Source: a virus. Taken from it: 64,000 bases of DNA. Position numbers and translations under genes: made by a program. The notes below the pieces were generated by a model that did no database searches, was not told where the DNA came from, and was given only the letters and a program-made list of their open reading frames with translations. How positions within the stretch are numbered: the first letter of the stretch is position 1; every line of letters begins with the position of its first letter. The stretch covers positions 64,001 through 128,000 of IMG/VR virus record IMGVR_UViG_3300045988_165036, one strand, 5' to 3'. This document shows, piece by piece, positions 1 through 64,000 of the stretch.

Positions 1-110
1 AGAAGAAGGCAAGAGAAATTCTGATTACCGAAGCGGCAGACCCGGAGAAGGTCAAGTTGGCGGATGCGACGGTTGAAACGCTGAACAAGATCCTTGCAAT
101 TCTGGATTGA
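1..110 (+). CDS. 3' end of an upstream gene (partial at window edge)
   Basis: Frame open from base 3 (...LNKILAILD), stop TGA 108-110. Confidence 0.4.
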   Translation, partial: KKAREILITEAADPEKVKLADATVETLNKILAILD

Positions 111-121
111 GGGGAATAACT

Positions 122-472
122 GTGAAATTCATTATTTCGCGCACGAGCGAGTGGGGCGACTCCTCGCCGTGCGCAGAGGCGAAGAACGAGACAATCTGGG
201 TTACGGAAAATAATAAGTGTTCAAGTTTTGAAGAATATGATAGATTGTATTCAAACAGAATACCTTGGCTATCTGTCGGCAAAAATCATAGGATTTCGTT
301 AAATGGACACATTCAGAGAGATGTTGAACAAGCGGAATGGATAGTAGATATTAATTCGATGGAAGATTTGTCGGAACTGTCCAAAAAATATGGAGAGCTA
401 ATAATAGGTACTCAGCTTTTTCCGGGGAAAATCGCTCCTTATATTGAGATTTACGATGATTATCGTGAATAA
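122..472 (+). CDS. hypothetical protein
   Basis: ORF 107..472; GTG 122 lies 7 nt after GAGGGG. Confidence 0.55.
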   Translation: MKFIISRTSEWGDSSPCAEAKNETIWVTENNKCSSFEEYDRLYSNRIPWLSVGKNHRISLNGHIQRDVEQAEWIVDINSMEDLSELSKKYGELIIGTQLFPGKIAPYIEIYDDYRE

Positions 473-571
473 AACCGCATTCAACCAATAAGACAGTAAA
501 TAAGTGAGGGATCTGTTCAAGAACTTTATAGACGGAAGACACTCGACTCCGCTCTTTCTCCGTATAACGCA

Positions 572-961
572 ATGCGTCTGTGTTGTGATAGCGAAGAGCA
601 CCCCGAAACAGTCCCTGTTATTCTTGCACTCGATGTAACGGGGTCTATGGGTAAGGCGGCGGAAAAAATCGCTAAAAAGCTCAATGTTATTATGACGAAG
701 CTTTTCGGGGAAGTAAAAGATATCGAGTTTATGACGATAGGAATTGGAGATCTCGCATATGATTCCTATCCGATTCAGGCAACGCAGTTTGAATCCGATA
801 TTCGAATTGCGGAACAGCTTGGAAAGATTTATTTCGAATTTGGTGGTGGTACGAATCCGTATGAATCATATACCGCCGCGTGGTATTTCGGACTTCATAA
901 CACGGAACTTGATTGTTGGAAGCGTAACAAGAAAGGTATTATCGTAACTATTGGCGACTAA
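572..961 (+). CDS. vWA-domain protein, part upstream of an in-frame TAA
   Basis: MIDAS-like LDVTGSMG; ends ...IIVTIGD-TAA(959-961); no clear RBS at ATG 572. Confidence 0.7.
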   Translation: MRLCCDSEEHPETVPVILALDVTGSMGKAAEKIAKKLNVIMTKLFGEVKDIEFMTIGIGDLAYDSYPIQATQFESDIRIAEQLGKIYFEFGGGTNPYESYTAAWYFGLHNTELDCWKRNKKGIIVTIGD

Positions 962-1270
962 TTTATCAACCCGATTCTGCCGTATAGAAACCTAAATGCC
1001 ATTCTTGGAAGTTCGGAACAGTCTGATGTTGAAACAAAGGCTCTTTACGAAGAGGTAGCGAAGAAGTTTGATGTTTATCATATCGACATTTCGCACCGTA
1101 CCAGATATTCGGAAGACGAACTTCATAAGTCTTGGGCTATTCTTGGAGATCATTATATCAGATCTGATCTCAATAGCACAGTAGATAACATCATTGATGT
1201 GATTAAGCGTTCGGTTGATGGCATTAGCACTGGAAATGTTTCTGTCGGAGCGGACGGAATTAGTTGGTAA
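962..1270 (+). pseudogene. same-frame continuation of the vWA gene after the internal TAA
   Basis: 102 sense codons in the frame of 572 with no ATG/GTG/TTG start near its 5' end (first in-frame one is GTG 1199); protein-like (…VYHIDISHRTRYSEDELHKSWAILGDHY…); stop 1268-1270. Confidence 0.6.
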
Positions 1271-1288
1271 AATATAGGAGATAATAAA

Positions 1289-2452
1289 ATGTTGGAAAGC
1301 GTTAAATTTGTAATCGGGTCCAATTTTGGAGACGAGGGAAAAGGTCTTGTAACAAATTATTTTTGCGAACAGGCTTTTGCTAATGAGAAGAAGTGTGTAA
1401 ACATTTTGACAAATGGCGGTTCTCAAAGAGCTCACACGGTTGAATTCCCCGATGGCAAAAGACACGTTTTCCAACATTTTGGTTCTGGAACATTTTCGGG
1501 AGCGATTACTTTTCTTTCTGGGTTTTTCATTGTTAATCCAATGACTTTCCGAACAGAGCATCAAACGCTTCTAAATATAGGAGAACATCCGGTCGTATTG
1601 TGTGATTATCATTGCCGATTTTCCACACCGTGGGATATGATGATTAATCAAATTGTCGAAGCAAGTCGCGGCGATAAAAAGCACGGTTCTTGTGGAATGG
1701 GAATTTGGGAGACGGTTGATCGGTACGGAACCAAAAATGGAATCACTATTGCCGACATCTACTATTTAAGCCGTGAATCAAGACGGTTGTATTTAAGCGG
1801 TCTTCGAGACAATTATTTCAAAAATAGATTGGAAAAATATGGGATGAAGAAAGTTCCCGATGAATGGTCGGAAATTTGGTATTCTCCAATTTTACTCGAA
1901 AATTTTCTAAACGATTTAGCCTATTTCTTTTTGAATGTTCAATTGGAATATTCGACGGCGATTAAGAAATTCGATACGGCAGTCTTTGAAAACGGACAGG
2001 GACTTTTGTTGAGCAATCCAATGTATGGAGATAACACAACTCCCTCCAACACTGGAGCAACATATGGAGCGTCAATTCTGTGGGAGCTCGGATTAGAAAA
2101 TGTAGACACCGAACTTTGCTATGTTTCTCGAACATATATGACACGCCACGGAGCCGGAGATTTTATTACGGAAAGCAAAAGTTCGACATTTGGTGGGCTT
2201 GTGGATAAAACTAATATTTCAAATCCATTTCAGGGGTCTTTGAGGTATGGAGATTTGAATACGAAGGGTTTGTTTGAGCGAGTGCGAGCAGACAGTGAAG
2301 AGGCTTCAAGAAAGTTGCATAATGTTAAAACGTCTGTTATCTTTACGCACACTAATGAATTGGGAATTGATTTGAATGGAATAAAATGTTCTGGAATTGA
2401 TACCATTTATGGCTCTGATTCTCCCTTTTCGGATTCAATTAAAATGATTTAA
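1289..2452 (+). CDS. adenylosuccinate synthetase family protein (short PurA/PurZ-like)
   Basis: N-terminal GSNFGDEGKGLVT (PurA P-loop GDEGKGK), NGGSQRAHTV in place of GGHNAGHT; RBS AGGAG. Confidence 0.7.
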   Translation: MLESVKFVIGSNFGDEGKGLVTNYFCEQAFANEKKCVNILTNGGSQRAHTVEFPDGKRHVFQHFGSGTFSGAITFLSGFFIVNPMTFRTEHQTLLNIGEHPVVLCDYHCRFSTPWDMMINQIVEASRGDKKHGSCGMGIWETVDRYGTKNGITIADIYYLSRESRRLYLSGLRDNYFKNRLEKYGMKKVPDEWSEIWYSPILLENFLNDLAYFFLNVQLEYSTAIKKFDTAVFENGQGLLLSNPMYGDNTTPSNTGATYGASILWELGLENVDTELCYVSRTYMTRHGAGDFITESKSSTFGGLVDKTNISNPFQGSLRYGDLNTKGLFERVRADSEEASRKLHNVKTSVIFTHTNELGIDLNGIKCSGIDTIYGSDSPFSDSIKMI

Positions 2453-2460
2453 AAACTTTC

Positions 2461-2498
2461 AAAACCCTCTTGACAACGAGAGGGTTTTGTGTTATACT
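2461..2498 (+). promoter_or_regulatory. sigma70/sigmaA-type promoter with the -35 box in a hairpin loop
   Basis: TTGACA 2470-2475, 17 nt spacer, TGT-TATACT 2493-2498; arms AAAACCCTC / GAGGGTTTT. Confidence 0.7.
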
Positions 2499-2528
2499 TA
2501 TGATAGAAACTGGAAGGAGAATTGATTT

Positions 2529-3071
2529 ATGTTGAATATTGGTTATTTGACTTCTGATACAACCGCTTGCGGGGATGAGATGTATACCCCGTTTTATGCA
2601 GTTGCGCCTCTTGTCAAGCACTTGAAGAATAGCGGGTATAAAACCATTTGGTGTCCGTTTGACGAGGAGTGGAGCGCGTATGTCAGAATGTTCAAAGAAG
2701 AGGGGTTTAACGTTATTCGGAGCTTGTTGTCTGATGGAAAAGACTTCTTTCAATATGAGCCCGACGAGCCGTATGATGTTATTATTAGTAATCCGCCGTT
2801 TTCAAAAAAAGACGAGGTTATTCGCCGACTTGATGAACTCGGAAAACCGTTCGCGATTCTCCTTCCGTTAAATAGTTTACAGGGGAAGTCACGATTTGAT
2901 GTTTTCAAAAATGGAATTCAACTTTTGAGTTTTGACCAACGTATCGGATTTCATACTCCAAAAAGTATGAAGACGCCCCTTGAGGGCAGCCCGTTTGCAT
3001 CTGCGTATTTTTGCCGAGATTTCTTGCCGAGATTTCTTGCCGAGAGACTTGATTGTAGAGCGGTTGGATAA
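2529..3071 (+). CDS. DNA methyltransferase (N6-A/N4-C type, NPPF motif)
   Basis: DVIISNPPFS catalytic motif IV; RBS GGAAGGAG. Confidence 0.7.
   Translation: MLNIGYLTSDTTACGDEMYTPFYAVAPLVKHLKNSGYKTIWCPFDEEWSAYVRMFKEEGFNVIRSLLSDGKDFFQYEPDEPYDVIISNPPFSKKDEVIRRLDELGKPFAILLPLNSLQGKSRFDVFKNGIQLLSFDQRIGFHTPKSMKTPLEGSPFASAYFCRDFLPRFLAERLDCRAVG
3011..3045. repeat. 13-nt tandem repeat TTGCCGAGATTTC, 2.7 copies, inside the methyltransferase 3' end
   Basis: Exact copies at 3011-3023 and 3024-3036, partial copy 3037-3045. Confidence 0.9.
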
Positions 3072-3107
3072 ATATGATAGACCTCTAATAGAGGATGGTG
3101 CGAGTGG

Positions 3108-3638
3108 ATGTTAATTGAGTGTTTTTGCGGTTGCCGGAACAAAATCGAGCAATCTTGCGCATATAAGGTTGTTCTCGGTGGAACTCGTAAAGTTTACTTT
3201 TTGAACGAACAACATTATCGCCGTTGGCAGGACAAAAATTCGGCAAAATCCAATAAGATTGATGAAAAAGAATTCGCTCCGATTTACGATGCTGTGCTCG
3301 ATATTTGCGGAGGAAAATTTACCGGACGAACCATCGTTTGGAAGGAATACTTGACTTGGAAAGAAGCCGTCGATGGGAATGGCAACAAAGTCAAGTGGTA
3401 TTTGACAGAGAATAAACGCTCGCTGTCGGAGACATTGAAGAAAAAGTATTTTGAGAGCGACTTCGGTATGATTAAATATTTGAGTGCAATTGTTAAAAGC
3501 AATGTGGCGCAGTATCGGTCGAATGAGTATATGAGTTTGCCGCTGAAAGAATCTGAATCACAGGTGAAAGAAAATACGGCGGTAATCCCGAATAGTAAAC
3601 GAAGAAAGTCGTTGGCAGAATTGGAGGACGAAGCGTAA
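3108..3638 (+). CDS. hypothetical Cys-rich protein upstream of the helicase
   Basis: ORF with N-terminal CFCGC...C cluster; position suggests a replication accessory role (inference only). Confidence 0.55.
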   Translation: MLIECFCGCRNKIEQSCAYKVVLGGTRKVYFLNEQHYRRWQDKNSAKSNKIDEKEFAPIYDAVLDICGGKFTGRTIVWKEYLTWKEAVDGNGNKVKWYLTENKRSLSETLKKKYFESDFGMIKYLSAIVKSNVAQYRSNEYMSLPLKESESQVKENTAVIPNSKRRKSLAELEDEA

Positions 3639-3640
3639 AC

Positions 3641-5248
3641 ATGTGTCAGATGGAACAGTTTGTAACAGGTGTTGTTGATCAGTATCCGCAGGAGCTTCTT
3701 GAAAATAGATTAACAATTGAAGGAAATTTAATTGCGTGCCTTTACGCAGATATTACGCTGTATGACGATATAAAATCCACGGTTTCTTCGGAAACATTTC
3801 TCTCTCGGCACGGAAGACTTCTTTTTGGAGTTGTTAAATATCTTCGCGAAAAGCACTTTAATGTAATCGATGAGGTGACAGTTCTTTCCAATTGTCCGGA
3901 AGAGGTCCTTGATCGTCTGCAGAGTATCGGTGGTTGGAAGACAATTCAGAAACTTGCTTCCACCGTTGATCTGAAGAACTGGGATGCGATTCTGGACGAG
4001 TTCAACAAAAGCAACATTATTCTGAAACTTCACAAGAATGGATTTAATCTTCTCGAAGAAGTAACGCTTGACAATGGGAAGAAGATTAAACCACTGAAAC
4101 TGTTTGAGAAGTTTAGCGCCAACAACGTTACTGAATGGTATGAAGAGAGGATTGCTAATATTTCAATTAACAATAGCGCTTCTTCGATGAAGATTATTAG
4201 TGACGGAGCTGCTTTGTTTGGGGATGAGTTTCTTGAAAGTTTGAAAGAAGACGGAGATGATGGGGTATCTCTTAGTGAGGCTGGATTGAATTTTGAAGAA
4301 AAAGAAATACCGATGTTTCCATTTTTGTCAAGACAGACATCTGGACTTCATCGTGGGACAACGAGTGCGCTCGCCTCTCACTCCGGATGCGGTAAAACAA
4401 ACCTTATGATGAACATTGTCTTTACTCTTCTTCAAAAGGGGCTTCGTGGCGTTTTTATTAGTAACGAAATGTCAGAAAGAGAACTAAAAATAATTATGAT
4501 GATGATTATTTTGGTTCAATATAGAAATTATTGGAAGATTACGAAGAAAAAGCTTCGTAATAACGATTTGACAGAGGAAGACAAAGACGAAGTTCGAGCT
4601 GCTTCGAAATGGTGGGATAATGGACCAGGAAAAAACTTAAAAATTGTCACAATGAGCGACGCCGATTCCTCTTTGACACATGATATTATTAAAAAAGAGG
4701 CTCTTCGCAATGGAATTGATTTTTATGTCGTGGACACTTTCAAGATGACACTCGAAGAGGGTGGAAACTCTGCGTTCTGGATTGATTTGATTAAAGATTC
4801 TCGAGATATGGATTCTCTCGCGAAAAAATACAATCTTATCGGTCTTTATACCATTCAGCTTGTTGCGAACAGTATTGGAAACCTGTTCCTTAATGCGTCG
4901 GCACTTTCCGGTTCGAAAGCTATAAAAGAGGTTGTCAGTTTGTTGTTTTTCCTTAGAAAATGTGAGGCAGAAGAGCTCGAAGCAGGCGGCCCATATGATT
5001 TCAGACCGTTTAGGTCGAAACAACAATCCGATGGATCGTGGAAAGATGAACCATACGATCTGGATGAAAAAGAGCGCAGAGAGGTTTATCGCGTTTTATC
5101 AGTTGACAAAAATCGATACGGAGCGGATGCTGGAGATAACGGAGTTGCGTTCTTGTATAAATATCGTGGGGATTTTTGTAAATGGGGAGAAACTTGTAAG
5201 GTTAGACCTGTTCATAAACGAATTGGACAGGATACAAACGCAAGATAA
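3641..5248 (+). CDS. dnaB: DnaB-like replicative DNA helicase
   Basis: Walker A SHSGCGKTNLMMN, Walker B-like YVVDTFK, DnaB-type N-terminal domain. Confidence 0.8.
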   Translation: MCQMEQFVTGVVDQYPQELLENRLTIEGNLIACLYADITLYDDIKSTVSSETFLSRHGRLLFGVVKYLREKHFNVIDEVTVLSNCPEEVLDRLQSIGGWKTIQKLASTVDLKNWDAILDEFNKSNIILKLHKNGFNLLEEVTLDNGKKIKPLKLFEKFSANNVTEWYEERIANISINNSASSMKIISDGAALFGDEFLESLKEDGDDGVSLSEAGLNFEEKEIPMFPFLSRQTSGLHRGTTSALASHSGCGKTNLMMNIVFTLLQKGLRGVFISNEMSERELKIIMMMIILVQYRNYWKITKKKLRNNDLTEEDKDEVRAASKWWDNGPGKNLKIVTMSDADSSLTHDIIKKEALRNGIDFYVVDTFKMTLEEGGNSAFWIDLIKDSRDMDSLAKKYNLIGLYTIQLVANSIGNLFLNASALSGSKAIKEVVSLLFFLRKCEAEELEAGGPYDFRPFRSKQQSDGSWKDEPYDLDEKERREVYRVLSVDKNRYGADAGDNGVAFLYKYRGDFCKWGETCKVRPVHKRIGQDTNAR

Positions 5249-5271
5249 AAAATGAGTAAGGAGAAAATAAA

Positions 5272-5757
5272 ATGATTATTATTGGATTTCCCGGGATTGG
5301 TAAAAGTAGCGTAACTCGCGCATATGAGGGCGACGCCAACACAACTGGTTATATCGACCTTGAAAGCAGTAATTTTGTTAAGGACGACAACTGGGTGAAG
5401 GAATACTGCGACCTTGCTCTTGACCTTGATTTACAGGGATATAATGTTTTTGTTTCGTCTCACAAGAATGTGCGAGAATATTTAGTAGAGAAACAAGACA
5501 TTTTTCCGTACATTATGGTGATATTCCCGTCGAAAGAAATACGTACCGAGTGGCTGAACAGGCTCGAATCTCGTTATATGAAGTGCAAAACTGATAAAAA
5601 CGAAAGAGCTCTAAGCTATATGCGCAACAATTTCGATGATGCCGTAGATGAAATGGAGCACGATGCGATTGTTCATAAGGTTCTGATCACCAAAGAAAAT
5701 ATGAATGATTTGAAGAAGGCGATGGTGGATTATTGGAATAAGTGGTATTCTGAATAA
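5272..5757 (+). CDS. P-loop NTPase / nucleotide kinase-like protein
   Basis: IIIGFPGIGKSS Walker A; RBS AAGGAG. Confidence 0.55.
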   Translation: MIIIGFPGIGKSSVTRAYEGDANTTGYIDLESSNFVKDDNWVKEYCDLALDLDLQGYNVFVSSHKNVREYLVEKQDIFPYIMVIFPSKEIRTEWLNRLESRYMKCKTDKNERALSYMRNNFDDAVDEMEHDAIVHKVLITKENMNDLKKAMVDYWNKWYSE

Positions 5758-5759
5758 TT

Positions 5760-6040
5760 AAAAAAATAATTTTATTTGGAGGATATTGTGGTCAACCGCC
5801 CAGTTTCCTAAATGAGATGTGGGCTTGAGTAATCGAGCCCACTGATTGATCAGACTAAGTGTTTCGAGCACTACGTTATCAAAGAATATATAGGCACCGT
5901 TGGATGTACTCTCCAGTCTGACGCACTGCGGTATGTGATTAAACAGTTCTGATGGGTAGGAACAGTGTTGCATACGAAAACCTTTGAATAACATTGTCGT
6001 GGAGTAACTACTCTAACATACAGGAGGTTATAGAAACATT
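5760..6040 (+). ncRNA. candidate IscB omega-RNA (structured leader directly upstream of iscB)
   Basis: 280 nt non-coding; 10-bp stem GTGGGCTTGA-GTAA-TCGAGCCCAC (GNRA loop) plus further hairpins; position matches known IscB loci. Confidence 0.5.
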
Positions 6041-6989
6041 GGTGTATGTGTTAAACAAACAAAGTAATCCCTTGATGCCTTGTAAAGAAGCAAAAGCAAG
6101 AAAATTGCTAAAACAAAATAAAGCTATTATAGTAAAATATGAGCCATTTACAATTCAATTGACTTTTGAGTGTGAAAATCAAACGCAAGAAATTTCTCTC
6201 GGAGTTGATGCTGGAAGTAAACACATTGGCATTTCTGCAACAACAGAGAAACAAGTTTTGTATGAAGCAGACGTTGAATTAAGAAACGATATCGTAGATA
6301 AACTCTCTTCTCGTAGAGAAGCAAGAAGAACGAGAAGAAACAGATTGAGATATCGTCCCACAAGATTCAACAATCGAGTTCATTCAAAACACAAAGGTTG
6401 GCTTGCTCCAAGCATCGAGCAGAAAATCAATTCGCATATTCAGGCAATCAAAAGACTTCATCAAATTCTTCCGATTTCAAAAATTATTGTGGAAACGGCG
6501 CAGTTTGATATTCAAAAAATTCAGAATCCAGATATTGAAGGAGAACAATATCAACAAGGTGATCAAATGGGGTTTTGGAATGTACGTGAATATGTGCTTT
6601 TCAGAGATGATCACAAGTGTCAGTATTGTAAAGGAAAATCTAAAGACAATCGATTAAATGTTCATCATATTGAGGGTCGTAAGACGGGCGGAAACGCTCC
6701 GAATAATTTAATTACGTTGTGCGAAACCTGCCATAATGATTATCATCAAGGGAAAATTCAGCTAAATATTAAGCGCGGAAAGAGCTTTCGAGATGCGACA
6801 TTTATGGGCATTATGAGAAAGACATTGTTGTTGAGATTAAGGGAAATATATCCGAATGTTCAAGAAACTTTTGGTTATATTACGAAGAACACCAGAATTG
6901 AAAATAGTCTTCCGAAAGAACATTATATAGACGCAAGATGTATTAGTGGAAATCCTTTAGCAAAACCGTTAGGATATTATCTTTATTAA
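6039..6989 (+). CDS. iscB: IscB RNA-guided nuclease (PLMP, RuvC-I, Arg-rich bridge helix, RuvC-II, HNH, RuvC-III), up to an in-frame TAA
   Basis: NPLMPC; LGVDAGSKHIG; RREARRTRRNRLRYRPTRFNNR; GWLAPSIE...VETAQFDIQK..YQQG; HKCQYC...HHIEG...NLITLCETCHNDYH; KEHYIDA; RBS AGGAGG 6022-6027, then TTG 6039 / GTG 6042. Confidence 0.85.
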   Translation: MVYVLNKQSNPLMPCKEAKARKLLKQNKAIIVKYEPFTIQLTFECENQTQEISLGVDAGSKHIGISATTEKQVLYEADVELRNDIVDKLSSRREARRTRRNRLRYRPTRFNNRVHSKHKGWLAPSIEQKINSHIQAIKRLHQILPISKIIVETAQFDIQKIQNPDIEGEQYQQGDQMGFWNVREYVLFRDDHKCQYCKGKSKDNRLNVHHIEGRKTGGNAPNNLITLCETCHNDYHQGKIQLNIKRGKSFRDATFMGIMRKTLLLRLREIYPNVQETFGYITKNTRIENSLPKEHYIDARCISGNPLAKPLGYYLY

Positions 6990-7286
6990 AAATGTGTTAG
7001 AAGACAAAATCGTAAAATGACGAAAGATAATTTTATCAGAGGTGGAGTTAAAAAAAGTAATCAGTTAGTTGGCGATGTCTTCGGATTTGGGTTATTTGAT
7101 ACGGTTGAATATCAAAAGAAGAAGTATTTTGTGTTTGGTAAACGAAAATCTGGATTTCTGGACATTAGAACACTTGATGGAGAAAAAGCTAACAACGGCT
7201 CTATAAGCTACAAAAAACTAAAATTAATTCAAAAGAATAATAATATATTAACAGAAAGGAGTTTGTCAATTCCTACGCAACCATAA
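6990..7286 (+). CDS. iscB: IscB C-terminal domain, same frame after TAA 6987-6989
   Basis: KCVRRQNRK..IRGGVKKSNQ..GFGLFDTVEY..FGKRKSGFLDIRTLDG..SYKKLKL, typical of RRXRR/IscB C-termini; 7017 is in frame with 5994. Confidence 0.75.
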   Translation, partial: KCVRRQNRKMTKDNFIRGGVKKSNQLVGDVFGFGLFDTVEYQKKKYFVFGKRKSGFLDIRTLDGEKANNGSISYKKLKLIQKNNNILTERSLSIPTQP

Positions 7287-7316
7287 AGGGATTGCTGTTT
7301 CTTTGGCAATAGTATT

Positions 7317-7481
7317 ATGAACGAGGCGGTCAAAGTTGGGTTTTATCCAAAAGATTTGTTTATACTTTTAGCGAAGAACCGGCTTGTGGCAGATTGGCAA
7401 ATTCAGAATCAAAAGAACGCAAGAAAGTTTCATAGTTATTTTTGGGTCTTCGAAAAGTCTGACAAAAAAATAGAATATTAA
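7317..7481 (+). CDS. possible small ORF (54 aa), or a remnant
   Basis: ATG 7317 to TAA 7479-7481, no RBS. Confidence 0.2.
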   Translation: MNEAVKVGFYPKDLFILLAKNRLVADWQIQNQKNARKFHSYFWVFEKSDKKIEY

Positions 7482-7486
7482 TTTTT

Positions 7487-7525
7487 GCAAAACCTCTTGA
7501 CAAACAGGAGGTTTTGCGCTATAAT
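7487..7525 (+). promoter_or_regulatory. consensus promoter with the -35 box in a 10-bp hairpin loop
   Basis: GCAAAACCTC-TTGACA(7497-7502)...GAGGTTTTGC; TATAAT 7520-7525; 17 nt spacer. Confidence 0.75.
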
Positions 7526-7570
7526 AATAGTAGAAATGAAAGATTGGCTTTATTTACAAAGGATTTTTGA

Positions 7571-7609
7571 AAAGGAGAGAAAAAAATGACTATTGTTGAC
7601 TTTTATAAG
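7571..7609 (+). other. orphaned strong RBS plus ATG (7586), probably the original primase start, cut off by the TnpB element
   Basis: AAAGGAGAGA then ATG 7586; this frame ends after 29 codons and is +1 relative to tnpB. Confidence 0.45.
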
Positions 7610-8801
7610 AAAGGTGAAAGCGATTATAAAAACAATTCGAGTAATGTTGCTTCCAAACAACAAACAGCAAACTAAATTATTTCAATATGCCAATACTGCT
7701 CGTTTTGCTTATAACTGGGCAATAGGAAGAGAACAAGAAAATTATAAGAATGGTGGAAAATTTATATCTGATGGAGACTTACGAAAAGAGTTTACACAAT
7801 TAAAGAAAACTTCTGAATATGCGTGGCTAAACAATGTTTCTAACAATGTAACAAAGCAAGCAATTAAAGATGCTTGTGAGGCGTACAAAAATTTCTTTAA
7901 GGGAATTACAAAGTCCCCACGATTTAAGAGTAAGAAATATTCAATGCCGAAATTCTACCAAGATAATGTAAGAATTCAGTTTACAGACACACATGTAAAG
8001 ATTGAGGGTTTTGCTACGTCTAAGAAAAAGAATAAGCAAAGACTTAACTGGATAAGACTTGCCGAACGCGGAAGAACACCTATTGGAAATACAAAGTATA
8101 TGAATCCACGCATTAAATATGATGGACTTAATTGGTATATCACAGTTGGAATTGAATACGAAAATTCTACCGCTCCTCCAACCAACGAAGGTGTTGGAAT
8201 CGATTTAGGCATTAAAGATTTGGCAATATGTTCTGACAAGAACAAGTATCAGAATATAAACAAAACCCAAAGAGTTAAGAAGTTAGAAAAAAGAAAGCGC
8301 AGGCTACAACGTTCCATATCAAGAAAATATGAGAATAATAAGAAAGGAGAGCGTTACTGCAAAACAAGCAATATTATAAAAAGTGAAAAAGAACTTTTAA
8401 AATTGAATCACAGACTAACGAATATTCGTCAGAACTACCTACATCAAACAACATCTGAAATTGTAAAACGAAAACCAAGTTTTATCTGTATGGAAGATTT
8501 GAATGTGAGTGGAATGATGAAGAATAAACATTTGTCTAAAGCAGTTCAGCAACAAGGGTTTTATGAATTTAGGAGACAGATTGAATATAAGTCTGAGTGG
8601 AATAACATTCCAGTAATTATAGCAGATAGATTCTTCCCGAGTTCTAAGTTATGTAGTTGTTGTGGAAATATCAAAAAGGATTTGAAACTTAGCGACCGCA
8701 TTTACAAGTGTGAATGTGGAAATATCATAGATAGAGATTATCAAGCAAGTCTAAATCTGAAAAGACATGGAGAAATGTTATTAGAACAATCTGCATTATA
8801 A
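7593..8801 (+). CDS. tnpB: TnpB (IS200/IS605 OrfB-type RNA-guided nuclease), copy 1
   Basis: N-terminal ...LLPNNKQQTKLFQYANTARFAYNWA; RuvC GIDLGIKDLA; ...CMEDLNVSGM; Zn finger CSCCG..CECG; DRDYQASLNL; likely start GTG 7614. Confidence 0.85.
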   Translation: MLTFIRKVKAIIKTIRVMLLPNNKQQTKLFQYANTARFAYNWAIGREQENYKNGGKFISDGDLRKEFTQLKKTSEYAWLNNVSNNVTKQAIKDACEAYKNFFKGITKSPRFKSKKYSMPKFYQDNVRIQFTDTHVKIEGFATSKKKNKQRLNWIRLAERGRTPIGNTKYMNPRIKYDGLNWYITVGIEYENSTAPPTNEGVGIDLGIKDLAICSDKNKYQNINKTQRVKKLEKRKRRLQRSISRKYENNKKGERYCKTSNIIKSEKELLKLNHRLTNIRQNYLHQTTSEIVKRKPSFICMEDLNVSGMMKNKHLSKAVQQQGFYEFRRQIEYKSEWNNIPVIIADRFFPSSKLCSCCGNIKKDLKLSDRIYKCECGNIIDRDYQASLNLKRHGEMLLEQSAL

Positions 8802-8956
8802 CACTTTCAAGTTAATGCAGATATGTACTGGCACGTTAGTCAGGAATTTACGCCTATAGAGTGTACAAGAACTTGTGAGTAGTATATCAGAAATGATTAC
8901 AAAAGCATATACGATGAAATAGGAATGAAACATAAAAGTTTATAACTTTTTATAAG
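7599..8956 (+). mobile_element. TnpB-only IS-like element flanked by ACTTTT(T)ATAAG direct repeats
   Basis: ACTTTTATAAG 7599-7609 and ACTTTTTATAAG 8945-8956; no tnpA. Confidence 0.5.
8802..8956 (+). ncRNA. possible 3' part of the TnpB omega/reRNA (right-end region)
   Basis: Non-coding tail directly after tnpB, by analogy with known TnpB loci. Confidence 0.3.
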
Positions 8957-8977
8957 TTTTCAGTAACGGAAGCCACG

Positions 8978-9988
8978 ATGCTCACAGATGTTAAACAAAT
9001 GTTAATAGAAAACCCAGAGCACATCGTGGAATTGCTCGAAAGGTTTGAGTTCTGCCACATCCATCTCAAACGAACAGAAATTCGGTTTGCCCGTAACGAA
9101 GAAGGTGGTCAGAACATCTCAATTCGGCTCGAAGATAATCCTTCAATTTATGTTAAAGATTTCGTAACAAATGAGAACGGCGACATTATCGCGTATATAA
9201 TGAAAAGTCGTTCGGTGAAGTTTGTCGAAGTCTTGTCGGAAATCAAGAGCGTTCTCGGGCTTGGAGACGATTGGGAGCCCCCAAAGCGCGATATGTTGTT
9301 CGGTGGATTTTATGACCGAATTGGAGAGGATAGACATATTGAGATTACGACGTATCCCGAATCGATTATGGACCAATATGTCGATAAGGGAAATCGGCGC
9401 TGGCTCGATGATAACATTTCACTTGCGGTTCAGCACGAGTTCGGGGTCAGATTTGACCCGATAGAAGACCTGATTGTGTTTCCGTGGAGGTCGCCCGTCG
9501 GAGGAGAGATTATCGCAGTAAAAGCTCGCGTTAATCACCCGTTGGAAGATGGTCAACAGAAATATTGGTATGTTTACAAGGGCGCCGTCAGTAATTCTCT
9601 TTATGGTATTATGGAGAATTATAGCGGACTGTTTGGAAACGAAATTTGTGTTGTTGAAAGCGAAAAAGCCGTCCAGCAACTGGCGACAATGGGATATCGA
9701 AACACAGTGGCTCTTGGGTCGAGCAATTTGTCAGAGGAGCAGGCTCGGCTAATTATGACGCTTTCTCCGACTTCCGTTGTGTTCTTGTTGGACGAAGGAC
9801 TGGAAAAGGAACACACGATGAAAAATGTGGAAACATTGCGTCAGTATTGCGTATTAAGAGATTTGCCGATTCGTTGGTGGAATTGGACGAAAAGCTCGGT
9901 TGTTGATGGGAGCGGGAAGAATAGTCCGACCGATTTGGGGAAAGAGAGGTTTGACAAGGTTATGAGAGAGGAGCTAGAAGTGATTTAA
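8978..9988 (+). CDS. dnaG: DNA primase (TOPRIM, DnaG-like)
   Basis: ICVVESEKAVQQL..., VVFLLDEG acidic TOPRIM motifs; no RBS before ATG 8978. Confidence 0.7.
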   Translation: MLTDVKQMLIENPEHIVELLERFEFCHIHLKRTEIRFARNEEGGQNISIRLEDNPSIYVKDFVTNENGDIIAYIMKSRSVKFVEVLSEIKSVLGLGDDWEPPKRDMLFGGFYDRIGEDRHIEITTYPESIMDQYVDKGNRRWLDDNISLAVQHEFGVRFDPIEDLIVFPWRSPVGGEIIAVKARVNHPLEDGQQKYWYVYKGAVSNSLYGIMENYSGLFGNEICVVESEKAVQQLATMGYRNTVALGSSNLSEEQARLIMTLSPTSVVFLLDEGLEKEHTMKNVETLRQYCVLRDLPIRWWNWTKSSVVDGSGKNSPTDLGKERFDKVMREELEVI

Positions 9989-10947
9989 TGGGCGCATTTA
10001 AAGATATAACTGGACAGCAATTCGGAGACTTCATCATCGACTCTTTTGACCCGACAAAAGGTAAGTATAAATATTATTGGAATTGTCATTGTGTAAAATG
10101 TGGTTATAAAAAATCAGTAGAAGGAAGCAGTATTAGAGCCGGAAATAGTACAAGATGTATTTGTGATAAGTCTTTTGGACGAAGAGAAAGTCTCGGATAC
10201 GAAAAAGATATATCTGGAAAAGTTTATGGTGGTTTAACTGTTTTGGGCTATTGCGACACGAAAAGCACACGTTCAAGATGGCTGTGTAAATGCAATTGTG
10301 GGAACGAGGAAGTTTTTAGTATTTCACAATTAAAAAGAAGAAAAAATCTGATGTGTTCCCAATGTGTGGAAAAATATAAAGATATAAGAAATGTGATTTC
10401 AGAAGAAAATTTAGACTCTAATGGGATTCCAATAAATATTGTTCAATCTACTCAAAGAAAACAAAACAAATATGAAATTCAAAACGATGAGACTATTATC
10501 AACGATAAAATTATTGTAGATAGTAAGTTTATGGATTGTTTGAAATCATTCGATAGATACATTAGTATAGACAGCCGTGGATATGCATATTTTTCATATT
10601 GTGGTCAAGATGTATATTTACACAGACTTTTGACAAACACCTCATTATTTTTCGATACGAATGGCAAAGACATAGAAATAATCGATCATATAAACAGAAA
10701 TAGATGCGATAACAGAATTGAAAATTTAAGAACGATTAAAAAATCTGAAAACTCCATCAATTGTTCAGTATATTCAAATAATAAAAGTGGGTATAAAGGT
10801 ATTTCTTGGCTTGAAAGATTACAAAAATGGCAAGTGAACATTCAATACAGAAAGATAAATTATTATGTTGGCGTGTTTGAAAATATTGATGATGCAATTT
10901 TAGCAAGAAAACGAGCAGAAATGGATTTATTTGGAAAGGTGAATTAA
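9988..10947 (+). CDS. HNH homing endonuclease with C-terminal AP2 DNA-binding domain
   Basis: HINRNRCDNRIENLR (HNH_3-like) plus SGYKGISWLERLQKWQVNIQY...VGVFENIDDAILARKRAE (AP2). Confidence 0.8.
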   Translation: MGAFKDITGQQFGDFIIDSFDPTKGKYKYYWNCHCVKCGYKKSVEGSSIRAGNSTRCICDKSFGRRESLGYEKDISGKVYGGLTVLGYCDTKSTRSRWLCKCNCGNEEVFSISQLKRRKNLMCSQCVEKYKDIRNVISEENLDSNGIPINIVQSTQRKQNKYEIQNDETIINDKIIVDSKFMDCLKSFDRYISIDSRGYAYFSYCGQDVYLHRLLTNTSLFFDTNGKDIEIIDHINRNRCDNRIENLRTIKKSENSINCSVYSNNKSGYKGISWLERLQKWQVNIQYRKINYYVGVFENIDDAILARKRAEMDLFGKVN

Positions 10948-10949
10948 AA

Positions 10950-13900
10950 ATGCAAAATCTTCATCGGCATACTTCGTATTCAAATGTTTGTATTGCAGAT
11001 TCTGCGGCAACAAATGAACAATATGCCAAAAGAGCGGTAGAATTGGGTCACAAAGTAATTAGTAGCGTCGAGCACGGGTGGCAGGGATATTATTATCAAT
11101 GTTATGAACTTGCTCAAAAATATAATCTCAAATTTGTTTTTGGAGCAGAGGCATATTGGGTAAAAGACAGGAAAAAAGAATATGAAGAAATTGATCCATT
11201 GACAGGAGAACCGTTAAAAAATAAAGACGGAACAATAAAGGCGCATAAAGATAACTCTAATTGTCATATATTACTTCTTGCAAAAACAGAAATCGGAAGA
11301 CGCGCCATCAACAAAATTCTTTCAGAGGCAAACGAAACGGGGTATTATTTTAGACCCCGTGTCGATCTCGAACTTCTTCTTTCCCTCCCTCCTGACGATG
11401 TGGTCGTAACAACTGCTTGTGTGGCATATTGGAAATATGAAGATATCGAAGATATTACTCTTCGGTTGTGGAAACATTTTGGAAAAAACTTTTATCTGGA
11501 GATCCAAGCGCATAAAACAGAACAACAGAGAGAAATCTCCCGTAGAATTCTTTCCTTGTCGCGAAGATATGGAATTGAAATGATTGTTGGTCTTGACAGT
11601 CATTACATTTATCCGGAACAGGCACAGGAGAGAGAATATATTCTTGAAGCAAAAGACGTCCATTATAAAGACGAAGAGGGGTGGTATATGGACTATCCCG
11701 ACGACGAAGAGGTTATGAGACGTTTTATGGAGCAAGGAGTTTTTACAAGGGAACAGGTTCAAAGAGCGATGGATAACACGGACATCTCTCTAACGTTTGA
11801 TGATTATGCAAAAGACAATCCTGTTTTCAGCAAAGATATTAAACTTCCTACTCTTTATCCGAATCTTTCACAAGAAGAAAGAAACAAAAAATATAGTGTT
11901 CTGATTAGTAAGCTTTTTAGAGAGTATGCAGAGAAACATCACATTACGGGAGAAGAGTATAAGAGATATCTTGAAGGAATCAAAATGGAAGTTCAGACGG
12001 TTAAAGATACCGGAATGGCCGATTACTTCCTTCTCGACTATGAAATCGTCAAAAGAGCGATTGAAAAAGGGGGCGTTTTGACAGACAGTGGAAGAGGATG
12101 TTTTACGTCTGACGCAATGGCTTTAACGATGGGCGGAATCAAACATATTAACGAAGTTAAAGTTGGAGATTTTGTAATAGATCAAAACGGAAATCCGCAA
12201 AAAGTTGTTAACACAATGGAATATGATTGCGATGAGGAAATAGTTCAACTTCTTTATGCATATGGACCAAATACTCATAATCCATTGATTTGCACAAAAG
12301 ATCACAAGATCTTGATTCATAGAAACGGGCAAAATTCTTGGATTGAAGCCGGGAAAATTCAGCAAGGAGACTATGTTTGTTCTCCGAAAATTCATTTCGA
12401 AAATCGAGCACCTGAATATATTGATTTAAATGATTATAATGTTTTTGGGTATGATTTTGACGACGAATACATTTACGAATATCGTCCAGCTGCAAATGGT
12501 GTTGTTGAATTTAACTCCATTGATGTTTCTAAACACATTGGATGTTCCAAGCCGTGGGTTTTGCAAGTCGTTAAAAATCCTAATCGCACGAAGTTTAAGC
12601 ATCCCGAATATGTGGACAGATTATTGAAATATACCGGATTTAGTTCTCTTCAAGAATATAGGGATTATTTAAAAAACTCTCATGTTATCAAGATTAAGAG
12701 ATTTATAAAAAACGACGAGCTGTTCAACACGTGGATTGGTATGATGTATGGCGATGGATGGGTTCGCGGCGCGAAAGAATCTACAGAGGTTGGAATGGCG
12801 TTTTCTACCTATGGACACAAACAGTCTTACAACAGAGAGATTTGTATTAAAATGATCGAACGTTTTGGTGCTCCGTATAATTGTGCCATCCATAAAACAA
12901 AACAATTGGAACAAATTATTATGAAGAGCCGCATCGTTAATGAATTTTGTAAAAATTTTCTATTCACAAGTAAGAAGGGAAAGGCAAAAATCTTTAATCA
13001 AGATTTATTTTATCAATCCGAAAATAACTTAAGCGCGCTATTAAACGGTTTAACGATTACTGATGGGAGCATGGGAAAAGAAAAAAGAAGAGACAGCTTT
13101 GACAACACGTCTCAAAGCATTGTTGGAGCATATAAAATTTTAGTGTCGGCAGTCTCTCCTTGCCCCACAAGTCTGCTTGTCAGAAACGCATACGAAGATA
13201 GTAGAGGATATCATTCTCAGACTGGTTATAAAATAAGAGTTATGAAAGATACGGACACTCATGTGCTTTCGGCGTATAGAACTCTTTCTGACAACAACTA
13301 TGTTTATCTTCCTGTTTCTCAAATTAAGGCAATTGAGAAAAGCAAACGAAAAGTATATGACATTACCGTTGAAAATTCCCACAGTTATGTATTAGATAGC
13401 ATAGTTGTTCATAATTCATCAGTTGGATATTTCACAAACACTCTTCTTGGTTTTTCAAAAGTCGATAGATTTCAAAGTCCGATAACTCTTTATCCTGAAC
13501 GATTTATTAGTAAAACAAGAATTCTAGAAACCCATTCTCTTCCAGATATTGATATGAACTGGGGAACCCCCGAAATTGCAGAAGAAGCACAGAAAGAAAT
13601 TCTTGGAGACGACCACGCAATTCCAATGATCGCCTTCGGAACCTGTAAAAAGAAGTCGGCGTTTAAATTGTTCGCTCGTTCTCAAAATATGGATTTCGAA
13701 CTGGCAAACACCATCTCTTCGCAAATTGCAGATTATGAAGAAGCAGTTAAAAACGCAGAAGATGATGATAAAGATCAGATTGATATTTATGATTTTGTAG
13801 ATAAAAAATATTCCAACTATATTGAACAGAGCAAAAAGTATTGGGGCATTATTATGGATAAGAAGAAAGCTCCTTGTGCCTTTCTTCTTTATCAAGGCAA

Positions 13901-15554
13901 TATCCGAGAAGAAATTGGTCTGATTAAATGTAAGTCGGAATCAACAGGAAAAGAATTTTTAACAGCCGTTGTAGACGGAGCGATTGCAGAAAATTATAAA
14001 TTTCTAAAAAACGATATTCTTTGTGTAAGTATTGTTCTTTTGGTTGATAAGATTTATCGTAGAATTGGAATTCCGCACAAAACGGTTGAAGAACTGAAAG
14101 ATTTCGTTAAAAACGATCCAAAAACTTGGGACATTTATAAAAACGGATATACTCTTGGGGTTAATCAGTGTGAGCAAGTAAGTTCTGCAAAGAAAATGAT
14201 GCGCTTTCAAGCAAAAAACATTTCAGAACTTTCGGCGTGGATTGCCGCAATTCGCCCTGCTTTCAAGTCGATGTACTCCAAGTTTGAATCGAGGGAATCT
14301 TTTAGTTATGGAATTCCTGCCTTTGACAAACTCCTACAGACAGAAGAACTTCCGCAGTCGTGGATTTTGTATCAGGAGCAGTCGATGTCTGTTCTTTCGT
14401 ATGCAGGATTTCCGATGGATGAATGTTATGGAATCATAAAGGCAATTGCTAAAAAACACCCCGAAAAGGTTCGTCCGTTGAAGGATAGATTTATCGAAGG
14501 ATTCAAAAAGAGGATTGTTACAGAGGAAGGAATTGAAGAAACTCAAGCGCAGGAAATGAGCGAACGGGTTTGGCAAATCATCAACGACTCTTGCGGGTAC
14601 GGTTTCAATTCTGCTCACGCATATTGTATGGCAATCGATAGTCTTTCTTGCGCAATGTTGAAAGCGAATTATCCATACGAATTTTATGAGGTGCTTTTAC
14701 AGTTCCATTCAGATAGAGGAGAAAAAGATAAGGTTGGCGCTCTAAAAGCGGAAATGAAAAAGGCTTTTGGAATTCAAGAAGGTCCATATCGATTTGGAGA
14801 AGATAACCGAAAGTTTAATGCAATTCCGGAAAGAGGAATTATTCAACCGTCTCTCTTGTCAATTAAGGGATTGAGTCAGGATTTGGCAAACGACCTTTAT
14901 GAACTTTCTAAAACAAAACGATTCGATAATTTTATAGACCTGTTGAGAGAATTCGATCATATGAAATCAATGAATGTTGCGAAGTTGGATACATTGATTA
15001 AACTCAATTATTTCTCGCAATTCGCACCTATTGGAAAACTTCTGAACATTGTCGAGCTCTATAATAAGTTCGGAACCAGCAAAACACTCAAAGAATCTGA
15101 CGTTTTGTCTCTTCCAACGCCTATTCAAGAAGTTATTGCAAAATATACCGTTAAACCGAAAACACAGTATAAAATCACAGATAGCGACGGAATGCTCCGG
15201 GAACTCGCGGGGTTGGTTGGAGAACGCCCGATTACGATGATGATGCGGCTGGAATGGGAGCAACAGTATTTGGGTTATTGCGCTTCTACCGACCCATCGC
15301 AACAGGGAAGTTGGTTAGTTCTGGACGCCGATACTAAATATTCTCCGAAGTTGACAATTTTTTCTATTTGGAGTGGAGAACAGCGTGTTGTTAAAGTCTC
15401 GAAGCGCGACTTCCAATCCAATCCTCTCACCAAAGGTGATACAATTCGTCTGACTATCGAACAACGTCCGAAGGCGAAGCTCGTAGATGGACAGTGGGTT
15501 AAGGACGAAAACGTTAAAGAAGATTGGCTAAAATATTATTCAATTGTAAAGTAA
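10950..15554 (+). CDS. dnaE: DNA polymerase III alpha subunit (DnaE-like, PHP domain), containing an intein
   Basis: HRHTSYSN PHP motif; extein junction SGRG|SSVGYF corresponds to DnaE GPGRGSAAGS. Confidence 0.85.
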   Translation: MQNLHRHTSYSNVCIADSAATNEQYAKRAVELGHKVISSVEHGWQGYYYQCYELAQKYNLKFVFGAEAYWVKDRKKEYEEIDPLTGEPLKNKDGTIKAHKDNSNCHILLLAKTEIGRRAINKILSEANETGYYFRPRVDLELLLSLPPDDVVVTTACVAYWKYEDIEDITLRLWKHFGKNFYLEIQAHKTEQQREISRRILSLSRRYGIEMIVGLDSHYIYPEQAQEREYILEAKDVHYKDEEGWYMDYPDDEEVMRRFMEQGVFTREQVQRAMDNTDISLTFDDYAKDNPVFSKDIKLPTLYPNLSQEERNKKYSVLISKLFREYAEKHHITGEEYKRYLEGIKMEVQTVKDTGMADYFLLDYEIVKRAIEKGGVLTDSGRGCFTSDAMALTMGGIKHINEVKVGDFVIDQNGNPQKVVNTMEYDCDEEIVQLLYAYGPNTHNPLICTKDHKILIHRNGQNSWIEAGKIQQGDYVCSPKIHFENRAPEYIDLNDYNVFGYDFDDEYIYEYRPAANGVVEFNSIDVSKHIGCSKPWVLQVVKNPNRTKFKHPEYVDRLLKYTGFSSLQEYRDYLKNSHVIKIKRFIKNDELFNTWIGMMYGDGWVRGAKESTEVGMAFSTYGHKQSYNREICIKMIERFGAPYNCAIHKTKQLEQIIMKSRIVNEFCKNFLFTSKKGKAKIFNQDLFYQSENNLSALLNGLTITDGSMGKEKRRDSFDNTSQSIVGAYKILVSAVSPCPTSLLVRNAYEDSRGYHSQTGYKIRVMKDTDTHVLSAYRTLSDNNYVYLPVSQIKAIEKSKRKVYDITVENSHSYVLDSIVVHNSSVGYFTNTLLGFSKVDRFQSPITLYPERFISKTRILETHSLPDIDMNWGTPEIAEEAQKEILGDDHAIPMIAFGTCKKKSAFKLFARSQNMDFELANTISSQIADYEEAVKNAEDDDKDQIDIYDFVDKKYSNYIEQSKKYWGIIMDKKKAPCAFLLYQGNIREEIGLIKCKSESTGKEFLTAVVDGAIAENYKFLKNDILCVSIVLLVDKIYRRIGIPHKTVEELKDFVKNDPKTWDIYKNGYTLGVNQCEQVSSAKKMMRFQAKNISELSAWIAAIRPAFKSMYSKFESRESFSYGIPAFDKLLQTEELPQSWILYQEQSMSVLSYAGFPMDECYGIIKAIAKKHPEKVRPLKDRFIEGFKKRIVTEEGIEETQAQEMSERVWQIINDSCGYGFNSAHAYCMAIDSLSCAMLKANYPYEFYEVLLQFHSDRGEKDKVGALKAEMKKAFGIQEGPYRFGEDNRKFNAIPERGIIQPSLLSIKGLSQDLANDLYELSKTKRFDNFIDLLREFDHMKSMNVAKLDTLIKLNYFSQFAPIGKLLNIVELYNKFGTSKTLKESDVLSLPTPIQEVIAKYTVKPKTQYKITDSDGMLRELAGLVGERPITMMMRLEWEQQYLGYCASTDPSQQGSWLVLDADTKYSPKLTIFSIWSGEQRVVKVSKRDFQSNPLTKGDTIRLTIEQRPKAKLVDGQWVKDENVKEDWLKYYSIVK
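12099..13415 (+). mobile_element. intein (439 aa) with LAGLIDADG homing endonuclease
   Basis: Starts CFTSDAM; TKDHKIL block B; LAGLIDADG motifs WIGMMYGDGW and LLNGLTITDGS; ends VYDITVENSHSYVLDSIVVHN, +1 residue Ser. Confidence 0.85.
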
Positions 15555-15604
15555 AGGAGAAAAGTTTATGAATGATTCACTAAAGTGGAATAGGAGGGCG
15601 AGCA

Positions 15605-15932
15605 ATGGAGCAGGTACATTAACGCGGACACTTTTCAAAAGTTTCTCGAAGACAAAATTGAAGAAGCAAAACTTGACGAGGAGAACAGTTGCGGGGATGT
15701 ATGCTACGATATGGCAGTCGAGGCAATAGAGTGTGCCTTTAGAGAGATATTGTCGGAATTAAAAAACGAGCCAACCGCCGACGTAGAAGAAATTAAACAC
15801 GCTAAATGGGAAATGATCGGCAATTATAAGGTCGAATGTACAAATTGTCATCACATTAGAGACATCAAAACACAATGCGGTTGGAATTTCTGCCCAGCTT
15901 GCGGCGCGAAGATGATGGAGGAAGAAAAATGA
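15605..15932 (+). CDS. Zn-ribbon protein (paralog of 16533), frame disrupted right after its ATG
   Basis: AGGAGG 15592-15597, ATG 15605; the protein-like frame (SRYINADTFQKF...CTNCHH...CPACGAKM) is +1 from that ATG. Confidence 0.55.
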
Positions 15933-16210
15933 CAAACAAAGAAGCGATAAAATGTATTGAGAAACACAATGAACACCACAGCAAAAGCGAGCCATTCGCA
16001 GTCTATATAACGGAGGCATTAGCAATGGGGGTTGAAGCTCTCGAAAAACAGATTCCGAAAAAACCAAAACCAGACAAGGAATACCTTCTTGACAGAGTAT
16101 GCCCCAGATGCGGTTGTTATCTTGGAAATGTGCAATTTGTACCGAATAATTATCTTTATTGTCAACGGTGCGGTCAAGCGTTAGATTTGAGTGAAGAAAA
16201 TGAGAAATAA
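15929..16210 (+). CDS. hypothetical Zn-ribbon protein
   Basis: ATGA overlap with the previous stop; CPRCG...CQRCG. Confidence 0.6.
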   Translation: MTNKEAIKCIEKHNEHHSKSEPFAVYITEALAMGVEALEKQIPKKPKPDKEYLLDRVCPRCGCYLGNVQFVPNNYLYCQRCGQALDLSEENEK

Positions 16211-16520
16211 ATCAAGAAAACGCATAATGCACGAATTACGAATTGAAAACGAAAGACTTAAAGCCTCACTGCGGGGGTGCCGTGAAGAGCTATTCGGATA
16301 TAAGCAAATGTATGATATACGAGAAATTAGCGGTGCCGTCCTTGTGCCGAATTATGTGAGCGACGAAGAAAGGCAACAATATTTCAACCGATTCAAAATG
16401 GAAATGTCTCACAAAATTTGCGACTATGCTGATAGCAAAATACGCATCACACGGATTGGCGAAGAGCCTTTCTTGGATTGCGTTAGATATGAAGCCAATG
16501 TCAAACTGGCGCTATTTTGA
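16200..16520 (+). CDS. hypothetical protein
   Basis: ORF 16191..16520; ATG 16200. Confidence 0.5.
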   Translation: MRNKSRKRIMHELRIENERLKASLRGCREELFGYKQMYDIREISGAVLVPNYVSDEERQQYFNRFKMEMSHKICDYADSKIRITRIGEEPFLDCVRYEANVKLALF

Positions 16521-16532
16521 TGGCGGGATAAA

Positions 16533-16742
16533 ATGTCTAATTATATTGATAGAGACCTTGCAATTGAAATGATAACAAATGATGCGCCCGACCTTGTTTA
16601 TTATAACAAAAAAGATGCAGTAGATTGCCTTAAATGCGTTCCGCTTGCAGATGTGGAAGAAGTGCGACATGCTAAGTGGATTTATAAAGGTCATCACGAG
16701 ATGATGGGTCACGCATTTCAATGTTCTGCGTGTGAGCGATAG
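16533..16742 (+). CDS. Zn-ribbon protein, part upstream of an in-frame TAG
   Basis: MSNYIDRDLA...VEEVRHAKW...QCSACER-TAG(16740). Confidence 0.6.
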   Translation: MSNYIDRDLAIEMITNDAPDLVYYNKKDAVDCLKCVPLADVEEVRHAKWIYKGHHEMMGHAFQCSACER

Positions 16743-16844
16743 ATGTTTACTAATTCTCCAAACCACGTTGTCGAAGAATACCCCTATTGTCATTGTGGTG
16801 CGAAGATGGAAGACATCCAAGGATTTGGAGAAAACTATGATTGA
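16743..16844 (+). CDS. same-frame continuation carrying the second half of the Zn ribbon
   Basis: MFTNSPNHVVEEYPYCHCGAKMED aligns with ...NFCPACGAKMME of the paralog 15605..15932. Confidence 0.5.
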   Translation: MFTNSPNHVVEEYPYCHCGAKMEDIQGFGENYD

Positions 16845-17067
16845 TGAAGTAAGAGCTAAGAAAATTGTTGATGAGCTTGATAAGAGCTATCCAATGTTGG
16901 ACTATCAAAAAGAATTGATGATAAATATACTAGTTAATGAACGCCCCGACTATTCCTCTTATATTTTAAAGATGCAAAAACTTAATTTGTTATATCTACA
17001 ATATGTAAATAATATATTGTGTAAATCATTATTATTTAACAGAAAAGGAGACAAACGAAATGGATAA
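16837..17067 (+). CDS. hypothetical protein
   Basis: GGAG RBS, ATG 16837. Confidence 0.5.
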   Translation: MIDEVRAKKIVDELDKSYPMLDYQKELMINILVNERPDYSSYILKMQKLNLLYLQYVNNILCKSLLFNRKGDKRNG

Positions 17068-17329
17068 TCAGAAATTTGTAGAACTTGCAAAAAAGGCTGT
17101 TGCAGATTATTTTAACAGCCACAAAGAAATTACCGACGAAGGTCGGCTAACGCCAGACGACGTCTATGTCGTATGGTTGTGTAAAACACTTCAAAACAAC
17201 AAGGCTCTTTTGAGCACAAATGTTTGGGATGGCATGTATTACGAAGCAACATATAACGGTGATAAAAACGAAATGTATTTGGATGCCTACAAAAAATGGG
17301 ACAACAAGTGTATTAAAAACGAAGAGTAA
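17060..17329 (+). CDS. hypothetical protein
   Basis: AAGGAG RBS. Confidence 0.6.
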   Translation: MDNQKFVELAKKAVADYFNSHKEITDEGRLTPDDVYVVWLCKTLQNNKALLSTNVWDGMYYEATYNGDKNEMYLDAYKKWDNKCIKNEE

Positions 17330-17371
17330 ATAAAACTATAATTTCATTAGCAAGAAAGGAGAACAATTAAG

Positions 17372-17599
17372 ATGGATGTGCATTTTCCATGCAGTTTCGG
17401 GGATACGGTTTACTATATTTCCGAAGTTGACAATACGACAATAAAAGAAGCCGTCGTTAGAGGGTTCCGCTTTTATCAATATTATACATTATATGATGTG
17501 TATGATAAAGAAGAAAATCGCTATTTTGTACTTGAATCCGATGAAATATATTTTACGAAAGAAGAAGCAGAAGAGGCTCTCGAAGAAGGAGAACAATAA
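17372..17599 (+). CDS. hypothetical protein (its 3' part is duplicated at 21539-21637)
   Basis: AAAGGAG RBS. Confidence 0.6.
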   Translation: MDVHFPCSFGDTVYYISEVDNTTIKEAVVRGFRFYQYYTLYDVYDKEENRYFVLESDEIYFTKEEAEEALEEGEQ

Positions 17600-17601
17600 T
17601 T

Positions 17602-17853
17602 ATGGAATACAAAAAGACAAAACTCCCATTTGTATTGGGAAGAAAATACAATAATCTTCTAAAAGATTATGAAGATGTGGTTTATAAGCTTGAAACTTTG
17701 TTGCTTACAGTAACCGGGAAGCTTTCAAAATCTACCTACCCGATCGATGTGATGCTGTCTGAATCAATTCGACACACAGAAGAGTTGGTCGACGAGGCAG
17801 TTGAAAGAGTTCTGAAAGAAAGTTTGGAGGTCGATGATGGCGACACAAACTAA
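17602..17853 (+). CDS. hypothetical protein
   Basis: GGAG RBS. Confidence 0.55.
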   Translation: MEYKKTKLPFVLGRKYNNLLKDYEDVVYKLETLLLTVTGKLSKSTYPIDVMLSESIRHTEELVDEAVERVLKESLEVDDGDTN

Positions 17854-18877
17854 AAAATCATACCAGCAGCCAAAATTCTCATATTCTCGAACGGAAGTAT
17901 ATGAGAATTGTCCCTACCGATATTATCTTCAATATGTGAAAGGGCATTATATTCCGGTAACAAGTCTTGCAATTTCATACGGACAAATTGTCCACAAAAT
18001 AAATCAGCTCCAAACCGAGATGCTTCTCGCCGGGAAACCCATCGACTATCCGATGCTGAAAGATTATTTCCAAAATGTGAACATTCCAAAGAAAAGTCCG
18101 AAAGACAAGGATGGAGATATTTTCGGAGTAAACATTCTTCGACGGATGTTCCCCGACGATTGGGAGGCTCTCGACAAAACAGGAAGAACATTCGAAGAGA
18201 AGGCACAAGCGTTTTTGGAAAGAGGGATTTATCGGCAAGAAGAGTATCTTGCAGAACATCCGGAACTCAAACTTTTTGCCGCAGAAATGCCGTTTGAATA
18301 TTACTTCGACAAAGTTCTTTTCACGGGTTCAATTGACCGCGTTCTTCGATGCCGCGATGACCCGAAGCACTTTGTAATCCACGACCTAAAGACAAGTGCG
18401 GAAGCATATGACGAGAAGAAGCTGGCAAGTCCCCGACAGATGTGGGTTTATGTCGGGGCGCTAAAGGAGCGGTTTGGGGATGACATTCAAGTTGATTGTG
18501 AATACGAATTCCCGGTAGCGGAAGAAACGCGGAGGGCTGGAACTAAGGGTTGGGAGAAGCGTTGCGGAACGAAGATGCGAAAAATACTGGATAATATTTT
18601 CAACGAAAACTGGACGGCGCACCCGTCTCCGCTGTGCTTCTACTGCGCGTTTTGTAATAACAATCCGAATCAACCGGCAGGAGCGGTGAATCTTTGCCCG
18701 TATTATAGTCTCTGGACTCCACAGGATAGATCGTTTGCTGTTCGGCTCCCGTGGCAAGGAATTGAGATGGATGAAATTCAGCACAAAAAACTTGAACAGC
18801 TCGAAGCGCTGGATAACGAGTTCGCCGACAAAATTGAAGAAGAAGCGGCGGAACTGGATGATGATTGGGACCTCTAA
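17834..18877 (+). CDS. PD-(D/E)XK nuclease, Cas4/RecB-like with Cys cluster
   Basis: N-terminal YENCPYRYYLQY; IDRV...IHDLKT; C-terminal CFYCAFC...CPYY (4-Cys pattern). Confidence 0.6.
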   Translation: MMATQTKKSYQQPKFSYSRTEVYENCPYRYYLQYVKGHYIPVTSLAISYGQIVHKINQLQTEMLLAGKPIDYPMLKDYFQNVNIPKKSPKDKDGDIFGVNILRRMFPDDWEALDKTGRTFEEKAQAFLERGIYRQEEYLAEHPELKLFAAEMPFEYYFDKVLFTGSIDRVLRCRDDPKHFVIHDLKTSAEAYDEKKLASPRQMWVYVGALKERFGDDIQVDCEYEFPVAEETRRAGTKGWEKRCGTKMRKILDNIFNENWTAHPSPLCFYCAFCNNNPNQPAGAVNLCPYYSLWTPQDRSFAVRLPWQGIEMDEIQHKKLEQLEALDNEFADKIEEEAAELDDDWDL

Positions 18878-18910
18878 AAAAAATAATTTAAAGAAATTTT
18901 TGAAAACCTC

Positions 18911-18939
18911 TTGACTTTTCTTATAAAGTGTAGTATAAT
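18911..18939 (+). promoter_or_regulatory. consensus promoter
   Basis: TTGACT-N17-TATAAT. Confidence 0.65.
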
Positions 18940-18972
18940 ATAGTCAAGAAAAAAAGAGAGAGGTAAAGTAAA

Positions 18973-19497
18973 ATGGCTGAGGTAATTTTTTGCAAGTGTG
19001 GACACATCCATGTTGTATCGGATGAGCAGATCGATAAGGCAATTGCAAACAACAAAGACCATTTGCTTATTTGTGCTGCCTGTGGGGCAACCTATGCAAT
19101 TGGAGCTGATTATATGGGTTCTGAGGAAGGATACTACATGCATAGATATAATCTCAATGAAGGAGAAATAATGTCTCCTGATAACATCAAGGAACGTTTC
19201 AGTGAAGTTGTTTATTCCAAGGGCTATGCGGTTCCCATGATGAACGGTTGCTTGGCGAATTATTATTTCGACGGAAGATTTTCTGACACAAGTGCACTCA
19301 CGACAATCGAAATTAAGCATCGGATGTTTCAGGACCAGATTTCGTTTGAGGAAGCATTTAAACGAATTAACAAGGACAGATGTACTGTTAACATGAAACT
19401 GTTTATTTGCTGGACTCCTGATTCTGTGCTTAAGTGGTTGTGTTCGTATCATATCAAGGGATTCAACTGGTGTGGCACTGAATACGACGAGAAGTAA
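18973..19497 (+). CDS. hypothetical Cys-rich protein (tandem paralog A)
   Basis: FCKCGHIHVV...LICAACGATY. Confidence 0.6.
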   Translation: MAEVIFCKCGHIHVVSDEQIDKAIANNKDHLLICAACGATYAIGADYMGSEEGYYMHRYNLNEGEIMSPDNIKERFSEVVYSKGYAVPMMNGCLANYYFDGRFSDTSALTTIEIKHRMFQDQISFEEAFKRINKDRCTVNMKLFICWTPDSVLKWLCSYHIKGFNWCGTEYDEK

Positions 19498-19527
19498 ACT
19501 TTAAAAAAGAGAAAGAGGTAAGATAAA

Positions 19528-20007
19528 ATGTTTCAAGATGATGTTCTTTTCTGCGGCTGCGGCCACATTCATGTTGTATCTGGAAAGGATTATTCCGATG
19601 CTGTCGAAGCAGGCAAAGAGAATCTCCTGATCTGTGGTAACTGCGGGGCGATGTACATTCATGGTGCAGAGGAGGTCGAGGGCGGCTATTCTCTGTATCG
19701 ACACGAACTCCCTCAGAATCTCATGACAAGCGAAAACAACTACTCCACAGACCTCACTGATTACCTGAAGAGATTTTATAAGGTGAACTATTCGGTGTGT
19801 TATGGTGTTCCGATGACCACTGGTTATTTCGCGGATACGCTTTTCTGTGGAAGCTTTCTCGACAATACGCACGATGATAATAACCAGCGGGTCGATATGA
19901 CGAGGTTTCTTCAAATAACTCCCGACCACGTTCTCAAGATGGTAAGTCAATACTACATCAGAGCCTTCAACTGGTCGAATACGAAATACGAACGGAAGAC
20001 AGTATAA
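19528..20007 (+). CDS. hypothetical Cys-rich protein (tandem paralog B)
   Basis: FCGCGHIHVV...LICGNCGAMY; its leader and RBS are similar to those of 18973. Confidence 0.6.
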   Translation: MFQDDVLFCGCGHIHVVSGKDYSDAVEAGKENLLICGNCGAMYIHGAEEVEGGYSLYRHELPQNLMTSENNYSTDLTDYLKRFYKVNYSVCYGVPMTTGYFADTLFCGSFLDNTHDDNNQRVDMTRFLQITPDHVLKMVSQYYIRAFNWSNTKYERKTV

Positions 20008-20065
20008 GAAATACTAAAAATTAGAGTTTGTGGAAAACCTCTTCAAAACCACGGAGAGGAAATAT

Positions 20066-20444
20066 TATGCTTACCACTTACAAAACTGCTGAACAGAAAT
20101 ATCTTTTCGAAGCCTACGCGAACGAAGAAGGATTCATCACTCAAGAAACCGTCGACAAGCTCTCCGATATGCTTTCCGATGATGTCTATGTTCGTCCGGA
20201 AGGAGGATGTGACTACAAGACGAAGGCGACCAATGCAGAAAAGAAGTTCCTTGCGCAGCTTCTCGGAGCTGGACTCTTGGCAATCAGAGACGGAGGCGAA
20301 TTCTATTCGGTTGCGAATGCTCTTGAATATATGTTCGTGCGTTGGAACTCCGACAGCAAGGGAAGACATCTGAACAGTTATTTGACTTTCTACTGTCCTC
20401 TCGCAAGACTGTGCGGAAGAGGGGAGAAAGAAAATGAAAAATAA
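20066..20444 (+). CDS. hypothetical protein
   Basis: GGAGAGG RBS then ATG 20066. Confidence 0.55.
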
Positions 20445-20730
20445 AGGATTGAAGAGGGTAAGCAGGAGGCGTCTTAAGCAGATATATCCTAATAAGAAGC
20501 TTTCCATAGGACTTTCCTATTATGTCGGAATGACGACCGAACTGGAGTATGTATTGATCGCCAAGATGAATTTCTTCGGAGGATTGATTACTATTCTTGG
20601 AGCTCCTGTTTTTATTCTGATTGAAGGAGTAGCGTCTTATAAGGAGACCCTTTTGTCTGACATTCATCGTGAGGAGTCCTGTACTATCCTCCAGGAAAAT
20701 TACGAAAGATTGTTGAATAAAAGACTCTGA
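20434..20730 (+). CDS. hypothetical protein with a hydrophobic segment
   Basis: ORF with RBS GGGGAG. Confidence 0.5.
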   Translation: MKNKGLKRVSRRRLKQIYPNKKLSIGLSYYVGMTTELEYVLIAKMNFFGGLITILGAPVFILIEGVASYKETLLSDIHREESCTILQENYERLLNKRL

Positions 20731-20848
20731 GTTGAGACAGACTGAGTTCTTTTTGATGAGAAGAGGCGGAGGATGCTTCTCCTTCAAACAAAAATATTTT
20801 TTCAAAAGAAAGTTTTATTAAGAAAGAACAAGGAGGAACAACCTCACA

Positions 20849-21145
20849 ATGACGAATATTTACGAGGCGTGCGACGGCAGACAATTTACCGACTATAAAA
20901 CCGCTACAGACTACGAAACTTTATTACAAACTTTTGTGCTTTTCACCGATGATGGAGATATTACCTTCGGTCTTGGTGCTGCGATGTATCTTTTTTGCCC
21001 TACGGTTGATAGTATTAACAACTTTAATCATTGCTATAAAGATAGACTGTCTCGTCTCATCGATGATAGAGTACCGGGGCTATATATTAAACAAGAGGGA
21101 TGTTTTATGGATCCGATTTTTGTAAAGATGTCTTCGAATGAATAA
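20849..21145 (+). CDS. hypothetical protein
   Basis: AAGGAGG RBS. Confidence 0.6.
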   Translation: MTNIYEACDGRQFTDYKTATDYETLLQTFVLFTDDGDITFGLGAAMYLFCPTVDSINNFNHCYKDRLSRLIDDRVPGLYIKQEGCFMDPIFVKMSSNE

Positions 21146-21202
21146 GTTGTTTTAGTTCGGCACAGTCTATTAAACATTAAAAATTAGAAAAGGAGAAGTT
21201 TT

Positions 21203-21346
21203 ATGAAAATTGTTTTGATTTGCTTAGCATCGCTAATTCTTGTTACGGTTTTGCTTTTTTTAATAGCCTGCTGTATGGTATCGGGAAGGTGCTCGAAGCA
21301 GGAAGAACTAAGGAATAGGATGACCGAGTATGAGGAGACTTTTTAA
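21203..21346 (+). CDS. small membrane protein (47 aa, below the ORF-track cutoff)
   Basis: AAAGGAG RBS; MKIVLICLASLILVTVLLFLIACC... Confidence 0.5.
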   Translation: MKIVLICLASLILVTVLLFLIACCMVSGRCSKQEELRNRMTEYEETF

Positions 21347-21461
21347 TTATTTCTTAGAGTGGTATTATAGAGAATGCTATGCTTGCAGATATAGGCATCG
21401 ATGGGATGCGTGTTACGAATGCAAGTGTCGAGGAAAACATTCGCTGTGGCGACGAAAATAG
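21330..21461 (+). CDS. possible small Cys-rich protein (43 aa)
   Basis: ATG 21330; CYAC...CYEC. Confidence 0.25.
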   Translation: MRRLFNYFLEWYYRECYACRYRHRWDACYECKCRGKHSLWRRK

Positions 21462-21538
21462 CTTCCTTTGAAGGATATAGATCATAAAAAAGAAAGGAAG
21501 ATGGTTTTTATTATGAACAGAAATAATAAAATTTTTCA

Positions 21539-21637
21539 GAATATGATGTGTATAATAAAGAAGAAGATGACTACTTTGTATTGGAATCAGACAACATATA
21601 TTTTACGAGGGAAGAAGCGAAAGGAGAATTAAAATGA
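21539..21637 (+). pseudogene. start-less duplicate of the 3' end of gene 17372..17599
   Basis: EYDVYNKEEDDYFVLESDNIYFTREEA vs YDVYDKEENRYFVLESDEIYFTKEEA; preceded by TAA TAA. Confidence 0.6.
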
Positions 21638-21882
21638 ACGAAGCCTATCTTGTCGTGAAAGGGAGGAAAGAAATGAGTAAATGTGATTGCTATCAATTTG
21701 AAACCAAAAGACGCTATTTATCAAACATTGACAAAATAACTTACACATTGGCCACTGAAAGGCTTGCGCCCGAATATATTGATGAAGAAGTTGGTGTTTG
21801 TTATGGCACTAAAGAAAAAGATGTTTGTAATTGCGGTGGAGATTGGAGAGTATTGGGGAACAGATCCGATTTATTATGTTGA
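21634..21882 (+). CDS. hypothetical Cys-rich protein, possibly frameshifted into the 21764..21982 frame
   Basis: Two overlapping protein-like frames; G4 run 21854-21857. Confidence 0.45.
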   Translation: MNEAYLVVKGRKEMSKCDCYQFETKRRYLSNIDKITYTLATERLAPEYIDEEVGVCYGTKEKDVCNCGGDWRVLGNRSDLLC

Positions 21883-21965
21883 CTCTAAAAACAAGGAAGA
21901 AGACGGAGCGGCGAAATTGTGTTGTAAAATTCTGGAAGCAATTCGGGTGTCACGGGGAGGAATCG

Positions 21966-22277
21966 ATGGAGAAAATTCTTGAAAACACGCCAGAAACACA
22001 CGAATATCTCGAATCGCTTCCAAAGATTTATATGATCGCCTGTTGGGCGGGATATGGTGTTCGAGAATTTCCATTCGCTGGAAAGTATACGATAGATGGT
22101 ATTCCGTTTGTGTGGATATATGACGACTGTAACGGGACTTGCGATTGTTATTTCGTGCGCAAATTAACTCACACAACAACCGGCTGGATTTATGCTTGGA
22201 CGACAAGCAAGAGTCGCGCTGAAGAGATTGCGAGGGCATTAAATGAGGTTGCAGGGGAAGGTTGGAGGAATCAATGA
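21966..22277 (+). CDS. hypothetical protein
   Basis: GGGGAGG RBS, ATG 21966. Confidence 0.55.
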   Translation: MEKILENTPETHEYLESLPKIYMIACWAGYGVREFPFAGKYTIDGIPFVWIYDDCNGTCDCYFVRKLTHTTTGWIYAWTTSKSRAEEIARALNEVAGEGWRNQ

Positions 22278-22366
22278 TGTCAATTATCTTGTCTTCAATT
22301 GCTATCGTTTCATCTGTCGTTTCACTTTTCATTGTGCTTTCGATAGATCGAGATAACGAGAATTAA
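22274..22366 (+). CDS. small single-TM protein (30 aa)
   Basis: GGAGG RBS; ATGA overlap; MMSIILSSIAIVSSVVSLFIVL. Confidence 0.4.
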   Translation: MMSIILSSIAIVSSVVSLFIVLSIDRDNEN

Positions 22367-22378
22367 ATTATTTTTTCA

Positions 22379-22415
22379 AAAAGCCCTTGACAACTGAGGG
22401 CTTTTGTGGTATACT
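22379..22415 (+). promoter_or_regulatory. consensus promoter with the -35 box in a hairpin loop
   Basis: AAAAGCCC-TTGACA(22387)...GGGCTTTT; TATACT 22410-22415. Confidence 0.7.
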
Positions 22416-22444
22416 GTTTCCAGAAAGAAAAAGGAGTAAGTACA

Positions 22445-22621
22445 ATGTGTAAAAATATCTCAACAAACAACATTCTTTACAAAAATTTAGATGTTTCTAC
22501 TCCTATCACAACAGAAGTGATTTTACCAAAAGATATGGTGATTTTTATACCAGAAGATTCGTTTGCAAAGGAAAGGGGATTAAAGTGTCAACAAGTAGAA
22601 TTATCGTCGAGGGGTTTGTAA
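22445..22621 (+). CDS. small hypothetical protein (58 aa)
   Basis: AAGGAG 8 nt before ATG 22445; overlaps the helicase start. Confidence 0.45.
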   Translation: MCKNISTNNILYKNLDVSTPITTEVILPKDMVIFIPEDSFAKERGLKCQQVELSSRGL

Positions 22622-24924
22622 ATAAGCAAATCTTTCCTCGGACAAAAGTAAAAAGTGGCGATTTCGCCATATTTACGTTTTCACCGGAAAGTGTAATCGG
22701 CGAAATCGACAAGCGGGCTAAAAATCCAAAATATAGAACCGACGATATAACATTTAAGGGTCGTGTCCCCGAACTCGATGGCGGAACAAGATATAAAATA
22801 ACCGCAGACCTCAAGCAGGACGCAAAATATGGCTGGCAGTATGATATCGTCAGCATTAACTCCGTTGTTAAACTCGACACAGAGGCAGATGTTAGAAAGT
22901 TTCTCGGTTATGTTTTTACGGAAAATCAAATCAACGCACTATACGAAGCATATCCGAACCCCGTTGAGATTCTGGAGCGCGGAGATATCGAGGCGCTGTG
23001 TAAAATCAAGGGAATCAAAGAGGCAAAAGCAGAAAAGCTTTTAAGTAAGTATAATGCCTCCAAAGATAGTAGTAAGGCATATATGACACTGTCGGAGTTT
23101 GGGCTGTCAAAGGCAACCATAAACCGTTTGGTTGAACATTATGGCTCCGCAGATATTCTCGCCGAAAAAGTAAAAAATAACCCATACGCACTGATTGGAG
23201 AGGGCGTTCGAATCGGCTGGTCGAAGGCGGACGGTATGGCGTTGCGAAAAGGAATCCCAACAAATTCTCAGTTTCGAATTAACGCATATGCGCTGTATTA
23301 TTTGAGAAACCTTGCGGAGCTTGACGGTCACACGTGGGTTCCGTTAGAAGCTCTTGGTTCCGGCATTAAAGGATTGTCCACAGATATCTCCACCGAAATG
23401 GTAAAAAGAGAACTTCAAGGAATGGTCGAAAACAAAACGCTGTTTTACGACAGGGAGACAAAGCGAATCGGACTTATGAAATATCGAAAGCTCGAAGAGA
23501 TGATTTGTCGCGAGCTTTTGAGACTTCAGGACGCAGAGTGTCGCAAAATGGAGTTCGTTGAAGAGACAATCGCGGAGTGCGAGGAAACCGTTGGTTTCCA
23601 ATATACCGAAGAACAGAAAGATGCGATACGAAATTTAGTGAATAAAAACGTCATTTTAATGACGGCTCTCGGAGGTAGTGGCAAGACAACGTTGATGTAT
23701 CCAGTCTCTCGGATCTTCAGAAGGAATGGATTAGGTTTCGAAATCTGCGCTCTCTCTGGGAAAGCATCGCTAAACCTTCATGAGATCACGAAAGAAGATG
23801 GTAAAACAATTCATCGCCTTCTTGGATGGAATCCAAAGTTCGGTGGACCGACCTTCACAAAGAAAAATCCTCTAAAAACCGATGTCGTTATTTTGGACGA
23901 AGTTTCAATGGTCGGTGGAGAGTTGTTTTATTCGTTAATTTCTGCGATTCCCGATGGCGGTCGTCTGATTATGCTGGGAGACCCCGGGCAGTTGGAGTCA
24001 ATTGGTTTGTGTAACCTGATTTCAGATATTCAAAACTCTAGGAAGATAACAAACGTAAAACTGACAAAGATATTTCGTCAGGCGCAGCGCTCAGGGATAA
24101 TCACGGACTCTCACAAGGTTTATAATCAAGTTCCAATTATCCCGCAGAAGTTCCACGGAGAAGAAATCCACGGAGAGCTAAAAGATCTAAAAATCATAAC
24201 AAAGTCTTCTTCTGAAGAATGCCTCGAAACAATCAAAAGAGAGTTTAAGCGACTTTACTTCGACGAGAATATTCCGATCGAAGACATTTTGATTCTTTCC
24301 GCAAAGCGTTCAATGGGAGATTTGTCTGGACTGTCAATCAACCACGAAATTCAGAGTATGATTCAATTCGAGGACGAAAACCCGCTAAAAATCACATATT
24401 CTGATGAAATCAAATATGATGTATTGTATCACGTTGGTGATAGAGTGATTGTGATGAAAAACAATTATGAGGCAAAAACACCAGAAGGAAATACAATAGA
24501 AATTTTTAATGGAAACATCGGTACAGTAATTGCTAAAGATAATTTCCGCCGACAACTCGTTGTTCGTCTCACTCAAGGAGATGTCATCATTGAGGGAGAT
24601 ATGTTGCTTGAACTTCAACTCGGATATGCAATTTCTTGCCACCGAGCGCAAGGTTCCGGTTTTCCATACGTCATTGTGGCGTGCGACCCCGTGGCGTATC
24701 AACTTCTCACAAAGCAATGGTTGTATACGGCACTGTCGAGAGCAAAGAAGTATTGTGTTCTTGTTGGGACAGACAAATCAATCAATCAGTGTATTAAAAC
24801 AGACAGGGTGACAAGAAAATCAACGTGGCTTGCAGAGTTGCTGATGTTCCCCGAAAGAATTTGTTGTATTCGGATGACGGATTCAACGCAAGACGAAAGA
24901 ATTCAAATAGATATGGAGGATTAA
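22585..24924 (+). CDS. recD: RecD-like SF1 DNA helicase
   Basis: ALGGSGKTT, VILDEVSMV, GDPGQLESIG, AISCHRAQGSGFPYVIV. Confidence 0.85.
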   Translation: MSTSRIIVEGFVNKQIFPRTKVKSGDFAIFTFSPESVIGEIDKRAKNPKYRTDDITFKGRVPELDGGTRYKITADLKQDAKYGWQYDIVSINSVVKLDTEADVRKFLGYVFTENQINALYEAYPNPVEILERGDIEALCKIKGIKEAKAEKLLSKYNASKDSSKAYMTLSEFGLSKATINRLVEHYGSADILAEKVKNNPYALIGEGVRIGWSKADGMALRKGIPTNSQFRINAYALYYLRNLAELDGHTWVPLEALGSGIKGLSTDISTEMVKRELQGMVENKTLFYDRETKRIGLMKYRKLEEMICRELLRLQDAECRKMEFVEETIAECEETVGFQYTEEQKDAIRNLVNKNVILMTALGGSGKTTLMYPVSRIFRRNGLGFEICALSGKASLNLHEITKEDGKTIHRLLGWNPKFGGPTFTKKNPLKTDVVILDEVSMVGGELFYSLISAIPDGGRLIMLGDPGQLESIGLCNLISDIQNSRKITNVKLTKIFRQAQRSGIITDSHKVYNQVPIIPQKFHGEEIHGELKDLKIITKSSSEECLETIKREFKRLYFDENIPIEDILILSAKRSMGDLSGLSINHEIQSMIQFEDENPLKITYSDEIKYDVLYHVGDRVIVMKNNYEAKTPEGNTIEIFNGNIGTVIAKDNFRRQLVVRLTQGDVIIEGDMLLELQLGYAISCHRAQGSGFPYVIVACDPVAYQLLTKQWLYTALSRAKKYCVLVGTDKSINQCIKTDRVTRKSTWLAELLMFPERICCIRMTDSTQDERIQIDMED

Positions 24925-25043
24925 TCGATGCTAATAATTTATATGGAGCGCAAGAGCACCCGTGGCTTTAGTCGTGGGATGAATTGCGCTTAGAATGTTA
25001 TAAATTAAACAATATATTAAAAATCAAAAAGGAGGTGAAGGGC

Positions 25044-26159
25044 GTGGAAAAGGCTTATAAATACCGCATATACCCAAACGAACGGCAAAAAGAAATAATT
25101 GCAAAAACATTTGGTTGTTGCCGATTTGTATATAACAAATATCTTGCAGAAAAGATTGAATTATATAAAACCGAAAAGAAAAACATAACATATGTTAAAT
25201 GTGCAAAAGCAATGTCTGAATTGAAAAACGAGCTTGAATGGCTTACGGAAGTCGATTCCACGGCTCTTCAATCCTCGTTAAAAGACTTAGATAACGCTTA
25301 TAAAAAATTTTTCAAAGAACATGCGGGTTATCCAAAATTCAAAAGCAAGAAAGATAATCATAAGTCTTACAAATCTAAATACACAAATGGTAATATAGAA
25401 TATCTGAACAACCACATTAAACTACCGAAACTTGGTTTGGTAAAAACGAGAAACAAGTTAATACCGCAAGGAAGGATAGTTAATGCAACAATATCACAAG
25501 AACCAACTGGAAAGTATTTTGTATCGTTGTGTTGTGTGGGCGTGAATATTCAGCCATTACCAACCACAAACAATTTGGTCGGTATAGATTTGGGGATTAA
25601 AGAATTCTGTATAACCAGTGATGGTGAGCTTGTGAACAACCCGAAATATCTTAAACAATCTCTTGACAAGCTTGCGAAAGTGCAGAGAGAACTATCTCGA
25701 AAAACAAAAGGTGGCTCTAACCGCAATAAAGCAAGAATAAAAGTTGCGAGATTGTACGAGAAGGTTTCTAATCAACGAAGAGACTTTTTGCAAAAACTTT
25801 CAACGCAAATAATAAAAGAAAATGACATGATTTGTCTCGAAGATTTGCAAGTTAAGAATATGGTTAAAAACCATAAACTTGCACGAGCAATCAACGATGT
25901 TTCTTGGTCGGAGTTTGTAAGAGAATTAGAATATAAAGCTCGTTGGTATGGAAGGACGGTAATTAAAGTCAGCAAATTCTTTCCGAGTTCACAGACTTGC
26001 AGTATTTGCGGTTGTAAAAATGCAGAAACAAAAAGTCTTAAGGTTAGAGAGTGGGATTGCCCCGTTTGTCACGCACACCATGACAGAGATGTAAATGCGG
26101 CGATAAATATTTTAAACGAAGGATTAAATGTTTGGCGGAATGAGAAAAATATGTTATAA
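25044..26159 (+). CDS. tnpB: TnpB, copy 2
   Basis: GGAGG then GTG 25044; [19 protein letters not shown]; GIDLGIKEF; LEDLQVKNM; CSICG...CPVCH; [10 protein letters not shown]. Confidence 0.9.
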
Positions 26160-26261
26160 TACAAACAACCGTTGGGACAACGGGGATAGCTTGGTAAATA
26201 TTTCGACAGTGGTCGGAAATTCCCAAGAATCTCACGACTAAAGTCGCGAGAGGTTCAACAG
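26160..26261 (+). ncRNA. probable 3' part of the TnpB-2 omega/reRNA
   Basis: Hairpins CCGTTGGGACAACGG and CTCACGACTAAAGTCGCGAG directly after tnpB. Confidence 0.4.
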
Positions 26262-26359
26262 ATTCACGAAATGTCTTACGGATACGAAGACTATCGTGAT
26301 ACCATCGTGAAATCATAGAAAGCTGTGATTGCTTCGAAGCGGAAGAAGACGGCGAATCT

Positions 26360-26710
26360 TTGATTGTGTTTTGTAAAAACGCGGTATATTCATACGACGA
26401 AAGCGTTCATTATGAGATAGAAGAAGTTGATGTTGATGATGAGATGGAGGGCGGAAGAATGAAAGATCAAAAACACATTCCCGGCAAGCCGATGTATTCC
26501 GTTGGAGATCGGGTTTCTTTTCAAATGACCATTGATGAAAATATTGAAATCTTCGACGGAACTATCGAAATTGTCGATAGATTTGGCGCGTGGGATATTG
26601 ACTACCCCAGCGAACCCTCATACGACATTTTGGTTTGTAACTGGCGTGGAAGCGGAGAGATAATGCTCGTCAAACATATTAGAGAATCGGTAATCACGAA
26701 AAAATATTAA
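26360..26710 (+). CDS. hypothetical protein (start uncertain; ATG 26459 has a GGAGGG RBS)
   Basis: The frame is open from about 26298, next to the IS right end. Confidence 0.5.
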   Translation: MIVFCKNAVYSYDESVHYEIEEVDVDDEMEGGRMKDQKHIPGKPMYSVGDRVSFQMTIDENIEIFDGTIEIVDRFGAWDIDYPSEPSYDILVCNWRGSGEIMLVKHIRESVITKKY

Positions 26711-26729
26711 ATTATTTTCCATAAACCTC

Positions 26730-26758
26730 TTGACAACCAAGGTGTCTTGTGATATAAT
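26730..26758 (+). promoter_or_regulatory. consensus promoter (extended -10)
   Basis: TTGACA-N17-TGA-TATAAT; 34-nt core identical to the one at 27845. Confidence 0.7.
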
Positions 26759-26786
26759 AATAGTGGAAACGAAAGGAGGAAATAAA

Positions 26787-27110
26787 ATGGTTTGTGAAAT
26801 TTGTGGGAAAAATTTTGAGCACAAAATGTATTATAGAGAATATTCTAATTGTTGTTCTGGAAGATGTTTTACAAGAAAATTTTGGAACAATATTATGGAG
26901 GAAAAAGACGAACACGTTATTGTAGACGGAACTTGTTATGTGATTGCCAATACTCCGACCAACGGATTTTGTGGATTCGGTGGTTGTCGGTTTAAAATTA
27001 AAATGTTTGATACTGGAGAAGTTATAGAAACCAATAATCTTTGGTGTCAAGGAAAAATTCCAGAAGAATATCGTGACCAGTTCCCCGATACAGCTCAATT
27101 CATCGTATAA
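26787..27110 (+). CDS. hypothetical Cys-rich protein
   Basis: AAAGGAGG RBS; MVCEICGK... Confidence 0.6.
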   Translation: MVCEICGKNFEHKMYYREYSNCCSGRCFTRKFWNNIMEEKDEHVIVDGTCYVIANTPTNGFCGFGGCRFKIKMFDTGEVIETNNLWCQGKIPEEYRDQFPDTAQFIV

Positions 27111-27128
27111 AATTAGAGGAAAATTTTT

Positions 27129-27412
27129 ATGAAAAAAGAATTATTAGAATTGTTGTTTCAGTCCTGCTTGTTATATCACTTTTCGTTTTCTGCGGATGTG
27201 CTTCTTGTGAAAGAAGCTTTAAAAGCTGCAATGCGGATATTTCCGGCGGTTTGCATCGTACGGTAAATGTTTATTCGTTAGATGGTAAACTATTGGCGAC
27301 ATACGATGGCAAAATTGATATCGACGATAATACAAACGGTTCTGTTATGTTCGATCTTGACGGGAAGCGTTATGTTTATTATCATGCAATTGTAGAAGTT
27401 ATAGAGAAATAG
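27129..27412 (+). CDS. secreted or lipoprotein-like protein requiring a -1 shift in an A6 run after the ATG
   Basis: AGAGGA RBS, ATG 27129, AAAAAA 27132-27137; the long frame reads RIIRIVVSVLLVISLFVFCGCASC... Confidence 0.5.
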
Positions 27413-27448
27413 TTTGAAAGTTATCAACAAACAAAAGGTGAAAACAAA

Positions 27449-27817
27449 ATGATTACCAAAGAACAAATTGAAAAGATTATCGAGGAGAGATATTCTGATT
27501 ATCCAAAGCTTCTTGAAACAACAATTCAAAAGATGGATACGAAATTTAAAACAAGAGCGGCTCTTTACGGTGAAAGAAAGATTGAATATACTATCAACAA
27601 TCCAGGCCCGGTCGTAGACCGTCTTTGCGGAGACCTCGCAAATTATTATACTATGCTTGGGTTTTTCGGAGGTATTGATGTGAACGAAGCCGGAAATATC
27701 GTTGTTACACTGTCCATAGATCCTCCTGCAGAATCGGTTTCAACAGGTTCCGCAGATGCACCTCTGGTGCCAGCTGATACAGACGCTCCCGCAGAAATCC
27801 TGGAAGAAAATAAGTAA
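27449..27817 (+). CDS. hypothetical protein
   Basis: ORF with RBS AAAGGTG. Confidence 0.6.
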   Translation: MITKEQIEKIIEERYSDYPKLLETTIQKMDTKFKTRAALYGERKIEYTINNPGPVVDRLCGDLANYYTMLGFFGGIDVNEAGNIVVTLSIDPPAESVSTGSADAPLVPADTDAPAEILEENK

Positions 27818-27844
27818 AGCCATAAAGAAATTTACTAAAACCCC

Positions 27845-27873
27845 TTGACAACCAAGGTGTCTTGTGATATAAT
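27845..27873 (+). promoter_or_regulatory. consensus promoter
   Basis: TTGACA-N17-TATAAT. Confidence 0.7.
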
Positions 27874-27920
27874 AATATCAGAAGGAAGAGTCCTTCAAAA
27901 TATTTTTGAGAGGAAAAATT

Positions 27921-28133
27921 ATGAGAAAGTTCTTTCAGAAGGTTTCCAAATTTACAAAGAGGTTTTGTCTGCCGATTTCGACAATTGCTATCGCAATCGT
28001 TGGTGGAATTTGCGGCTTCTTCTTCGACTCCGCTCTATTCGGGATTAATCCTGTATTTGCGGCATCGACCGAAGCGCTTCTTCTGGCAATGATTTACGTT
28101 GCACTGGAGACAAAAGGACAGAAACTCAATTAA
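27921..28133 (+). CDS. small membrane protein
   Basis: GAGAGG RBS, ATG 27921; two hydrophobic helices. Confidence 0.55.
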   Translation: MRKFFQKVSKFTKRFCLPISTIAIAIVGGICGFFFDSALFGINPVFAASTEALLLAMIYVALETKGQKLN

Positions 28134-28153
28134 TCTTAAAGGAAGGTGACTTA

Positions 28154-28792
28154 TTGTTGGAAAATTTAGGTATTGTTATTCCCAAAAATGTGGAGAATCT
28201 TCAGCTCCCCGACCCCGATCTTCTTCATCAGTATGAAGATGAGGAAGCGAGAAGAATTTATCTTGAGGGGACAATTGGTACTGAAGACGATCCAATGAAC
28301 GACAACTCGATTGGAATTGTTAAAAGAATTCTACGGTATAATCGAGAGGATGGGGGACTTTCTATTGAGGAAAGAAAGCCGATTATGCTTTATATCGACA
28401 GTCCCGGAGGTGATGTAACAGGCGCCCTCGTGTTGTGTCACATCATTATGATGTCGAAAACACCGATTTATACTGTAAATATGTGTGCGTGTTTCAGTGC
28501 TTCGGGAGTCATTCTTGCCTGTGGGCACAAGAGATATGCGCTAAAGGGCTCATCTGTTCTGATTCACAGTGGTTCAACATACCTTGGCGGAACACGTGAA
28601 CAGGCAGACTCGGCAAAGAAGTTCGTTGATAAATCAGATAAGAAGTTCAATGACATTCTCTTCAAAAAGACAAAGATTGACCAGAAGACCTATCGCTCGA
28701 AAGCTCCGAAAGATTGGTTTCTCGATGATGAGGAATGTCTGAAGTACGGCGTTATTGACGAAATCGTCGAAGACATTGATTCAATTCTCTAA
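28154..28792 (+). CDS. clpP: ClpP/S14-like serine protease
   Basis: YIDSPGGDV; FSASGVIL; ALKGSSVLIHSGS. Confidence 0.65.
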   Translation: MLENLGIVIPKNVENLQLPDPDLLHQYEDEEARRIYLEGTIGTEDDPMNDNSIGIVKRILRYNREDGGLSIEERKPIMLYIDSPGGDVTGALVLCHIIMMSKTPIYTVNMCACFSASGVILACGHKRYALKGSSVLIHSGSTYLGGTREQADSAKKFVDKSDKKFNDILFKKTKIDQKTYRSKAPKDWFLDDEECLKYGVIDEIVEDIDSIL

Positions 28793-28839
28793 TCTTTTAT
28801 TCAAAATAACCAAAAAATAACCCTAAACCGCAAGGTTGA

Positions 28840-28880
28840 GGAGGACAGACTTTTCAAACAATCTGCTCGTCCTCCGTTTT
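28840..28880 (+). terminator. hairpin plus T-run
   Basis: GGAGGAC...GTCCTCC followed by GTTTT. Confidence 0.4.
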
Positions 28881-28893
28881 GGAAAGGATCTAT

Positions 28894-30324
28894 ATGAGCA
28901 AAAAGTCTAAAAGTAAAATTAACATAAAATTCTGCGGCGGAAACTCTTGGGATGTAACCGGTTCAATGATATATATCGAAACCCCAAATCGGAAAATTCT
29001 TCTGGAATGTGGCTTATGGCAATCGACCGGAAGCACTCTCGAGAATTGGAAAATTAATTCGAGAAGGTTTGATTTTAAGCCAAATAAACTTGATTATGTG
29101 TTTTCCTGTGATAGACACGTAGATCACACCGGACTAATCCCACAACTGTACGCCTCTGGGGCAACCTGCCCGATTATCGCTCCTCGCGGTTCTAAACCAA
29201 TCGCAGAAATCTTGATGAGAGATAGCGCAAGGATTATCGCAGGAGATGCCGCTTCGCTTTCAGATAAGCTTGGACGAGAGTATGTTCCATTCTATCTTGA
29301 TTCCGATGTTGACACGGCACTCGGATATTGGACGGAGTATCATGATGAAATCGTTACGCTGGACGAATTCGTAAAATTCAGATTTGTTCCATCCGGACAC
29401 ATTCCGTTTGCAAGACAGCTTGAATTGTGGATTACGGAAGGAAATGTGACAAAGAAAATCGTCTATACTTCCGACCTCGGAAATATTCATTTGCCAAAAC
29501 CTTATACGGAACCGTTCAAGTCAGTTTTTGGACAAAGAGCAGACATTGTTATTGCCGAATCGACATATGCGCACGAAGAAAAAATCGCCAATAAAAAGAT
29601 GCGCAAAAAAGACCTTGAAAAACTTCGGATGGTTGTTGAGCAGACCTGTGTAGAACAACAAAGGAGGATTCTGATTCCGAGTTTTGCACTGGCAAGGACC
29701 CAGGAAATCTTAACTGTTTTATACGACCTGTTTTCAAAAAAAGATTTCGACATTCCGGTGTATATCGACTCTCCGATGGGGCAGAACATTAGCCGTGCAT
29801 ACTGTGATGTTCTAGAAGGGGAAGCTGCAGAAGAGTGGCGAGAGGTTCTTGCTTGGAAAAATATTCATTTTGTTGGAGATTATATCGAAAGCAGGGAACT
29901 TCGCGATTCCGGGAAACCATGTATTGTAATTGCTTCTTCCGGGTTTATGGTCGCCGGACGCTCCGTTGCTTGGTGTGCAAGCCTTCTTCCGAATACGGAC
30001 GACAGAATCGTTACGATTGGTTATGCTCCTCCGGGTTCAATGGCATATACGATCAAGCAAGGTGAGCAGAAAACGATTTCAATCTCCGGAAAGAGATACA
30101 CAAACCGTTGTCAAATTACAAATCTTGGAAGTTTTTCCTCACACATTCAAAGAGACAGTATTGTTAAAGAATATGGGAAGATAAACGCCGAAAAGTTGTT
30201 TCTTGTTCACGGAGATATGGAGGGAAGAGTCTCGATAAAACCAGAGATTGAAAAGGAACTCTCAAATAACAACCTGTCAACAAAGGTTGTTATTGTGCAA
30301 AAAAATATGATTGTAAGCATATAG
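28894..30324 (+). CDS. MBL-fold beta-CASP nuclease (RNase J/CPSF-like)
   Basis: CDRHVDHTG (HxHxDH-like), ...FLVHGD C-terminal motif. Confidence 0.6.
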   Translation: MSKKSKSKINIKFCGGNSWDVTGSMIYIETPNRKILLECGLWQSTGSTLENWKINSRRFDFKPNKLDYVFSCDRHVDHTGLIPQLYASGATCPIIAPRGSKPIAEILMRDSARIIAGDAASLSDKLGREYVPFYLDSDVDTALGYWTEYHDEIVTLDEFVKFRFVPSGHIPFARQLELWITEGNVTKKIVYTSDLGNIHLPKPYTEPFKSVFGQRADIVIAESTYAHEEKIANKKMRKKDLEKLRMVVEQTCVEQQRRILIPSFALARTQEILTVLYDLFSKKDFDIPVYIDSPMGQNISRAYCDVLEGEAAEEWREVLAWKNIHFVGDYIESRELRDSGKPCIVIASSGFMVAGRSVAWCASLLPNTDDRIVTIGYAPPGSMAYTIKQGEQKTISISGKRYTNRCQITNLGSFSSHIQRDSIVKEYGKINAEKLFLVHGDMEGRVSIKPEIEKELSNNNLSTKVVIVQKNMIVSI

Positions 30325-30331
30325 GTTATTT

Positions 30332-30739
30332 TTGTATGGAATTGAGGTGATGTTTTTGAATGTTCTCGCAACAAAGGTAAAATTGACCAACCATGCACGG
30401 CAACGCATTTATGAGCGGTTTGGAAACCTCTCCGATCGCGAGATTTCAGACCTTGTAAGAAATGCAAGACTAAAAGGGCACACGATAGCAACGATGGATC
30501 AAGACCATTACGAATATGGGCTATACAAGCGTATCTTTCGGCGCGAGAGTGGGTCTCGTATGGTCCGATTATACAAGGACGCATACTTCGTTTTTGTTAG
30601 CGGTAACAAGACTGCTGGGTGTAAACTGTTGGTGACGGTGATTTTGTATGATCTGGACTGGCGAGATAAAAGAGAAGCCTCTTTCCGGAAAGGAGAAGAA
30701 AGGGTTGAGAAAGATGACGATGACAAATCTAACCAATAA
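30332..30739 (+). CDS. hypothetical protein (start uncertain)
   Basis: ORF. Confidence 0.5.
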   Translation: MYGIEVMFLNVLATKVKLTNHARQRIYERFGNLSDREISDLVRNARLKGHTIATMDQDHYEYGLYKRIFRRESGSRMVRLYKDAYFVFVSGNKTAGCKLLVTVILYDLDWRDKREASFRKGEERVEKDDDDKSNQ

Positions 30740-31109
30740 CCCTCAATCGGTATTGCCGGACAAAGTAATTCTGGACGTACCAACTTTGAAAACCGGAGAG
30801 GAATATTGGTATATTATGACCAATGATTTCGAGAGTTGTGTCATCGGTTACGGAAAGCTGGTCAATCAAATCAATCGTATTAAGAGTCTGATTACGACAA
30901 GAAGCGCCTACGATTCGCAATTTGAAAAAATCTTAGTTTTTGAAAACCAGTTCGAAAAAGTATACGTATATTCTATAAGTAGAGTATTTTCAGAACTCGA
31001 AACTTTAGTAAAAACTGTTCGTGGAACATATCGAACCATTAGTTTTTCTGTTTCTGCGGTCGTTAAAGTACAAGAGATGGGAACGGATATAGTTAGACTT
31101 TTCAATTAA
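30712..31109 (+). CDS. hypothetical protein
   Basis: ATG 30712 within ORF 30648..31109. Confidence 0.5.
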
Positions 31110-31178
31110 AACTACGTCAATGGAGAGGAAATTGCAAATTCATCCGCAATCCTAAAATTAAATATTGATTAAAAAACT

Positions 31179-31210
31179 AAAAAAGATCCGATTTTTCAGA
31201 TCTTTTTTTA
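31179..31210 (+). terminator. rho-independent terminator
   Basis: AAAAAGATC-loop-GATCTTTTTTT. Confidence 0.7.
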
Positions 31211-31217
31211 AAAGGGC

Positions 31218-31246
31218 TTGACAAACGAATGGAAATATAGTATAAT
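31218..31246 (+). promoter_or_regulatory. consensus promoter
   Basis: TTGACA-N17-TATAAT. Confidence 0.7.
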
Positions 31247-31275
31247 AGGATCAGAAAAGGAAGGGGCTGAAAACT

Positions 31276-32562
31276 ATGATTACCAAAACTTATATGATTC
31301 CAGAAGAGAATGTCGAAAATTTGGAGAAGAAGTTCAACGCTGCGGCTCGCAAGATTCGCAAGATCAATCCTGAACTCGAACCAACAATGGCAAAAAGCAA
31401 TCATACAATTATTCTCATACGCAAAATTGAGTTTCATACTTGCGACTGCCGCTCCGAGACGGCTGTTAAAGAAGTTCCTTATGAAGCCCGCAGAATTGAG
31501 CTGAAAATCCCGGACGAGGCTGTCTTTGTAGAAAACAATTGGGCGTTCGGCGGTTCCGTAGAACCCAGTGGAGTGGAGGGGAAAAACTTCGTTAATGTTA
31601 ATTTATCTGGCAAGAATCTAGGATTTGTTGTTCCGTCAAAATATTTCACATCCGATTCTTGCACTTGCGACTACTGCAAGACAAACCGCAAGCGCAATAA
31701 AACCTATCTCGTTGTCAATCAGGAAACAGGTGAGTGGAAACAGCTCGGCAAAGAGTGTTTGAAGCTCTTCGTAACCGGAATCGATGTCGACGCAATCGCG
31801 ACCTTCGAGTCTTTCATCAAAGAAGCGGAAGATATGACGAATCCGTCTGATGGGTTCTTTTATGAAAGAAGGTTCAGATTTGTGAAGGTTACAGATGCTC
31901 TTGCTTTCGCGTGTGCGGTTTACCGCGAAAGAGGCTATCTTGCGACGAGAGATTTCGATGGTAATTCCAACGATCTTTGTAACAAGAATATTGTTCAAAG
32001 AAAACTGTCGAGGCTGTATGGATATGATAGCGACTTTCTGAACATCACCAGTTCTGTTCGTTGTAAAATTGATGAGATTAACCTTAAAATCGATTCTGCA
32101 ATTGCGAGAGAAGATGTAGAAGTTTCTGTCGAGATGGTCAGCCGCCTTCCCGATGATGCTTACTATAACAACCTCAAAGTGATCGTTTCCAACGAATATA
32201 TTCCTCTTAACAAGTTCGGCCTTCTCGTTTCGATTCCGAAGGCAATTGACAGATACGAAGAAGAAAAGAAGAGACGAGAAGAAAAAGAGAGACTTGCCGC
32301 AGAGTCCAATTATCTCGGCAAGGTCGGAGAGAAGATTTCGGTGAATTTCGTCTCCGGTCGCGAGGTCGCCTGTTGCGAAACACAGTTCGGACTTCTTCAC
32401 ATTTATGAGTTCAAGGATGCGAACGGGAACGCAGTCGTTTGGAAGAGCAGTTCGAGTAAAGATATTCCCGGAAGTGGTACAGTAACTGGAACAGTAAAGG
32501 CGCACGAGGAATACAACGGAATTAAACAAACGATTATTTTGAGAGCTAAAATTGCAGCATAA
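31276..32562 (+). CDS. hypothetical protein (428 aa)
   Basis: ORF with RBS; CTCDYC cluster. Confidence 0.65.
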   Translation: MITKTYMIPEENVENLEKKFNAAARKIRKINPELEPTMAKSNHTIILIRKIEFHTCDCRSETAVKEVPYEARRIELKIPDEAVFVENNWAFGGSVEPSGVEGKNFVNVNLSGKNLGFVVPSKYFTSDSCTCDYCKTNRKRNKTYLVVNQETGEWKQLGKECLKLFVTGIDVDAIATFESFIKEAEDMTNPSDGFFYERRFRFVKVTDALAFACAVYRERGYLATRDFDGNSNDLCNKNIVQRKLSRLYGYDSDFLNITSSVRCKIDEINLKIDSAIAREDVEVSVEMVSRLPDDAYYNNLKVIVSNEYIPLNKFGLLVSIPKAIDRYEEEKKRREEKERLAAESNYLGKVGEKISVNFVSGREVACCETQFGLLHIYEFKDANGNAVVWKSSSSKDIPGSGTVTGTVKAHEEYNGIKQTIILRAKIAA

Positions 32563-32577
32563 AAGGAGAAAGGTATT

Positions 32578-32865
32578 ATGAAAAGTAAAAGAATCAGAGT
32601 TGGAGATTTGGTAAGTTATAATAAAATAACCAATTTCGGGCCAGGGAGGGTTGTAAAAATTATACAAATGAGAACAGATATTAATAATTTTAAATATCCG
32701 GTTGCTTCATTCTACGGGGTGGAGCTTCCGGAGCCATTCGCAGATGGGTGCTCTTGCGAATATAGCGGTAAATGTGGAGATTTAGTTTTAGGGATGAGCG
32801 GGCGTGAGGATGGATGTGTTTGGGCGTTATTTGAAGAACTGGAATTATTAAAAAATAAAGAATGA
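32578..32865 (+). CDS. hypothetical protein
   Basis: AAAGGAG RBS. Confidence 0.6.
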   Translation: MKSKRIRVGDLVSYNKITNFGPGRVVKIIQMRTDINNFKYPVASFYGVELPEPFADGCSCEYSGKCGDLVLGMSGREDGCVWALFEELELLKNKE

Positions 32866-32885
32866 TTAGAAAGGAAAATATAAAA

Positions 32886-33794
32886 ATGGGAATTATCATT
32901 GACGGAAAGGCAATTGCCGAGAAAGACAACGAAATTACGGCGGCTAGAATTCAGAACCTTATCAAAAACGGACACGCAAGACCGAAGCTCGTTGTGATTC
33001 AGGTGGGGAACGATCCGGCTTCTTCGACATATGTTCGCAACAAGAAAATCGCCTGCGAGAAAGTGGGAATTTTGTGCGAAGATATTCACATTGATGAAGA
33101 GAGAAATCCTGGTCTTACAGAAATGAGAATCGTTGGAGAAATCCAGAAAGCGAACAGAGATGACAACGTTAACGGAATTTTGGTTCAGCTTCCGCTTCCG
33201 AAGGGGGTTAATGAAGAGACCGTACCCTTTGGGTTCATTCCTTGTACACCGGCAGGAATCATTCATATGCTGGATTCAATCTCTGTTCCTCACGACATCA
33301 ACTTCGCAGGAAAGAACGCGGTTGTCATTGGGCGGTCTAACATTGTTGGAAAGCCGGTTTCAATTCTGCTTCAAAGAATGAATATGAATGTTACAATGCT
33401 TCATTCAAAGACTTCCGATGAAGATAAAAAATTTTATTGCCGTCACGCAGACGTAATTGTTGTGGCAACCGGGCACGAAAATACACTCACAGACAGACAT
33501 TTTTACGGAGACAAGAAGCCGATTATTATTGATGTCGGCATTCATCGCGGAGAAGATGGAAAGCTCCACGGAGACGTTTCAGAAGAAGTAAAAGCGAAGT
33601 ATTCAAGTTATTACAGTCCCGTTCCCGGGGGCGTTGGTCCTCTCACAGTATCAATGCTTCTGAGAAATGTCGCTATCGCGGCAGAAAGAAGCTATCTAAT
33701 TTTCAATGACAACCCTCCCCCGATTGTCAGAATTCCCAATGAGACGATCAGGACGTTGATTCCTGTAAAGCAGATTATTTGTAAAGATATCTGA
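32886..33794 (+). CDS. folD: bifunctional methylene-THF dehydrogenase/cyclohydrolase FolD
   Basis: IIDGKAIA; VIQVGNDPASSTYVRNK; GILVQLPLP; PGGVGPLTVSMLL. Confidence 0.85.
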   Translation: MGIIIDGKAIAEKDNEITAARIQNLIKNGHARPKLVVIQVGNDPASSTYVRNKKIACEKVGILCEDIHIDEERNPGLTEMRIVGEIQKANRDDNVNGILVQLPLPKGVNEETVPFGFIPCTPAGIIHMLDSISVPHDINFAGKNAVVIGRSNIVGKPVSILLQRMNMNVTMLHSKTSDEDKKFYCRHADVIVVATGHENTLTDRHFYGDKKPIIIDVGIHRGEDGKLHGDVSEEVKAKYSSYYSPVPGGVGPLTVSMLLRNVAIAAERSYLIFNDNPPPIVRIPNETIRTLIPVKQIICKDI

Positions 33795-33807
33795 AGGAGA
33801 CAAAACA

Positions 33808-34335
33808 ATGGAAGAAAATGTAAACAGTAATGTTATATCGTCCAAACCTACAGGACTTCTGAAAGAAATCATTAGTGAGATGGACTGTCGTGACAAAGTT
33901 CGCAAATATCTTGATTCGATGGAAATTCCAGATCGGTTCTTCGCCTGTATGTTCGGAGAGCTCGTAAAGATTTTCGGCACAGCGCTTTTCGAACCAAATC
34001 CATATTATTATGATTCAGAAGAACGGGAGAAGTTCGTAGAAGGCGGAGCTGCCAACAACAAACTGCCTTATCCAAAGGATTATTCATATCGCGCTCAAAT
34101 AGATACCGAGCTCACATACGAGGGAGGAACGGGCGGATGGTATAACGCTTTTAAAACAACCTGCTGGATTCTCGATATGGAATGGTTGCTCAGAGCTTAC
34201 GAACAATTGAGTTGGATGAATTCCGATTATTTCGATGAATGGGTCGGAGACAAAATTATTGAATATCTGTTCGAAAAAGACAATTACTGTGAAAGAGATT
34301 ACGAAATCTTTCTCAAAGGGAAAGGAGTTATTTGA
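33808..34335 (+). CDS. hypothetical protein
   Basis: GAAGGAG RBS. Confidence 0.6.
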   Translation: MEENVNSNVISSKPTGLLKEIISEMDCRDKVRKYLDSMEIPDRFFACMFGELVKIFGTALFEPNPYYYDSEEREKFVEGGAANNKLPYPKDYSYRAQIDTELTYEGGTGGWYNAFKTTCWILDMEWLLRAYEQLSWMNSDYFDEWVGDKIIEYLFEKDNYCERDYEIFLKGKGVI

Positions 34336-35099
34336 TGGAAAAGAAAAAGAATAAAGACAAAATCAGTTTCCGAGTAACTTCTGAATTTCTGAAAGCATAC
34401 GACATTACCCTTGAAAAGGCAGCAAACTCTTTATATTACGAAAGCGACTTTCGCTGTCAATCATTTTATCCAATCGAGCATTCATTACCCTGTAACGACT
34501 GTCCTTTTCAACATTTGTCGGATTATTGTACCGATCCGTTTATTGAAGACGGAGCTGGCTATAAGCGTACCTTCGAGCAATGGCAAGATTGGTTTTATAA
34601 ACTTACTGGAATTAAAGATAACCGATTAAAGGAGGCTTTTATGAAAAAGGACGAAGAAGCAAAACAACCCAAGCAAGAAGCTCAAATCAACGCAGACAAC
34701 ACCGAAAAGGTTTCTTATCAAACCGCAAAAGAAATTGCTGGAAATTATACCCTTGGAAATATCGCAGATGTAGCACAAAATAATTTCAATCTATTCACCA
34801 AAGAATTGGAAGAGAAAGCAAACGCCAAATACGAAGTCGAATATACTACTCTCGACTCCGATGGGCCCAAAACACAATATGTCCGAAAGGTCAGTGATCT
34901 CCTTTCTCTTATCAAAGAGTGGAACAAAGAGGCAATTAAATGGAACTTGATCGCCAATGGAAATATCTCCAAAATCCCGACTAATTTCAAAGATATCTAT
35001 ATCAAAGTCTACGACCCCGAAGAAGGCGTTGCCCTCTTCCAAGACGAATACACTCTCAAATCCAAAAGACTCAAGCTTGCTTGGACAAGAGACGACTAA
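34335..35099 (+). CDS. hypothetical protein
   Basis: AAGGAG RBS, ATG 34335. Confidence 0.6.
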   Translation: MEKKKNKDKISFRVTSEFLKAYDITLEKAANSLYYESDFRCQSFYPIEHSLPCNDCPFQHLSDYCTDPFIEDGAGYKRTFEQWQDWFYKLTGIKDNRLKEAFMKKDEEAKQPKQEAQINADNTEKVSYQTAKEIAGNYTLGNIADVAQNNFNLFTKELEEKANAKYEVEYTTLDSDGPKTQYVRKVSDLLSLIKEWNKEAIKWNLIANGNISKIPTNFKDIYIKVYDPEEGVALFQDEYTLKSKRLKLAWTRDD

Positions 35100-35319
35100 C
35101 CCCTTTTCGGCCAATTAAACACCAATAATCACAGGGCATCTTCGGGTGCCCTCTTCTCATATTACCCCATCCAATATTATCCTCCGGTCTTATATTTATC
35201 TGTCTCCATAGCCCTCAAAATCGATTCTATTGCCCATCCAATACCACAATTTTTATATCCACCAATTCGTACCATTATTCCCTTATCCTCCCTCCATTTT
35301 CCACCATTTCTCCCCACTT

Positions 35320-35718
35320 TTATCCATCCACCTCTTCCATTGTGGAAAATGTGGAAAACCCTGTGGAAAACTTACTCAAAATACTCAATCACATTCAAAT
35401 ACTGTTTAATTATTGCTTAAATATCCAAGAAATACCCAGAAAACCCTCTCTAGACATCCTTTGTACACAAATCATCATACGATTGGGTGATCTTATTATG
35501 GGTTTTATTATAGTTTATAGTCAGAAGACCGTTGGATAGATTACTTTCAAGGATCATATATATCTGGGGAACCAAGTTTCCCCAAACCCCTTCCTTTTGC
35601 CCGAAAAGACTCCGTCTTTTCTCCTCGTCCCCTCACTTCGTTCGGGTCGCCGTCAAACCGTTTTTCATTTATCGAACCTTACGGTTCTCAAATGAAGAAA
35701 CCGTAAACGTGTGGATAA
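35320..35718. promoter_or_regulatory. DnaA-box cluster, candidate replication origin
   Basis: TGTGGAAAA x3 (35341, 35350, 35362; 8/9 match to TGTGGATAA), perfect TGTGGATAA 35710-35718, TTATCCAtc 35320. Confidence 0.5.
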
Positions 35719-35792
35719 TTTGTTTTTAAAGGAAAAGGAAAGGGCGATGTATTTGTTATTGTAAATGTTTTGTTAATTATAGATTGAAGGGA

Positions 35793-35821
35793 TTGACAGG
35801 AAGTGGAAAGTATGATATAAT
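35793..35821 (+). promoter_or_regulatory. consensus promoter (extended -10)
   Basis: TTGACA-N17-TGA-TATAAT. Confidence 0.65.
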
Positions 35822-36296
35822 AGAGGTGAGTAGGGAAGAATGAGAGAATAGAAAACTGGTACAACCAGCGTATTAAAGTAAGAAGGTTTATATAATACGC
35901 TAAGTGGACCACTTTTTGAAATTAAGATTTGGTTAAAATTTATTGATTAATAAGATCGGTTTAATGCGTTGGTTAGAAGTGTATGTTTAAAGATTGTGTG
36001 TGTGAGTGTGTTGTAAATTATGTTGAAAACTCAGCATATTGGTTATCAGTATATTGGTTAAGTGAGTGAATTAAGTAAATTTATAAATTAGTCTATGGAG
36101 ATTATATGAGGTTTGTGTAAGTTTGTAAGTTTTGATATGATCTTTTCTTTCAAAATGAAAGTAAAAAAATAAAAAGATCTTGATAACATGTGGTCATGTT
36201 TTATCTAATAATATTTAACATAATATCAACATTTAAATGTTATTTGAATGTTAACTATATAATACTAAATATAAAACTAAACAAGGAGGAACTTTA

Positions 36297-37802
36297 ATGA
36301 AATTATTAAACGATACTAAAAATAATGCCGATACTAGTAATACTGAAGATTTAGAAAGTTTGCTGAATGATTTTGATCGAACTCTAAATCCAAATGCAGA
36401 TCATGCAGATCATAACAACATGCGATCAAACGATGTGCGGTTAGAAGACAAGAAACACAAAAACCCAAATTGGAGAAAAGAGAACGAGAATCTTTCGTGT
36501 TACGCTCTGTCAAGATATTCCAATGAACCGGAAGATGATTTTGATTATTTCGATCTGAATGCTTCATTGAAACAAATTCAAAAAAATATCATTATATCAA
36601 AAAAGGCTGAAAGTTTAGATATTGATTTATCAAAATTGGAAACTAATCACTTGTATAAAAACTGGAAAGAAGTTTGTGCGGATTTAAAAATTTCTTATAA
36701 TGGCAACGGTCGGAATACCATAGAACAAAAGAAAATTGTTTTGGAAAATACAAAATATGAAAAGTGTGGAAATTCATATATATTTTATGAAATCAATCCG
36801 AATTATAAAAACGAGTTTTCTAAAAATAATGAAGTTACAAGGGTCAATTGCGTGGAAGCCATATTATCAAATGTTTTTTCGTCCGCGAATAATCAGCCAA
36901 TTGCCTTGACAGCAAAATGTTGGTTTGAACTTCTTGGGCTAGTTGATGAAAATTATTCTCCGTATAATAAAGAAAATAAAAAACGGTTAATGGCAACCGT
37001 AGAAAAAGATATACAAGAATATGAAATGACGATTGAGGATGGTTCTCCGATTATCAGCTCCGCTGTTAAAACATCAACCGATTTCTTTTATACTAATACA
37101 CAGGCTCGATTCAAAGAAGCATTATTCAATGCCTTTGATTCTCTCCAAAAAAGAGGGGCAATTATAGTTGATACTGTTGTCGGAGGTTTCCCATTAACTA
37201 AAGAACAAGTGGAAACAATAAAGGGAGCGGTTGAAAAAGATCCAGATGTTTCAATATATGATTTGAATATAAGGCTAAAAAGACAGATGATGTCGCTCGG
37301 AAGTTTAAATACGAAATATCTTGAATGCGAAGAAGAGACATTAAAGGATTTAAAAATGAATCGAACGGATTTGAAAATATTACGCAAGAATCCGGGTTTA
37401 GCTAAAAAATATTATGGAAGACTTGGAATTAAAACTGCTCTAAAAATTGGGATGATTTATATATCCAGATTTTTCATAGTTTATCCATATTCTGATAACT
37501 GTAAAAAAGTATTCAAGACCCAATCGCAAGACAAAGATGTTCGAGCTTATGTTAAATATTTAATGCAGAGAGGAATTTTTGAATCGGCTAAAAACAAGAT
37601 GCTGAAAGCAGACGGAAAAGGCGATTTCGGAACAGATAAATTTCTTGTTGCTAATTCGTATTTAATTGAAAAATTAATTAAAGAAAATAGAGAAAATTCA
37701 GAAGAAATGGTGAAATTTGGTATGATAAATGCTCAAAGGTTCGAAAAAAATATTTCGGATGTTTTGTATACAGATGATGTAAACGATGGAGGAGAAGAAT
37801 GA
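36297..37802 (+). CDS. hypothetical protein (501 aa, very AT-rich)
   Basis: AAGGAGG RBS; shares a domain with the N-terminus of 37799..38608. Confidence 0.6.
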   Translation: MKLLNDTKNNADTSNTEDLESLLNDFDRTLNPNADHADHNNMRSNDVRLEDKKHKNPNWRKENENLSCYALSRYSNEPEDDFDYFDLNASLKQIQKNIIISKKAESLDIDLSKLETNHLYKNWKEVCADLKISYNGNGRNTIEQKKIVLENTKYEKCGNSYIFYEINPNYKNEFSKNNEVTRVNCVEAILSNVFSSANNQPIALTAKCWFELLGLVDENYSPYNKENKKRLMATVEKDIQEYEMTIEDGSPIISSAVKTSTDFFYTNTQARFKEALFNAFDSLQKRGAIIVDTVVGGFPLTKEQVETIKGAVEKDPDVSIYDLNIRLKRQMMSLGSLNTKYLECEEETLKDLKMNRTDLKILRKNPGLAKKYYGRLGIKTALKIGMIYISRFFIVYPYSDNCKKVFKTQSQDKDVRAYVKYLMQRGIFESAKNKMLKADGKGDFGTDKFLVANSYLIEKLIKENRENSEEMVKFGMINAQRFEKNISDVLYTDDVNDGGEE

Positions 37803-38608
37803 TAGCAGAAAATTTAAGCAGCAAGCAATATATGCTAAAATACGGAATAAATATAGAGGTTGGTCATGTCTACAAAAATTTTTTAGAAGTTTTGGAAGCA
37901 GTCGGTCTTCCTGTAGAGCTTTCTCAAAGTAAAAGTAGTAAAAGAAGAATTGTAGAGAGTTTAAAAGAACACACTATTTATAGAAGATCGGGACAAAAGT
38001 GGGTGTTCCAAGAAAATAATTATGGAAAAATTAAAGAATTTCCAGAGTTAGAAGAAGGGGAGGCTCTTTTGCCATATGATGATCGAGGGATATATTACAT
38101 TAGCAATTTTGGAAGAATCTGGAATAGAAAAAATCGTGAATGGATTTCGAAATATGAATATAAGGGAAGATATAAAGTGAGTCTTTATAGCCATCCACAT
38201 ATATTATCAAGAGTTGTTGCTATAACATTTATTCCGAATCCAGATAATAAACCAGAGGTAAACCATAAAGATGAAAATCCAAAAAATGATAGAGTAGATA
38301 ATCTTGAGTGGGTAACAAGAAAAGAAAATTTAAATTATGGCACAAGAACTCAAAGAGCTTCTGAAACCAGAGCGAAAAATCATCCCGGGAGCGGTTTCAA
38401 TAAAGGAATGTCTCCTTCAGAAGAGGTTAAACAAAAGATAAGAAACACAATTAAAGAGAAATATCCAGAAGGTTGGGGTTCTTGGAATAAAGGGAAAAAT
38501 AGAAAAAGATCTTCAAATTTTAAACAAAAAGCGATTCAGAAAATCAAAACATTAATTCTTCAATATAATATATCTTTCGAGGATATTTATCCGCCATCAG
38601 ACATTTAA
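37799..38608 (+). CDS. HNH homing endonuclease (NUMOD4 plus HNH_3)
   Basis: YYISNFGRIWN; VNHKDENPKNDRVDNLEWVT. Confidence 0.8.
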   Translation: MIAENLSSKQYMLKYGINIEVGHVYKNFLEVLEAVGLPVELSQSKSSKRRIVESLKEHTIYRRSGQKWVFQENNYGKIKEFPELEEGEALLPYDDRGIYYISNFGRIWNRKNREWISKYEYKGRYKVSLYSHPHILSRVVAITFIPNPDNKPEVNHKDENPKNDRVDNLEWVTRKENLNYGTRTQRASETRAKNHPGSGFNKGMSPSEEVKQKIRNTIKEKYPEGWGSWNKGKNRKRSSNFKQKAIQKIKTLILQYNISFEDIYPPSDI

Positions 38609-38694
38609 CCGCTCCCAGTTCGCCTTCGTTTTCTTCTACTATCTCCCCTCAAAAAATTTTTTCAAAAAATCTCAAACTTTTTTCTCAAACCCCC

Positions 38695-38723
38695 TTGACA
38701 AAACGCATTTTATGTGCTATACT
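38695..38723 (+). promoter_or_regulatory. consensus promoter driving the RNA operon
   Basis: TTGACA-N17-TGC-TATACT. Confidence 0.7.
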
Positions 38724-38729
38724 ATAAGC

Positions 38730-39030
38730 GTGAAAGGGAGAGAGCATCGGTTCTCGAGTAGGGAGCGGTTCAAAGCCTAGTGATGCCCGACACTGACCGC
38801 TCCCGAAGGCTCCATCGGACTCCTTCTCACTACCTCCTTTTTCAAGGGTGAACAAGTGGCCCTTTCCCATGCGTTCCCTTGACGGGTGTGGCTCCGGTTA
38901 AATGCGCTGATAGTTTTCATAGTAAACTCTTTTCAAACGCGACGCCGGTCTTGGTGATGCTTGATCGGTATGACAAAGCGGTCGGACGCTTGACGGTCGG
39001 GACAGACCGGCATCCTTTCTAAAGAGTGTT
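38730..39030 (+). ncRNA. unclassified structured RNA A (about 300 nt)
   Basis: G+C-rich, no RBS-led ORF. Long-range pair GTGAAAGGGAG/CTCCTTCTCAC; hairpins GGGAGCGGT...ACCGCTCCC and GCCGGTC...GACCGGC. Confidence 0.45.
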
Positions 39031-39098
39031 AATTCAGTCGGAAGAATCCCCTACTCATAATAGGACAGTCGCTGGTTCGAAGCCTTGAATTACCACCA
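39031..39098 (+). other. degenerate tRNA-like element (CAU anticodon loop, encoded CCA, reduced D and T arms)
   Basis: Acceptor AATTCAG/TTGAATT; CCTA-CTCATAA-TAGG; GGTTCGAAGCC; ACCA. Confidence 0.3.
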
Positions 39099-39134
39099 TC
39101 ATCAAAATTCAATAATCAAAGGAGAGACCTCCAA

Positions 39135-39308
39135 ATGTTACCAATTATCGTATCCGCAGTTCTGTCTCTTGCCACAATCGGATTCCTGATTTGGTTCTGG
39201 GCACGAACTCCGAGCAATCTCACCAAGTGGTATTGCGTCCCGGTGACGCTCTTCGGAGTAGCGGCAATCCTCGCATTCTGGTTCTTCGTAGTTCTTCCGA
39301 TTCTCTGA
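39135..39308 (+). CDS. small two-TM membrane protein (57 aa, below the ORF-track cutoff)
   Basis: AAAGGAGAG RBS; MLPIIVSAVLSLATIGFLIWFW...VTLFGVAAILAFWFFVVLPIL. Confidence 0.55.
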   Translation: MLPIIVSAVLSLATIGFLIWFWARTPSNLTKWYCVPVTLFGVAAILAFWFFVVLPIL

Positions 39309-39366
39309 TTGAGATGGCTGTCGGGAAAGACCGACACTCGTATCCTCCGCATTTGCGGTCGATTAT

Positions 39367-39448
39367 GGCTCCGTGGCGAAATCGGTAAACGCATCCGATT
39401 TAAGATCGGATACCTGTGGGTTTAAGGGTTCGAATCCCTTCGGAGCTA
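39367..39448 (+). tRNA. trnL: tRNA-Leu (anticodon UAA), long variable arm
   Basis: Acceptor GGCTCCG/CGGAGCT; anticodon arm TCCGA-TTTAAGA-TCGGA; T arm AAGGG-TTCGAAT-CCCTT. Confidence 0.85.
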
Positions 39449-40312
39449 CATCGGATTGTTTTTTGAACAGAGTTTAACTTGTCAGGTCATAACTGACATC
39501 CGATTCCAAGACGCTTGATTGGCAGCCTTCCTTAGTCTCTAAATAGTAATGGAAGCGCCCGACTCCCACGGAAGAGTGGAGCAACCTCACAGAGGAACAG
39601 AAATCCGCCGCTGTGTTGGATAAGTGACCGACGTTGACTGAACCGTCTCGTAAAAATTTCAGTGACAGTCTGGAGAGACAGACATCCATATGGGTGGGTG
39701 GTACTGGGGAGTGCAGAACATCATGTTGTAGAAAGTTAGTTCGACTCTAACCTCATCCGCCAGCAGACCGGTAGCGTTAACACATTCACCGACTCCCGGC
39801 TCAAAAAAATGTGGGGTTCTTTCCAAGGGTTTCTTAGCCTCTAAAAGCAAACCCGATTTTATCCCCTTCAGAAGGGATGCGGTCCCGTTCAAGTCGGGCG
39901 AGGGGTTTAGAGCGTCTGCAGACGTCGGAGTACCGGCTCTACCGTTAAGGAACCGGTGTAGGGCACGCTGGAGAACAGAGTCATTGCCCAGCGTGTAGTG
40001 TAACGAAGATTGAGCAATGATGGCGTCTCGGAAAGACGAGAAGAATCCATACGATGTGGGATGTTCCCCGTCGAAATATGTGAAATTCATAGCTTGAGCC
40101 GTTACAGTCGGAAAGTATTCATAGGCACTCCTCCACCTGTCGCACCCCAGAAATGGACACGCGGAAAAGGGAGAAAAATCGCCGACCCGCTGCGGGCGGG
40201 AGCGGTTCCTGTAGCTGCCTAATTGCGGCTACTGCTAATGGCAGTCTGATCAACTGCTAAGTTCGGTGCCTAAGGGGTTAAATGGGCGCGATGGCCGTCA
40301 CAGCCGAAACAT
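39449..40312 (+). ncRNA. unclassified large structured RNA B (about 860 nt), GOLLD/ROOL-like context
   Basis: G+C-rich, lies between two tRNAs, has many hairpins (CACGCTGG...CCAGCGTG; CGTCT-CGGAA-AGACG; CCCGC-TGCGG-GCGGG; TGTCAG-GTCATAA-CTGACA); its only ORFs lack an RBS. Confidence 0.45.
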
Positions 40313-40389
40313 TGTCGAGTAGCCAAGCGGTAAAGGTGACTGGTTTTGACCCAGTTATTACGTAGATTCGAATCCTGCCTCGACAGCCA
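40313..40389 (+). tRNA. trnQ: tRNA-Gln (anticodon UUG), CCA encoded
   Basis: U1-A72 acceptor TGTCGAG/CTCGACA; D region GCCAAGCGGTAA; ACTGG-TTTTGAC-CCAGT; GCCA end. Confidence 0.85.
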
Positions 40390-40507
40390 GCGGAGAATCT
40401 CCGCTTCTCCAAAGTATCTTCAGGGCACCCGCCTCATCAAGTCCGATCTTGAATTGGAAACTGGTGGGACGGGTTGTTCCGTATAAAAAGAAAGGAAATC
40501 ATTTCCA

Positions 40508-40987
40508 ATGGGCATCACTCTCAACATCAACGTAAATTCCCCTATATATAATAAGACTCCGACCTATAAACCGCTCCCGCAACTCACTCGTCGTCAGAGA
40601 TCGTTTTTCGAGTCGGCTAAAGCAGCATCTATTTTATCAGATCACCCGCATTTCCATCTTGGTTGTGCTATTGCAGAAGGCTCTCGTATCATCTCATCAG
40701 GACACAATTCCGTTACGCGATGTTCTTTAATCCAACGGGAACTCGACAATAACCAATTTGGCGGAGAACACAGGGGAGCTTGCCACGCCGAGACAGCCGC
40801 GTTGCTCCCGCTTATTCGTCAGAGAATCGATTTGGCCTCTTGTACTGCATATCTATATCGCTCCCACAAAGACGGTTCCATTGCTATTTCTCGCCCTTGT
40901 AGCCGGTGTATGAGCCTTATGCGAGCGGTTGGGATTCGACGAGTTTTTTTCACAGTGGAAGGCGGATATGCTGTAGAAGATATTTAG
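40508..40987 (+). CDS. dCMP/cytidine deaminase-fold zinc deaminase
   Basis: CHAETAAL and PCSRCMSLM motifs. Confidence 0.8.
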   Translation: MGITLNINVNSPIYNKTPTYKPLPQLTRRQRSFFESAKAASILSDHPHFHLGCAIAEGSRIISSGHNSVTRCSLIQRELDNNQFGGEHRGACHAETAALLPLIRQRIDLASCTAYLYRSHKDGSIAISRPCSRCMSLMRAVGIRRVFFTVEGGYAVEDI

Positions 40988-41091
40988 AGAACGAGACATA
41001 TTATCTGGGGACTAGATAACCTGATTATGATAATCATAGCAGGTTGTCTTCACATATATTAACAAATTACTATAAAAGAAAGGAAAACATT

Positions 41092-43437
41092 ATGTTTCTA
41101 AAACGTCTTATCCAATTTTTATCTCAAATTGACAGTGCTATATCGTCAAAAGACAGACAGCAGGCCGAAGAATTGCTGACGAAGTTATCCGAAGCATTAC
41201 AAGCCGAGCCAGATCTGTCAGAGCAAACCAAGACGGCATTTCTTGCATGGATGAGAACCATTCAAACCAAGCTTTATGGTTCTTCATCAAAAACAGGGAC
41301 CGATACGGAATCCCCAACGGAGCCAGATGTATCAACTGACATAGGTCCTGATTCTGATGCAGAAACAGAAGTTAAACCAGAGATACCAAAGCCAGATCCG
41401 GCTCCTGATGTTCGCACTCCAATTGCTCCCGAAATAACAAAAGACCCGTTTCATTACGTAGAATTGTCTGCCACTGATGGCGACGCAAATAAGATTTCCC
41501 TACAGACCGCGCTTAATACTGGTACAGACATCAAAATTCGCATACCTGGCACGTATCCTGTAACTCCGCCCGTGCTGATTAAGTCACAAACCCTTGATCT
41601 AAATAATTCTACCATTAAGTTGAATGGCCGAAAATATAAGGGCGCACTGTTCTTTTTGAGTGGAGAGCAGCCGTCTATTCAGAATGGAACAATTCAAGGT
41701 AGTTTTGACGAACCGGCAGTGCCACTTAGCGACCCGAATTTCTTTGAAGGCGAGTCACTTATTGGTCTATATTCCTATGCCTATTCTAACGCAAAAATTT
41801 CCAACTTAAAGCTCCATCATAGTTGGGGCTATGCCGTTTGTGAACGAACAAACGCCGAGGCTGCTACACTTCTCGGTCTACCGGATGGGAATATTGCCGC
41901 AATGGCACGCTGCTATGTTTATCTTGACCGCACAATGACCAAGAAGGAGTCCAAACCCGGATATCTGGGTGGACAAATGTCAACTACGGCTACCGGCGAT
42001 TATGTTTATGAAACCGCTAAAATGGATTTGACACCGGCGTTGTCTTCTATAGCACCTAAACTGCGCGGACCGCAAACAAATTACCAGTATATCTCTGCCT
42101 CCAACGGATTGGGCTACTTCCGCATTATTAGTGATCGGCGCATTGAATATGAGTTCACAGTACCAGGAGAGTCAGAACCGGTTTGTCGCACCGCCCTACA
42201 AGGCGAGGCAGTCCGTATTCCCGATGGCGCAATTGATGTCAGTGTTACCACTTATTGCAAGACATCTAACGCCAGTGATTGGAAGATTGGAGAAGGCGCG
42301 GATGTGCGCGATGTCGGTTATGTGATTTACCTGAGTAACCATGTTGGAGGATTGGATGTCCAAAATTGTGAAATGTCGTTCAACTCCTCTTTAGGGATGT
42401 GCGGCACAAGTCTTGGTGCTACTTACGTAAAGAACTGTACCAGTATCGGCAATGGGCGCTTAAACCGCGATTCAAAGCCATCTCACACAACTGTTGGGTT
42501 TATTGACATCGAAGACAACCCTACTTGTTTTGTCAGTTTGGAAAACATTACCAGTGATTTGGAGACGAACGGCGCAATGTTGGGCGCCGTTACGGCAAGT
42601 GTCAAAAATTGGCGTGGAAGTACAGTTATCATTTATCGCGGATTGAGTGCGTGGGTAGAAAATTCTGATGCATATATTGGACTGTTTAGCAACGATACTC
42701 CTACCGAACTAATTATCAGAAACAGCGTAATTCGAGGAATGACTATAAATAAATTGCCGGATTCTGTTCAAACCGAACACTGTACGTTTTATAACTGTCC
42801 CGTGCGCACTGTTAATGATTCTGATGGAAAGTACATCTATTCAAACACATATACCAGCGCGGGCAGTGCGCTAACGGGCTTGGTGAATATTTCCTTAACA
42901 ACTCCAGGCGGATGGAATAGTGCAGGCTTGTCTACGCCCGAGGGTTCCCATGCGCAACTATTCATCAATGGTTCTGAAGACACGCCACTTGGTAAATGGA
43001 AGCCGATGATAGCTACTGGAGATTGCTTTGGGCTACAAGTAGACGATACAATTTATCCTAATGGATTTACTATTTATGGCGCTAAAATCGCGCCCGGACA
43101 GTACCGTCATCCTACTAAGGTAGACGCCATGTTTGGCGTATTTGAGGACTGTGATTTTGATTTGTCCAAGCGTGAATTTTGTACCGTAGGCAAACATATG
43201 TATGACAAGCCGCTGGAGTTTAATTCTTGTACCATTCACAATGCCAACAATCCGTTGTTTGGTAGAAATGGCACGGCGGCATTTGGTGTCGGAAAGGGTA
43301 CGGTGATAGTGTTTAAAAATTGTACCATTGATAAGAAGGACAACATTTGTGTTACACGCGCAAATACTCCCGGTATTGCCACGTCCGGCGTCCCCACAAT
43401 TGAGTTTATTGACTGTACTTTCGGGGATGGATCATAA
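41092..43437 (+). CDS. right-handed beta-helix (pectate-lyase-fold) protein with a Pro/Asp/Thr-rich linker
   Basis: GAAAGGA RBS, ATG 41092; repetitive ...NNSTIKLNG...IQNGTIQG... pattern; higher G+C than neighbours. Confidence 0.5.
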   Translation: MFLKRLIQFLSQIDSAISSKDRQQAEELLTKLSEALQAEPDLSEQTKTAFLAWMRTIQTKLYGSSSKTGTDTESPTEPDVSTDIGPDSDAETEVKPEIPKPDPAPDVRTPIAPEITKDPFHYVELSATDGDANKISLQTALNTGTDIKIRIPGTYPVTPPVLIKSQTLDLNNSTIKLNGRKYKGALFFLSGEQPSIQNGTIQGSFDEPAVPLSDPNFFEGESLIGLYSYAYSNAKISNLKLHHSWGYAVCERTNAEAATLLGLPDGNIAAMARCYVYLDRTMTKKESKPGYLGGQMSTTATGDYVYETAKMDLTPALSSIAPKLRGPQTNYQYISASNGLGYFRIISDRRIEYEFTVPGESEPVCRTALQGEAVRIPDGAIDVSVTTYCKTSNASDWKIGEGADVRDVGYVIYLSNHVGGLDVQNCEMSFNSSLGMCGTSLGATYVKNCTSIGNGRLNRDSKPSHTTVGFIDIEDNPTCFVSLENITSDLETNGAMLGAVTASVKNWRGSTVIIYRGLSAWVENSDAYIGLFSNDTPTELIIRNSVIRGMTINKLPDSVQTEHCTFYNCPVRTVNDSDGKYIYSNTYTSAGSALTGLVNISLTTPGGWNSAGLSTPEGSHAQLFINGSEDTPLGKWKPMIATGDCFGLQVDDTIYPNGFTIYGAKIAPGQYRHPTKVDAMFGVFEDCDFDLSKREFCTVGKHMYDKPLEFNSCTIHNANNPLFGRNGTAAFGVGKGTVIVFKNCTIDKKDNICVTRANTPGIATSGVPTIEFIDCTFGDGS

Positions 43438-43446
43438 ACAGTGATT

Positions 43447-43500
43447 ATAAATCAATTCTACGGTCTGTACAATAAGTAAAACGCTTAGATTTCTAAATTT
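43447..43500 (+). repeat. intergenic repeat, copy 1
   Basis: AATCAATTCTACGGTCTGTACAATAAGTAAAACGCTTAGATTTCTAAA; about 80% identical to 43993-44045. Confidence 0.6.
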
Positions 43501-43677
43501 TTATCAATGGATGTATAAACTATACCCATAACAAACTATGTCCTAAAATCTAATACTTTATCAATAAAAAAGGAGGTACTTTTCAATTTTTATAAAGAAA
43601 ATATCCAGTCCCTTTCTTTCACCGGAATTTCAACTGACGAGCAAGAAACGGTTATTATATTTGGTCGAAACGGTGAT

Positions 43678-43962
43678 ATGGCTTCTGTAGAAACGACCGA
43701 CTCTACAGTTCTTACGAAACTCAAAAAGTGTACTGATACAAGCCCCGACATATATGAGCAAACCGTCGAATGGGTGCTTACAAACGTAACAACCAGTCCG
43801 AATGAATCTGACCCAACAAAAATCACATCTATTTGTTTTAAATGCCCTAAGAAACTTGTTTCTCTTAGGTTAAAGTCTGCCGTTCCAAGAGAATTGACAG
43901 ATGAAGAGAGAGCAGAAATTGCGGAGCGCATGAGGGGCATTCGGAGAAACAAAGAAGATTAA
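43678..43962 (+). CDS. hypothetical protein (the true start is probably upstream, but no canonical start codon is present)
   Basis: The frame is open and protein-like from about 43579; AAAGGAGG at 43568-43576. Confidence 0.5.
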   Translation: MASVETTDSTVLTKLKKCTDTSPDIYEQTVEWVLTNVTTSPNESDPTKITSICFKCPKKLVSLRLKSAVPRELTDEERAEIAERMRGIRRNKED

Positions 43963-43992
43963 AACAGTACAGGACCACATAGATGTCCCCAC

Positions 43993-44045
43993 AATCGATT
44001 CTAAGGTTCGTACAGTAAGTAAAATACTGTAAATTTCAGAAACAA
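43993..44045 (+). repeat. intergenic repeat, copy 2
   Basis: AATCGATTCTAAGGTTCGTACAGTAAGTAAAATACTGTAAATTTCAGAAA. Confidence 0.6.
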
Positions 44046-44129
44046 GTTGTTTGGGGTATTATCTTGTACCCCAAACAAATAAACTTTCAAAATCATTATT
44101 AAATCAATGAAAAAAGGAGATATTTTGCC

Positions 44130-44456
44130 ATGAAGTATTATTCAGAAGTTCTTAACAAAAATTTCGACACCGTTGAAGACCTTGAGACTGCCGAGAAAAG
44201 AGAAAAGGAAAGAGTTATTGTGAAAACAAAAGAGGATGCGGCTCTAAAAGCAGAAATTGATGCCGCCAAGAAAATTCGTGATGATGCTAAGGCCGATTAT
44301 TGTACCGCTCTTAATGCGTGTCATGAAGCTTTGTCTCGATGGAATGAGGCAGAAAAGAAACTGAGCGATGTGGAAGCAAAAAATAGATCTGTTATGGGTT
44401 CACCTAAAACAAGCGATGAACTTAAAAGACTTATAGAGAAATGGTTTTTTATTTGA
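44130..44456 (+). CDS. hypothetical coiled-coil protein
   Basis: AAAGGAG RBS. Confidence 0.6.
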   Translation: MKYYSEVLNKNFDTVEDLETAEKREKERVIVKTKEDAALKAEIDAAKKIRDDAKADYCTALNACHEALSRWNEAEKKLSDVEAKNRSVMGSPKTSDELKRLIEKWFFI

Positions 44457-44486
44457 AGTTTTAGTACATAAAAATATATTATGTTT

Positions 44487-44521
44487 AAAAAAGGGCAATC
44501 CCATCGGACTGCCCTTTTTTA
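44487..44521. terminator. bidirectional rho-independent terminator at the strand-convergence point
   Basis: AAAAAAGGGCA-loop-TGCCCTTTTTT. Confidence 0.7.
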
Positions 44522-44556
44522 TGTGCCGCCGCGTTGCGGGGTTGGGCAACAAAAAT

Positions 44557-44608
44557 AAAATTTTGGTTCTGGAAAATTTTGGGCGCGGCAAGCAAATTTT
44601 GGGCGCGG
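44557..44608. repeat. three direct repeats AAATTTTGG(G/T)(C/T)(G/C)(C/T)GG
   Basis: AATTTTGGGCGCGG at 44575 and 44595; degenerate copy at 44559. Confidence 0.6.
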
Positions 44609-45192
44609 TTCTATGAAAGGGGGCGGGTGGGAAAAATAGGCGGGCGCCGCGTAAAAGAAAAAATTATGCCCCGCCCTTTAAAAAAAATATCGCCCAGCGA
44701 CATAATGATCCCTCTCGGATTTTTTAATTTGGTGTCGGGATCAAGACACCGGGAAGCTTTAGGGTTTGCTTCCCTCAAAATTATTTTCCCATCTTTCCGA
44801 CGTCACCAAAAGGCGGGGCTGGGATAGCACCTGATAACGCTCAGATGCTTCAGGAAGCGTAGAAATAGAAGAAACACGGTTTTCTTTATTTGCGGATGAC
44901 CGTAAACCCAAACGGCTTTCACTTCATCTTAACTCACTTTATCTCAACGATGAAGTTCGATGAAAGCAAGAACAAAACATAAAAAAAAGACAATGCCAAA
45001 GGCACTCATTGCATCACCTCCTTTCTACTTCTCTACTTCGAAAAATAGAACATCAGAAAGAAATAGATGGCAGATAAAACCCAGAACACAATTGCTTCAA
45101 TCTTTCCACACATTTCTTTCGAGTCTTTCCAACATCGTCGAACCAAAAGCCCCAAAACCAGTAGAAGTATCATTAGCTTTCATCACCTCCTT

Positions 45193-45654
45193 TCATTTTC
45201 CAACAGAAATAATATTTTCCAATTTGACATCAAAAACATCAAGGTTTGATTTGATCCAATATGATGGGATAGTAATTGAGCGAACATCCTCTTCAGACGC
45301 AACTTCCCCATTTATATACCAACAAACCTTGACATTTCCTCCATTTGGAATAGTGGCGAATGTAATATACTTTTGTGAAGAATCGGATATCTTCTCTTTC
45401 ATGATATTCCGATATCCATCGCACCACCTCCACCATTGAGTGTGTGTGGAAGTAATGGACTGAGACATTGTTGCTCTTCGTTCTTTTACCGCAGAAAGGT
45501 TAGAGTACGAGACTCCAACCCTAACAGTCGCTTCTACGATTTTCTCAATCTTACAATCTTTGAATTTCGCAGAAGGTTTGACGTCTGTACGATATTTGAT
45601 TCGTACAAATGCCCCATGCCTTAAAGACCTAACTTTCTCAATGATGCCAGTCAT
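45193..45654 (-). CDS. hypothetical protein
   Basis: GGAGG RBS, ATG 45654. Confidence 0.6.
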   Translation of the reverse strand: MTGIIEKVRSLRHGAFVRIKYRTDVKPSAKFKDCKIEKIVEATVRVGVSYSNLSAVKERRATMSQSITSTHTQWWRWCDGYRNIMKEKISDSSQKYITFATIPNGGNVKVCWYINGEVASEEDVRSITIPSYWIKSNLDVFDVKLENIISVGK

Positions 45655-45656
45655 AA

Positions 45657-46268
45657 TCAATTTTCCTCCTCATCATCATTCTTATCTTCGTCTTCGCTCC
45701 AACTGTCAATCTCTTCCTGAATCTCGTCATTCTCAAAAGCACACTCGCGATCAACAACAACTCTCGCAATGTCATCGGGATAAATCCAGTCAGTCGGGCA
45801 ATCTGTCGACTCGAAGTTGCCATAGCCGTTGTAACAGAAGTAGTCGTGATTCGGATTGAAGTCTCCGTAGACGATGCTGCGGGCAATATCACTCGGGGTC
45901 ATTCCTTCGCAGATTTCGTCGAATCTCTCCATCTCGATGATTTCGTCATCGTAATCATTGGTTTCGTAGCAATACTCGTTGTGGAGCGCCACTGCGTCCG
46001 AATCGTCCATATCCTCGATAATGCTCTTGATTGCCTCAACCTTCTCATCGTAAGTCTTCATAGTTTTGTTCTCCTTTTTATTTTCAATATTTTTGTTTTC
46101 GTTGGTGGTTTCAGTCAGAGTGCCGTTGTTGATTGTGTTGTTGACATAGTTCGTGAAGATTGTTCCAAGTTCGTCTGCGTCGTGGTTGTCTCCGAAAAGT
46201 GCCTTTATTTCTTCCAAAACCTGTCCTTCCGTGATGTTTTGTCCTGCTAAATTGCGAAAAGTTCTCAT
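45657..46268 (-). CDS. highly acidic hypothetical protein
   Basis: GGAGG 8 nt before ATG 46268; a second strong internal RBS+ATG at MKTYDEK; C-terminal D/E tail. Confidence 0.55.
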   Translation of the reverse strand: MRTFRNLAGQNITEGQVLEEIKALFGDNHDADELGTIFTNYVNNTINNGTLTETTNENKNIENKKENKTMKTYDEKVEAIKSIIEDMDDSDAVALHNEYCYETNDYDDEIIEMERFDEICEGMTPSDIARSIVYGDFNPNHDYFCYNGYGNFESTDCPTDWIYPDDIARVVVDRECAFENDEIQEEIDSWSEDEDKNDDEEEN

Positions 46269-46286
46269 TTCTGTTTCCTCCATTTA

Positions 46287-46664
46287 TTATTTGATGTTGT
46301 TTTTATGAATTGCGTAGGTCCAATAGATGACATCGGTATTTGCGTCGATGAATTTGTCTTCCACGAGACGCCCAACTCGATATATGACATAGTCGTCCAT
46401 TTCATCGTAAAGTTCCACGGAGACAACCAATCCAAGCCAGTTGCCGTTTTCTCCAATCTGCGGAAGCTCCGAAAGCGAATCAACAACCCTCGCATTTCCG
46501 AACCACTGACGAACTTCCTCCAGTGTCTCCGAACAGTTCAGAAGATACTGATTGAACGAGTAGTCGTATTCTTCTGGGGTTTCCTTCTTCAACTCTTCGA
46601 ACTCCTTTCTCAATTCTTCCTCTGTGATGATTTCTCCAGTGTTAGTGTCTCTAAACTTTCTCAT
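46287..46664 (-). CDS. hypothetical protein
   Basis: ORF with RBS; N-terminus MRKFRDTNTGEIITE resembles MRTFRNLAGQNITE of the next gene. Confidence 0.6.
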   Translation of the reverse strand: MRKFRDTNTGEIITEEELRKEFEELKKETPEEYDYSFNQYLLNCSETLEEVRQWFGNARVVDSLSELPQIGENGNWLGLVVSVELYDEMDDYVIYRVGRLVEDKFIDANTDVIYWTYAIHKNNIK

Positions 46665-46802
46665 ATTTTTCCTTTCTGCCTGGTTTTGCCGCCGGGCGCA
46701 GCTTTTCTAAAATTCTTATATTCCAAACTCTATTATACCGTTTTTTCCATGTTGATTTGTCTGTTGTAGCAAAGTCTCATTGTTTCGCTTCCTCAATACT
46801 TT

Positions 46803-47087
46803 TCACTGATTGTAATCAGCATATTTTTTCATAAGTCTCAAAAATTCAAAGGCTGCTTTTCCGTTCGGAGCGATGAGCCTTATATATTCAGGCTTTTCGA
46901 TAATCTTAAACTCCAGCTCGTCAGCAAGCGAGAATGCCATCTTGTCGGAAGTCATCAAATGACCTTCCCGCTTCCAGAAAAGCCGCCGCTTGTCAACTTT
47001 CCAGTAAATTCCGTGATATTCGAGCGGAGTACCGTTCTTCGTCATGTCGAACGGTACCAAGAAGAATGCGATTTTTTCGTTTTTCAT
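46803..47087 (-). CDS. hypothetical protein
   Basis: ORF with RBS. Confidence 0.55.
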   Translation of the reverse strand: MKNEKIAFFLVPFDMTKNGTPLEYHGIYWKVDKRRLFWKREGHLMTSDKMAFSLADELEFKIIEKPEYIRLIAPNGKAAFEFLRLMKKYADYNQ

Positions 47088-47285
47088 TTTTCTTTCCTTT
47101 CTCCCCCGTCAAGCCGATAGGACAACTAATTGTTAAATTTTTGTTAATTCAGAACGGTAATGTGTCGCAACTCAAATGCCTGTCAAGCCAGTCGTAGGTC
47201 TTCGGAAAGCGATCCATCATCCAAGCCCAGAAATGTCTTCTTCTGCGTTTTTTCCGAGTCTCAATTGCACTTTGCCTTTGTTTCT

Positions 47286-47639
47286 TCATATCTTTCCCTC
47301 CTTTCTCAATTCGTTAAAATTCTTCATTGTCGTATATTTCCAACCGTCGCAGTCAGTCATATACCAAATGATAACCGGGTTATTGTCTTTGTCAAGTGCC
47401 ACTCCTTTGAACTGTAAAGCCAAGTCGTCGTTGCTTCTTGCGTCTACGTTCGTGTTCCAGATTGCGGCATATTCTCCACTCGAAGTGTAAGGAAGTCCGT
47501 AGGTCAGTTCGACGTTCCTCTCACGCTTTCCGTGAACAATCCGCAGACTTTTGTCGAGCCATTTCACTGCGGCAACGGCAATCTTGTACTGATTTTTGTA
47601 GTCGGTCCATTCTCTTACTTCATTCGGATAAATTTCCAT
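47286..47639 (-). CDS. hypothetical protein
   Basis: ORF with RBS. Confidence 0.55.
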   Translation of the reverse strand: MEIYPNEVREWTDYKNQYKIAVAAVKWLDKSLRIVHGKRERNVELTYGLPYTSSGEYAAIWNTNVDARSNDDLALQFKGVALDKDNNPVIIWYMTDCDGWKYTTMKNFNELRKEGKI

Positions 47640-47711
47640 TTTGGAATTCCTTTCTTCGGTTTTATTGAGGTTATCCGAAAACTCATAATTTTTTAGTTTC
47701 GTAGCTATAAT

Positions 47712-48005
47712 TCAGTCAATGTTGTCGAACACGTCAGTCGCAATTGCCTGCTTCGAGTCCGCTGTCACGCAGACTCCACGGCACCGGTCGTAATTGTTGT
47801 CGAGGAAGAAGATATATTCTTCGCCGTTGCTGTAAACAGCGTATTCTACGCCCTTCCATCCACTGTTTGCATGTTTAACGGTGGGGGAGACATATCTCTC
47901 CACAAATGCGCTCTTCGAGAGTTGGCATTCGCTCATTTCACGGAAATGAAGTTCCTTAAATCCCTTTTCCTCGAGATCGTGCGGGTAAACTTTGTTCTGT
48001 TTCAT
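47712..48005 (-). CDS. hypothetical protein
   Basis: AAAGGAG RBS. Confidence 0.6.
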   Translation of the reverse strand: MKQNKVYPHDLEEKGFKELHFREMSECQLSKSAFVERYVSPTVKHANSGWKGVEYAVYSNGEEYIFFLDNNYDRCRGVCVTADSKQAIATDVFDNID

Positions 48006-48022
48006 TGTTTTATTCTCCTTTT

Positions 48023-48199
48023 TTAATCTTCGGCTTCATAAACTTCTGTTGTAGCATCTACGATTTTTCCGTAAGAGTAGTCGAAGTCTCCACTTTCTTG
48101 CGTTTCCTTAAATTTTTCCTTTGCCTCATTTTCATCATTGGCCTCTACATAAAAAGTATGAGACAAAATTTCTTTGTAAATAACAACGTAGGTCTTCAT
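48023..48199 (-). CDS. small hypothetical protein (58 aa)
   Basis: Internal ATG 48199 with AAAGGA RBS. Confidence 0.5.
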   Translation of the reverse strand: MKTYVVIYKEILSHTFYVEANDENEAKEKFKETQESGDFDYSYGKIVDATTEVYEAED

Positions 48200-48248
48200 A
48201 GTTTTATCCTTTCTGCTCGTTTGATGGTCGAATCGCCCAACCAATTGT

Positions 48249-48716
48249 TTAAATTGATTCGATATGCGCTGGGACGAGACGGAACCGAGCGTATCTCGGA
48301 TATTCCAGATAATTGTCAAATTCCTGTGCTGTCATTCTGTTGATGATACCTTCCATCTGATTCCAATAGAACGGACCTGCGAGGAAGTAGAAACATTTGC
48401 TTTCAATTTCCCTTCCAGTTTCCTCATCGAAATAGATGAAAAGTTTCGCAGAATATTTCAAACCATCTTCATAATAAAATCCGATATCCTCAATTCTGCG
48501 AATTTTGTCGATGTCGCGGATGTTTGCGTTATTGCTTAGTTTCGTTTTTACTTTATCCGTCTCCTTTCTTTTTCTTTCTTCTTTGTTCAATGATTCATAG
48601 TATTTCATCGTCTCTTCACTCGCAGAAGATTCGACGATAAGCTTGTTGTCGTCGGTGATTTCATAATAACCTGTAAGCCTTGGTCTTCCATTGACAATGT
48701 GTTTGATGTGATACAT
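48249..48716 (-). CDS. hypothetical protein
   Basis: GGAGG RBS. Confidence 0.6.
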   Translation of the reverse strand: MYHIKHIVNGRPRLTGYYEITDDNKLIVESSASEETMKYYESLNKEERKRKETDKVKTKLSNNANIRDIDKIRRIEDIGFYYEDGLKYSAKLFIYFDEETGREIESKCFYFLAGPFYWNQMEGIINRMTAQEFDNYLEYPRYARFRLVPAHIESI

Positions 48717-48717
48717 T

Positions 48718-48981
48718 TCATTTCACCTCCTTCTTGTCTAAAGATGGAATATACTGGAAGGCGATGTCATACATCTTCCTTCCGGTGATTTGGTCTTTAA
48801 ATGTTTGGATGGACACTCCATCTCGAAGATTGCTGTCGTAGCCGTTCTCGTCAGCCCATTCTGTGATGACTTTTGTTGCCAGTGGTGTAACATAAACGTA
48901 GAGGTCGTAGTAATAATGATCAATGTCTTCAGGCGGATAACCCGCTTCAAGCAGGCGTTCCATAAGAGATTTGTTATTCAT
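48718..48981 (-). CDS. hypothetical protein
   Basis: GGAGG RBS. Confidence 0.6.
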   Translation of the reverse strand: MNNKSLMERLLEAGYPPEDIDHYYYDLYVYVTPLATKVITEWADENGYDSNLRDGVSIQTFKDQITGRKMYDIAFQYIPSLDKKEVK

Positions 48982-49105
48982 TTATCTCACCTCCTTTTAA
49001 TAATCATGAAAATTGGAATAATTCCAAAAAGGAACAATCCTTTGACCGTTTTAATAGTATCATTATATTGATACCCTTTTGTAAAAACTTTCCAAACAAA
49101 CATAA

Positions 49106-49300
49106 TTAGTTTTCCTCCTTTCTCAGTCTTTCGACGATTTTGTTTTCAAGATCGTAGTAGGTATCACCGAAGATGCGAGCCTCATCTTCTTCATCTGCTC
49201 TCCATTTGTCGGGAAGCGTGATGTCGAGTTCGTCGAGCAGTTCCTCGAAAATGTCGATGATGTCGGCGGCGAGATTAGTGATGTTGTTGTTGGTGTCCAT
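49106..49300 (-). CDS. hypothetical protein
   Basis: ORF with RBS. Confidence 0.5.
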   Translation of the reverse strand: MDTNNNITNLAADIIDIFEELLDELDITLPDKWRADEEDEARIFGDTYYDLENKIVERLRKEEN

Positions 49301-49352
49301 AATTTGTTTCCTTTCTGCCTTTCGGCTTTAAAATTGTGGTTTTATTTAAGCT

Positions 49353-49652
49353 TTAAACCAGCTCGATGTCTTTCTTGGCGACATACCAGCAACCATCGCC
49401 TTTGGTTTTACCTTCTGGCCAACGAATATGATATGGAGCGATATAATCGATACTTTCAATTCCAATAACTACTCCAATTGTTCCCTTTGGCGGGAAATAA
49501 CCAGATTCTTTGTCCTCTTTGGAATCTTCTGTGATATACCGAACTTTGTCACCAATCTCAATTCCCCGGATTTTAGTCTCTCCTCTGAGACATTCATAAC
49601 AATTGTCTGTACAGTTGGTTGTAGCCTTTGCAATTTCGCAATACTGTGCCAT
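49353..49652 (-). CDS. hypothetical Cys-rich protein
   Basis: ATG 49652. Confidence 0.55.
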   Translation of the reverse strand: MAQYCEIAKATTNCTDNCYECLRGETKIRGIEIGDKVRYITEDSKEDKESGYFPPKGTIGVVIGIESIDYIAPYHIRWPEGKTKGDGCWYVAKKDIELV

Positions 49653-49668
49653 TTTCTTTTTCCCCTTT

Positions 49669-49941
49669 TTATATATCAAAATATTTTTTAGCGTATTGAT
49701 CAATGAATATGTCAACGGGCGTTTCCTTAACTGTAAGCATTCGACACAGGGCGTCAATTTGGAGGTCTGTTTCTTGTATCATCAATATTCTTTTAACCCA
49801 AGATTTTCTATCCTCAACAGTCCTTTTATTAAGAAACGGTCTTTTTGAAAAAATCAAAAAGTCATCCAACATTTGGATCTTGTCGTCCACATATTGCTCT
49901 TTGGTTCTTTCTTCATTGTAAATGTTTGCGAATTTTCCCAT
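49669..49941 (-). CDS. hypothetical protein
   Basis: AAAGGAGA RBS, ATG 49941. Confidence 0.55.
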   Translation of the reverse strand: MGKFANIYNEERTKEQYVDDKIQMLDDFLIFSKRPFLNKRTVEDRKSWVKRILMIQETDLQIDALCRMLTVKETPVDIFIDQYAKKYFDI

Positions 49942-49957
49942 TTTCAGTTTTCTCCTT

Positions 49958-50629
49958 TTAATTAAAAATTTTGTAAAATTCAGTAGCAAAAACGACTCTT
50001 GTTGTAATTGCCGATTCACTTTGATTTGCAGGGCGTTCGAATACAAGCATGAATTCTTTTGCTGCGTTCTCTGGACTATTGGTTTCTTTCAAGAACCTAA
50101 ACAATTTTGAAAACTCTGGCGTTTTTAGAATTTCGATTAATGTTTCAACTTGTGTCCTCACATTAGAAACCGATGTCCCATTTGTTCTTGCCATATCAAA
50201 AAGGATTTGCTTGAATGAATAATAGGTAAATTGCCATAAGCCATAACCAGCCGCATCATGGACAAAGTCTATTTCTCCTTTATCTGCAAGGTTTGTATAT
50301 TCGACATCGGAAATGGCGAACTTGCGGTTATAGAAGTTCTCCAAGTTGTTAGGGCACAGATCAGATTCCGCTTTTGCGTTGGCAAGGATTCCACAAGCTC
50401 CGGCGGGGGAAATTCCGAATTCAACAAGAGTATCATAAACCTGCCTCTCAACAGAAACAGGTTTATGAACAACATCATTAGTTGTTTTGATGGTTGAAAC
50501 CGTGTATTCTTCTGAAGTTTTAATGTCCGGATCACCCGATGTGCCAATATAAAAAGCGAAGAAAAATACGAGAGCAATGGAGATCAATAAAATAGTAATG
50601 ACGATGCAACCCCATGTTTTTGTTTTCAT
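49958..50629 (-). CDS. membrane-anchored lysozyme-like peptidoglycan hydrolase
   Basis: N-terminal TM CIVITILLISIALVFFFAFYI; GACGILANAKAESDL...GYGLWQFT, resembling phage tail-lysozyme family motifs. Confidence 0.5.
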   Translation of the reverse strand: MKTKTWGCIVITILLISIALVFFFAFYIGTSGDPDIKTSEEYTVSTIKTTNDVVHKPVSVERQVYDTLVEFGISPAGACGILANAKAESDLCPNNLENFYNRKFAISDVEYTNLADKGEIDFVHDAAGYGLWQFTYYSFKQILFDMARTNGTSVSNVRTQVETLIEILKTPEFSKLFRFLKETNSPENAAKEFMLVFERPANQSESAITTRVVFATEFYKIFN

Positions 50630-50630
50630 T

Positions 50631-50918
50631 TTAGTTATCCTCCTTTGTATTTGCGATAGTGTTGATTAAACGTAAGCAAATCTTTCTTGTTGCACCGCCC
50701 ATTCCTCTGATCGATTTAATGTTCTCGATCATTTCTTCAAATTCTCCACGGTAATAATAGTCAAGCAATTTTAACCAATTATCATATCCTCCAATAGTGT
50801 CTTTGTGTCTCGCGTAAAATAATCTACGCAAAAGTTCGTCTCTTGCTTCGGCTACGATGTCTCGATCATAGAAGTTAACTGTGCTGTTGTTGATGGAGAT
50901 GTTCTTGATTGGCTTCAT
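50631..50918 (-). CDS. hypothetical protein
   Basis: AAAGGAG RBS. Confidence 0.55.
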   Translation of the reverse strand: MKPIKNISINNSTVNFYDRDIVAEARDELLRRLFYARHKDTIGGYDNWLKLLDYYYRGEFEEMIENIKSIRGMGGATRKICLRLINTIANTKEDN

Positions 50919-51030
50919 AGAGAAACTCCTTTCTGCACTTTACCCTGTGCAACGGGAAATATGCCCTTGGTGTTTAGGGCTGGGATGGCGCTCGATAACG
51001 CTCGAACGCCTCAGAGAGCAAGTTTGAGAA

Positions 51031-51216
51031 TTAATAACGATTGTCGCACCAATCGCTTGTTGTGTCCTCGACGAGAGCCTTTTCTCTGCGCTCCCGGTCT
51101 TCGCAGATACAACAGAATATTTCATCTTCTGTGAATCCACTGTCGCGAAGGTGATCGATGAGGGCTTCTTCGGCGTAGGTGAGGTCGAGAGATGCGAGAG
51201 TTGCGGTGGTTTTCAT
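51031..51216 (-). CDS. hypothetical protein (61 aa)
   Basis: ATG 51216 with AAAGGA RBS. Confidence 0.5.
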   Translation of the reverse strand: MKTTATLASLDLTYAEEALIDHLRDSGFTEDEIFCCICEDRERREKALVEDTTSDWCDNRY

Positions 51217-51289
51217 AAAGTAATCCTTTCTGGGTTTTCCTCTGTAATCCACGTTGGGTGTCTTGGAAAGCCCACGAAAAAAAATGGTA

Positions 51290-52140
51290 CAAAACCAAAT
51301 ATACATTCTTGTATCATCTTTTCATTTTAAAAAAACTTATATATGTTCTTGTCTCGCATAAAAATTCCAACCCCTATTTATTTCCCCAATCCGTACACCT
51401 ATCATCCAAACCAAAATCACAATCTGCCTCTCCCAACGGTTTTATCGCACCACAATCCAAATCAATCAACTCCCAGCCACCCTATGCCCCAATCCTAAGT
51501 CGCACGCCTTCGTCTCACGCCTTTCACATTCTTTCGCGATATCTTCTCCCTCCCCTCCACCGCCATATTCCTATTATATCACACCCACATCCAAAAATCA
51601 TCAACAAATTATAAACATTTTGCATTCTTCACATTAATCTATACTCTATAACTCGCCAGCCCCACCATTTGTGCAACAACTGTCTACACAATTCTCCCAA
51701 CCCCATCCCACCAAATTCAAATTAACCAAACCAAAATTATACCATCAACCCAACCTTATTCTCGCACGCCCGCAATCTTTCACATAAATTCTCTCGCAAA
51801 TGTGAAAAATCTTCACAAGAACTTTTACAAAATGTGAAAATTACAACCACTCGAAAATTTCGACAAGTTCTGCCACATCTCCACTACCACCCAAATTCGC
51901 GCCAAAACTATCTAAAAACTAATACTTTTCGAGCAAAATTCCAACAACCCATTATAACCATCTTCATCCGGTTTCAATCAAAAAATTGTCTTGAAACCCT
52001 CTGAAAACACCCAAATTCACCAATTTTAACGAATTAAAAACACATCATCTGTTTTTAATCGATTTTCAACCCGTTACAAATTGTAACGGACTACCGTTAT
52101 ATTTGAATCTAACCGCCTCGAATTCGAAACCTTTGAAAGT
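51290..52140. other. about 850-nt non-coding region, almost G-free on the + strand, with TTTCACAT/ATGTGAAA iterons
   Basis: TTTCACAT or TTCACAT at about 51515, 51624, 51778; ATGTGAAAA at about 51810 and 51833. Confidence 0.6.
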
Positions 52141-52143
52141 CAC

Positions 52144-52175
52144 AAAAAAAAAGAGCCGGTCTTTCAACCGACTCT
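52144..52175 (-). terminator. rho-independent terminator (- strand)
   Basis: - strand reads AGAGTCGG-TTGAAAGA-CCGGCTCT followed by T9. Confidence 0.65.
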
Positions 52176-52190
52176 CAAATATTAAAACCT

Positions 52191-52468
52191 TTACCACAAA
52201 ACAATTAATAACCCATCATCTTCTCGACTATCGTTAACGACTTTAATGAGATATCCCTTATTCCTCAAAAATTCCGCCAAATCAGATATCTTCATCCCTG
52301 AACCTGCAAGGAAAAGCTCGCCGCACTCTAAAACTACCCTGCTGTATCCTGCCATCGCAGAGTTCTTTATTTTATCTTTCACATACTTAACCACACCGGG
52401 ATATTTTTTGTCGAAAGAAAGTTTTCCCCTCCTGTTACAAATTTTCAGTGCTTTTTTGCCGTAAACAT
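52191..52468 (-). CDS. hypothetical protein requiring a -1 shift at A AAA AAG
   Basis: AAGGAG RBS, ATG 52468, then GCA AAA AAG (T6 on + strand, 52452-52457); the long frame is -1. Confidence 0.5.
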
Positions 52469-52470
52469 AT

Positions 52471-52944
52471 TTACTCCTTATTTTCAATTGGTTTTTCGGA
52501 AACAATCTGAACCTCGTATCCAAGTTTCCGTTCGGTTTCTTCAAGAGTCATTACCTTTGCGGACGAGTCGGGACGTTGAACCGCAACATAAACATAATAG
52601 GGCGATTGTACCTTTGCTGATGGCGTGAGAGGAGACTCAGAGTGTCCTTGCTGGAGAGAAATATCTCGGCAAGGTTCATAACATGCCTGTGTTGATATGA
52701 GCGTACAATCTTTTGGTTTATTAATTGTTTTCAAATGGATTATCCCGTCCATCGGAACACACAAATCGGGTATAATCAATTGGTATCTCTCTTCGTCTTT
52801 ACCAGTACAATCAATCTGCACATCAAGATGAACGTCGCCAAGAGAGTCAGTCCAGGCTCTATAAATATGAGTAGACCTTTCAATGAACCTTGCGTTGCAC
52901 AAGTCAATTTCGGTATTAGCTACATAACTGTTATATAAATCCAT
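52471..52944 (-). CDS. hypothetical protein
   Basis: ORF. Confidence 0.55.
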   Translation of the reverse strand: MDLYNSYVANTEIDLCNARFIERSTHIYRAWTDSLGDVHLDVQIDCTGKDEERYQLIIPDLCVPMDGIIHLKTINKPKDCTLISTQACYEPCRDISLQQGHSESPLTPSAKVQSPYYVYVAVQRPDSSAKVMTLEETERKLGYEVQIVSEKPIENKE

Positions 52945-53081
52945 AATTTATTCTTTTTCCAATTCCAAAAAAACTATATATTCCCCCCGTCTTCGCCCAA
53001 AATGTCTTTTACAATTACGGCAGATTATACCGTACCGGGTGTATTTTCAAGGTATCGATTCAAAATTATACCCAGACGGGG

Positions 53082-53312
53082 TTAGTTAGGTTTTATAGCA
53101 TTACTGCCAGATGTTGGCGGCGCAGGTGGTTCCAAACGGCCTTTTGACGGTTGATAACCACAGGCTCGATCTTGTTTAAACATACTCTCCTCCAGCGCCT
53201 CAATAGCGACTTTCAATACCTCTTTGGAAACGCGGTACACATAATCTTCGTCGAGCCAATCTGCTACACGAACGTGATTCTTTAATTTTTCCAACGCTTC
53301 TTGTTTTATCAT
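53082..53312 (-). CDS. hypothetical protein
   Basis: ORF; ATGA overlap with the upstream small ORF. Confidence 0.55.
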   Translation of the reverse strand: MIKQEALEKLKNHVRVADWLDEDYVYRVSKEVLKVAIEALEESMFKQDRACGYQPSKGRLEPPAPPTSGSNAIKPN

Positions 53313-53389
53313 CGCCCGAGCACCGCCTTATAAAACTCAATAATGCCAATAACAAGCACAACAACCATCAACGCTCCAAATCCGCTCAT
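53309..53389 (-). CDS. small single-TM protein (26 aa)
   Basis: MSGFGALMVVVLVIGIIEFYKAVLGR, downstream of the promoter at 53430-53458. Confidence 0.35.
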   Translation of the reverse strand: MSGFGALMVVVLVIGIIEFYKAVLGR

Positions 53390-53429
53390 CGCGCATTTCC
53401 ACCTTTTTATTTTTTCTTTTTCTGATAAC

Positions 53430-53458
53430 AGTATAACACAAAACCTATTGTTTGTCAA
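53430..53458 (-). promoter_or_regulatory. consensus promoter with hairpin (- strand)
   Basis: - strand reads CAAAACCTC-TTGACA-N17-TATACT. Confidence 0.7.
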
Positions 53459-53484
53459 GAGGTTTTGCGTTATTTTTAAAAAAA

Positions 53485-54333
53485 TTATGATTTTTTCTGC
53501 CGTTTTCTATTATAAAACCAATTCACAATTTTATTAATAGTTTCATAAATTCTATTCATCAACTTGTTTCTTGGCCTGCGTTTCAAAAGAGAGAAATCAT
53601 CTTCTTGGTCTGTTGTACCCCACGCTTCGTTAATTTCGAAATCAAACGGCAATGTAAAATATCCATCTCCTGCGTAAAAAATACCCCAAGAATTTTGAAT
53701 AATCCAACCCTTTTCGTTCCACCCAACAATCAGAACACAATGCCTATCGGAGTTCTCCGCGTCTTGCGGATAAGAATATGTATCATTGGCAATGTATGCC
53801 TTCTTTTTGCAGGTCATCGATGCGACGACGGGTCCGTGATTCATCAGCGCGGTTTTAATTCCCTCGGGAGTTCTAACGCGATAATAAGAACCGATCCGAT
53901 GCGGATATGCGAGTTCTCGATATTCCACCACCTTCTTATTGACATTCTTAATTGCGTCTGCCGTGTTATGGTTCCCGGGGCAATCTGTATAATAGCAGTC
54001 TCCGTATTTTTGAATCGTCTTGAGCGCATCACGAATCGCCATACCATCTCCGATATAATAACCGACATCCCGTGTTCCGTAAATAAATTCCGTGCTGAAT
54101 TTGCGATACTTTCCGGTTTCGATTAAGTTATGATATTCAACAAGCGACGAAATAGCGTGGGCAACACAAGTTGGTTTCATCCCCTGATTTTTAATGTTGA
54201 CCTTTTTAGGAAGTTCAAATGTTTTGGGGAAATTTTGACTCGCAATAATCTGATAGTCTCTTGCATCATACGGGCTTTCAATAACCTGTGTCTGTGAAAG
54301 CTCTCGATCAAGCGTCATTTCTTTTTCGAACAT
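53485..54333 (-). CDS. papain-like (C1 family) cysteine peptidase
   Basis: NQGMKPTCVAHA (catalytic Cys context); HCVLIVGWNEKGWIIQNSWG (His/Asn context). Confidence 0.7.
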   Translation of the reverse strand: MFEKEMTLDRELSQTQVIESPYDARDYQIIASQNFPKTFELPKKVNIKNQGMKPTCVAHAISSLVEYHNLIETGKYRKFSTEFIYGTRDVGYYIGDGMAIRDALKTIQKYGDCYYTDCPGNHNTADAIKNVNKKVVEYRELAYPHRIGSYYRVRTPEGIKTALMNHGPVVASMTCKKKAYIANDTYSYPQDAENSDRHCVLIVGWNEKGWIIQNSWGIFYAGDGYFTLPFDFEINEAWGTTDQEDDFSLLKRRPRNKLMNRIYETINKIVNWFYNRKRQKKS

Positions 54334-54625
54334 TATTCCATATCCCTTTCTGTTTTATCTCTTTTGCTTTTTGTTCTCTTTCCATATTTCTGATAATTGT
54401 TTTTTCTTTGTCTGAATCGTCTGGAACTTCTGATACATCTTCCCCAGTCTCACCACCGTATTTCTTTGCATCTATAAACATGGCATCGTCTATCCAATCA
54501 ATATTTGCGTGAGAAACACCCTCGTTATTTGCTGTTTTTAAATAAAGTTTTAATTCTTCATCGGATAAAACGACTGTTTTATTACTCTTCAATTGTGCTC
54601 GATAGTCTTTGAAACGGTTAGCCAT
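54308..54625 (-). CDS. hypothetical protein
   Basis: ORF. Confidence 0.5.
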   Translation of the reverse strand: MANRFKDYRAQLKSNKTVVLSDEELKLYLKTANNEGVSHANIDWIDDAMFIDAKKYGGETGEDVSEVPDDSDKEKTIIRNMEREQKAKEIKQKGIWNNVRKRNDA

Positions 54626-54630
54626 TGGGT

Positions 54631-55182
54631 TTAATTGTTCTCCTCTTTCGTTTGAAATTTTTTATTCAGTCCACACGGATTAAACTCCGTGCATAATCCG
54701 CCACGATATTGGCAAAGCGGAACGAGAAATCCATCAAGTTCTGGATTTGTTTCAATTGCCTTGCGACATATTTCTTTTACAACCTCTCTTGTTTCAGGAG
54801 ATGCTTGTGCACAAAGTCTTTTGTGAGCAATTGTGATTAGTTCTTCTACATTCATATACCAACACATATCTACAGGCGCTCCTTGCGGGGCAAGATTTCT
54901 GTCAAAACTTTCCTGACGATCGTTGCGCTGTGTTTTTATAAACGGAGTTGCGTGAACGTGACGCACAAGATGTGTTGCCACCCACGACGGAATGTTTTTG
55001 ATTCGAAAACAGAAATTAAGGGTTCTAATGGGGCTGTGTTGTGCCCCAATTAGTTTTCGTTTCCATTCCATTGTCGGTTCTTTATTCGAGTCTTTTCCGA
55101 CAGTGACAAGCGTGCATTTTTTACACAACATCCAATCTTCCGCATCTGGATGCTTTAATACTTCTACTTCGAAATTTTCCAA
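54631..55182 (-). CDS. divergent ThyX-like (flavin-dependent thymidylate synthase fold) protein
   Basis: HSPIRTLNFCFRIKNIPSWVATHLVRHVHATPFIKTQRNDRQ parallels the ThyX HSPLEH...RHR..S..QSQRY region, but RHR is changed to RHV. Confidence 0.55.
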   Translation of the reverse strand: MENFEVEVLKHPDAEDWMLCKKCTLVTVGKDSNKEPTMEWKRKLIGAQHSPIRTLNFCFRIKNIPSWVATHLVRHVHATPFIKTQRNDRQESFDRNLAPQGAPVDMCWYMNVEELITIAHKRLCAQASPETREVVKEICRKAIETNPELDGFLVPLCQYRGGLCTEFNPCGLNKKFQTKEENN

Positions 55183-55199
55183 TTTAATAAGCCTCGCTG

Positions 55200-55667
55200 T
55201 TAATTTCTATGAAATTTAGGGTTGTCGCGCTCATACGGCAACCGAGTATACCACAATTCGTCTACAAGATTTGAAAATCTGTCTCTGTACATAATTTGGT
55301 CATACACATCGACCTTTGCCCGATCTCCAAAACATTGATTGCTAATATGTTTGTCTGCGAATCCAACCCAATCAAAATTTTTATCGTCTGTTACATCGAG
55401 AGAAGATGTTTCAGGATTGCGTCCTCCAATCCACGGAGAAAGGATAATTCGTCCTTCCTCCGTTTTGGAAACGATTAATTCCCACTCACACTTCGCCCAA
55501 AATCTATACTGAAACTCGCCTTTAAGCTTCTGAGAGAATTCCTCTTTACTTGCGCATTTCTTTTTTAGTCTTTTGATAAAATCTTCCTGATACTTTAAGA
55601 CGTCATAGTTTTCGATTCTGTCTGCATTAAAATTATGATGTTTAACAAACAGGTTAAATTTATTCAT
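55200..55667 (-). CDS. hypothetical protein
   Basis: GAGGAA RBS, ATG 55667. Confidence 0.55.
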   Translation of the reverse strand: MNKFNLFVKHHNFNADRIENYDVLKYQEDFIKRLKKKCASKEEFSQKLKGEFQYRFWAKCEWELIVSKTEEGRIILSPWIGGRNPETSSLDVTDDKNFDWVGFADKHISNQCFGDRAKVDVYDQIMYRDRFSNLVDELWYTRLPYERDNPKFHRN

Positions 55668-56133
55668 CTTCATTTTCCTCTTCCGGACAATCATCTTCTA
55701 ATTCGCAAGAATTGATTTCATAATAATTCTTTCCGACCACTACAAAATAATCATTAATGTCATTTTCGTTTGATTGGAACACTGCGATAAAAGTATCTCC
55801 AGTTCCGTTATAACAATATCCGCAATTACTTCTAAGATATGTCTGAACCGTCTCATCAATCATATTGCGAATTTCTTCGTCTGGAAGTTTTACAGCTCCT
55901 TCAGATACACCAAACCGAAAATACTTTTTCGGAAATGCTTCTCCGGCAGAAAGCGGCTTATGAAATGCTTTGTCTTTAGTTTTGGGAAGCAACATTAACT
56001 GTTCTTCCCCACAGCAAGGACAACAATAGAGACTTTCGTCAGTTTCAATTTCTATCTCTGCTCCACAATTATTACAAACATAATAAACCATCTTTTTTTC
56101 TTCTTTTGGTTTTCCCTGTTTAATAATTCTCAT
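55660..56133 (-). CDS. hypothetical Zn-ribbon protein
   Basis: CNNCG...CCPCCG; ATG 56133. Confidence 0.55.
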   Translation of the reverse strand: MRIIKQGKPKEEKKMVYYVCNNCGAEIEIETDESLYCCPCCGEEQLMLLPKTKDKAFHKPLSAGEAFPKKYFRFGVSEGAVKLPDEEIRNMIDETVQTYLRSNCGYCYNGTGDTFIAVFQSNENDINDYFVVVGKNYYEINSCELEDDCPEEENEDE

Positions 56134-56190
56134 TTTCTTTTTCTTCTCCTTCCTCCAGAACCTCACCGGTTTCTGGATCAATAATCATTT

Positions 56191-57453
56191 GGTCAACAAC
56201 CCACAAGCTAAGGCTTGATGGGCTTGTAGCTCGATACGACTTCGTTATTACATTTAATGGTGTAATAATTTATTCGTAAGCATAAACTACCTATCAGGAC
56301 ATGAGCTTGCCCCTAAAATTCTTTTTCCCTCTGTTAAAATATTCTTTGCAGCATTAACATCTCTGTCGTGTACTGTACCGCACTCTGGACAGGTCCATTC
56401 TCTAATCCACAGTGGTTTCCTTCCTGTAACACGCCCACAACACGAACAAATTTGCGAACTGGGAAACCATCTATCAATTTTCTGGACTGTTCGACCTTTA
56501 TCTAATGCTTTATATTCTAACATATTTACAAATTCAGACCAGCCAACATCAGAAATGCTTAATGCTAAATGATGATTGTTCATAAGACCTTTTACATTCA
56601 AATCTTCTAAAGCTATCACTTGGTTCTCGTTTGTAAGCCTATAGGAAATTTTATGTAAATAATCTTTTCTTTGGTTGGCGATATGCTGATGTAACTTAGC
56701 AACTTTTAATTTCTGATTATTATAATTATTGCTACCTCGCTCCATTTTACTTAGCTTTCTTTGTTTTCGTTTCAACTTCGGCAATTCTTTTTTCAAAGAT
56801 TGTAATGCCGGAAACTTCTCACCATCAGAACAAATAACCAAGTCTTTTAACCCCAAATCAATACCGACTTCCTTATTTACTGGCTCTAATTTTTCTGTTA
56901 TTTCTTCATCCTTCCATAGAATAGCAATATAAAATTCACCAGTGGGCGTCATAGAAATAGTACATAATTTTGCAGTCCCAGTTTTATGGCGATGATTAAC
57001 AATCTTTACATATCCCAGTTTTGGCAACTTAATGTTATTTTCTGTAACTGGATAACCAAAAGAAGTCATGGTTTTATAACTATTTTTAAGCTTCTTTTTA
57101 CTTTTATACTTTGGAAATCCAATATTTTTTTCTTTGAAAAATTTAAAAAATGCAGATTGCAAATCCATCTGAGTAAAACACAATGCCATAGAGTCAACTT
57201 CTTTTAACCATTCAAATTCTTTTTTATAAAAAGCAGGAGTATTAATTTTGCTCTTTTGATATTTTTTATAATATTTAATATTATCATATAACGCTTGATT
57301 CCAATACCATCTACAACAACCAAAAGTTTTAATTATGATCTGCTTTTGTTCATCAGCGGGGTAACATCTTATTTTGTATGCCTTAATAATTTTTACCTCC
57401 TAATATAACATTCTATTTTTTGCAATTCCTCCCATCGGCTAAAGCCAATGGGA
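56191..57453 (-). mobile_element. TnpB-only IS200/605-like element, copy 3
   Basis: Left-end hairpin CCATTGGC-TTTA-GCCGATGG immediately after the RNAP stop codon; right-end hairpin CCCA(T)CAAGC-CTTA-GCTTGTGGG. Confidence 0.6.
56287..57390 (-). CDS. tnpB: TnpB, copy 3 (full length only if ATT 57390 is the start)
   Basis: The frame is open to 57399; GGAGGT-AAAA-ATT ATT AAG GCA TAC aligns with GTG GAA AAG GCT TAT of copy 2; GIDLGLKDL; LEDLNVKGL; CSCCG...CPECG; [10 protein letters not shown]. Confidence 0.8.
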
Positions 57454-58589
57454 TTACTCGTCAAACTTCTTTTGAACCTGTTTCGGAATCTTTTTCAACT
57501 TAAATCGTCTTCCAAGATATTCTTCTCCGTCCGCGCACTCAACCGGCGCATATGCGTCCTTTTCTTCAATAACATCTAAAATCTGTTCGTCAAGCAAACT
57601 CCAAGCAAAGTCCCAGTTGAATTTTGAATAACTCTGCGAAAGTGCTTTAATGTATGTCAATGCGTCCATCGAAGCCATTTCAAGTTCATCATATTCGGTA
57701 CGAAGTTCATCTCGAATCGAATCAAGAATTTCCATTCGAATTTCGTCTGCTTGTTCTTCGCCAGAATTGTTAAAAATCTGATTGACAATTGTGATTGCTT
57801 TTTTGTCATTGAATTTCCGATACATATCTCGGAATTTGCCAAGAATCTCCGGGTCGAACTTATACTCATCAAGATCATAATACGGAAGTAGGCTGACGCA
57901 ATTTTTGTTGTACTGTATGTCAAAATCCGTATCTTCAACCATATGGCACAAAATGTTCATCGTACAATTCGTGTTTAAAACCGGGGAAAATTGATGATAA
58001 TTTCTGATAAAATTTTTCTCTTCTGGCGTTTTGTTCTCTTTTGTCAGAAGTTTCTTTAATCTCGTCCGATATGTGCATTTTGCGATTTCGTCGTATCTCT
58101 TTTCGTGTGTTTTATACGAAGTATTCAATTCTGGATATAAATATCTAAAGAAATACGGTTTCTTGTTAATAACAAGGGAGTTATGATATCTCTTTGCTTT
58201 AATTACATCCTCCGGGTCATCTTTTTCAACCTTCTGTGTGCGAAGCCATTCGTCTTTCGGAGGGCCTTTTGCTTCAACGCCCTTAATTCGGTCGATTTCC
58301 TGTCCGTTGATTTCGCGAAGAAGCTTTTTACGCAACTCTATTTCATCTCGCTGACGTTTTTGGTCTGGTCTCTGGAACAATGGAAGCATTGCTTCAAGCT
58401 GCGTGGAATAATTGCTATATGTTCCGACCTTCGTTCCAAATCCACGCAAGTCTGTTTTTACGAATTCACGGTGGCAGATTTTGTGAACAGGAGCCGATTT
58501 TTTGTCGTAGCTAATTGGATTTGTCACATCTTTCATCGAACCTTTTAGGAGAATTTCGTTGTCTGATGACATTACTAGGTCCCCATCGA
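57454..58589 (-). CDS. YonO/RdRP-like single-subunit RNA polymerase, exon 2
   Basis: Begins ..(F)DGDLVMSSDNEILL after splicing. Confidence 0.7.
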
Positions 58590-58844
58590 CTGTTATACCC
58601 TCGGTTTCCCGATATTTATTAGGGGAGTAGACTATACGATCATCGTTGATATTATCTCGGATGCCTTTGGTAGTCGTTGAGAGCTATGGCTTTTCATATC
58701 TCTGCGGATTGTCCAATCCAAAACGTTTTTACTTGATCAAATTGGCGTTATCCAATCTTTAAGTAGTTTTGGCTCTAAGGAGTTTCCCGCATATTCAGGA
58801 TTTTTATTACGCATCACTACGTAAGCGACCTCGACGTTTTCTTA
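58590..58844 (-). ncRNA. group I self-splicing intron (no ORF)
   Basis: - strand core elements: P ATATGCGGGAAACT, Q AATCCGCAGAG, R TCAACGACTACC, S CGTATAGTCTAC. P1 pairs AGCGATT with GGTCGCT (U.G at the splice site); P10 TCGA; 3' end ...AACAG. Confidence 0.85.
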
Positions 58845-60498
58845 AATCGCTGTCCGAATGTCTTAATGTGCTCAAATCATAAATCGAATAAATTATTCCG
58901 CTTTCAATCCATTTATACCATTTATCCGCTTCGCTACTTTTATATAACTTACAATGATTGACTTCGTGTTTGTCCAGAAGCGGGGACCGACATAACACAA
59001 TGTCTTTTTCAGGATCATATCTCTTGTTCCAGAAATTTGAATAAATATATTCTCCAGGAACCTCGCCTTTTGGATCAAGTCCCAACGCACTTCGACACTG
59101 TGCAATTGGATCTGAAATCATAAACGAATAATTGCCTCTAACCCAAATCTTTCCAATCTTTGCTTGAATAATACTTCGAATCAAGTTACGATAGATCTTT
59201 CGTTGAACATATGTGTCTTTTAGAAAGTCTGTATTTTTTACGACAGCCTTCATTGCGAGGCTTTGCGCTCTCGTATAAACATCGTTATACTCAATCTGAT
59301 AATTTTCTGAAAATCCCCCAAGCGAATACAGCATCGCATATAACGGATCTCCGGAGCAAACCTTCTTAATCCAATCAATTGTTGGTTGAACAAGGTTTTT
59401 AATGTCATCTTTATCGATATTCAAAACCTGAATTATCTGATAATTCGCAAGAACCCATTCATCATCAAACTTTCGGTTATATCTCGAAACGCCCCAACCA
59501 ATTTGTGCCATTTCGATATATTCAGAATAATCTTCCCAGCTTGAATAATACTTATGCATCTTGAACTGTGATTCTGAAAGAAGAACATCGATTTCGTCAA
59601 CTTTATATGGATGCCCCCATTTGTCATAAATATATTCAATTCCATTTTCTTTCGCATATGCGTGAAAATCGAACGGGACAAGGTTTCCTTTAACGAATAT
59701 TGAACGAACGACATATGAACTTGCAACATATCCAAGATTCATTTCCTGTGACCATTTTTGCGCCATTTCCGGAGAAACGAGTCCTTGCCCATCACAAGAA
59801 TTCATAGTGATATCGAGAATTCTTTCTTCAACCTTCTTCTTTCCATTTTCGTCCGTTGTGATCCAGTCCAACTTTTGGTTTGGAACTATTGTGAAAAAGT
59901 CTTTAATGACACAAACGCGCGGAGTTGAGACCCACAAAATTGATGATGTAGAAAGAGCAAAATATGCTGAAAGTTTAGCAAGATTGAACTCTTTAACGCG
60001 ATTGTTGAAATCACACATTAATCTATTAGTTAATTCTTCTGCGATTTCGGCATTAACCATTAAAACACAATTATGTCTAATTTGTCCAGCAGATGCACTA
60101 AATCGAACATATCGGATTCCATTAACATAAAAGCCGGATTTTGAAATTCTTTTATATTCTTCTTTCTTTTTTACTTCAACAACAACGAAGTCTTTAACAA
60201 ATAGTGTATTTAGGATTGCTTGCCAAAATATTTTAGCTTCTTTACTTCGTCCCTTTTTTTTTGCTCTATGGAGAGAGTTTCGAAGAAATTGAATATTTGA
60301 AAAAATTTCTTTGTAATTTCTGTTGTCGCCACGAATTTTTCGTGCTTGGTCAAACGCAATATTATCTCCGCAAGAAACTAAGCATCCTTCTTGCGCCGCT
60401 CGGCGTGGAGTATAATCTTTAATATCTAAATTATTTTCGCAAATAAATGCGGAAGAGAGCTTGTAAATCTGATACAAATTCTGTTCTCTAATTGGCAT
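58845..60498 (-). CDS. YonO/RdRP-like single-subunit RNA polymerase, exon 1
   Basis: ...VLCRSPLLDKHEV...LSTLRHSDSD(F); the unspliced ORF runs on into the intron to TAA 58807. Confidence 0.7.
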
Positions 60499-61037
60499 TA
60501 TTCCACCTCTAATTGAAATGCTTGTTTTACCTTTTCTCTTAAGTCGTCAAGAGAGCCATTGTTAATAATTATTTCATCATATTCAAAAAATGTATTCATT
60601 TCTGTTTCTGAAATATGTGATTTTTGTTCCGGAGTAAGTCCGTTGTCAAAATTCGGTCTTTCGATACGAATATTTTTATAGTCAAAATCCAGAAATCCAA
60701 GAGCCTCATTCTTATAACGACAATCTGGAATTAACATATATTCTTCTGAACATCCAAAAGCAATCTGTCGAGCAATATTAACCCAGCATTGCGGATTGTT
60801 CTGCCGATAATATGTTCCGACGCTTTGAAGAATCGTTCTTCCAATTGGTTCTTTGTCGCCTTTAATCCAATTATATGAATTTTCACACAACGACTTAAGA
60901 GCATCGGCAAAATGATATACAAGAACCGTCTTTCCTGCTTTTTCCAATTCTTCTTTCAAGAATGTCGCACTTTGATCTTTTCCGTGTCTCGCGAATCCTG
61001 AAAACAAAATAATTTTAGTCGATTTCACAGTTAGCAC
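60498..61037 (-). CDS. deoxynucleoside monophosphate kinase-like protein
   Basis: ILFSGFARHGKDQS P-loop variant typical of phage dNMP kinases. Confidence 0.5.
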   Translation of the reverse strand: MLTVKSTKIILFSGFARHGKDQSATFLKEELEKAGKTVLVYHFADALKSLCENSYNWIKGDKEPIGRTILQSVGTYYRQNNPQCWVNIARQIAFGCSEEYMLIPDCRYKNEALGFLDFDYKNIRIERPNFDNGLTPEQKSHISETEMNTFFEYDEIIINNGSLDDLREKVKQAFQLEVE

Positions 61038-61663
61038 CTCTCCATAAACACATCTGAATTTTTAAGAGCAAACTCTAAAGTTTCGATTATCTCTTTCCAG
61101 CTATTCATTATATAAAGAGGCTCGCTCGTCATGTCTGTTCGATTCCAATAAAAGTCTCGATTATTTTTAAATAAAATTTTTATATTCGCGTTGCTCCCAA
61201 TCAAACAATCTGTTCGATCATCAATCTGAATTCCATAATCCATATCGATATGAGATTTATCGAAGTTCTGTTTTTCCTTTGAATCAAATCTGCAGCCAAC
61301 AACTTTCGCTTTTGGAAGATGTTCTTTAAAATATTTTTGTTTATGTTCAATATTAGATTTATGTCCTTTTGTTACAATATTCCATTCAAAATCATTTTCG
61401 TGTTTAAGATAAAAATTTTCAAAATCTGGATTAACTTTTACGGTATTAAAAAATTCTTCCGAGTCATATATTTCAACTATTCTTTCGTTTGTCATATACG
61501 GGAACAAAGACCGATATTTCCAATCTCGAAGCTCCTCGTGTGTTTTAGGTGGATTGATATTGTCTTGTCGATTAACAATATCAATAAAAGCTTTTGATGA
61601 TTCTAAAATTGTATCATCAGCGTCTATGAAAAGCTTAATTTTCCTCTGTTGAATATTATTCAT
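61031..61663 (-). CDS. HAD-family 5'(3')-deoxyribonucleotidase-like protein
   Basis: LFIDADDTILES (DxDxT motif I). Confidence 0.5.
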   Translation of the reverse strand: MNNIQQRKIKLFIDADDTILESSKAFIDIVNRQDNINPPKTHEELRDWKYRSLFPYMTNERIVEIYDSEEFFNTVKVNPDFENFYLKHENDFEWNIVTKGHKSNIEHKQKYFKEHLPKAKVVGCRFDSKEKQNFDKSHIDMDYGIQIDDRTDCLIGSNANIKILFKNNRDFYWNRTDMTSEPLYIMNSWKEIIETLEFALKNSDVFMERC

Positions 61664-61757
61664 ATAAATTAGCTGAAGTATGTAACTGAAAACATTGCAT
61701 CAATAATCCTCCTGTTTTATTGTTTAGAGAATTCTGACATTCTCTTTTCTTGACTAT

Positions 61758-61786
61758 ATTATATCATAAATTTATGCTTTTGTCAA
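61758..61786 (-). promoter_or_regulatory. consensus promoter (- strand) for the leftward block
   Basis: - strand reads TTGACA-N17-TGA-TATAAT. Confidence 0.65.
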
Positions 61787-61930
61787 GTGTATTTTATAAA
61801 TTTTTTATTTTTTTTAAAATCATAAATTTTTTATAAAAATGAAAATAAATAAGATAAGTAAAAATAAAAATATCAGAATAAGGATTATGATGTTCATAAT
61901 ATGTTTACAAAATTTTTTTTAAGATATGTA

Positions 61931-61959
61931 TTGACAAAATGATTTTTTTGGTGTATAAT
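61931..61959 (+). promoter_or_regulatory. consensus promoter
   Basis: TTGACA-N17-TATAAT. Confidence 0.6.
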
Positions 61960-62129
61960 AGGGGTGGTTGGGCGGGAATAGATAATAAGAATAAGTATAT
62001 AATATAATATATATAATACTTGATATTAGTGATATATAGATACTAGTAATAAATATTAATAATATATAATAACGTGCGCGTATACAATAAGAAGTAGGAA
62101 AAATAAAAACAAAGAAATTTCTAAAACCT

Positions 62130-62157
62130 CTTGACAAAATGGGTTTTTATGGTATAC
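62130..62157 (+). promoter_or_regulatory. consensus promoter with a short hairpin
   Basis: AAAACC-TCTTGACA...GGTTTT; TGG-TATACT. Confidence 0.65.
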
Positions 62158-62192
62158 TGTATATGAGTAAAAAGACGATTGGAGGATTGTTG

Positions 62193-62747
62193 GTGAAAAA
62201 TAAAGAAATCAAGGCAGTTTATGATTCGTTTATAAAAGACGGAACGGAAACAACGGAGGAGCTCGAAGATTCTTTCCTGCCATCTGTGAAAAATAAAGAC
62301 GCAAAAAGAAAACTTCTTGGGAAGATGAAAGAGATTTGGCTTGAGAAAATTCAAAATCAATTGCTTGACGAGCTCATGATATCGTTTTACGATCTTGAAA
62401 TTGAGTTTTTGAAGTCGATGCCGAACGAAAAGATAAAAAGATTATTTTATTCATTACTTTGCTTCGAAAAACTTTACTGGAATGAGTCGGGATGGATTCG
62501 TTTTGAGATTGATGAGCTTGCGGAGTTGAGCGGGTTAAAAACCTTGAAGTGCGAAGATTTTTCCGACTTGGTTCCGTTCGGATTAAAGATGCGAGTAATT
62601 GGGAGCAAGAATGCTGTCTCGACATATTATTCAATTGGCTGGACGACAGAGAAACAAACTGGGAAACATCGAGAAAAGAAGGTTGTGGATGTTTTGGGGA
62701 TTGAGTGTGCGAAGAAGTTTTGGGAGGTTGTGAATGGAACTCGTTGA
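62193..62747 (+). CDS. hypothetical protein
   Basis: GGAGG 62181-62185 then GTG 62193 (ORF track starts at 62139). Confidence 0.55.
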   Translation: MKNKEIKAVYDSFIKDGTETTEELEDSFLPSVKNKDAKRKLLGKMKEIWLEKIQNQLLDELMISFYDLEIEFLKSMPNEKIKRLFYSLLCFEKLYWNESGWIRFEIDELAELSGLKTLKCEDFSDLVPFGLKMRVIGSKNAVSTYYSIGWTTEKQTGKHREKKVVDVLGIECAKKFWEVVNGTR

Positions 62748-63528
62748 TAGAGAAAAAGCCTGTCAGGAAATTCTTGCGACAAGAAGATATATCGAAGGAC
62801 CTCTTGAAAACACGCAAGACAACTGGATCCTCCAATATTTAAAAGGGCGACTTCACAAAAATATGAACGAATCGTATGAGATATGGAAAGAAATTTTTGA
62901 ATCGAAACACGGAGAAGATTCTAACGGCTGGATGGGCGAATTTATGAGTCGTTGGGATCGGTTGGATTGTTTGCCGATTTCATCTGTAAAAAATAAAAAA
63001 ATTTATCAAAGAGAAATAGATCTTATCAACTCTTGTCAACTAAAGACAATTTGGCAAAAGCAGGTCTTGTTGGTTGCGATTTGTTATTTTAAGTTTAGTG
63101 GAGAAAAAGCAATATCCGATTTCCCAATGGGGAGTTTTGGAAAATATGTTAAGGACGCCCCTTCGTATATAACCGAAAATATGGCGTGGGAAATTCTTCA
63201 AGAATCTGTGCGTGTTGGATTATTCAAGTGTTCAGAAAAAAAGCAATGGGATTATATGAACGGCGGATATTACGAATTGAGAGTATATGAATTTCAAGAT
63301 CGGAAATACGCAGACGATATTGTTTCTTTTGAAATTTGGAACGCATACGATGTTTCGAAATATTCCGGATGGTTTGATACCACTTTAATTTGTCAAAAGT
63401 GTGGGAAAAGATTTGTTGGCAACTGTAGAACGAAACGGTTTATTTGTAAAGATTGTTGGAAAGAAGATCTTAAAATAAGAAATAAAACGATAAAAAAAAG
63501 GTCGCGTCACAAGGAAGTCGAAAATTGA
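62734..63528 (+). CDS. hypothetical protein with a C-terminal Cys cluster and basic tail
   Basis: GGGAGG RBS; CQKCG...CKDC. Confidence 0.6.
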   Translation: MELVDREKACQEILATRRYIEGPLENTQDNWILQYLKGRLHKNMNESYEIWKEIFESKHGEDSNGWMGEFMSRWDRLDCLPISSVKNKKIYQREIDLINSCQLKTIWQKQVLLVAICYFKFSGEKAISDFPMGSFGKYVKDAPSYITENMAWEILQESVRVGLFKCSEKKQWDYMNGGYYELRVYEFQDRKYADDIVSFEIWNAYDVSKYSGWFDTTLICQKCGKRFVGNCRTKRFICKDCWKEDLKIRNKTIKKRSRHKEVEN

Positions 63529-63708
63529 CATTCTTGAAAACGGCTAAAAAGTATGATTTTTGGCTGGTTTTAAAGAATGTCACAAGGAATTCGTTGTTTC
63601 CTCTATGAGAAGAAGAATAATAAAAAAAATAAATAAAAGCTGAATTTTAGTTACCAGAACGAGCAATCGTTCGCAGGGGCGGCGTTACGACGTCGCCCCT
63701 TACCCTAT

Positions 63709-63784
63709 GCCTTTTTAGTTCAGTTGGTGGAACGTTTGACTGTTAATCAAAATGTCGTTGGTTCGAGTCCAGCAAAAGGCGCCA
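63709..63784 (+). tRNA. trnN: tRNA-Asn (anticodon GUU), CCA encoded
   Basis: Acceptor GCCTTTT/AAAAGGC; TTTGA-CTGTTAA-TCAAA; GTTGG-TTCGAGT-CCAGC; GCCA. Confidence 0.85.
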
Positions 63785-63865
63785 GATCGTCCCTCGGCTT
63801 CCCACGGGTCCGAGGGCAAATATTGGAAAGTAGCAAATCGGCAATAAATTGGAGGAATAAGTTAT

Positions 63866-64000
63866 TTGTTAGAAAGTAATAAAGAAAAAGGAAGAATGGG
63901 ACTGGCGTTAGCAATAAGCTATTTTACCTTTTGCGGATATACTGTTTCGACACCGCTTAATGATACGCAGTGGTATGATTTGATTATTGAAAAGAATGGT
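63866..64000 (+). CDS. 5' part of a gene (partial), possibly a PD-(D/E)XK-type endonuclease
   Basis: GGAGG RBS; ...MGLALAISYFTFCGYTVSTPLNDTQWYDLIIEKNG; the function is a weak guess. Confidence 0.35.
   Translation, partial: MLESNKEKGRMGLALAISYFTFCGYTVSTPLNDTQWYDLIIEKNG

Follow-up and report, generated by a model that had tools for sequence, protein, structure and literature searches.

A phage-borne IS200/IS605-family element with an omega RNA and an iscB gene probably inactivated by a recent C-to-T mutation

The IscB locus analysed here belongs to an uncultivated gut phage with a genome of about 134 kb and lies among its replication genes, within a 64-kb stretch of that genome to which we refer as the window. 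IscB/omega-RNA insertion sequences represent the transposon ancestor of Cas9, and positions 5791-7316 of the window are, judged from their sequence, a non-autonomous IS200/IS605-family insertion sequence with an omega RNA (HEARO) and an iscB gene. The individual features are:

5775-5790, plus strand: putative guide segment of the omega RNA, 16 nt, TTTGGAGGATATTGTG; phage flank abutting the transposon end
5791-6011, plus strand: omega RNA (HEARO, Rfam RF02033); 128.6 bits, gathering score 83, E-value 1.8e-27
5819-5842, plus strand: hairpin inside the omega RNA with a 10-bp stem and a GUAA tetraloop, read from the sequence
6022-6027, plus strand: AGGAGG, the iscB Shine-Dalgarno sequence, 11 nt before TTG 6039
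6039-6989, plus strand: truncated iscB ORF, 316 codons plus TAA; PLMP, RuvC-I, bridge helix (RRXRR), RuvC-II, HNH and the catalytic helix of RuvC-III
6987-6989, plus strand: nonsense codon TAA, codon 317; CAA or CAG in relatives
6990-7286, plus strand: untranslated in-frame 3' part of iscB, 98 codons plus TAA 7284-7286; last RuvC strand, P1D/TID equivalents
7250-7316, minus strand: transposon left-end region, overlapping the iscB 3' end; conserved among copies up to 7316-7321
7317-7321, plus strand: TAM ATGAA (reverse complement TTCAT), part of the interrupted target gene
7317-7481, plus strand: C-terminal remnant of a phage DNA methyltransferase gene, 54 codons; phrog_24333, 4.1e-14, profile positions 182-229 of 238
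7593/7644-8801, same strand as iscB: TnpB gene

The original prediction had placed the element between a kinase gene and a primase gene, back to back with TnpB. The gene downstream indeed hits DNA primase PHROGs (1.5e-18). The supposed kinase turned out to be a 161-aa P-loop protein without a Pfam match, for which only a PHROG of unknown function was matched, and since iscB and the TnpB gene lie on the same strand, the two are arranged in tandem. When deposited phages were searched by megablast, the query with the IscB region matched only TnpB regions and a 22-kb stretch matched nothing; the phage is absent from this collection. No second IscB or HEARO able to complement in trans was found in the 64-kb window. 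A search for TnpA gave no match either in the window or in the sequences flanking the related loci, a weak test given that the query was a 93-aa truncated OrfA fragment of phage c-st.

The start codon TTG 6039 aligns with Met1 of the homologues (MVYVLN). From there, the encoded protein contains the PLMP motif (residues 11-14) within a Pfam RRXRR match that covers the full profile (PF14239, 2.8e-66, residues 2-174), followed by a Pfam HNH match (PF01844, 2.8e-9, residues 194-237) that lies between RuvC-II and RuvC-III. The residues D57, E152, H209/H210, H295 and D298 are conserved in our alignments A1/A4 and in comparison with OgeuIscB, and those of the RuvC domain (D57, E152, H295 and D298) are invariant in A1/A4. 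Domains were mapped by profile alignment to OgeuIscB in combination with the residue numbers given in PMC13284715; an AlphaFold2 model of an intact relative (P0001, alignment of 57 sequences) was unusably poor, with a mean pLDDT of 48.5 and a pTM of 0.31. The complete IscB domain order had been read from the sequence, and the identity as IscB is supported by Pfam, by homology to OgeuIscB in the PDB (1e-45 to 1e-66) and by more than 8000 homologues. The lost C-terminus, however, exceeds the "small barrel" that had been described, as it also takes the last conserved RuvC strand together with the P1D and TID equivalents. By ancestry, then, this is an iscB gene, but the IscB that it encodes is incomplete because the TAA at codon 317 precedes the P1-interaction and TAM-interaction domains.

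A structured non-coding leader resembling an omega RNA had also been proposed, and the 281 nt in question (5758-6038) indeed contain a full-length HEARO match (model positions 1-211 of 211) that exceeds the curated gathering threshold and ends 27 nt short of the iscB start codon on the same strand. Full-length matches were likewise obtained in 15 of 15 related phage loci tested, and among 16 sequences compared, compensatory changes keep the pairing in 26 of the 49 predicted pairs, so that covariance is found in the homologs. The predicted GNRA-capped stem is present, though shifted by one base from 5818-5841, and is equivalent to hairpin two of the HEARO consensus. No damage is seen in the omega RNA gene, and the RNA may still be made. 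In IscB elements, the flanking sequence next to the omega-RNA scaffold serves as the guide (Meers 2023, PMC10055086). By this rule, and with homology to other IscB loci beginning at 5791, the putative guide was placed at 5775-5790, its length of 16 nt being an assumption taken over from OgeuIscB. This 16-mer, followed by ATGAC, also occurs in L001 and L004, both sister phages, and in a further viral contig.

The 1526-bp element (5791-7316) is delimited by homology breaks and by uninterrupted alleles. Similarity to copies in unrelated contexts (L005, L006, L007, L009, L013 and L018) begins at about 5791 and ends at 7320-7321. At the right end, by which the omega RNA is bounded in IscB elements (Meers et al., PMC10055086), single-stranded DNA of the minus strand (5785-5850) is predicted to fold around the 5819-5842 stem (z = -2.6). 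The subterminal hairpin of the left end reaches a z of -4.0 in L005, whereas it is degenerate in the window (z about -0.5, as in L013). At the TAM position, 8 of 9 copies read ATGAA and one reads ATGAC; the reverse complement of the former, TTCAT, is the wild-type TAM of GstIscB (PMC10055086).

The ATGAA of the window belongs to the methyltransferase remnant, which aligns with aa 153-207 of an intact 208-aa allele. It was a protein search with the 54-aa remnant that led to the empty site, while the L004 contig was all that an exact DNA pattern search with the right flank recovered. Uninterrupted methyltransferase alleles read GTGTTTATT followed directly by ATGAATGAGG, the junction being TTTATT/ATGAAT, and no target-site duplication was seen. 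The element sits inside a DNA methyltransferase gene of the phage, directly 5' of an ATGAA within that gene. Nested losses of the flank that would always end at ATGA-like motifs were considered as well; this pattern fits the window and L001, but not clearly L004.

As had been noticed from the letters alone, the iscB frame is broken once, by the TAA at codon 317, and the ORF at 7017 is in the same frame, which runs on for 98 codons to TAA 7284-7286 and in this part contains an 89-codon ORF starting with ATG 7017. Frameshifting between the 316-codon and the 89-codon ORF can be ruled out because both lie in one frame. Intact relatives are 415 aa long, 88-94% identical and carry Gln at codon 317 (CAA in L004, L001 and L006, CAG in L005), as do 15 of 17 aligned homologues at this position. 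Given the Gln codon of the intact relatives, the stop arose by a single C-to-T change. The exact 316-aa and 89-aa products were each found on 30 public contigs (ENA and Logan assemblies of different samples); the contigs SRR2236714/ERZ963251 and ERZ2663838 are identical to the window, and L002 and L003 are 100% identical to it over their shared part of window positions 1-16000. Since separate assemblies gave 30 contigs with the identical truncated product, the stop must be real and is neither an assembly error nor a misread sense codon. The TAA allele is confined to one clonal phage strain, of which all copies found carry it.

Codon 317 corresponds to about residues 363-367 of OgeuIscB, in which the RuvC-P1D linker (378-382) is equivalent to window residues 327-331. 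The product consequently lacks the last conserved RuvC strand with R321, N324 and R325, which are invariant or nearly so, as well as the P1D and TID equivalents. With these parts missing, the 316-aa product is expected to have lost the ability to recognise double-stranded targets and to open them.

Downstream of the stop, neither a frameshift nor a second stop is present, and the 98 codons show a single window-specific change, which is synonymous, and no non-synonymous one. These undecayed codons point to a recent stop mutation; one substitution after the stop would, however, be consistent with recency and with continued constraint on the 3' part alike. In this IscB family, dN/dS values of 0.05-0.20 in both parts of the gene indicate purifying selection. 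Single stops were also encountered in 3 of 34 other phage copies (L007, L011 and L012, at codons 144, 276 and 377), and the 90% cluster contains many fragments; decay is common in this phage IscB family. As the truncated allele is found in many samples, it is at least not strongly deleterious, and it could even have been favoured, for instance because it rids the phage of a costly nuclease.

Overall, we consider it highly likely that the locus is an IS200/IS605 element with an omega RNA, the iscB gene of which has recently been pseudogenised by a C-to-T mutation in the phage lineage. It is of a kind already known, namely an ordinary IscB insertion sequence that was recently pseudogenised. The original prediction had left the choice between a freshly inactivated nuclease and one that depends on readthrough. 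Fresh inactivation is clearly favoured by the C-to-T change in a conserved Gln codon, the preserved 3' codons, the lack of a suppressor tRNA, the use of TAA as the main stop and the unrelated positions of the stops in other copies, all of which speak against readthrough.

One could nevertheless imagine that full function persists at a low level, either (i) by readthrough of the UAA, e.g. by the phage's own tRNA-Gln(UUG); or (ii) by reinitiation at ATG 7017, which would yield a separate 89-aa fragment (P1D+TID) to be assembled on the omega RNA with the 316-aa one. The frame beyond the stop is intact, the tRNA-Gln(UUG) encoded at 40313-40389 is near-cognate to UAA, ATG 7017 (Met327) is in frame and aligns to the position at which the RuvC-P1D linker begins in OgeuIscB, and the 89-aa ORF is reported by gene callers on the same 30 contigs. 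Readthrough would, however, have to take place at the preferred stop of this phage and with no suppressor tRNA in the window, and UAA, which either release factor recognises, is the tightest of the three stops. As to reinitiation, Met327 is an ancestral residue in close relatives (KMTKD), ATG 7017 has no good Shine-Dalgarno sequence but only AGAAGA 11 nt upstream, and a split enzyme would miss residues 317-326 including the invariant R321, N324 and R325. With the stops of other lineages lying in unrelated places as well, residual function by either route is, from our point of view, quite unlikely.

Alternatively, the 316-aa IscB might itself be a working protein that, together with the omega RNA, binds or cuts single-stranded RNA or DNA or acts as a repressor, and would then be a natural counterpart of the engineered R-IscB or of the TnpB-derived TldR regulators. 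Without its TID, OgeuIscB binds single strands only and yet remains stable, and since such an engineered TID-less IscB folds well and binds single strands, the truncated protein is not necessarily inert (PMC13284715). It retains PLMP, bridge helix, HNH and the RuvC catalytic residues, its omega RNA is intact and its allele was recovered from 30 contigs. The cut is, however, deeper than that of R-IscB, as both the P1D (retained in R-IscB) and the last RuvC strand, including the invariant R321, N324 and R325, are gone, and the allele comes from one clonal strain, L002 and L003 being 100% identical to the window. The stops of other lineages at codons 144, 276 and 377 show no preference for the TID boundary, and the perfectly preserved 3' coding part fits a very young mutation and not an established shorter gene. 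An R-IscB-like protein would be expected to keep the full RuvC and the P1D and to be conserved in its short form across lineages, and neither holds for the window allele. It is hence very doubtful that the 316-aa protein works in this manner, and we give just as little credence to the idea that it, or the pair of the 316-aa and 89-aa proteins, assembles with the omega RNA as an RNA-guided single-strand binder or regulator.

Some gut phages are known to recode stop codons, and a code that assigns Gln to TAA would agree with the Gln that homologues have at the aligned position; to our knowledge, however, known phage recodings concern TAG or TGA, not TAA. In the window, TAA terminates 45 of 73 long ORFs (TGA 17, TAG 11), including the genes that flank the element, 85% of the window is covered by standard-code ORFs and the only tRNAs are those for Leu(UAA), Gln(UUG) and Asn(GUU), with no UUA anticodon. 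Because TAA is the commonest stop in the window and a suppressor tRNA is missing there, we reject recoding as having almost no chance of being correct. A sequencing or assembly error at 6987-6989 that masks an intact iscB is next to impossible in view of the 30 contigs from different samples, with SRR2236714/ERZ963251 and ERZ2663838 identical to the window.

The identity of every part, the ends of the element, the empty site and the stop with its ancestry are observed and can be placed in a history of the pseudogenised element, in which transcription, guide length, loss of activity and a role in homing are modelled on the IscB family. The insertion predates the split of the window phage from its sisters L001 and L004, since the right junction is common to all of them. 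In an intact copy, transcription running on from the helicase/P-loop operon upstream would probably produce the omega RNA, which would carry about 16 nt of the flank (5775-5790) as guide. IscB would then cut DNA in which the guide-matching sequence is followed by the TAM, that is, the rejoined empty site or the site of a co-infecting sister phage, and recombinational repair would copy the element back or across (homing). In the window lineage, the single C-to-T change converted Gln317 (CAA) into TAA, leaving a 316-aa product that keeps PLMP, bridge helix, HNH and the RuvC catalytic residues.

The main use of this analysis lies in annotation, as the locus should be recorded as an IscB pseudogene with an omega RNA and not as two "hypothetical" genes or an "HNH endonuclease". 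The IscB family of the window is common in large gut phages, where it is under strong purifying selection (dN/dS 0.05-0.2), which lends support to a use of OMEGA nucleases in homing between co-infecting phages. The window phage and its sisters further provide a natural comparison set, in which one junction occurs with the nuclease either intact (L001 and L004) or broken (window) and which is suited to testing IscB activity against inheritance of the element; the guides of the three differ because of flank loss of differing extent. The authors of R-IscB asked about natural TID-less IscBs and reported that none had been found (PMC13284715), a question on which the widespread truncated allele bears, although the evidence favours a pseudogene. 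If the 316-aa protein were a single-strand binder after all, it would be the first natural IscB deprived of its module for double-strand and TAM recognition.

Among the known systems, OgeuIscB-omegaRNA (PDB 7UTN and 7XHT), the OMEGA reference IscB, shares with the window the domain order PLMP, RuvC-I, bridge helix, RuvC-II, HNH and RuvC-III, the aligned catalytic residues and an omega RNA directly upstream on the same strand, with profile E-values of 5e-64 to 1e-66 against the window protein. It differs in length (496 aa compared to 415 aa in the window family, the C-terminal region of which has diverged), in not being carried by a phage and in being complete, whereas the window copy ends at codon 317 without the last RuvC strand, P1D and TID. 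The ISGst IscB element of Geobacillus stearothermophilus (Meers et al. 2023, PMC10055086) is likewise a non-autonomous IS200/IS605 element with the HEARO at its right end and a guide taken from the flank, and its TAM TTCAT equals the ATGAA at 7317-7321 on the IscB strand; it resides, however, in a chromosome instead of a phage, and in the window the nuclease gene is broken. The engineered R-IscB (PMC13284715) also lacks the TID and is paired with an intact omega RNA, but it retains the whole RuvC and the P1D (to about residue 433), whereas the window product stops about 15 residues before the RuvC-P1D linker; moreover, R-IscB was designed, while the window allele is most probably a young nonsense mutation. 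Lastly, phage "HNH endonuclease" genes of phrog_119 (CST143 of Clostridium phage c-st, gp19 of Ralstonia phage Heva and those of Staphylococcus Twortvirinae) encode phage-borne IscB homologues of 411-458 aa that match residues 1-329, are 33-50% identical to the window protein and, although annotated only as HNH endonucleases, are intact.

The layout described by the original prediction, namely a non-coding leader, an iscB reading frame, an internal TAA and a continuation in the same frame, matches the sequence as read:

Features of the IscB locus (window coordinates)
up to 5757: upstream 161-codon ORF
between this ORF and iscB: non-coding stretch of 281 nt
5819-5842: 10-bp GUAA-capped stem, second hairpin of the HEARO (omega RNA) model
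6022-6027: AGGAGG before the iscB start
TTG 6039 to TAA 6987-6989: iscB ORF, 316 aa
past the internal TAA to closing TAA 7284-7286: iscB frame, 98 further open codons
7317-7481: C-terminal part of a DNA methyltransferase, 54-codon ORF (phrog_24333)

The 316-aa part matches the full Pfam profile RRXRR (PF14239, 2.8e-66) as well as HNH (PF01844, 2.8e-9), and with both pieces joined as query at least 8000 homologues were scored, the best matches among them being intact 415-aa proteins of 88-94% identity, many of which are carried by contigs of 100-190 kb. The best matches in the PDB are entries of the reference protein OgeuIscB (7UTN, 7XHT and newer ones), found at 1e-45 with the single sequence and at 5e-64 to 1e-66 when phage homologues were combined into a profile, and the catalytic residues D57, E152, H209/H210, H295 and D298 are invariant in alignments of IscB homologues. 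An Rfam scan of 5000-9500 placed HEARO (RF02033), which is today recognised to be the omega RNA of IscB, at 5791-6011 on the + strand, covering the whole model with 128.6 bits (gathering score 83); the 10-bp stem proposed earlier was recovered as its second hairpin. Relatives are encoded by 37 viral loci in IMG/VR, and a full-length HEARO lies directly upstream of the IscB ORF in all 15 loci scanned (84-146 bits). Since 26 of the 49 pairs obtained with RNAalifold from 16 sequences show compensatory double changes, covariation is present in the homologues and the omega-RNA reading of the leader holds. By the criteria tested, the locus is an IscB/omega-RNA element of the IS200/IS605 type, save for the incomplete polypeptide. 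The interval from the upstream gene to the omega RNA showed neither a promoter-like site nor a terminator, which makes read-through transcription the likely source of this RNA.

Similarity to copies in unrelated contexts starts at 5791 and ends at 7320-7321, with ATGAA as the last conserved bases in eight of nine copies and ATGAC in one. Many phages (L046-L059) possess an uninterrupted methyltransferase gene, i.e. the empty site, which reads ...CACGTGTTTATT/ATGAATGAGG... and codes for ...SHVFI/MNEA...; on the basis of these alleles, the element comprises 5791-7316 (1526 bp) and ATGAA is part of the target. On the opposite strand ATGAA reads TTCAT, the wild-type transposon-adjacent motif (TAM) reported for the IscB of Geobacillus stearothermophilus, and by the TAM/element logic of that system the putative guide is the flank 5775-5790 (TTTGGAGGATATTGTG). 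The left-end hairpin is weak in the window and strong in the related locus L005. A second IscB or HEARO was not found in the 64-kb window, nor was a TnpA, for which the test was weak.

Two sister phages, a 106-kb Logan contig (L001) and a 122-kb IMG/VR contig (L004), show about 93-95% identity to the window in the surroundings of the element, have the right (TAM-side) junction in common with it and carry an intact IscB. On the guide side, methyltransferase residues 1-39 and about 131-150 are kept in L001, 1-39 in L004 and none in the window, from which two small ORFs are also missing.

Methyltransferase remnants in the sister phages
L001: 9578-9762 and 11276-11440
L004: 3591-3707 and 5276-5440

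Because different lengths of the methyltransferase 5' fragment were lost beside the omega-RNA end, the guide differs in each of the three phages. The window guide sequence followed by ATGAC is present in L001, L004 and one further viral contig; had IscB been active in the window phage, its sisters would have offered targets. These matches would fit 'non-restorative homing' among co-infecting phages, a process that PMC13565253 discusses.

In tandem with iscB lies a TnpB gene (7593/7644-8801, +; HTH_OrfB_IS605, OrfB_IS605 and Cas12f1-like_TNB domains), and the two guides therefore face outward. Behind it comes a RAGATH-18 RNA (8853-8925, +, 69.4 bits), a kind of RNA that PMC11061315 describes as the reRNA of IS607 TnpBs. 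L001 lacks the stretch 7548-8958, and part of Enterocloster phage CB457P1 shares 79% identity with 7599-8969. Two more TnpB-like coding stretches, 25068-26123 (+) and 56302-56883 (-), show 31-35% identity to the TnpB of 7644-8798, the latter limited to its residues 179-384. Just upstream of tnpB, a perfect consensus promoter (TTGACA-17 nt-TATAAT, 7497-7525, +) lies within a segment of ~60 nt that recurs elsewhere in L001 (4657-4717) and in L005 (1848-1908), there directly upstream of the IscB omega RNA. An HNH_3 endonuclease gene (9988-10947, +) separates the primase and polymerase genes, with none there in L001, and the DNA polymerase III alpha gene (10950-15554, +) contains an intein (1534 aa; 1095 aa without intein in L001). 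Several selfish elements are thus gathered in this replication module. An adenylosuccinate-synthetase homologue (1289-2452, +; PF00709, 1.7e-25; PurZ-type phrog_1211, 1.2e-47), missing at the corresponding place in L001, hints at a possible 2-aminoadenine (Z) genome.

The internal TAA, already noticed in the original prediction, is a genuine stop. Gln is aligned to its position in 15 of 17 close homologues, and codon 317 is TAA in the window, CAA in L004, L001 and the related L006, and CAG in L005; the stop is one C-to-T transition. It is recent: when the two nearest intact copies are taken as reference, codons 1-316 of the window hold 27 synonymous and 8 non-synonymous private changes and codons 318-415 a single, synonymous one, with neither a second stop nor a frameshift. 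Across the IscB family dN/dS is 0.05-0.20 in both gene parts, and the intact copies are thus under purifying selection. Compared with L004, the synonymous divergence amounts to 0.44 in codons 1-316 (6039-6986) and to 0.09 in codons 318-415 (6990-7283), which gives iscB a mosaic look and suggests that IscB copies have recombined.

Among 34 other viral IscB loci that were translated, three likewise have an iscB that is full-length apart from exactly one in-frame stop, at codons 144 (TGA, L007), 276 (TAA, L011) and 377 (TAA, L012), and the 90% cluster holding the window protein also includes many members of fragment length; phages appear to lose IscB frequently through nonsense mutation. The stops show no preference for the boundary of the TAM-interaction domain (TID), which speaks for loss of function of the ordinary kind rather than for selection of a shorter form. 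From our point of view, readthrough of the stop, a split enzyme and a functional truncation are, even taken jointly, unlikely. A further reading would be a natural IscB that lacks the TAM-recognition module and remains active on single strands. According to PMC13284715, an IscB from which only the TID was deleted is a stable binder of single strands and has ceased to engage double-stranded DNA; the authors found no natural TID-less IscB. Since codon 317 corresponds in a profile alignment to about residues 363-367 of OgeuIscB (VRRQNRKMTKDN of the window pairs with FRRHDRQACHKAN), i.e. before the linker C378-N382 between RuvC and the P1-interaction domain, which ends at ~433 with the TID beyond (PMC13284715), the 316-aa product lacks the last conserved RuvC strand, with R321, N324 and R325 (invariant or nearly so in IscB alignments), and both of these domains, which were assigned by sequence alignment only, the structure model of an intact relative being unusable (pLDDT 48.5). 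The window allele is thus cut deeper than the engineered TID-less R-IscB, and we consider such a single-strand activity very improbable. An artefact is ruled out by the exact 316-aa product on 30 contigs of the ENA and Logan assemblies (longest ~134 kb; the 89-aa ORF downstream is likewise on 30 in its exact form), two of which, taken from different samples, match the window at 100% identity over all overlap with 1-16000. Recoding is equally ruled out, as TAA terminates 45 of the 73 long ORFs in the window, including both genes flanking the element, and the window tRNAs are only Leu(UAA), Gln(UUG) and Asn(GUU). The codon read by the tRNA-Gln(UUG) (40313-40389, +) is CAA, and its replacement in iscB, UAA, is near-cognate to this tRNA, which is probably a coincidence.

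Overall, the locus is a recently pseudogenised IscB element of a known type. As a sequence fact, phage-borne IscB is not new: the window protein matches phrog_119 (2.4e-68) and intact homologues, annotated as HNH endonucleases, are present in the deposited genomes of Clostridium phage c-st, Ralstonia phages and Staphylococcus Twortvirinae.

Follow-up and report, generated by a model that had tools for sequence, protein, structure and literature searches.

The 64,000-nucleotide stretch of viral DNA analysed here (the window) carries a gene for a TnpB-type RNA-guided nuclease immediately ahead of a DNA primase gene, and this arrangement raises the question of whether a mobile element has parted an essential replication gene from its own start codon. 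A sequence-only reading had proposed this, and the landmarks on which it was built are all present. A promoter at 7497-7525 matches the consensus at 12 of 12 positions; the ribosome-binding site AAAGGAGAG (7572-7580) and ATG 7586 open a 29-codon ORF (7586-7675) that is out of frame with tnpB; and a short repeat is present in two copies, ACTTTTATAAG at 7599-7609 and ACTTTTTATAAG at 8945-8956, in each of which TTT TAT AAG is read in frame, the left one from ATG 7586 and the right one with the primase. Comparison with related genomes leads us to a different answer. The interval from about 7576 to 8969 is very probably a decayed, non-autonomous insertion sequence of the IS607 family, situated at the 5' edge of the primase ORF and leaving that ORF untouched; as part of the same explanation, it has kept a fragment of its left end (LE), the last ~22 codons of its transposase gene tnpA, an intact tnpB, and a RAGATH-18 guide RNA scaffold that forms its right end (RE).

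The primase gene begins downstream of the element

As INPHARED contains no close cultured relative (positions 20000-40000 of the window gave no megablast match), comparison genomes were taken from IMG/VR, ENA and Logan contigs; a tblastn search of GenBank phages with the primase returned matches at 30% identity or less. Five related genomes (L084, L085, L086, L088 and L091) have an empty site, which confirms that the TnpB element is a true insertion where the primase gene begins, and three others (L089, L093 and L094) carry the same insertion. When IMG/VR was searched for LEs of the window type and for junctions of RE and primase, only the L089 contig came up, and a metagenome scan added L093 and L094 as further occupied loci.

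In the empty sites the sequence [A/C]AGAAAGG is followed by 6-8 nt (e.g. AAACCACG) and ATG, and the primase of these uninterrupted relatives, reading ...AAGAAAGGAAACCACG-ATG, starts at the Met equivalent to 8978. The window gene itself (8978..9988, + strand) is complete from this native Met, encodes 336 aa, has homologues annotated as DNA primase and shows a weak Toprim_4 match. Its 240 homologues, as judged from the best 120, are almost all 335-338 aa long; nine of 12 homologues aligned at the N-terminus begin at the 8978-equivalent Met, and relatives and homologues share the N-terminal sequence ML[T/S]D[I/V]K. The proposed extension MTIVDFYKFSVTEAT is absent from the N-terminus of each of the 12 aligned homologues and from the five empty relatives. 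Judged by these alignments, the primase starts at ATG 8978 and the gene is not split; the claim that the element separates the start codon from the body of the gene is thus not borne out by the comparison with insertion-free phages that the claim itself had called for.

The suggestion that ATG 8978 has no ribosome-binding site, and that a promoter and ribosome-binding site belonging to the primase were severed from it, holds in part. The insertion has cut the primase off from its native Shine-Dalgarno sequence (SD), AAGAAAGG, and from the upstream promoter region, and the coding sequence is intact; a weak SD remains at ATG 8978, with a predicted anti-SD duplex energy of -3.8 kcal/mol as against -9.4 to -12.5 kcal/mol in the insertion-free relatives.

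Boundaries and family of the element

The right boundary lies at 8969 (...TTTTCAGTAACGG|), 8 nt 5' of the primase ATG. In four phage copies, and then in a set of more than 60 copies from IMG/VR whose right flanks are of 41 different kinds, the elements are identical through ...CAGTAACGG and divergent beyond it; the RE terminus is thus conserved at more than 60 loci, with similarity ending abruptly past ACGG. The guide RNA (reRNA/omega-RNA) scaffold and RE occupy 8802..8969 (+), including RAGATH-18 at 8853-8925 and the terminus ...TATAAGTTTTCAGTAACGG, and 162 of these 168 nt are identical in L089. The sequence TTTTCAGTAACGG, which had been translated as FSVTEAT to rebuild a primase beginning MTIVDFYK-FSVTEAT-MLTDVKQ, lies within this conserved right end.

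IS607 elements insert at GG, end in GG, make no duplication and carry subterminal repeat motifs (PMC6188088). The RE closes with ...AACGG in more than 60 copies, and the empty sites read AAAGG|AA.. without a duplicated flank. Full-length relatives of the element have a serine-recombinase tnpA, as in CB457P1, where a TnpA with MerR (Pfam, 2.5e-12) and Resolvase (2.4e-20) domains lies directly upstream of tnpB and overlaps it; the window holds only the tail of this gene. We therefore place the element in the IS607 family and not, as had been assumed, in IS200/IS605, a membership that we reject since the partner transposase of the relatives is a serine recombinase, the flanks are G/A-rich and themselves end in GG. 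The window copy is a non-autonomous derivative, because only the last ~25 tnpA codons remain and the window has no other tnpA; with an LE that also lacks the outer direct repeats, it has probably lost recombinase-driven mobility. As a mobile element with an RNA-guided nuclease it is of an already known kind, an IS607-family TnpB with a RAGATH-18 guide RNA whose transposase gene is lost.

The repeat ACTTTT(T)ATAAG, which had been regarded as an odd target duplication, is by its distribution among related elements a subterminal end motif of the whole family, found at both ends. More than 60 related elements have it in their right end and at least nine distinct ones in their left end, and it is this conservation at both ends that shows the repeat to be real. 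Counts in the window alone are within chance: the shared 9-mer TTTTATAAG occurs five times against 1.8 expected, and five occurrences were reached by 2 of 100 shuffles. A chance origin is rejected on the family-wide conservation, and a duplication made by TnpA on the position of the right copy (8945..8956, +), which lies 13 nt inside the element end and is invariant or nearly so across RE alignments with unrelated flanks. Family LEs carry A(C/G)TTATAAA twice in direct orientation together with an inverted TTTTATAAG, and family REs carry AGTTTATAAC and TTTTTATAAG; the element thus has subterminal repeats in both ends, of which the window LE retains the inverted copy only. In the IS607 family such short repeats, present in both ends, are recombinase-binding sites.

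The left end and the remnant of tnpA

A degenerate LE spans 7576..7609 (+), in which the 18-mer at 7591-7608, ATTGTTGACTTTTATAAG, combines the -35 box of the LE promoter for tnpA with the subterminal motif in inverted orientation, the latter being the left copy of the repeat; the outer direct-repeat pair of intact LEs is missing. This 18-mer matches the LE of nine distinct elements at up to three mismatches (about three chance matches are expected in 590 kb), each time directly 3' of A(C/G)TTATAAAnAGTTATAAA. The 29-codon ORF (7586..7675, +) had been taken to open the primase. Its last 21-25 codons are instead the C-terminal tail of the lost tnpA, up to that gene's own stop: the ORF tail KGESDYKNNSSNVASKQQTAN aligns with CB457P1 TnpA ...EGENDDKNNSSNVTSKQQTAN, and the sole tblastn match of CB457P1 TnpA in the window joins residues 197-221 to 7598-7672 (68% identity, E 4e-5). 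In intact elements tnpA overlaps tnpB in the frame of the 29-codon ORF.

The window-type copies (the window, L093 and L094) and L089 are unrelated to the left of GG|AGAG and homologous to its right, and both kinds of left flank end in RRAGG, the family target consensus. Among 17 distinct LE-bearing copies the left flanks give the consensus A-N-R-R-A-G-G, with GG in 17 of 17; on this putative TAM side the genomes agree on RRAGG, or on ARRAG plus G. The probable left flank of the window copy, AAAAGG (7570..7575, +), would correspond to the left half of the SD that the primase had before the insertion, with the GG crossover dinucleotide as its last two bases. Since no primase-site copy with a full LE and tnpA, which would represent the intermediate, was found among the relatives, we infer the exact left junction, placing it at 7575|7576, with alternatives near 7590 and at 7614|7615. 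A junction at 7575|7576 would imply a window-type empty site of ...TTGAAAAGG|AA[A/G]CCACGATG.

The TnpB protein

From the canonical start position, tnpB (7623..8801, +) has 392 codons and encodes a TnpB-type protein, a class of ~330-430 aa with RuvC and zinc-finger domains; the protein retains the D/E/D residues of RuvC and the cysteines of the zinc finger. The Pfam models HTH_OrfB_IS605, OrfB_IS605 and Cas12f1-like_TNB each score above cut-off, and the best solved structure, 8iaz_A, aligns over residues 5-383 (E 7.7e-84), including the GIDLG, EDLN and DRD motifs. Because codon differences from L089 are mostly synonymous (27 against 9 non-synonymous), the gene is, on this comparison, under purifying selection. 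The canonical ATG is ATT in the window; the three sister copies (L089, L093 and L094) and most relatives have ATG there. In-frame alternatives are GTG 7614 and TTG 7593, and the frame from any of these positions (7593/7614/7623 to 8801) is +1 relative to ATG 7586. With an ATT start the window copy may make little or no TnpB. Of the residues that contact the TAM in 8iaz, K80 aligns to N, so that the exact TAM may differ from that of the 8iaz homologue; the region of N121/N122 aligns poorly, and no TAM prediction was obtained from these contacts as the alignment is unreliable there.

The guide RNA and its predicted target

RAGATH-18 (Rfam RF03064) matches 8853-8925 (+) over the full length of the model with 69.4 bits (gathering score 44.9, E 8.5e-12), downstream of the tnpB stop (8801), on the same strand and without overlap with the coding sequence. 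Minimum free energy folding of 8802-8989 is uninformative (z = -0.22), and the evidence for RNA structure is therefore the covariance-model match. IS607 TnpBs use RAGATH-18-derived guide RNAs with the TAM AGGAG or GAGGG, the guide lies directly 3' of the conserved scaffold, and a characterised member of the family is sensitive to mismatches at guide positions 1-13 (PMC11061315). On this known reRNA architecture, the 20-nt guide/target segment is predicted at 8970..8989 (+), AAGCCACGATGCTCACAGAT, covering the 8-nt spacer together with primase codons 1-4; its register may be off by 1 nt, with a start at G8969.

All 20 positions of the L094 guide agree with the empty site of L084, where AAGAAAGG lies upstream, a match that fits RNA-guided homing. 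The window guide differs from L084 at position 3 only, and has no perfect match in any of the five empty relatives, each of which differs at least at position 3; AAACCACG... and AAGCCACG... are candidate targets for this position-3 contrast. The predicted cleavage targets of the window TnpB would be RRAGG-flanked AA[A/G]CCACGATGCTCACAGAT. Across the family, 40 independent right flanks were compared; in 21 of them an ORF of at least 50 codons opens with ATG 0-12 nt past the RE, as against 11% of random positions with such an ORF within 20 nt. The insertion site of the family follows an SD-like RRAGG, and for about half of the copies a start codon lies 0-12 nt downstream.

The upstream promoter

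The conserved phage sigma-70-type promoter (7497..7525, +) consists of TTGACA (7497-7502), a 17-nt spacer and TATAAT (7520-7525), is the best match in a scan of 5600-10200, and is embedded in the inverted repeat AAAACCTC...GAGGTTTT. Every primase-locus relative has this promoter, with the gene for MKEIKLTIDG...EHPEFVW or other cargo under its control. Between it and the primase no terminator-like site was found on the + strand. An IscB element of the window adjoins the promoter on its upstream side, and close relatives have three kinds of TnpB at the boundary between promoter and primase.

Alternative explanations

The original proposal, in which ATG 7586 is the true start, the primase ORF is split after codon 8 and the 11-nt repeat is a target-site duplication, is now hardly credible as a whole. 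The frames do line up, deleting 7610-8956 leaves an open frame, and the primase ATG does lack a good SD; however, the in-frame match holds for several deletion end points, because the repeat offset is close to a multiple of three. The proposal would need an uninterrupted MTIVDFYKFSVTEATMLTD... primase, whereas uninterrupted relatives begin at the 8978 Met behind their own SD and none of the homologues (best 120 of 240) covers the extension. The FSVTEAT codons and the right repeat recur as conserved element sequence in unrelated contexts, and the frame opened by ATG 7586 finishes as the tail of tnpA. We give equally little credence to an IStron-like, self-splicing insertion that leaves the primase mRNA and so restores the RBS-ATG arrangement in RNA. 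Fusions of IS607- and IS605-type TnpB elements with group I introns are known (PMC4227781; bioRxiv 10.1101/2023.11.20.567912), and splicing would explain how an insertion beside an essential gene is tolerated. Yet an Rfam scan of 5600-9300 with permissive filters returned HEARO and RAGATH-18 only, and no group I or group II intron model scored there even when E values of up to 5 were allowed; there is no space for a ribozyme 5' of tnpB, and the RAGATH-18 scaffold accounts for the entire 3' region.

Two further alternatives accept an insertion and differ in its extent or its state. The window copy could be a dead relic, with no functional TnpB, mobility or homing, whose removal would be neutral or difficult. 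The change from ATG to ATT at the canonical start is unique to the window genome, the LE is truncated and tnpA is gone, and the adjacent IscB element carries a nonsense codon, which indicates that such decay happens here. We consider this rather unlikely, as the ORF of 392 codons is otherwise complete and keeps its catalytic residues, its substitutions are mostly synonymous, the SD AAAGGTGA lies 5 nt 5' of the ATT, a perfect-consensus promoter lies ~100 nt upstream, and L049 and L050 also lack the ATG, with the in-frame GTG 7614 as their likely start. More doubtful still is a minimal tnpB-only module (TGAAAGCG-ATT...ACGG) at 7615-8969, inserted right after the native primase SD AAGAAAGG (7607-7614), with the LE-like 18-mer upstream being unrelated or older debris. 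The bases at 7607-7614 are identical to the SD of the empty relatives, and several relatives (L005, L008, L013, L031 and L066) have tnpB after ...GG|TGA... alone, without any LE. But the same bases are equally explicable as tnpA tail, CB457P1 reading GAAGAAGG|TGAAAACG with in-frame homology to the tnpA stop; the neighbouring 18-mer is clearly derived from an LE, and homology between the window and L089 extends leftwards as far as 7573.

A model for insertion and homing at the primase start

Under the preferred explanation, a decayed IS607-family insertion beside an intact primase gene, the element would have integrated at the GG of the primase SD, in an ancestral site close to RRAGG|AA[A/G]CCACG-ATG, and would thereby have parted the ribosome-binding site from the start codon, its right end lying 8 nt short of ATG 8978. 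Transcripts from the conserved phage promoter (7497) would run through tnpB, the guide RNA and the primase, and the primase would be translated from a much weaker SD-like GGAAG created at the junction. TnpB, with a guide made of the spacer and the first primase codons, could cut the genomes of co-infecting relatives at their empty sites, where an SD-like TAM would be followed by a matching target, and a cut genome could acquire the element by recombinational repair, that is, by homing.

We suggest, tentatively, that because the TAM and recombinase target of this lineage is in essence an SD, its copies may land between SD and start with a guide that spans the start codon of an often essential gene, so that escape is constrained and the promoter-to-primase boundary of this phage group becomes an arena in which RNA-guided homing between co-infecting phages recurs. 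Variation at the first three positions of the target could reflect escape. If this is true, weakened primase translation would be the cost of the homing arena; across the family, an SD-like TAM that puts about half of the copies in the SD-to-ATG spacer of the downstream gene predicts a ribosome-binding cost. For the question raised by the locus, the answer is that the essential primase has its full length, and target duplication by a TnpB element, which would be a new transposition chemistry, need not be invoked. The closely related phage genomes form a natural allele set, some with and some without the IS607 TnpB/reRNA element and one pair with a perfect guide-target match, and such a set is material for testing RNA-guided homing between phages.

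Comparison with known systems

The closest parallels are the IS607 TnpB/RAGATH-18 systems, such as ISFba1 TnpB (Cell Res 2024, PMC11061315; PDB 8iaz). Shared with these are a TnpB of ~390 aa with the same domains, a 73-nt RAGATH-18 that starts past the tnpB stop without overlapping the coding sequence, a guide directly 3', a purine/G-rich, SD-like flank by the left end in line with the TAM AGGAG or GAGGG, and, here in full-length relatives, a serine-recombinase tnpA. The window copy differs in residing in a phage genome, in having lost tnpA and the outer LE, in the ATT at its canonical start, and in a scaffold 3' flank of ~44 nt as against 64 nt. With the IS607/IS1535 serine-recombinase transposons (Kersulyte 2000; Chen et al. 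eLife 2018, PMC6188088) it shares the GG terminus and GG target, the lack of target duplication, subterminal repeats in both ends and the overlap of tnpA and tnpB, although the window copy is non-autonomous. While IS607 reportedly needs only (G)GG, the present family has a strong extended site preference (A-N-R-R-A-G-G), and its copies therefore land between SD and start codon.

Elements of the IS200/IS605 family (ISDra2, IS608-type) share the TnpB nuclease and the guide RNA 3' of it, as well as a homing logic in which the TAM is at the left flank and the guide comes from the right flank. However, they use a Y1 HUH transposase, have subterminal hairpins and depend on targets and TAMs that are AT-rich (TTGAT, TTAC), none of which applies to the present element, and their omega-RNA overlaps the 3' end of tnpB, which is not so in this element. 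The free-standing homing endonucleases of phages (T4 Seg/Mob; intronless homing) offer a functional parallel, as selfish nuclease genes amid conserved replication genes that are polymorphic for presence and absence in close relatives and have their target in a neighbouring conserved gene boundary. In the present case target recognition would instead be RNA-guided, and self would be told from non-self in any homing by whether the element end or the TAM precedes the target.

An IS607-family element precedes an intact primase gene

The element in the window is a non-autonomous IS607-family TnpB/RAGATH-18 element that separates the start codon of an intact primase gene from its Shine-Dalgarno sequence (SD). 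The insertion proposed in the sequence-only reading is real, and it displaced the primase ribosome-binding site; however, the ORF is not split, no target was duplicated and the element is not of the IS200/605 type. The features on which that proposal drew were all found: on the + strand, a promoter, TTGACA(7497)-17 nt-TATAAT(7525), which matches 12/12 consensus positions and is the top match of the region; an SD-like AAAGGAGAG (7572-7580) preceding ATG 7586; a 29-codon ORF from this ATG to 7675, relative to which the tnpB frame is +1; the repeat copies ACTTTTATAAG (7599-7609) and, before the primase ORF, ACTTTTTATAAG (8945-8956); and a primase ORF that begins at ATG 8978 and has no good SD. 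The 9-mer common to both repeat copies occurs five times against 1.8 expected, which for the window alone is within chance.

Megablast shows 7599-8969 to be the sole segment of the window shared with three GenBank phage records. Four aligned right ends (RE) are identical up to ...AAAGTTTATAACTTTTTATAAGTTTTCAGTAACGG and unrelated beyond, and among the 80 loci with related tnpB genes found by a protein-guided scan of IMG/VR, more than 60 share this terminus, next to 41 distinct right flanks. Because the terminus recurs while the flanks differ, we place the end of the element at 8969, 8 nt 5′ of the primase ATG. The right repeat and TTTTCAGTAACGG, previously read as primase codons ("FSVTEAT"), are element-internal sequence.

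Six IMG/VR loci encode a primase 84-97% identical to that of the window, and four of them (L084, L085, L086 and L088) have no TnpB upstream of it. These empty sites read ...[A/C]AGAAAGG, 6-8 nt (for example AAACCACG) and ATGCTCAC..., with a native SD about 8 nt 5′ of the Met equivalent to 8978; the Logan contig L091 is alike. With the N-terminus reconstructed in the sequence-only reading as query, 5.8 billion proteins yielded 240 homologues at E < 1e-20, of which the best 120 are almost all 335-338 aa long and cover 95% of the query, the uncovered part being the 15-aa extension. Nine of 12 aligned homologues (35-98% identity) start ML[T/S/N][D/E/K][I/V/L]K at the 8978-equivalent Met; the N-termini of the other three are longer or different and unrelated, and the extension is matched by none of the 12. 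Relatives without the insertion thus start at this Met behind their own SD, and an uninterrupted primase with the reconstructed N-terminus is absent among these relatives and the homologues compared, the pattern which that reading had itself named as refuting a split gene.

The repeat and the short ORF belong to the element

Intact left ends (LE) of the family (L001, L007, L015, L017 and others) read, after GG, nnnnTAACnGTTnnnnATA-A(C/G)TTATAAAnAGTTATAAA-nnnT(G/A)TTGACTTTTATAAGTTTT...TATAAT-tnpA, comprising two direct motif copies and then an inverted copy, TTTTATAAG, which overlaps the -35 box of the tnpA promoter. The RE motifs are AGTTTATAAC and the same inverted copy, TTTTTATAAG. Window 7591-7608, ATTGTTGACTTTTATAAG, matches the LE segment of nine distinct elements, where about 3 chance matches are expected in 590 kb. 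Since this segment recurs in nine elements and the RE has the same inverted copy, these comparisons identify the repeat as a subterminal motif of the family, found in both ends; with its right copy inside the element, it is not a target duplication.

The end of the 29-codon ORF, ...KGESDYKNNSSNVASKQQTAN, corresponds to the end of TnpA, ...EGENDDKNNSSNVTSKQQTAN, in Enterocloster phage CB457P1, which has a full-length element, and the stop is the same. This correspondence marks it as the C-terminal tail of TnpA; the +1 offset arises because tnpA normally overlaps tnpB. The tail is the sole tblastn match to TnpA in the whole window, the rest of the protein giving none.

By comparison with relatives, the promoter at 7497-7525 is identified as a conserved phage promoter. 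There it drives a gene of 165 aa (MKEIKLTIDG...EHPEFVW), as well as further cargo located 5′ of primase; the 165-aa gene is missing in the window, L093 and L094, where the promoter adjoins the element. No terminator-like site was found on the + strand from promoter to primase. The -35 box lies within a conserved 8-bp inverted repeat, AAAACCTC-TTGACAAACAG-GAGGTTTT (7489-7517); its candidate roles are an operator and a terminator that ends upstream transcription and overlaps the promoter.

The left boundary

The exact left junction is uncertain because the window LE lacks the outer direct repeats, and boundaries near 7590 or between 7614 and 7615 are the alternatives; primase is unaffected either way. 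Window-type genomes and L089, which also has the element at primase, are homologous rightwards from 7573 and unrelated leftwards. As the homology break falls between GG (7574-75) and AGAG (from 7576), and the left flanks GAAAAGG and GGCGGAGG both agree with the family target consensus, our best estimate is an element spanning 7576-8969 and a pre-insertion site in which ...TTGAAAAGG adjoined AAGCCACG-ATG. With the boundary at 7576, the idea of the sequence-only reading that the upstream promoter and ribosome-binding site once served primase would be partly right, but ATG 7586 is element-internal and not the primase start.

Several related loci vary at this end. In L004 (2944-3010) the RE terminus AAGTTTTCAGTAACGG lies directly before tnpB (GG, then TGAAAATA-ATG), and several copies (L005, L008, L013, L031 and L066) have no LE or tnpA, tnpB following a host-like SD (...GGAGGTGG, then TGAAGATG-ATG). 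Deletions of tnpA arose independently three times (window, L029 and L037-type), each starting directly after TTTTATAAG. A GG followed by TGA just 5′ of tnpB may be a secondary recombination site.

Target preference and possible homing

The 17 distinct LE junctions end A-N-R-R-A-G-G (GG in 17/17, A at -3 in 15/17), an SD-like target that is consistent with published target-adjacent motifs (TAMs). Such a preference would account for what follows the RE: in 21 of 40 independent right flanks an ORF of 50 or more codons opens with ATG 0-12 nt past the RE, and among random positions the share with such an ORF within 20 nt is only 11%. Predicted anti-SD pairing for primase is -9.4 to -12.5 kcal/mol at empty sites versus -3.5 to -3.8 at occupied ones.

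The element is present at the primase site in four genomes (window, L089, L093 and L094) and absent in five. In L094 the 20 nt past the RE agree at every position with the L084 empty site, which is preceded by AAGAAAGG; this pair has the configuration that TnpB-mediated homing needs (PMC11061315; review PMC13565253), and homing is inferred. The window guide (AAGCC...) mismatches every empty site, at position 3 or at more positions. Between the window and L089, 27 of the differences in tnpB are synonymous and 9 are non-synonymous, and the guide-RNA scaffold is identical at 162/168 positions. The canonical tnpB start is ATT instead of ATG in the window only; expression of this copy may be weak, or the copy may have been inactivated recently.

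In the 8 nt that lead up to the primase ATG, occupied and empty genomes differ at the first three positions after GG (AAA, AAG, GGA, GAA or a one-base deletion), and the remainder of the target consists of conserved coding sequence. Since the variable positions are the TAM-proximal seed of the predicted guide, escape from cleavage might explain their variation, as might simply a relaxed spacer.

Other nucleases and cargo nearby

A second RNA-guided element, with IscB (Pfam RRXRR and HNH), occupies 5776-7479 just upstream (HEARO omega-RNA at 5791-6011, 128.6 bits; ORFs 5994-6989 and 7017-7286). It is missing in L084 and L089, where homology picks up at 7480. The IscB gene is probably a recent pseudogene, since it has an in-frame TAA (6987-6989) where the relative L087 has CAA. 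At 2787-4010 of L087, a close relative, lies a different, IS605-like TnpB (369 aa) whose end falls within codons 1-4 of primase (...catatggg GTGGTTCAC ATCAAACAAATG), and an ORF from 3893 fuses 35 RE-encoded residues to primase; this is a genuine case of the primase decapitation imagined for the window, but in another genome. In L091, a third, unrelated TnpB-like gene (403 aa; 1199-2410) lies between the same promoter and primase, and the native SD, CAGAAAGGGAACCACG-ATG, is intact. Between promoter and primase there is a hotspot of variable cargo and OMEGA nucleases.

Two further tnpB genes, at 25050-26123 (+) and 56302-57396 (-), share 53% and 44% identity with the L087-type TnpB and about 31-35% with the 7623-8801 copy. 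At least three TnpBs and one IscB occur in these 64 kb of the phage. Between primase and polymerase, a 319-aa ORF (9988-10947) resembles, by eye from its C-terminal motifs, a putative free-standing HNH/AP2-type homing endonuclease. Homology to the window ends at about 9972 in L084, L086, L088 and L089 and continues in L085 and L087, and the gene is therefore variably present. The 1534-aa DNA polymerase III alpha-like ORF (10950-15554) appears by eye to hold an intein-sized insert (...GRGCFTSDAM ... VVHNSSVGY...). Three tRNA genes lie on the + strand (39367-39448, 40313-40386 and 63709-63781; Rfam tRNA, 52-70 bits).

Comparison with known IS607 systems

A full-length RAGATH-18 match (Rfam RF03064) at 8853-8925 scores 69.4 bits against a gathering score of 44.9. 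The tnpB ORF has all three TnpB Pfam domains and keeps the RuvC motifs, with 8iaz_A as its best solved relative (E 7.7e-84). In CB457P1, a MerR-HTH and Resolvase gene lies directly upstream of the homologous tnpB and overlaps it; its product is an IS607-type serine-recombinase TnpA. This TnpA and the RAGATH-18 RNA assign the element to the IS607 family in place of IS200/605. Elements of the IS607 family terminate in GG, insert at GG targets without duplications and carry short subterminal repeat motifs at both ends (PMC6188088). RAGATH-18-derived RNAs guide IS607 TnpBs and lie downstream of the coding sequence without overlap, and the TAM is 5′-AGGAG or 5′-GAGGG (PMC11061315). The system here is exactly that described in the literature for IS607 TnpB and RAGATH-18.

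Follow-up and report, generated by a model that had tools for sequence, protein, structure and literature searches.

The segment at 38650-40450 of the window (the window being the entire 64-kb stretch of phage DNA analyzed here) is best read as a hypervariable tRNA island of a large (~80-180 kb) gut phage, arranged as one strongly promoted, mostly non-coding operon. Our preferred model is that of a transcript punctuated by tRNA shapes, cut by RNase P into hairpin-capped small RNAs, and reshuffled by recombination; we give the model as a whole a probability of roughly 0.6. The locus was compared with ~25 related gut-phage contigs. Phage replication genes surround the array, and the host is probably a member of the Bacillota. 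An HNH_3 gene lies directly upstream of the operon here, in L210, and in L212. An upstream 501-aa protein has no sequence match in Pfam, PHROG, NCBIfam, or PDB. Downstream follows a deaminase gene (40508-40987) with no visible promoter of its own.

A "distant" blastn search of INPHARED phages with 38600-40500 as query returned zero matches. In IMG/VR, the pattern GCCGGTCTTGGTGRTGCT gave 35 matches, nearly all due to chance, and the hairpin 16-mer gave 74, the real ones being the relatives only. Homologues of the deaminase in other phage groups (L207, L208, L217, and L218) lack the hairpin and leader motifs. A scan of GTDB genomes with a 17-mer from leader domain A1 found no host or prophage, all 27 matches being attributable to chance; four of them are a Prevotellaceae chromosomal gene that happens to carry the 17-mer. 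The 17-mer of the metagenome scan is invariant by construction in the loci that it retrieved.

The promoter (Table 1) matches consensus at 11 of 12 positions and adds a TG extension. It is the top site in 8 kb, occurs once only in the 64-kb window, and is kept, together with the A/T-tract region upstream, in the ~25 close relatives and in four distant clades. The initial annotation had called it perfect, for which near-consensus is the better term. The same annotation described a G+C-rich, ORF-poor stretch, and indeed G+C is 0.47-0.54 over 38650-40450 vs. 0.25-0.35 immediately upstream, with no long ORF in 38609-40507. Its overall layout, a promoter-driven and mostly non-coding operon interleaving tRNAs, a decayed tRNA, and a mini membrane ORF, also stands. 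A terminator search made no call on the hairpin at 40390-40404.

Table 1. Elements of the operon, in window coordinates.
Feature	Position	Strand	Description
A/T-tract (UP-like) region	38648-38694	+	5' of promoter; conserved AAAAAATTTTTTCAAAAAATCTCAAACTTTTTTC block in all relatives
Sigma-70/sigma-A type promoter	38695-38723	+	TTGACA, 17 nt, TG-n-TATACT
Leader domain A1	38729-38830	+	Multi-branch fold; closed by P1, 38730-38740 with 38820-38830
ACCUCCUUUUU, anti-Shine-Dalgarno-like pyrimidine tract	38832-38842	+	Directly 3' of P1
CCCUUUC-loop hairpin	38856-38870	+	CCTTTCC-loop hairpin; covarying stems in all five clades
A2 hairpin a	38945-38968	+	CCGGTC, loop UUGGUGAUGCUU, GATCGG
A2 hairpin b	38976-38991	+	AAGCG-GTCGGA-CGCTT; RNAalifold prediction, invariant among close relatives
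GANAGA hairpin 1	38996-39011	+	GTCGG GACAGA CCGGC; compensatory variants in relatives
Dead tRNA-Met(CAU)	39023-39098	+	T and acceptor stems mismatched
RBS and 57-aa two-TM mini-protein gene	39119-39308	+	ORF 39135-39308; ribosome-binding site AAAGGAGAG
GANAGA hairpin 2	39320-39335	+	GTCGG GAAAGA CCGAC; 11 nt past mini-ORF stop
tRNA-Leu(UAA)	39367-39449	+	ARAGORN; Rfam tRNA 62.7 bits
Long hairpin after tRNA-Leu	39450-39505	+	ATCGGAT...ATCCGAT, inner TGTCAG/CTGACA; covarying version in L086
Spacer M5	39506-39662	+	Core 39559-39662; row of small hairpins, non-coding
GANAGA hairpin 3	39668-39683	+	GTCTG GAGAGA CAGAC
tRNA-like RNA	39692-39762	+	Intact acceptor, D, and T arms; G3.U70; G73-CCA
Spacer M7	39763-39862	+	Hairpin plus 8 nt at end, abutting next tRNA slot
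Acceptor/T-arm minihelix	39863-39905	+	CCCCTTC...TCCCGTTCAAGTCGGGC GAGGGG; at tRNA slot
Spacer M9	39906-40018	+	Holds CACGCTGG/CCAGCGTG hairpin; colinear in L076
GANAGA hairpin 4	40026-40041	+	TCTCG GAAAGA CGAGA
Spacer M10	40050-40312	+	Upstream of tRNA-Gln; several hairpins, including UCCUCC-loop hairpin; AAGGGAG tract
tRNA-Gln(UUG)	40313-40389	+	ARAGORN; Rfam 52.6 bits; CCA encoded
Terminal hairpin GCGGAG-AAT-CTCCGC	40390-40404	+	Weak U tract; read from sequence

The operon begins with a conserved structured 5' leader, annotated initially as "RNA A". Its first domain, A1, is almost invariant among 18 distinct sequences. The closing pair previously noted there, GTGAAAGGGAG with CTCCTTCTCAC, is present and favored by the comparative data: in each of five clades, the 5' and 3' closing segments occupy the corresponding position and are complementary to each other in a clade-specific sequence (e.g., GCGUAAACAGG/CCUGUUUACGC in L210), the support being this complementarity at an equivalent place, as the stems are not alignable position by position. 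A1 also has weak spots: the L001 clade shows one C.A mismatch, and changes in the second hairpin are not compensated. After the closing stem, ACCTC[CT]TT is found in the window type, L210, L212, L215, and L216, such that a closed multi-hairpin domain followed by ACCUCCUUU recurs in five diverged clades. A2 hairpin a likewise keeps a loop motif (UURGUGGUKYUU) and covarying stems in five clades; unrelated sequence replaces the leader linker in L004/L097. The architecture of the leader is thus kept across five clades despite sequence divergence. Its whole fold is not clearly better than that of shuffled sequence (z = -1.03), and 38722-39030 has no Rfam family match beyond chance level at E<=10.

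Downstream of the leader, the mini-ORF is retained (57-58 aa) in 17 of 18 loci, with conservative substitutions and, at 81% nucleotide identity, one in-frame codon insertion. This pattern indicates that it is coding, as the initial annotation had it on the basis of a ribosome-binding site and a two-TM peptide; the mini-protein has no family match. Two other ORFs were rejected as genes. A minus-strand ORF of 143 aa has no Pfam match and spans independently assorting modules. A small ORF over M5 has a start that differs in frame between variants or is absent, and M5 is therefore considered non-coding.

A strand-specific hairpin, consisting of TGACA, a 5-bp stem, and a GANAGA loop, punctuates the operon. 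Four plus-strand copies fall within 1.05 kb vs. 0.8 expected per 64 kb per strand, and none lies on the minus strand. Among 14 distinct stems, G-GANAGA-C is invariant and compensatory change is seen at four of the five pairs, together with 11 additional pair types (equalled in none of 500 shuffles). Sequences that match the flank and the loop are bimodal in pairing, and all five pairs form in 14 of 23. The recurrent loops earlier described as GNRA-like are these GANAGA hexaloops. In relatives, the hairpin starts 22-47 nt upstream of ARAGORN tRNAs (Leu, Gly, Met, Ile, Glu, and Asn), most commonly 24 nt, a spacing at which 8 nt (AYYCATAT) separate hairpin and next element. In the window, hairpin 2 lies 47 nt, not 24, upstream of tRNA-Leu, and the element after hairpin 4 is not convincingly tRNA-shaped; in L212, a terminator and not a tRNA comes after hairpin 4. 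The upstream flank is constant for each hairpin type and the downstream element is variable. Hairpin 3, for instance, has the same M5 flank upstream wherever it is seen and varied elements downstream. TGACA, hairpin, and CATAT together were also considered as an internal promoter. This was rejected since the -10-like part ends at the first tRNA base, which would place the transcript start inside the tRNA.

Might these motifs act as DNA, whether as operators, as hot spots of recombination, or as a signal for replication or packaging? Breakpoints do coincide with conserved segments, and the 10-mer AACCGCTCCC, two copies of which make up one A1 stem, is strongly over-represented here as well as in the relatives, on either strand. 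However, the GANAGA hairpins and all tRNA-shaped elements keep to a single strand downstream of a strong promoter, covarying stems with fixed loops fit a folded RNA, and the locus has no composition-skew feature. A DNA-level role is accordingly judged very improbable.

The tRNA-shaped elements need not decode, judging by their sequences: they include a dead tRNA-Met, a tRNA-like RNA without an anticodon, and a minihelix. In the tRNA-like RNA, the anticodon arm is cut down to a 4-bp stem and a UCA triloop. Its 20 pairs are formed in 99.4% of cells, four of them with compensatory change (matched by 0 of 500 shuffles). The acceptor, D, and T stems form 16 of 16 pairs in all eight sequences, three of them compensatory, and the window copy encodes a 3' CCA. 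In two alignments of eight sequences each, the third acceptor pair is always G.U. G3.U70 alone suffices for AlaRS recognition, and the tRNA-like RNA carries this sequence feature of an AlaRS substrate. Its own covariance model (R1) scores it at 94 bits and finds a single copy in the window. By contrast with a canonical tRNA, which has a 7-nt anticodon loop and scores at least 29 bits, 39692-39762 was reported neither by the Rfam tRNA model RF00005 (261-nt search, E<=10) nor by ARAGORN at default; its L210 orthologue scores 40 bits with RF00005. The minihelix is present in nearly all loci, and its acceptor-like stem covaries (CCCCTT/AGGGG, CCCCTTT/AAAGGGG, and CCCTCT/AGAGGG).

These properties raise the alternative that non-decoding tRNA-shaped RNAs are the purpose of the operon, serving as decoys or substitutes that counter tRNA-targeting defences of the host or being charged for a non-ribosomal use, with punctuation secondary. 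G3.U70, which suggests alanine, is invariant, position 73 is A or G, and CCA is encoded in most. The anticodon arm is shortened yet covarying, relatives also have a tRNA-like RNA whose 6-nt anticodon loop is invariant, and two clades possess non-canonical tRNA-like RNAs only. In phage tRNAs, altered anticodon loops have been proposed to permit evasion of anticodon nucleases (PMC10264068). Alanine charging is putative, however; moreover, the L212/L216 copies end in CAA rather than CCA, L100 has lost its CCA end, and no defence or anti-defence gene was identified adjoining the array. We are doubtful of it, while giving it some weight.

It is likewise doubtful, if conceivable, that the conserved operon core is, rather than the tRNAs, an undescribed phage ncRNA system, comprising a structured leader with its anti-Shine-Dalgarno-like tract, hairpin-capped small RNAs (among them the M5 core, nearly invariant across clades), and anticodon-less alanine-pair tRNA mimics, that is processed in tRNA fashion from one precursor and targets host translation or tRNA-targeting immunity. 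If true, its parts might, for example, be decoys, synthetase or nuclease sponges, or RNAs pairing with SD/anti-SD sequences.

The modular makeup of the operon is clearest in the region annotated as "RNA B" (39450-40312). Comparison of ~25 related loci indicates that RNA B is a mosaic, not a single evolutionary unit: even near-identical phages differ in which pieces they carry and in what order, each piece varying independently, and breakpoints recur at ~39559, 39692, 39760, 39863/39905, 40052-76, 40119-29, 40234, and 40269. Within RNA B lie the tRNA-like RNA, the minihelix, and GANAGA hairpins 3 and 4. The M5 core with hairpin 3 (39559-39683, 125 nt) is 90%, 97%, and 99% identical to L210, L212, and L216, respectively, clades whose flanking genes have 77-81% nucleotide identity and whose deaminase has 53-56% amino acid identity. 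This near-identity could reflect recent horizontal exchange instead of constraint. M7 is followed, depending on the relative, by the minihelix, a 6-nt-loop tRNA-like RNA, or tRNA-Leu(CAA). M9 is 81% identical in L212, where hairpin 4 and the terminator come next; its earlier noted pair (39966-73 with 39989-96) is present and mostly retained in L076 and L212. For M10, 14 distinct sequences were gathered, and RNAalifold, run on 11, found 5 compensatory and 15 one-sided pair changes (e.g., CCCGC/GCGGG vs. CCCAC/GUGGG). In its 5' half, identity to L212 and L216 is 85-87%; its 3' half is swapped in L005, L103, and L045. An ops-like candidate, CGGTAGCGT, was set aside, GGTAGC not being conserved in all relatives. 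Crossovers are located after hairpins, in T loops, and in anticodon loops, a pattern indicating that phages swap cassettes with one another through recombination at short segments that are conserved.

This mosaic bears directly on the proposal, made in the initial annotation, of two large ornate RNAs (~300 nt and ~860 nt) flanked by tRNAs and forming a new class comparable to GOLLD and ROOL. Those are large RNAs with a phage setting and tRNA neighbours, and the locus resembles them in size, in its phage or Bacillota-type setting, in its tRNA neighbourhood, and in its hundreds of ORF-free nucleotides; there are also many local helices, and RNA A is a conserved structured domain. Unlike them, it is modular and recombines between modules, and it has neither a model match nor one large architecture. 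When all 4227 Rfam 15 families were run with cmscan (the window at gathering score; 38500-40600, 38722-39030, and 39450-40315 at E<=10), the two tRNAs alone were recovered, even at E<=10 on short sub-regions. The GOLLD (RF01998) and ROOL (RF03087) models had no match in the window or sub-regions. Models for tmRNA, RNase P RNA, group I/II introns, and T-box leader had none at E<=10, and ARAGORN found no tmRNA. Lax thresholds brought up chance-level matches to NPPA-AS1_3, an AdoCbl-II fragment, ceN113, and JUMPstart. Comparison of the homologous loci favors local hairpins and no long-range helices. The GCCGGTC/GACCGGC complementarity exists, but the long-range stem was rejected in favor of three competing local hairpins with better comparative support. 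The whole fold of RNA B is not clearly better than shuffled (z = -1.85; 1 of 20 shuffles as good). Covariation is thin outside the tRNA-like RNA and the GANAGA hairpins because close relatives are 88-96% identical. RNA B is thus not one inherited unit with conserved long-range helices; its pieces assort independently. The ornate-RNA reading is largely refuted for RNA B, and for the locus as a whole we accord it almost no credence.

The locus is a phage tRNA gene cluster, with two canonical tRNAs here, whereas relatives have as many as five in that slot. The degenerate tRNA-like element annotated between leader and mini-ORF is real, and neither ARAGORN nor Rfam calls it. The 5' 62 nt of this dead tRNA-Met match the L100-type tRNA-Met and the T loop onward matches the L005-type, with the crossover in GGTTCGAA, which indicates that it is a recombinant of two alleles. 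Such an element invites the view that the array is a decaying tRNA graveyard, in which function is limited to the two canonical tRNAs and the mini-ORF, and the rest is debris of repeated recombination that recent common descent keeps similar. Array content does differ between close relatives, and ARAGORN at a relaxed threshold reports many weak tRNA-like matches. Debris, however, sits poorly with pairing kept through compensatory changes in the tRNA-like RNA, minihelix, and hairpins, with an M5 core and hairpin 3 at 90-99% identity vs. 77-81% for flanking genes, or with a leader architecture that outlasts sequence divergence. Also against it, the L212 and L216 arrays, which have no canonical tRNA (ARAGORN default; Rfam gathering score), still hold promoter, leader, hairpins, tRNA-like RNA, minihelix, M5 core, and the 5' part of M10, and L212 additionally keeps part of M9. 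We consider a graveyard improbable.

In the punctuated-transcript model, transcription would start near 38730 and yield first the structured leader, with A1, the pyrimidine tract, and the conserved-loop hairpins. A series of cassettes would follow, each a cargo segment and then a tRNA, tRNA-like RNA, or minihelix. As putative cargo, the model has the leader, the mRNA of the mini-ORF, and the spacers M5, M7, M9, and M10, most of them ending in the conserved GANAGA hairpin. RNase P would cut at the 5' end of every tRNA-shaped element, freeing the tRNAs, and the upstream cargo RNA would keep a 3'-terminal hairpin that shields it from 3' exonucleases. The start and read-through are predicted, as are all processing sites, the latter from the geometry of hairpins and tRNA starts. 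Simple protection from exonucleases needs no conserved loop, and binding of a protein or partner RNA is a possible alternative role for the hairpin. The syntenic HNH endonuclease gene may promote cassette exchange. The canonical tRNAs, U34 species suited to A-ending codons, may supplement decoding; window genes prefer such codons (CAA 61%, AAA 66%, and GAA 70%).

It is useful to compare the locus with known systems. The tRNA-like domain of tmRNA and the acceptor minihelices of tRNA-Ala have G3.U70 identity. The elements described here share the third-pair G.U, T arm, and CCA end and lack a functional anticodon; unlike tmRNA, there is no mRNA-like domain or pseudoknot, the D arm is normal, and the anticodon arm is a stub. 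In mitochondria, tRNAs punctuate polycistronic transcripts, and at MALAT1/mascRNA, RNase P cleaves on the 5' side of a tRNA-like element, and the RNA upstream of the cut is stabilised by a 3' structure. The parallel is that non-decoding tRNA shapes directly follow the structured 3' end of an upstream RNA, and that the minihelix and tRNA-like shapes are of the kind RNase P accepts. In contrast to those cases, the setting is phage/bacterial, cleavage is predicted, and the hairpin has a conserved hexaloop in place of a MALAT1-type triple helix. Should the punctuation model hold, the locus would be a compact case from a bacterial virus of tRNA shapes serving as small-RNA processing signals.

A survey of IMG/VR gut phages reported 10,006 structured RNA candidates, including tRNA-like ones and motifs upstream of genes (PMC10690425), and shares our data source (IMG/VR, human-gut assemblies). 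What stands out here is an abundant gut-phage lineage whose "tRNA island" consists mostly of other things: conserved non-decoding mimics, a conserved leader, a fixed hairpin signal before the tRNA slots, and spacers that out-conserve neighbouring genes. Phage tRNA clusters are usually read as codon supplements and, lately, as counter-measures to tRNA-cleaving defences. Besides tRNAs, the T4 cluster specifies two stable small RNAs of unknown function. Virus tRNA clusters have been surveyed (PMC6409571), and the T4 cluster owes its preferential inheritance to SegB, a homing endonuclease encoded inside it (PMC2330249). As in T4 and other phage clusters, a large phage of lytic type has its tRNA genes clustered and putatively co-transcribed, relatives differ in content, and the cluster contains or adjoins a gene for a homing-type endonuclease; as in T4, there are additional non-tRNA RNAs, stable there and predicted here. 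Unlike in those clusters, most elements are non-canonical, the slots for tRNAs come after a conserved GANAGA hairpin, the promoter is followed by a long structured leader that is conserved, and in two clades the operon is retained and contains no canonical tRNA. Overall, the locus offers a sequence-level picture of tRNA-island reshuffling, in which crossovers in T loops, in anticodon loops, and after hairpins give rise to phage tRNA pseudogenes.

The features first noted in this region are real: a promoter, a G+C-rich stretch poor in ORFs, tRNA-Leu(UAA), tRNA-Gln(UUG), and a 57-aa ORF with two transmembrane segments (mini-ORF; see the table). The ORF scan found no long ORF across 38609-40507, where G+C content is 0.47-0.54 versus 0.25-0.35 in the genes directly upstream. 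The promoter is the top-scoring promoter-like site within 8 kb and occurs once in the window. The initial annotation proposed an RNA operon carrying two large structured RNAs with the size and setting of GOLLD and ROOL and possibly of a new class, "RNA A" (~300 nt) and "RNA B" (39450-40312). The operon holds, as does a structured leader whose layout is kept across clades, but the two giant RNAs give way to mosaic modules with no Rfam match. At gathering scores, cmscan of the whole window returned HEARO, RAGATH-18, and three tRNAs, with no other match in the array region itself. Rfam searches at E<=10 of 38500-40600, 38722-39030, 39450-40315, and 39660-39920 added only chance-level fragments. 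Neither threshold returned T-box or any of the families that had been suggested for checking: GOLLD, ROOL, tmRNA, RNase P, and group I/II introns. The folds of the whole "RNA A" and "RNA B" were not clearly better than those of shuffled sequences (z = -1.03 and -1.85). A weak JUMPstart/ops-like match at the start of spacer M7 (39761-39778; CAGCAGA..CGGTAGCGT; 15.4 bits, E 0.9-7) is probably due to chance, its GGTAGC core being GGCAGC in many relatives.

Features of the window discussed in the text
Feature	Position (strand)	Details
HEARO RNA with IscB-like HNH ORF (5994-6989)	5791-6989	HEARO 128.6 bits
TnpB-like ORFs (phrog_506)	7593-8925 (RAGATH-18 RNA included); 24984-26159; 56287-57189 (-)	
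RAGATH-18 RNA	8853-8925	69 bits
501-aa protein and HNH_3 gene	36297-38608	G+C 0.25-0.36 (0.25-0.33 outside a 0.36 stretch near 36850-37300)
HNH_3 endonuclease gene	37799-38608	upstream flank of array
Promoter TTGACA-17-TATACT with TG extension	38695-38723 (+)	11/12 positions
GANAGA hairpins 1-4	38996, 39320, 39668, 40026 (+)	
Dead tRNA-Met	39023-39098	
Mini-ORF	39135-39308	57 aa
tRNA-Leu(UAA)	39367-39449	ARAGORN and Rfam concordant
Spacer M5	39506-39662	series of small hairpins
tRNA-like RNA	39692-39762	
Acceptor/T-arm minihelix	39863-39905	separated from spacer M7 by an 8-nt linker
Spacer M10	40050-40312	several hairpins
tRNA-Gln(UUG)	40313-40389	ARAGORN and Rfam concordant
dCMP-deaminase-type enzyme gene	40508-40987	downstream flank of array
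tRNA-Asn-GUU	63709-63784	region 63677-63817

The mosaic structure emerged from six IMG/VR contigs (81-169 kb) retrieved by the deaminase and ~20 further loci retrieved from metagenome assemblies by a leader 17-mer, one of them labelled human gut metagenome. The promoter and "RNA A" are common to all these close relatives, at 76-96% identity. Downstream, segments are variously present, absent, or in another order, with recurrent breakpoints at ~39012-23, 39336-50, 39559, 39692, 39760, 39863/39905, 40052-76, 40119-29, 40234, 40269, and 40407-19. Depending on the relative, a single slot holds tRNAs for Glu, Lys, Leu(AAG), Leu(UAA), Leu(CAA), Met, Ile(UAU), Gly, Phe, Asn, or Gln. Because its pieces come and go independently and its tRNA content varies, "RNA B" is not one evolutionary unit. 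Some relatives (L005 3754-3829, L103, L001 4783-4865, L004 3702-3792) also carry unusual A34 anticodon tRNAs (Phe-AAA, Asn-AUU, Leu-AAG) and tRNA-Ile(UAU) genes ~90 nt long. Individual modules can be strongly conserved. The M5 core with hairpin 3 (39559-39683) is 90%, 97%, and 99% identical to its counterparts in the distant clades L210, L212, and L216, compared with 77-81% nucleotide identity for the flanking genes of L210 and L212 and 53-56% amino acid identity for the deaminases of all three. A small ORF crosses M5, but its start shifts frame between variants or is missing, so M5 is non-coding. The M10 hairpins show compensatory or wobble changes, and the 3′ half of this spacer is swappable.

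A direct-repeat search and a dedicated scan identified the signal that recurs between these modules, a hairpin composed of TGACA and a 5-bp stem enclosing GA[A/C/G]AGA. The window has four copies on the + strand, where ~0.8 matches per 64 kb per strand are expected, and the scan found none on the - strand. Over all loci, 14 distinct stems surround an invariant G-GANAGA-C, with compensatory change in 4/5 pairs. Since the scan itself demanded pairing, we used matches to flank and loop only as a control; here pairing was bimodal, with all five pairs formed in 14/23. In the relatives, ARAGORN-called tRNAs follow the hairpin start by 22-47 nt; the commonest distance is exactly 24 nt, made up of the 16-nt hairpin and the 8-nt AYYCATAT. 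The upstream flank is constant for each hairpin type (leader part A2 for GACAGA, the mini-ORF for GAAAGA, M5 for GAGAGA, and spacer M9 for TCTCG-GAAAGA), the downstream element is variable, and in L212 a terminator rather than a tRNA follows hairpin 4. Thus, the hairpin is part of the upstream segment, at its 3′ end, and recombination joints lie directly behind it. The tRNA-Asn-GUU elsewhere in the window has no GANAGA hairpin, which makes this signal a specific feature of the array at 38.7-40.4 kb. That tRNA has its own G+C-rich hairpins on both sides, GGGGCGGCG..CGTCGCCCC 5′ and CCCTCGG..CCGAGGG 3′.

Several elements of the array are tRNA-shaped without being canonical tRNAs. The first, a dead tRNA-Met, joins two alleles: nucleotides 1-62 are identical to one that is intact in a single relative (L100), and everything from the T loop to the 3′ end is identical to a second, intact in five (L005, L006, L061, L087, L101). 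The crossover falls within GGTTCGAA, leaving the T and acceptor stems mismatched and unpaired. L097 contains another chimera of these alleles, with the crossover in the anticodon loop. The second element, at 39692-39762, belongs to a conserved tRNA-like family. In eight distinct sequences representing four clades, formation of the 20 pairs is 99.4% complete. Compensatory change occurs at four of these pairs, a count reached by 0/500 shuffles; slid controls paired at only 34-49%, and a second alignment including a divergent subfamily gave the same result. All sequences have G.U as the third acceptor pair and A or G as the discriminator, and most copies encode CCA. The anticodon arm is reduced to a 4-bp stem, which covaries (AACA/UGUU in the window versus GACA/UGUC elsewhere), and a 3-nt loop (UCA, CCA, or AAG). 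With a model built from the family, the window copy scores 94 bits and is the sole match in the window; canonical tRNAs reach <=34 bits. The Rfam tRNA model does not report this copy at E<=10 and gives its L210 orthologue 40 bits. The third element is a minihelix that occupies the exact slot of a tRNA in other relatives, and its acceptor-like stem covaries. A second conserved non-canonical family occurs in relatives only (L003 4561-4631, L005 3101-3170, L210 ~3293-3363, L212 ~6773-6842). Its cloverleaf is normal apart from the anticodon loop, which is an invariant GCUUAU of 6 nt; the anticodon stem covaries (CTGCG/CGCAG versus CTGTG/CACAG), and ARAGORN calls this family "tRNA-???(tt)".

Comparison across clades shows that "RNA A" is a conserved structured leader. 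The close relatives vary too little here for a covariation test. The gene neighbourhood is conserved in more distant phages: a 395-500-aa protein without assigned function, in most cases an HNH gene, then ~2 kb of gene-poor array, and the deaminase. Their promoter is of the same type, and their leaders are divergent in sequence and alike in layout. In each clade, the 5′ extremity is complementary to sequence lying 90-130 nt further 3′, for example in the window (GUGAAAGGGAG/CUCCUUCUCAC), L210 (GCGUAAACAGG/CCUGUUUACGC), L212 (AAACAG/CUGUUU and GAGAGGGCG/CGCCCUCUC), and L216 (CAAGAU/AUCUUG and GAGAGGG/CCCUCUC). An ACCUC(C/U)UU tract lies 3′ of this pairing, and every clade combines a ..CCUUUC-loop hairpin with one or two UURGUGGUKYUU-loop hairpins, on differing stems. 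The tract is similar to the anti-Shine-Dalgarno end of 16S rRNA, and the leader 5′ end is Shine-Dalgarno-like; in the minimum-energy fold of the window leader these two segments form a helix that is an alternative to the closing stem P1. Such a leader may stabilise the 5′ end, act in cis as an antitermination RNA on a long untranslated transcript rich in hairpins, or function in trans. A stem of leader domain A1 is formed by two copies of the 9-mer ACCGCTCCC. All 7 window copies, on both strands, lie within 3.4 kb (37223-40578; 0.17 expected per 64 kb), 6/7 in the extended 10-mer form AACCGCTCCC. Relatives L001-L006 have 7-16 copies per 12.4 kb, within genes, at gene ends, and immediately 5′ of the deaminase start codon. 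The repeat may be a regulator site or a Chi-like element.

The 501-aa protein has no sequence match in Pfam, PHROG, NCBIfam, or PDB; with the HNH_3 gene, it is also syntenic with the array in L210 and L212. In the distant clades L212 (7540-7630), L215 (3575), and L216 (4440), a clear terminator closes the array and a separate TTGACA/TATACT promoter serves the deaminase gene. The window shows no promoter of this kind, and the deaminase is therefore probably co-transcribed with the array. The wider window encodes a DnaB-like helicase, primase, DNA polymerase, and RecD-like helicase. The nearest isolates by the RecD-like helicase, at 29-36% identity, are phages of Thomasclavelia, Brevibacillus, and staphylococci, which suggests a large phage infecting gut Bacillota; the sigma-A type promoter is consistent with this. 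Several TnpB- or IscB-type elements are also present. A HEARO RNA directly adjoins an IscB-like HNH ORF, making this unit an IscB/omega-RNA type mobile element within the replication module. The RAGATH-18 motif lies 50 nt behind the first of three TnpB-like ORFs, which suggests that it is the guide-RNA end of that element.

Overall, the locus is a strongly promoted one-strand array of cassettes, in which conserved hairpins lie at the 3′ ends of cargo segments and recombination at short conserved segments creates chimeras. Decoding is not required of the tRNA-shaped elements. Two clades (L212, L216) retain the operon without any canonical tRNA called by default ARAGORN or at the Rfam gathering score. 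In the proposed model, RNase P would cut at each tRNA-shaped element, leaving the upstream RNAs hairpin-capped, and the canonical U34 tRNAs would serve A-ending codons of the phage. Exchange may be promoted by the adjacent HNH endonuclease, in the way that SegB acts on the T4 tRNA region (PMC2330249). A stronger reading, in which the tRNA mimics may act as decoys or charged non-decoding RNAs, accords with proposals linking phage tRNAs to anticodon nucleases (PMC10264068). In a limited literature search we found no description of the hairpin signal, the anticodon-less tRNA-like family, or the conserved leader and spacers. These are the new components of a locus that is otherwise a variant of the phage tRNA cluster.
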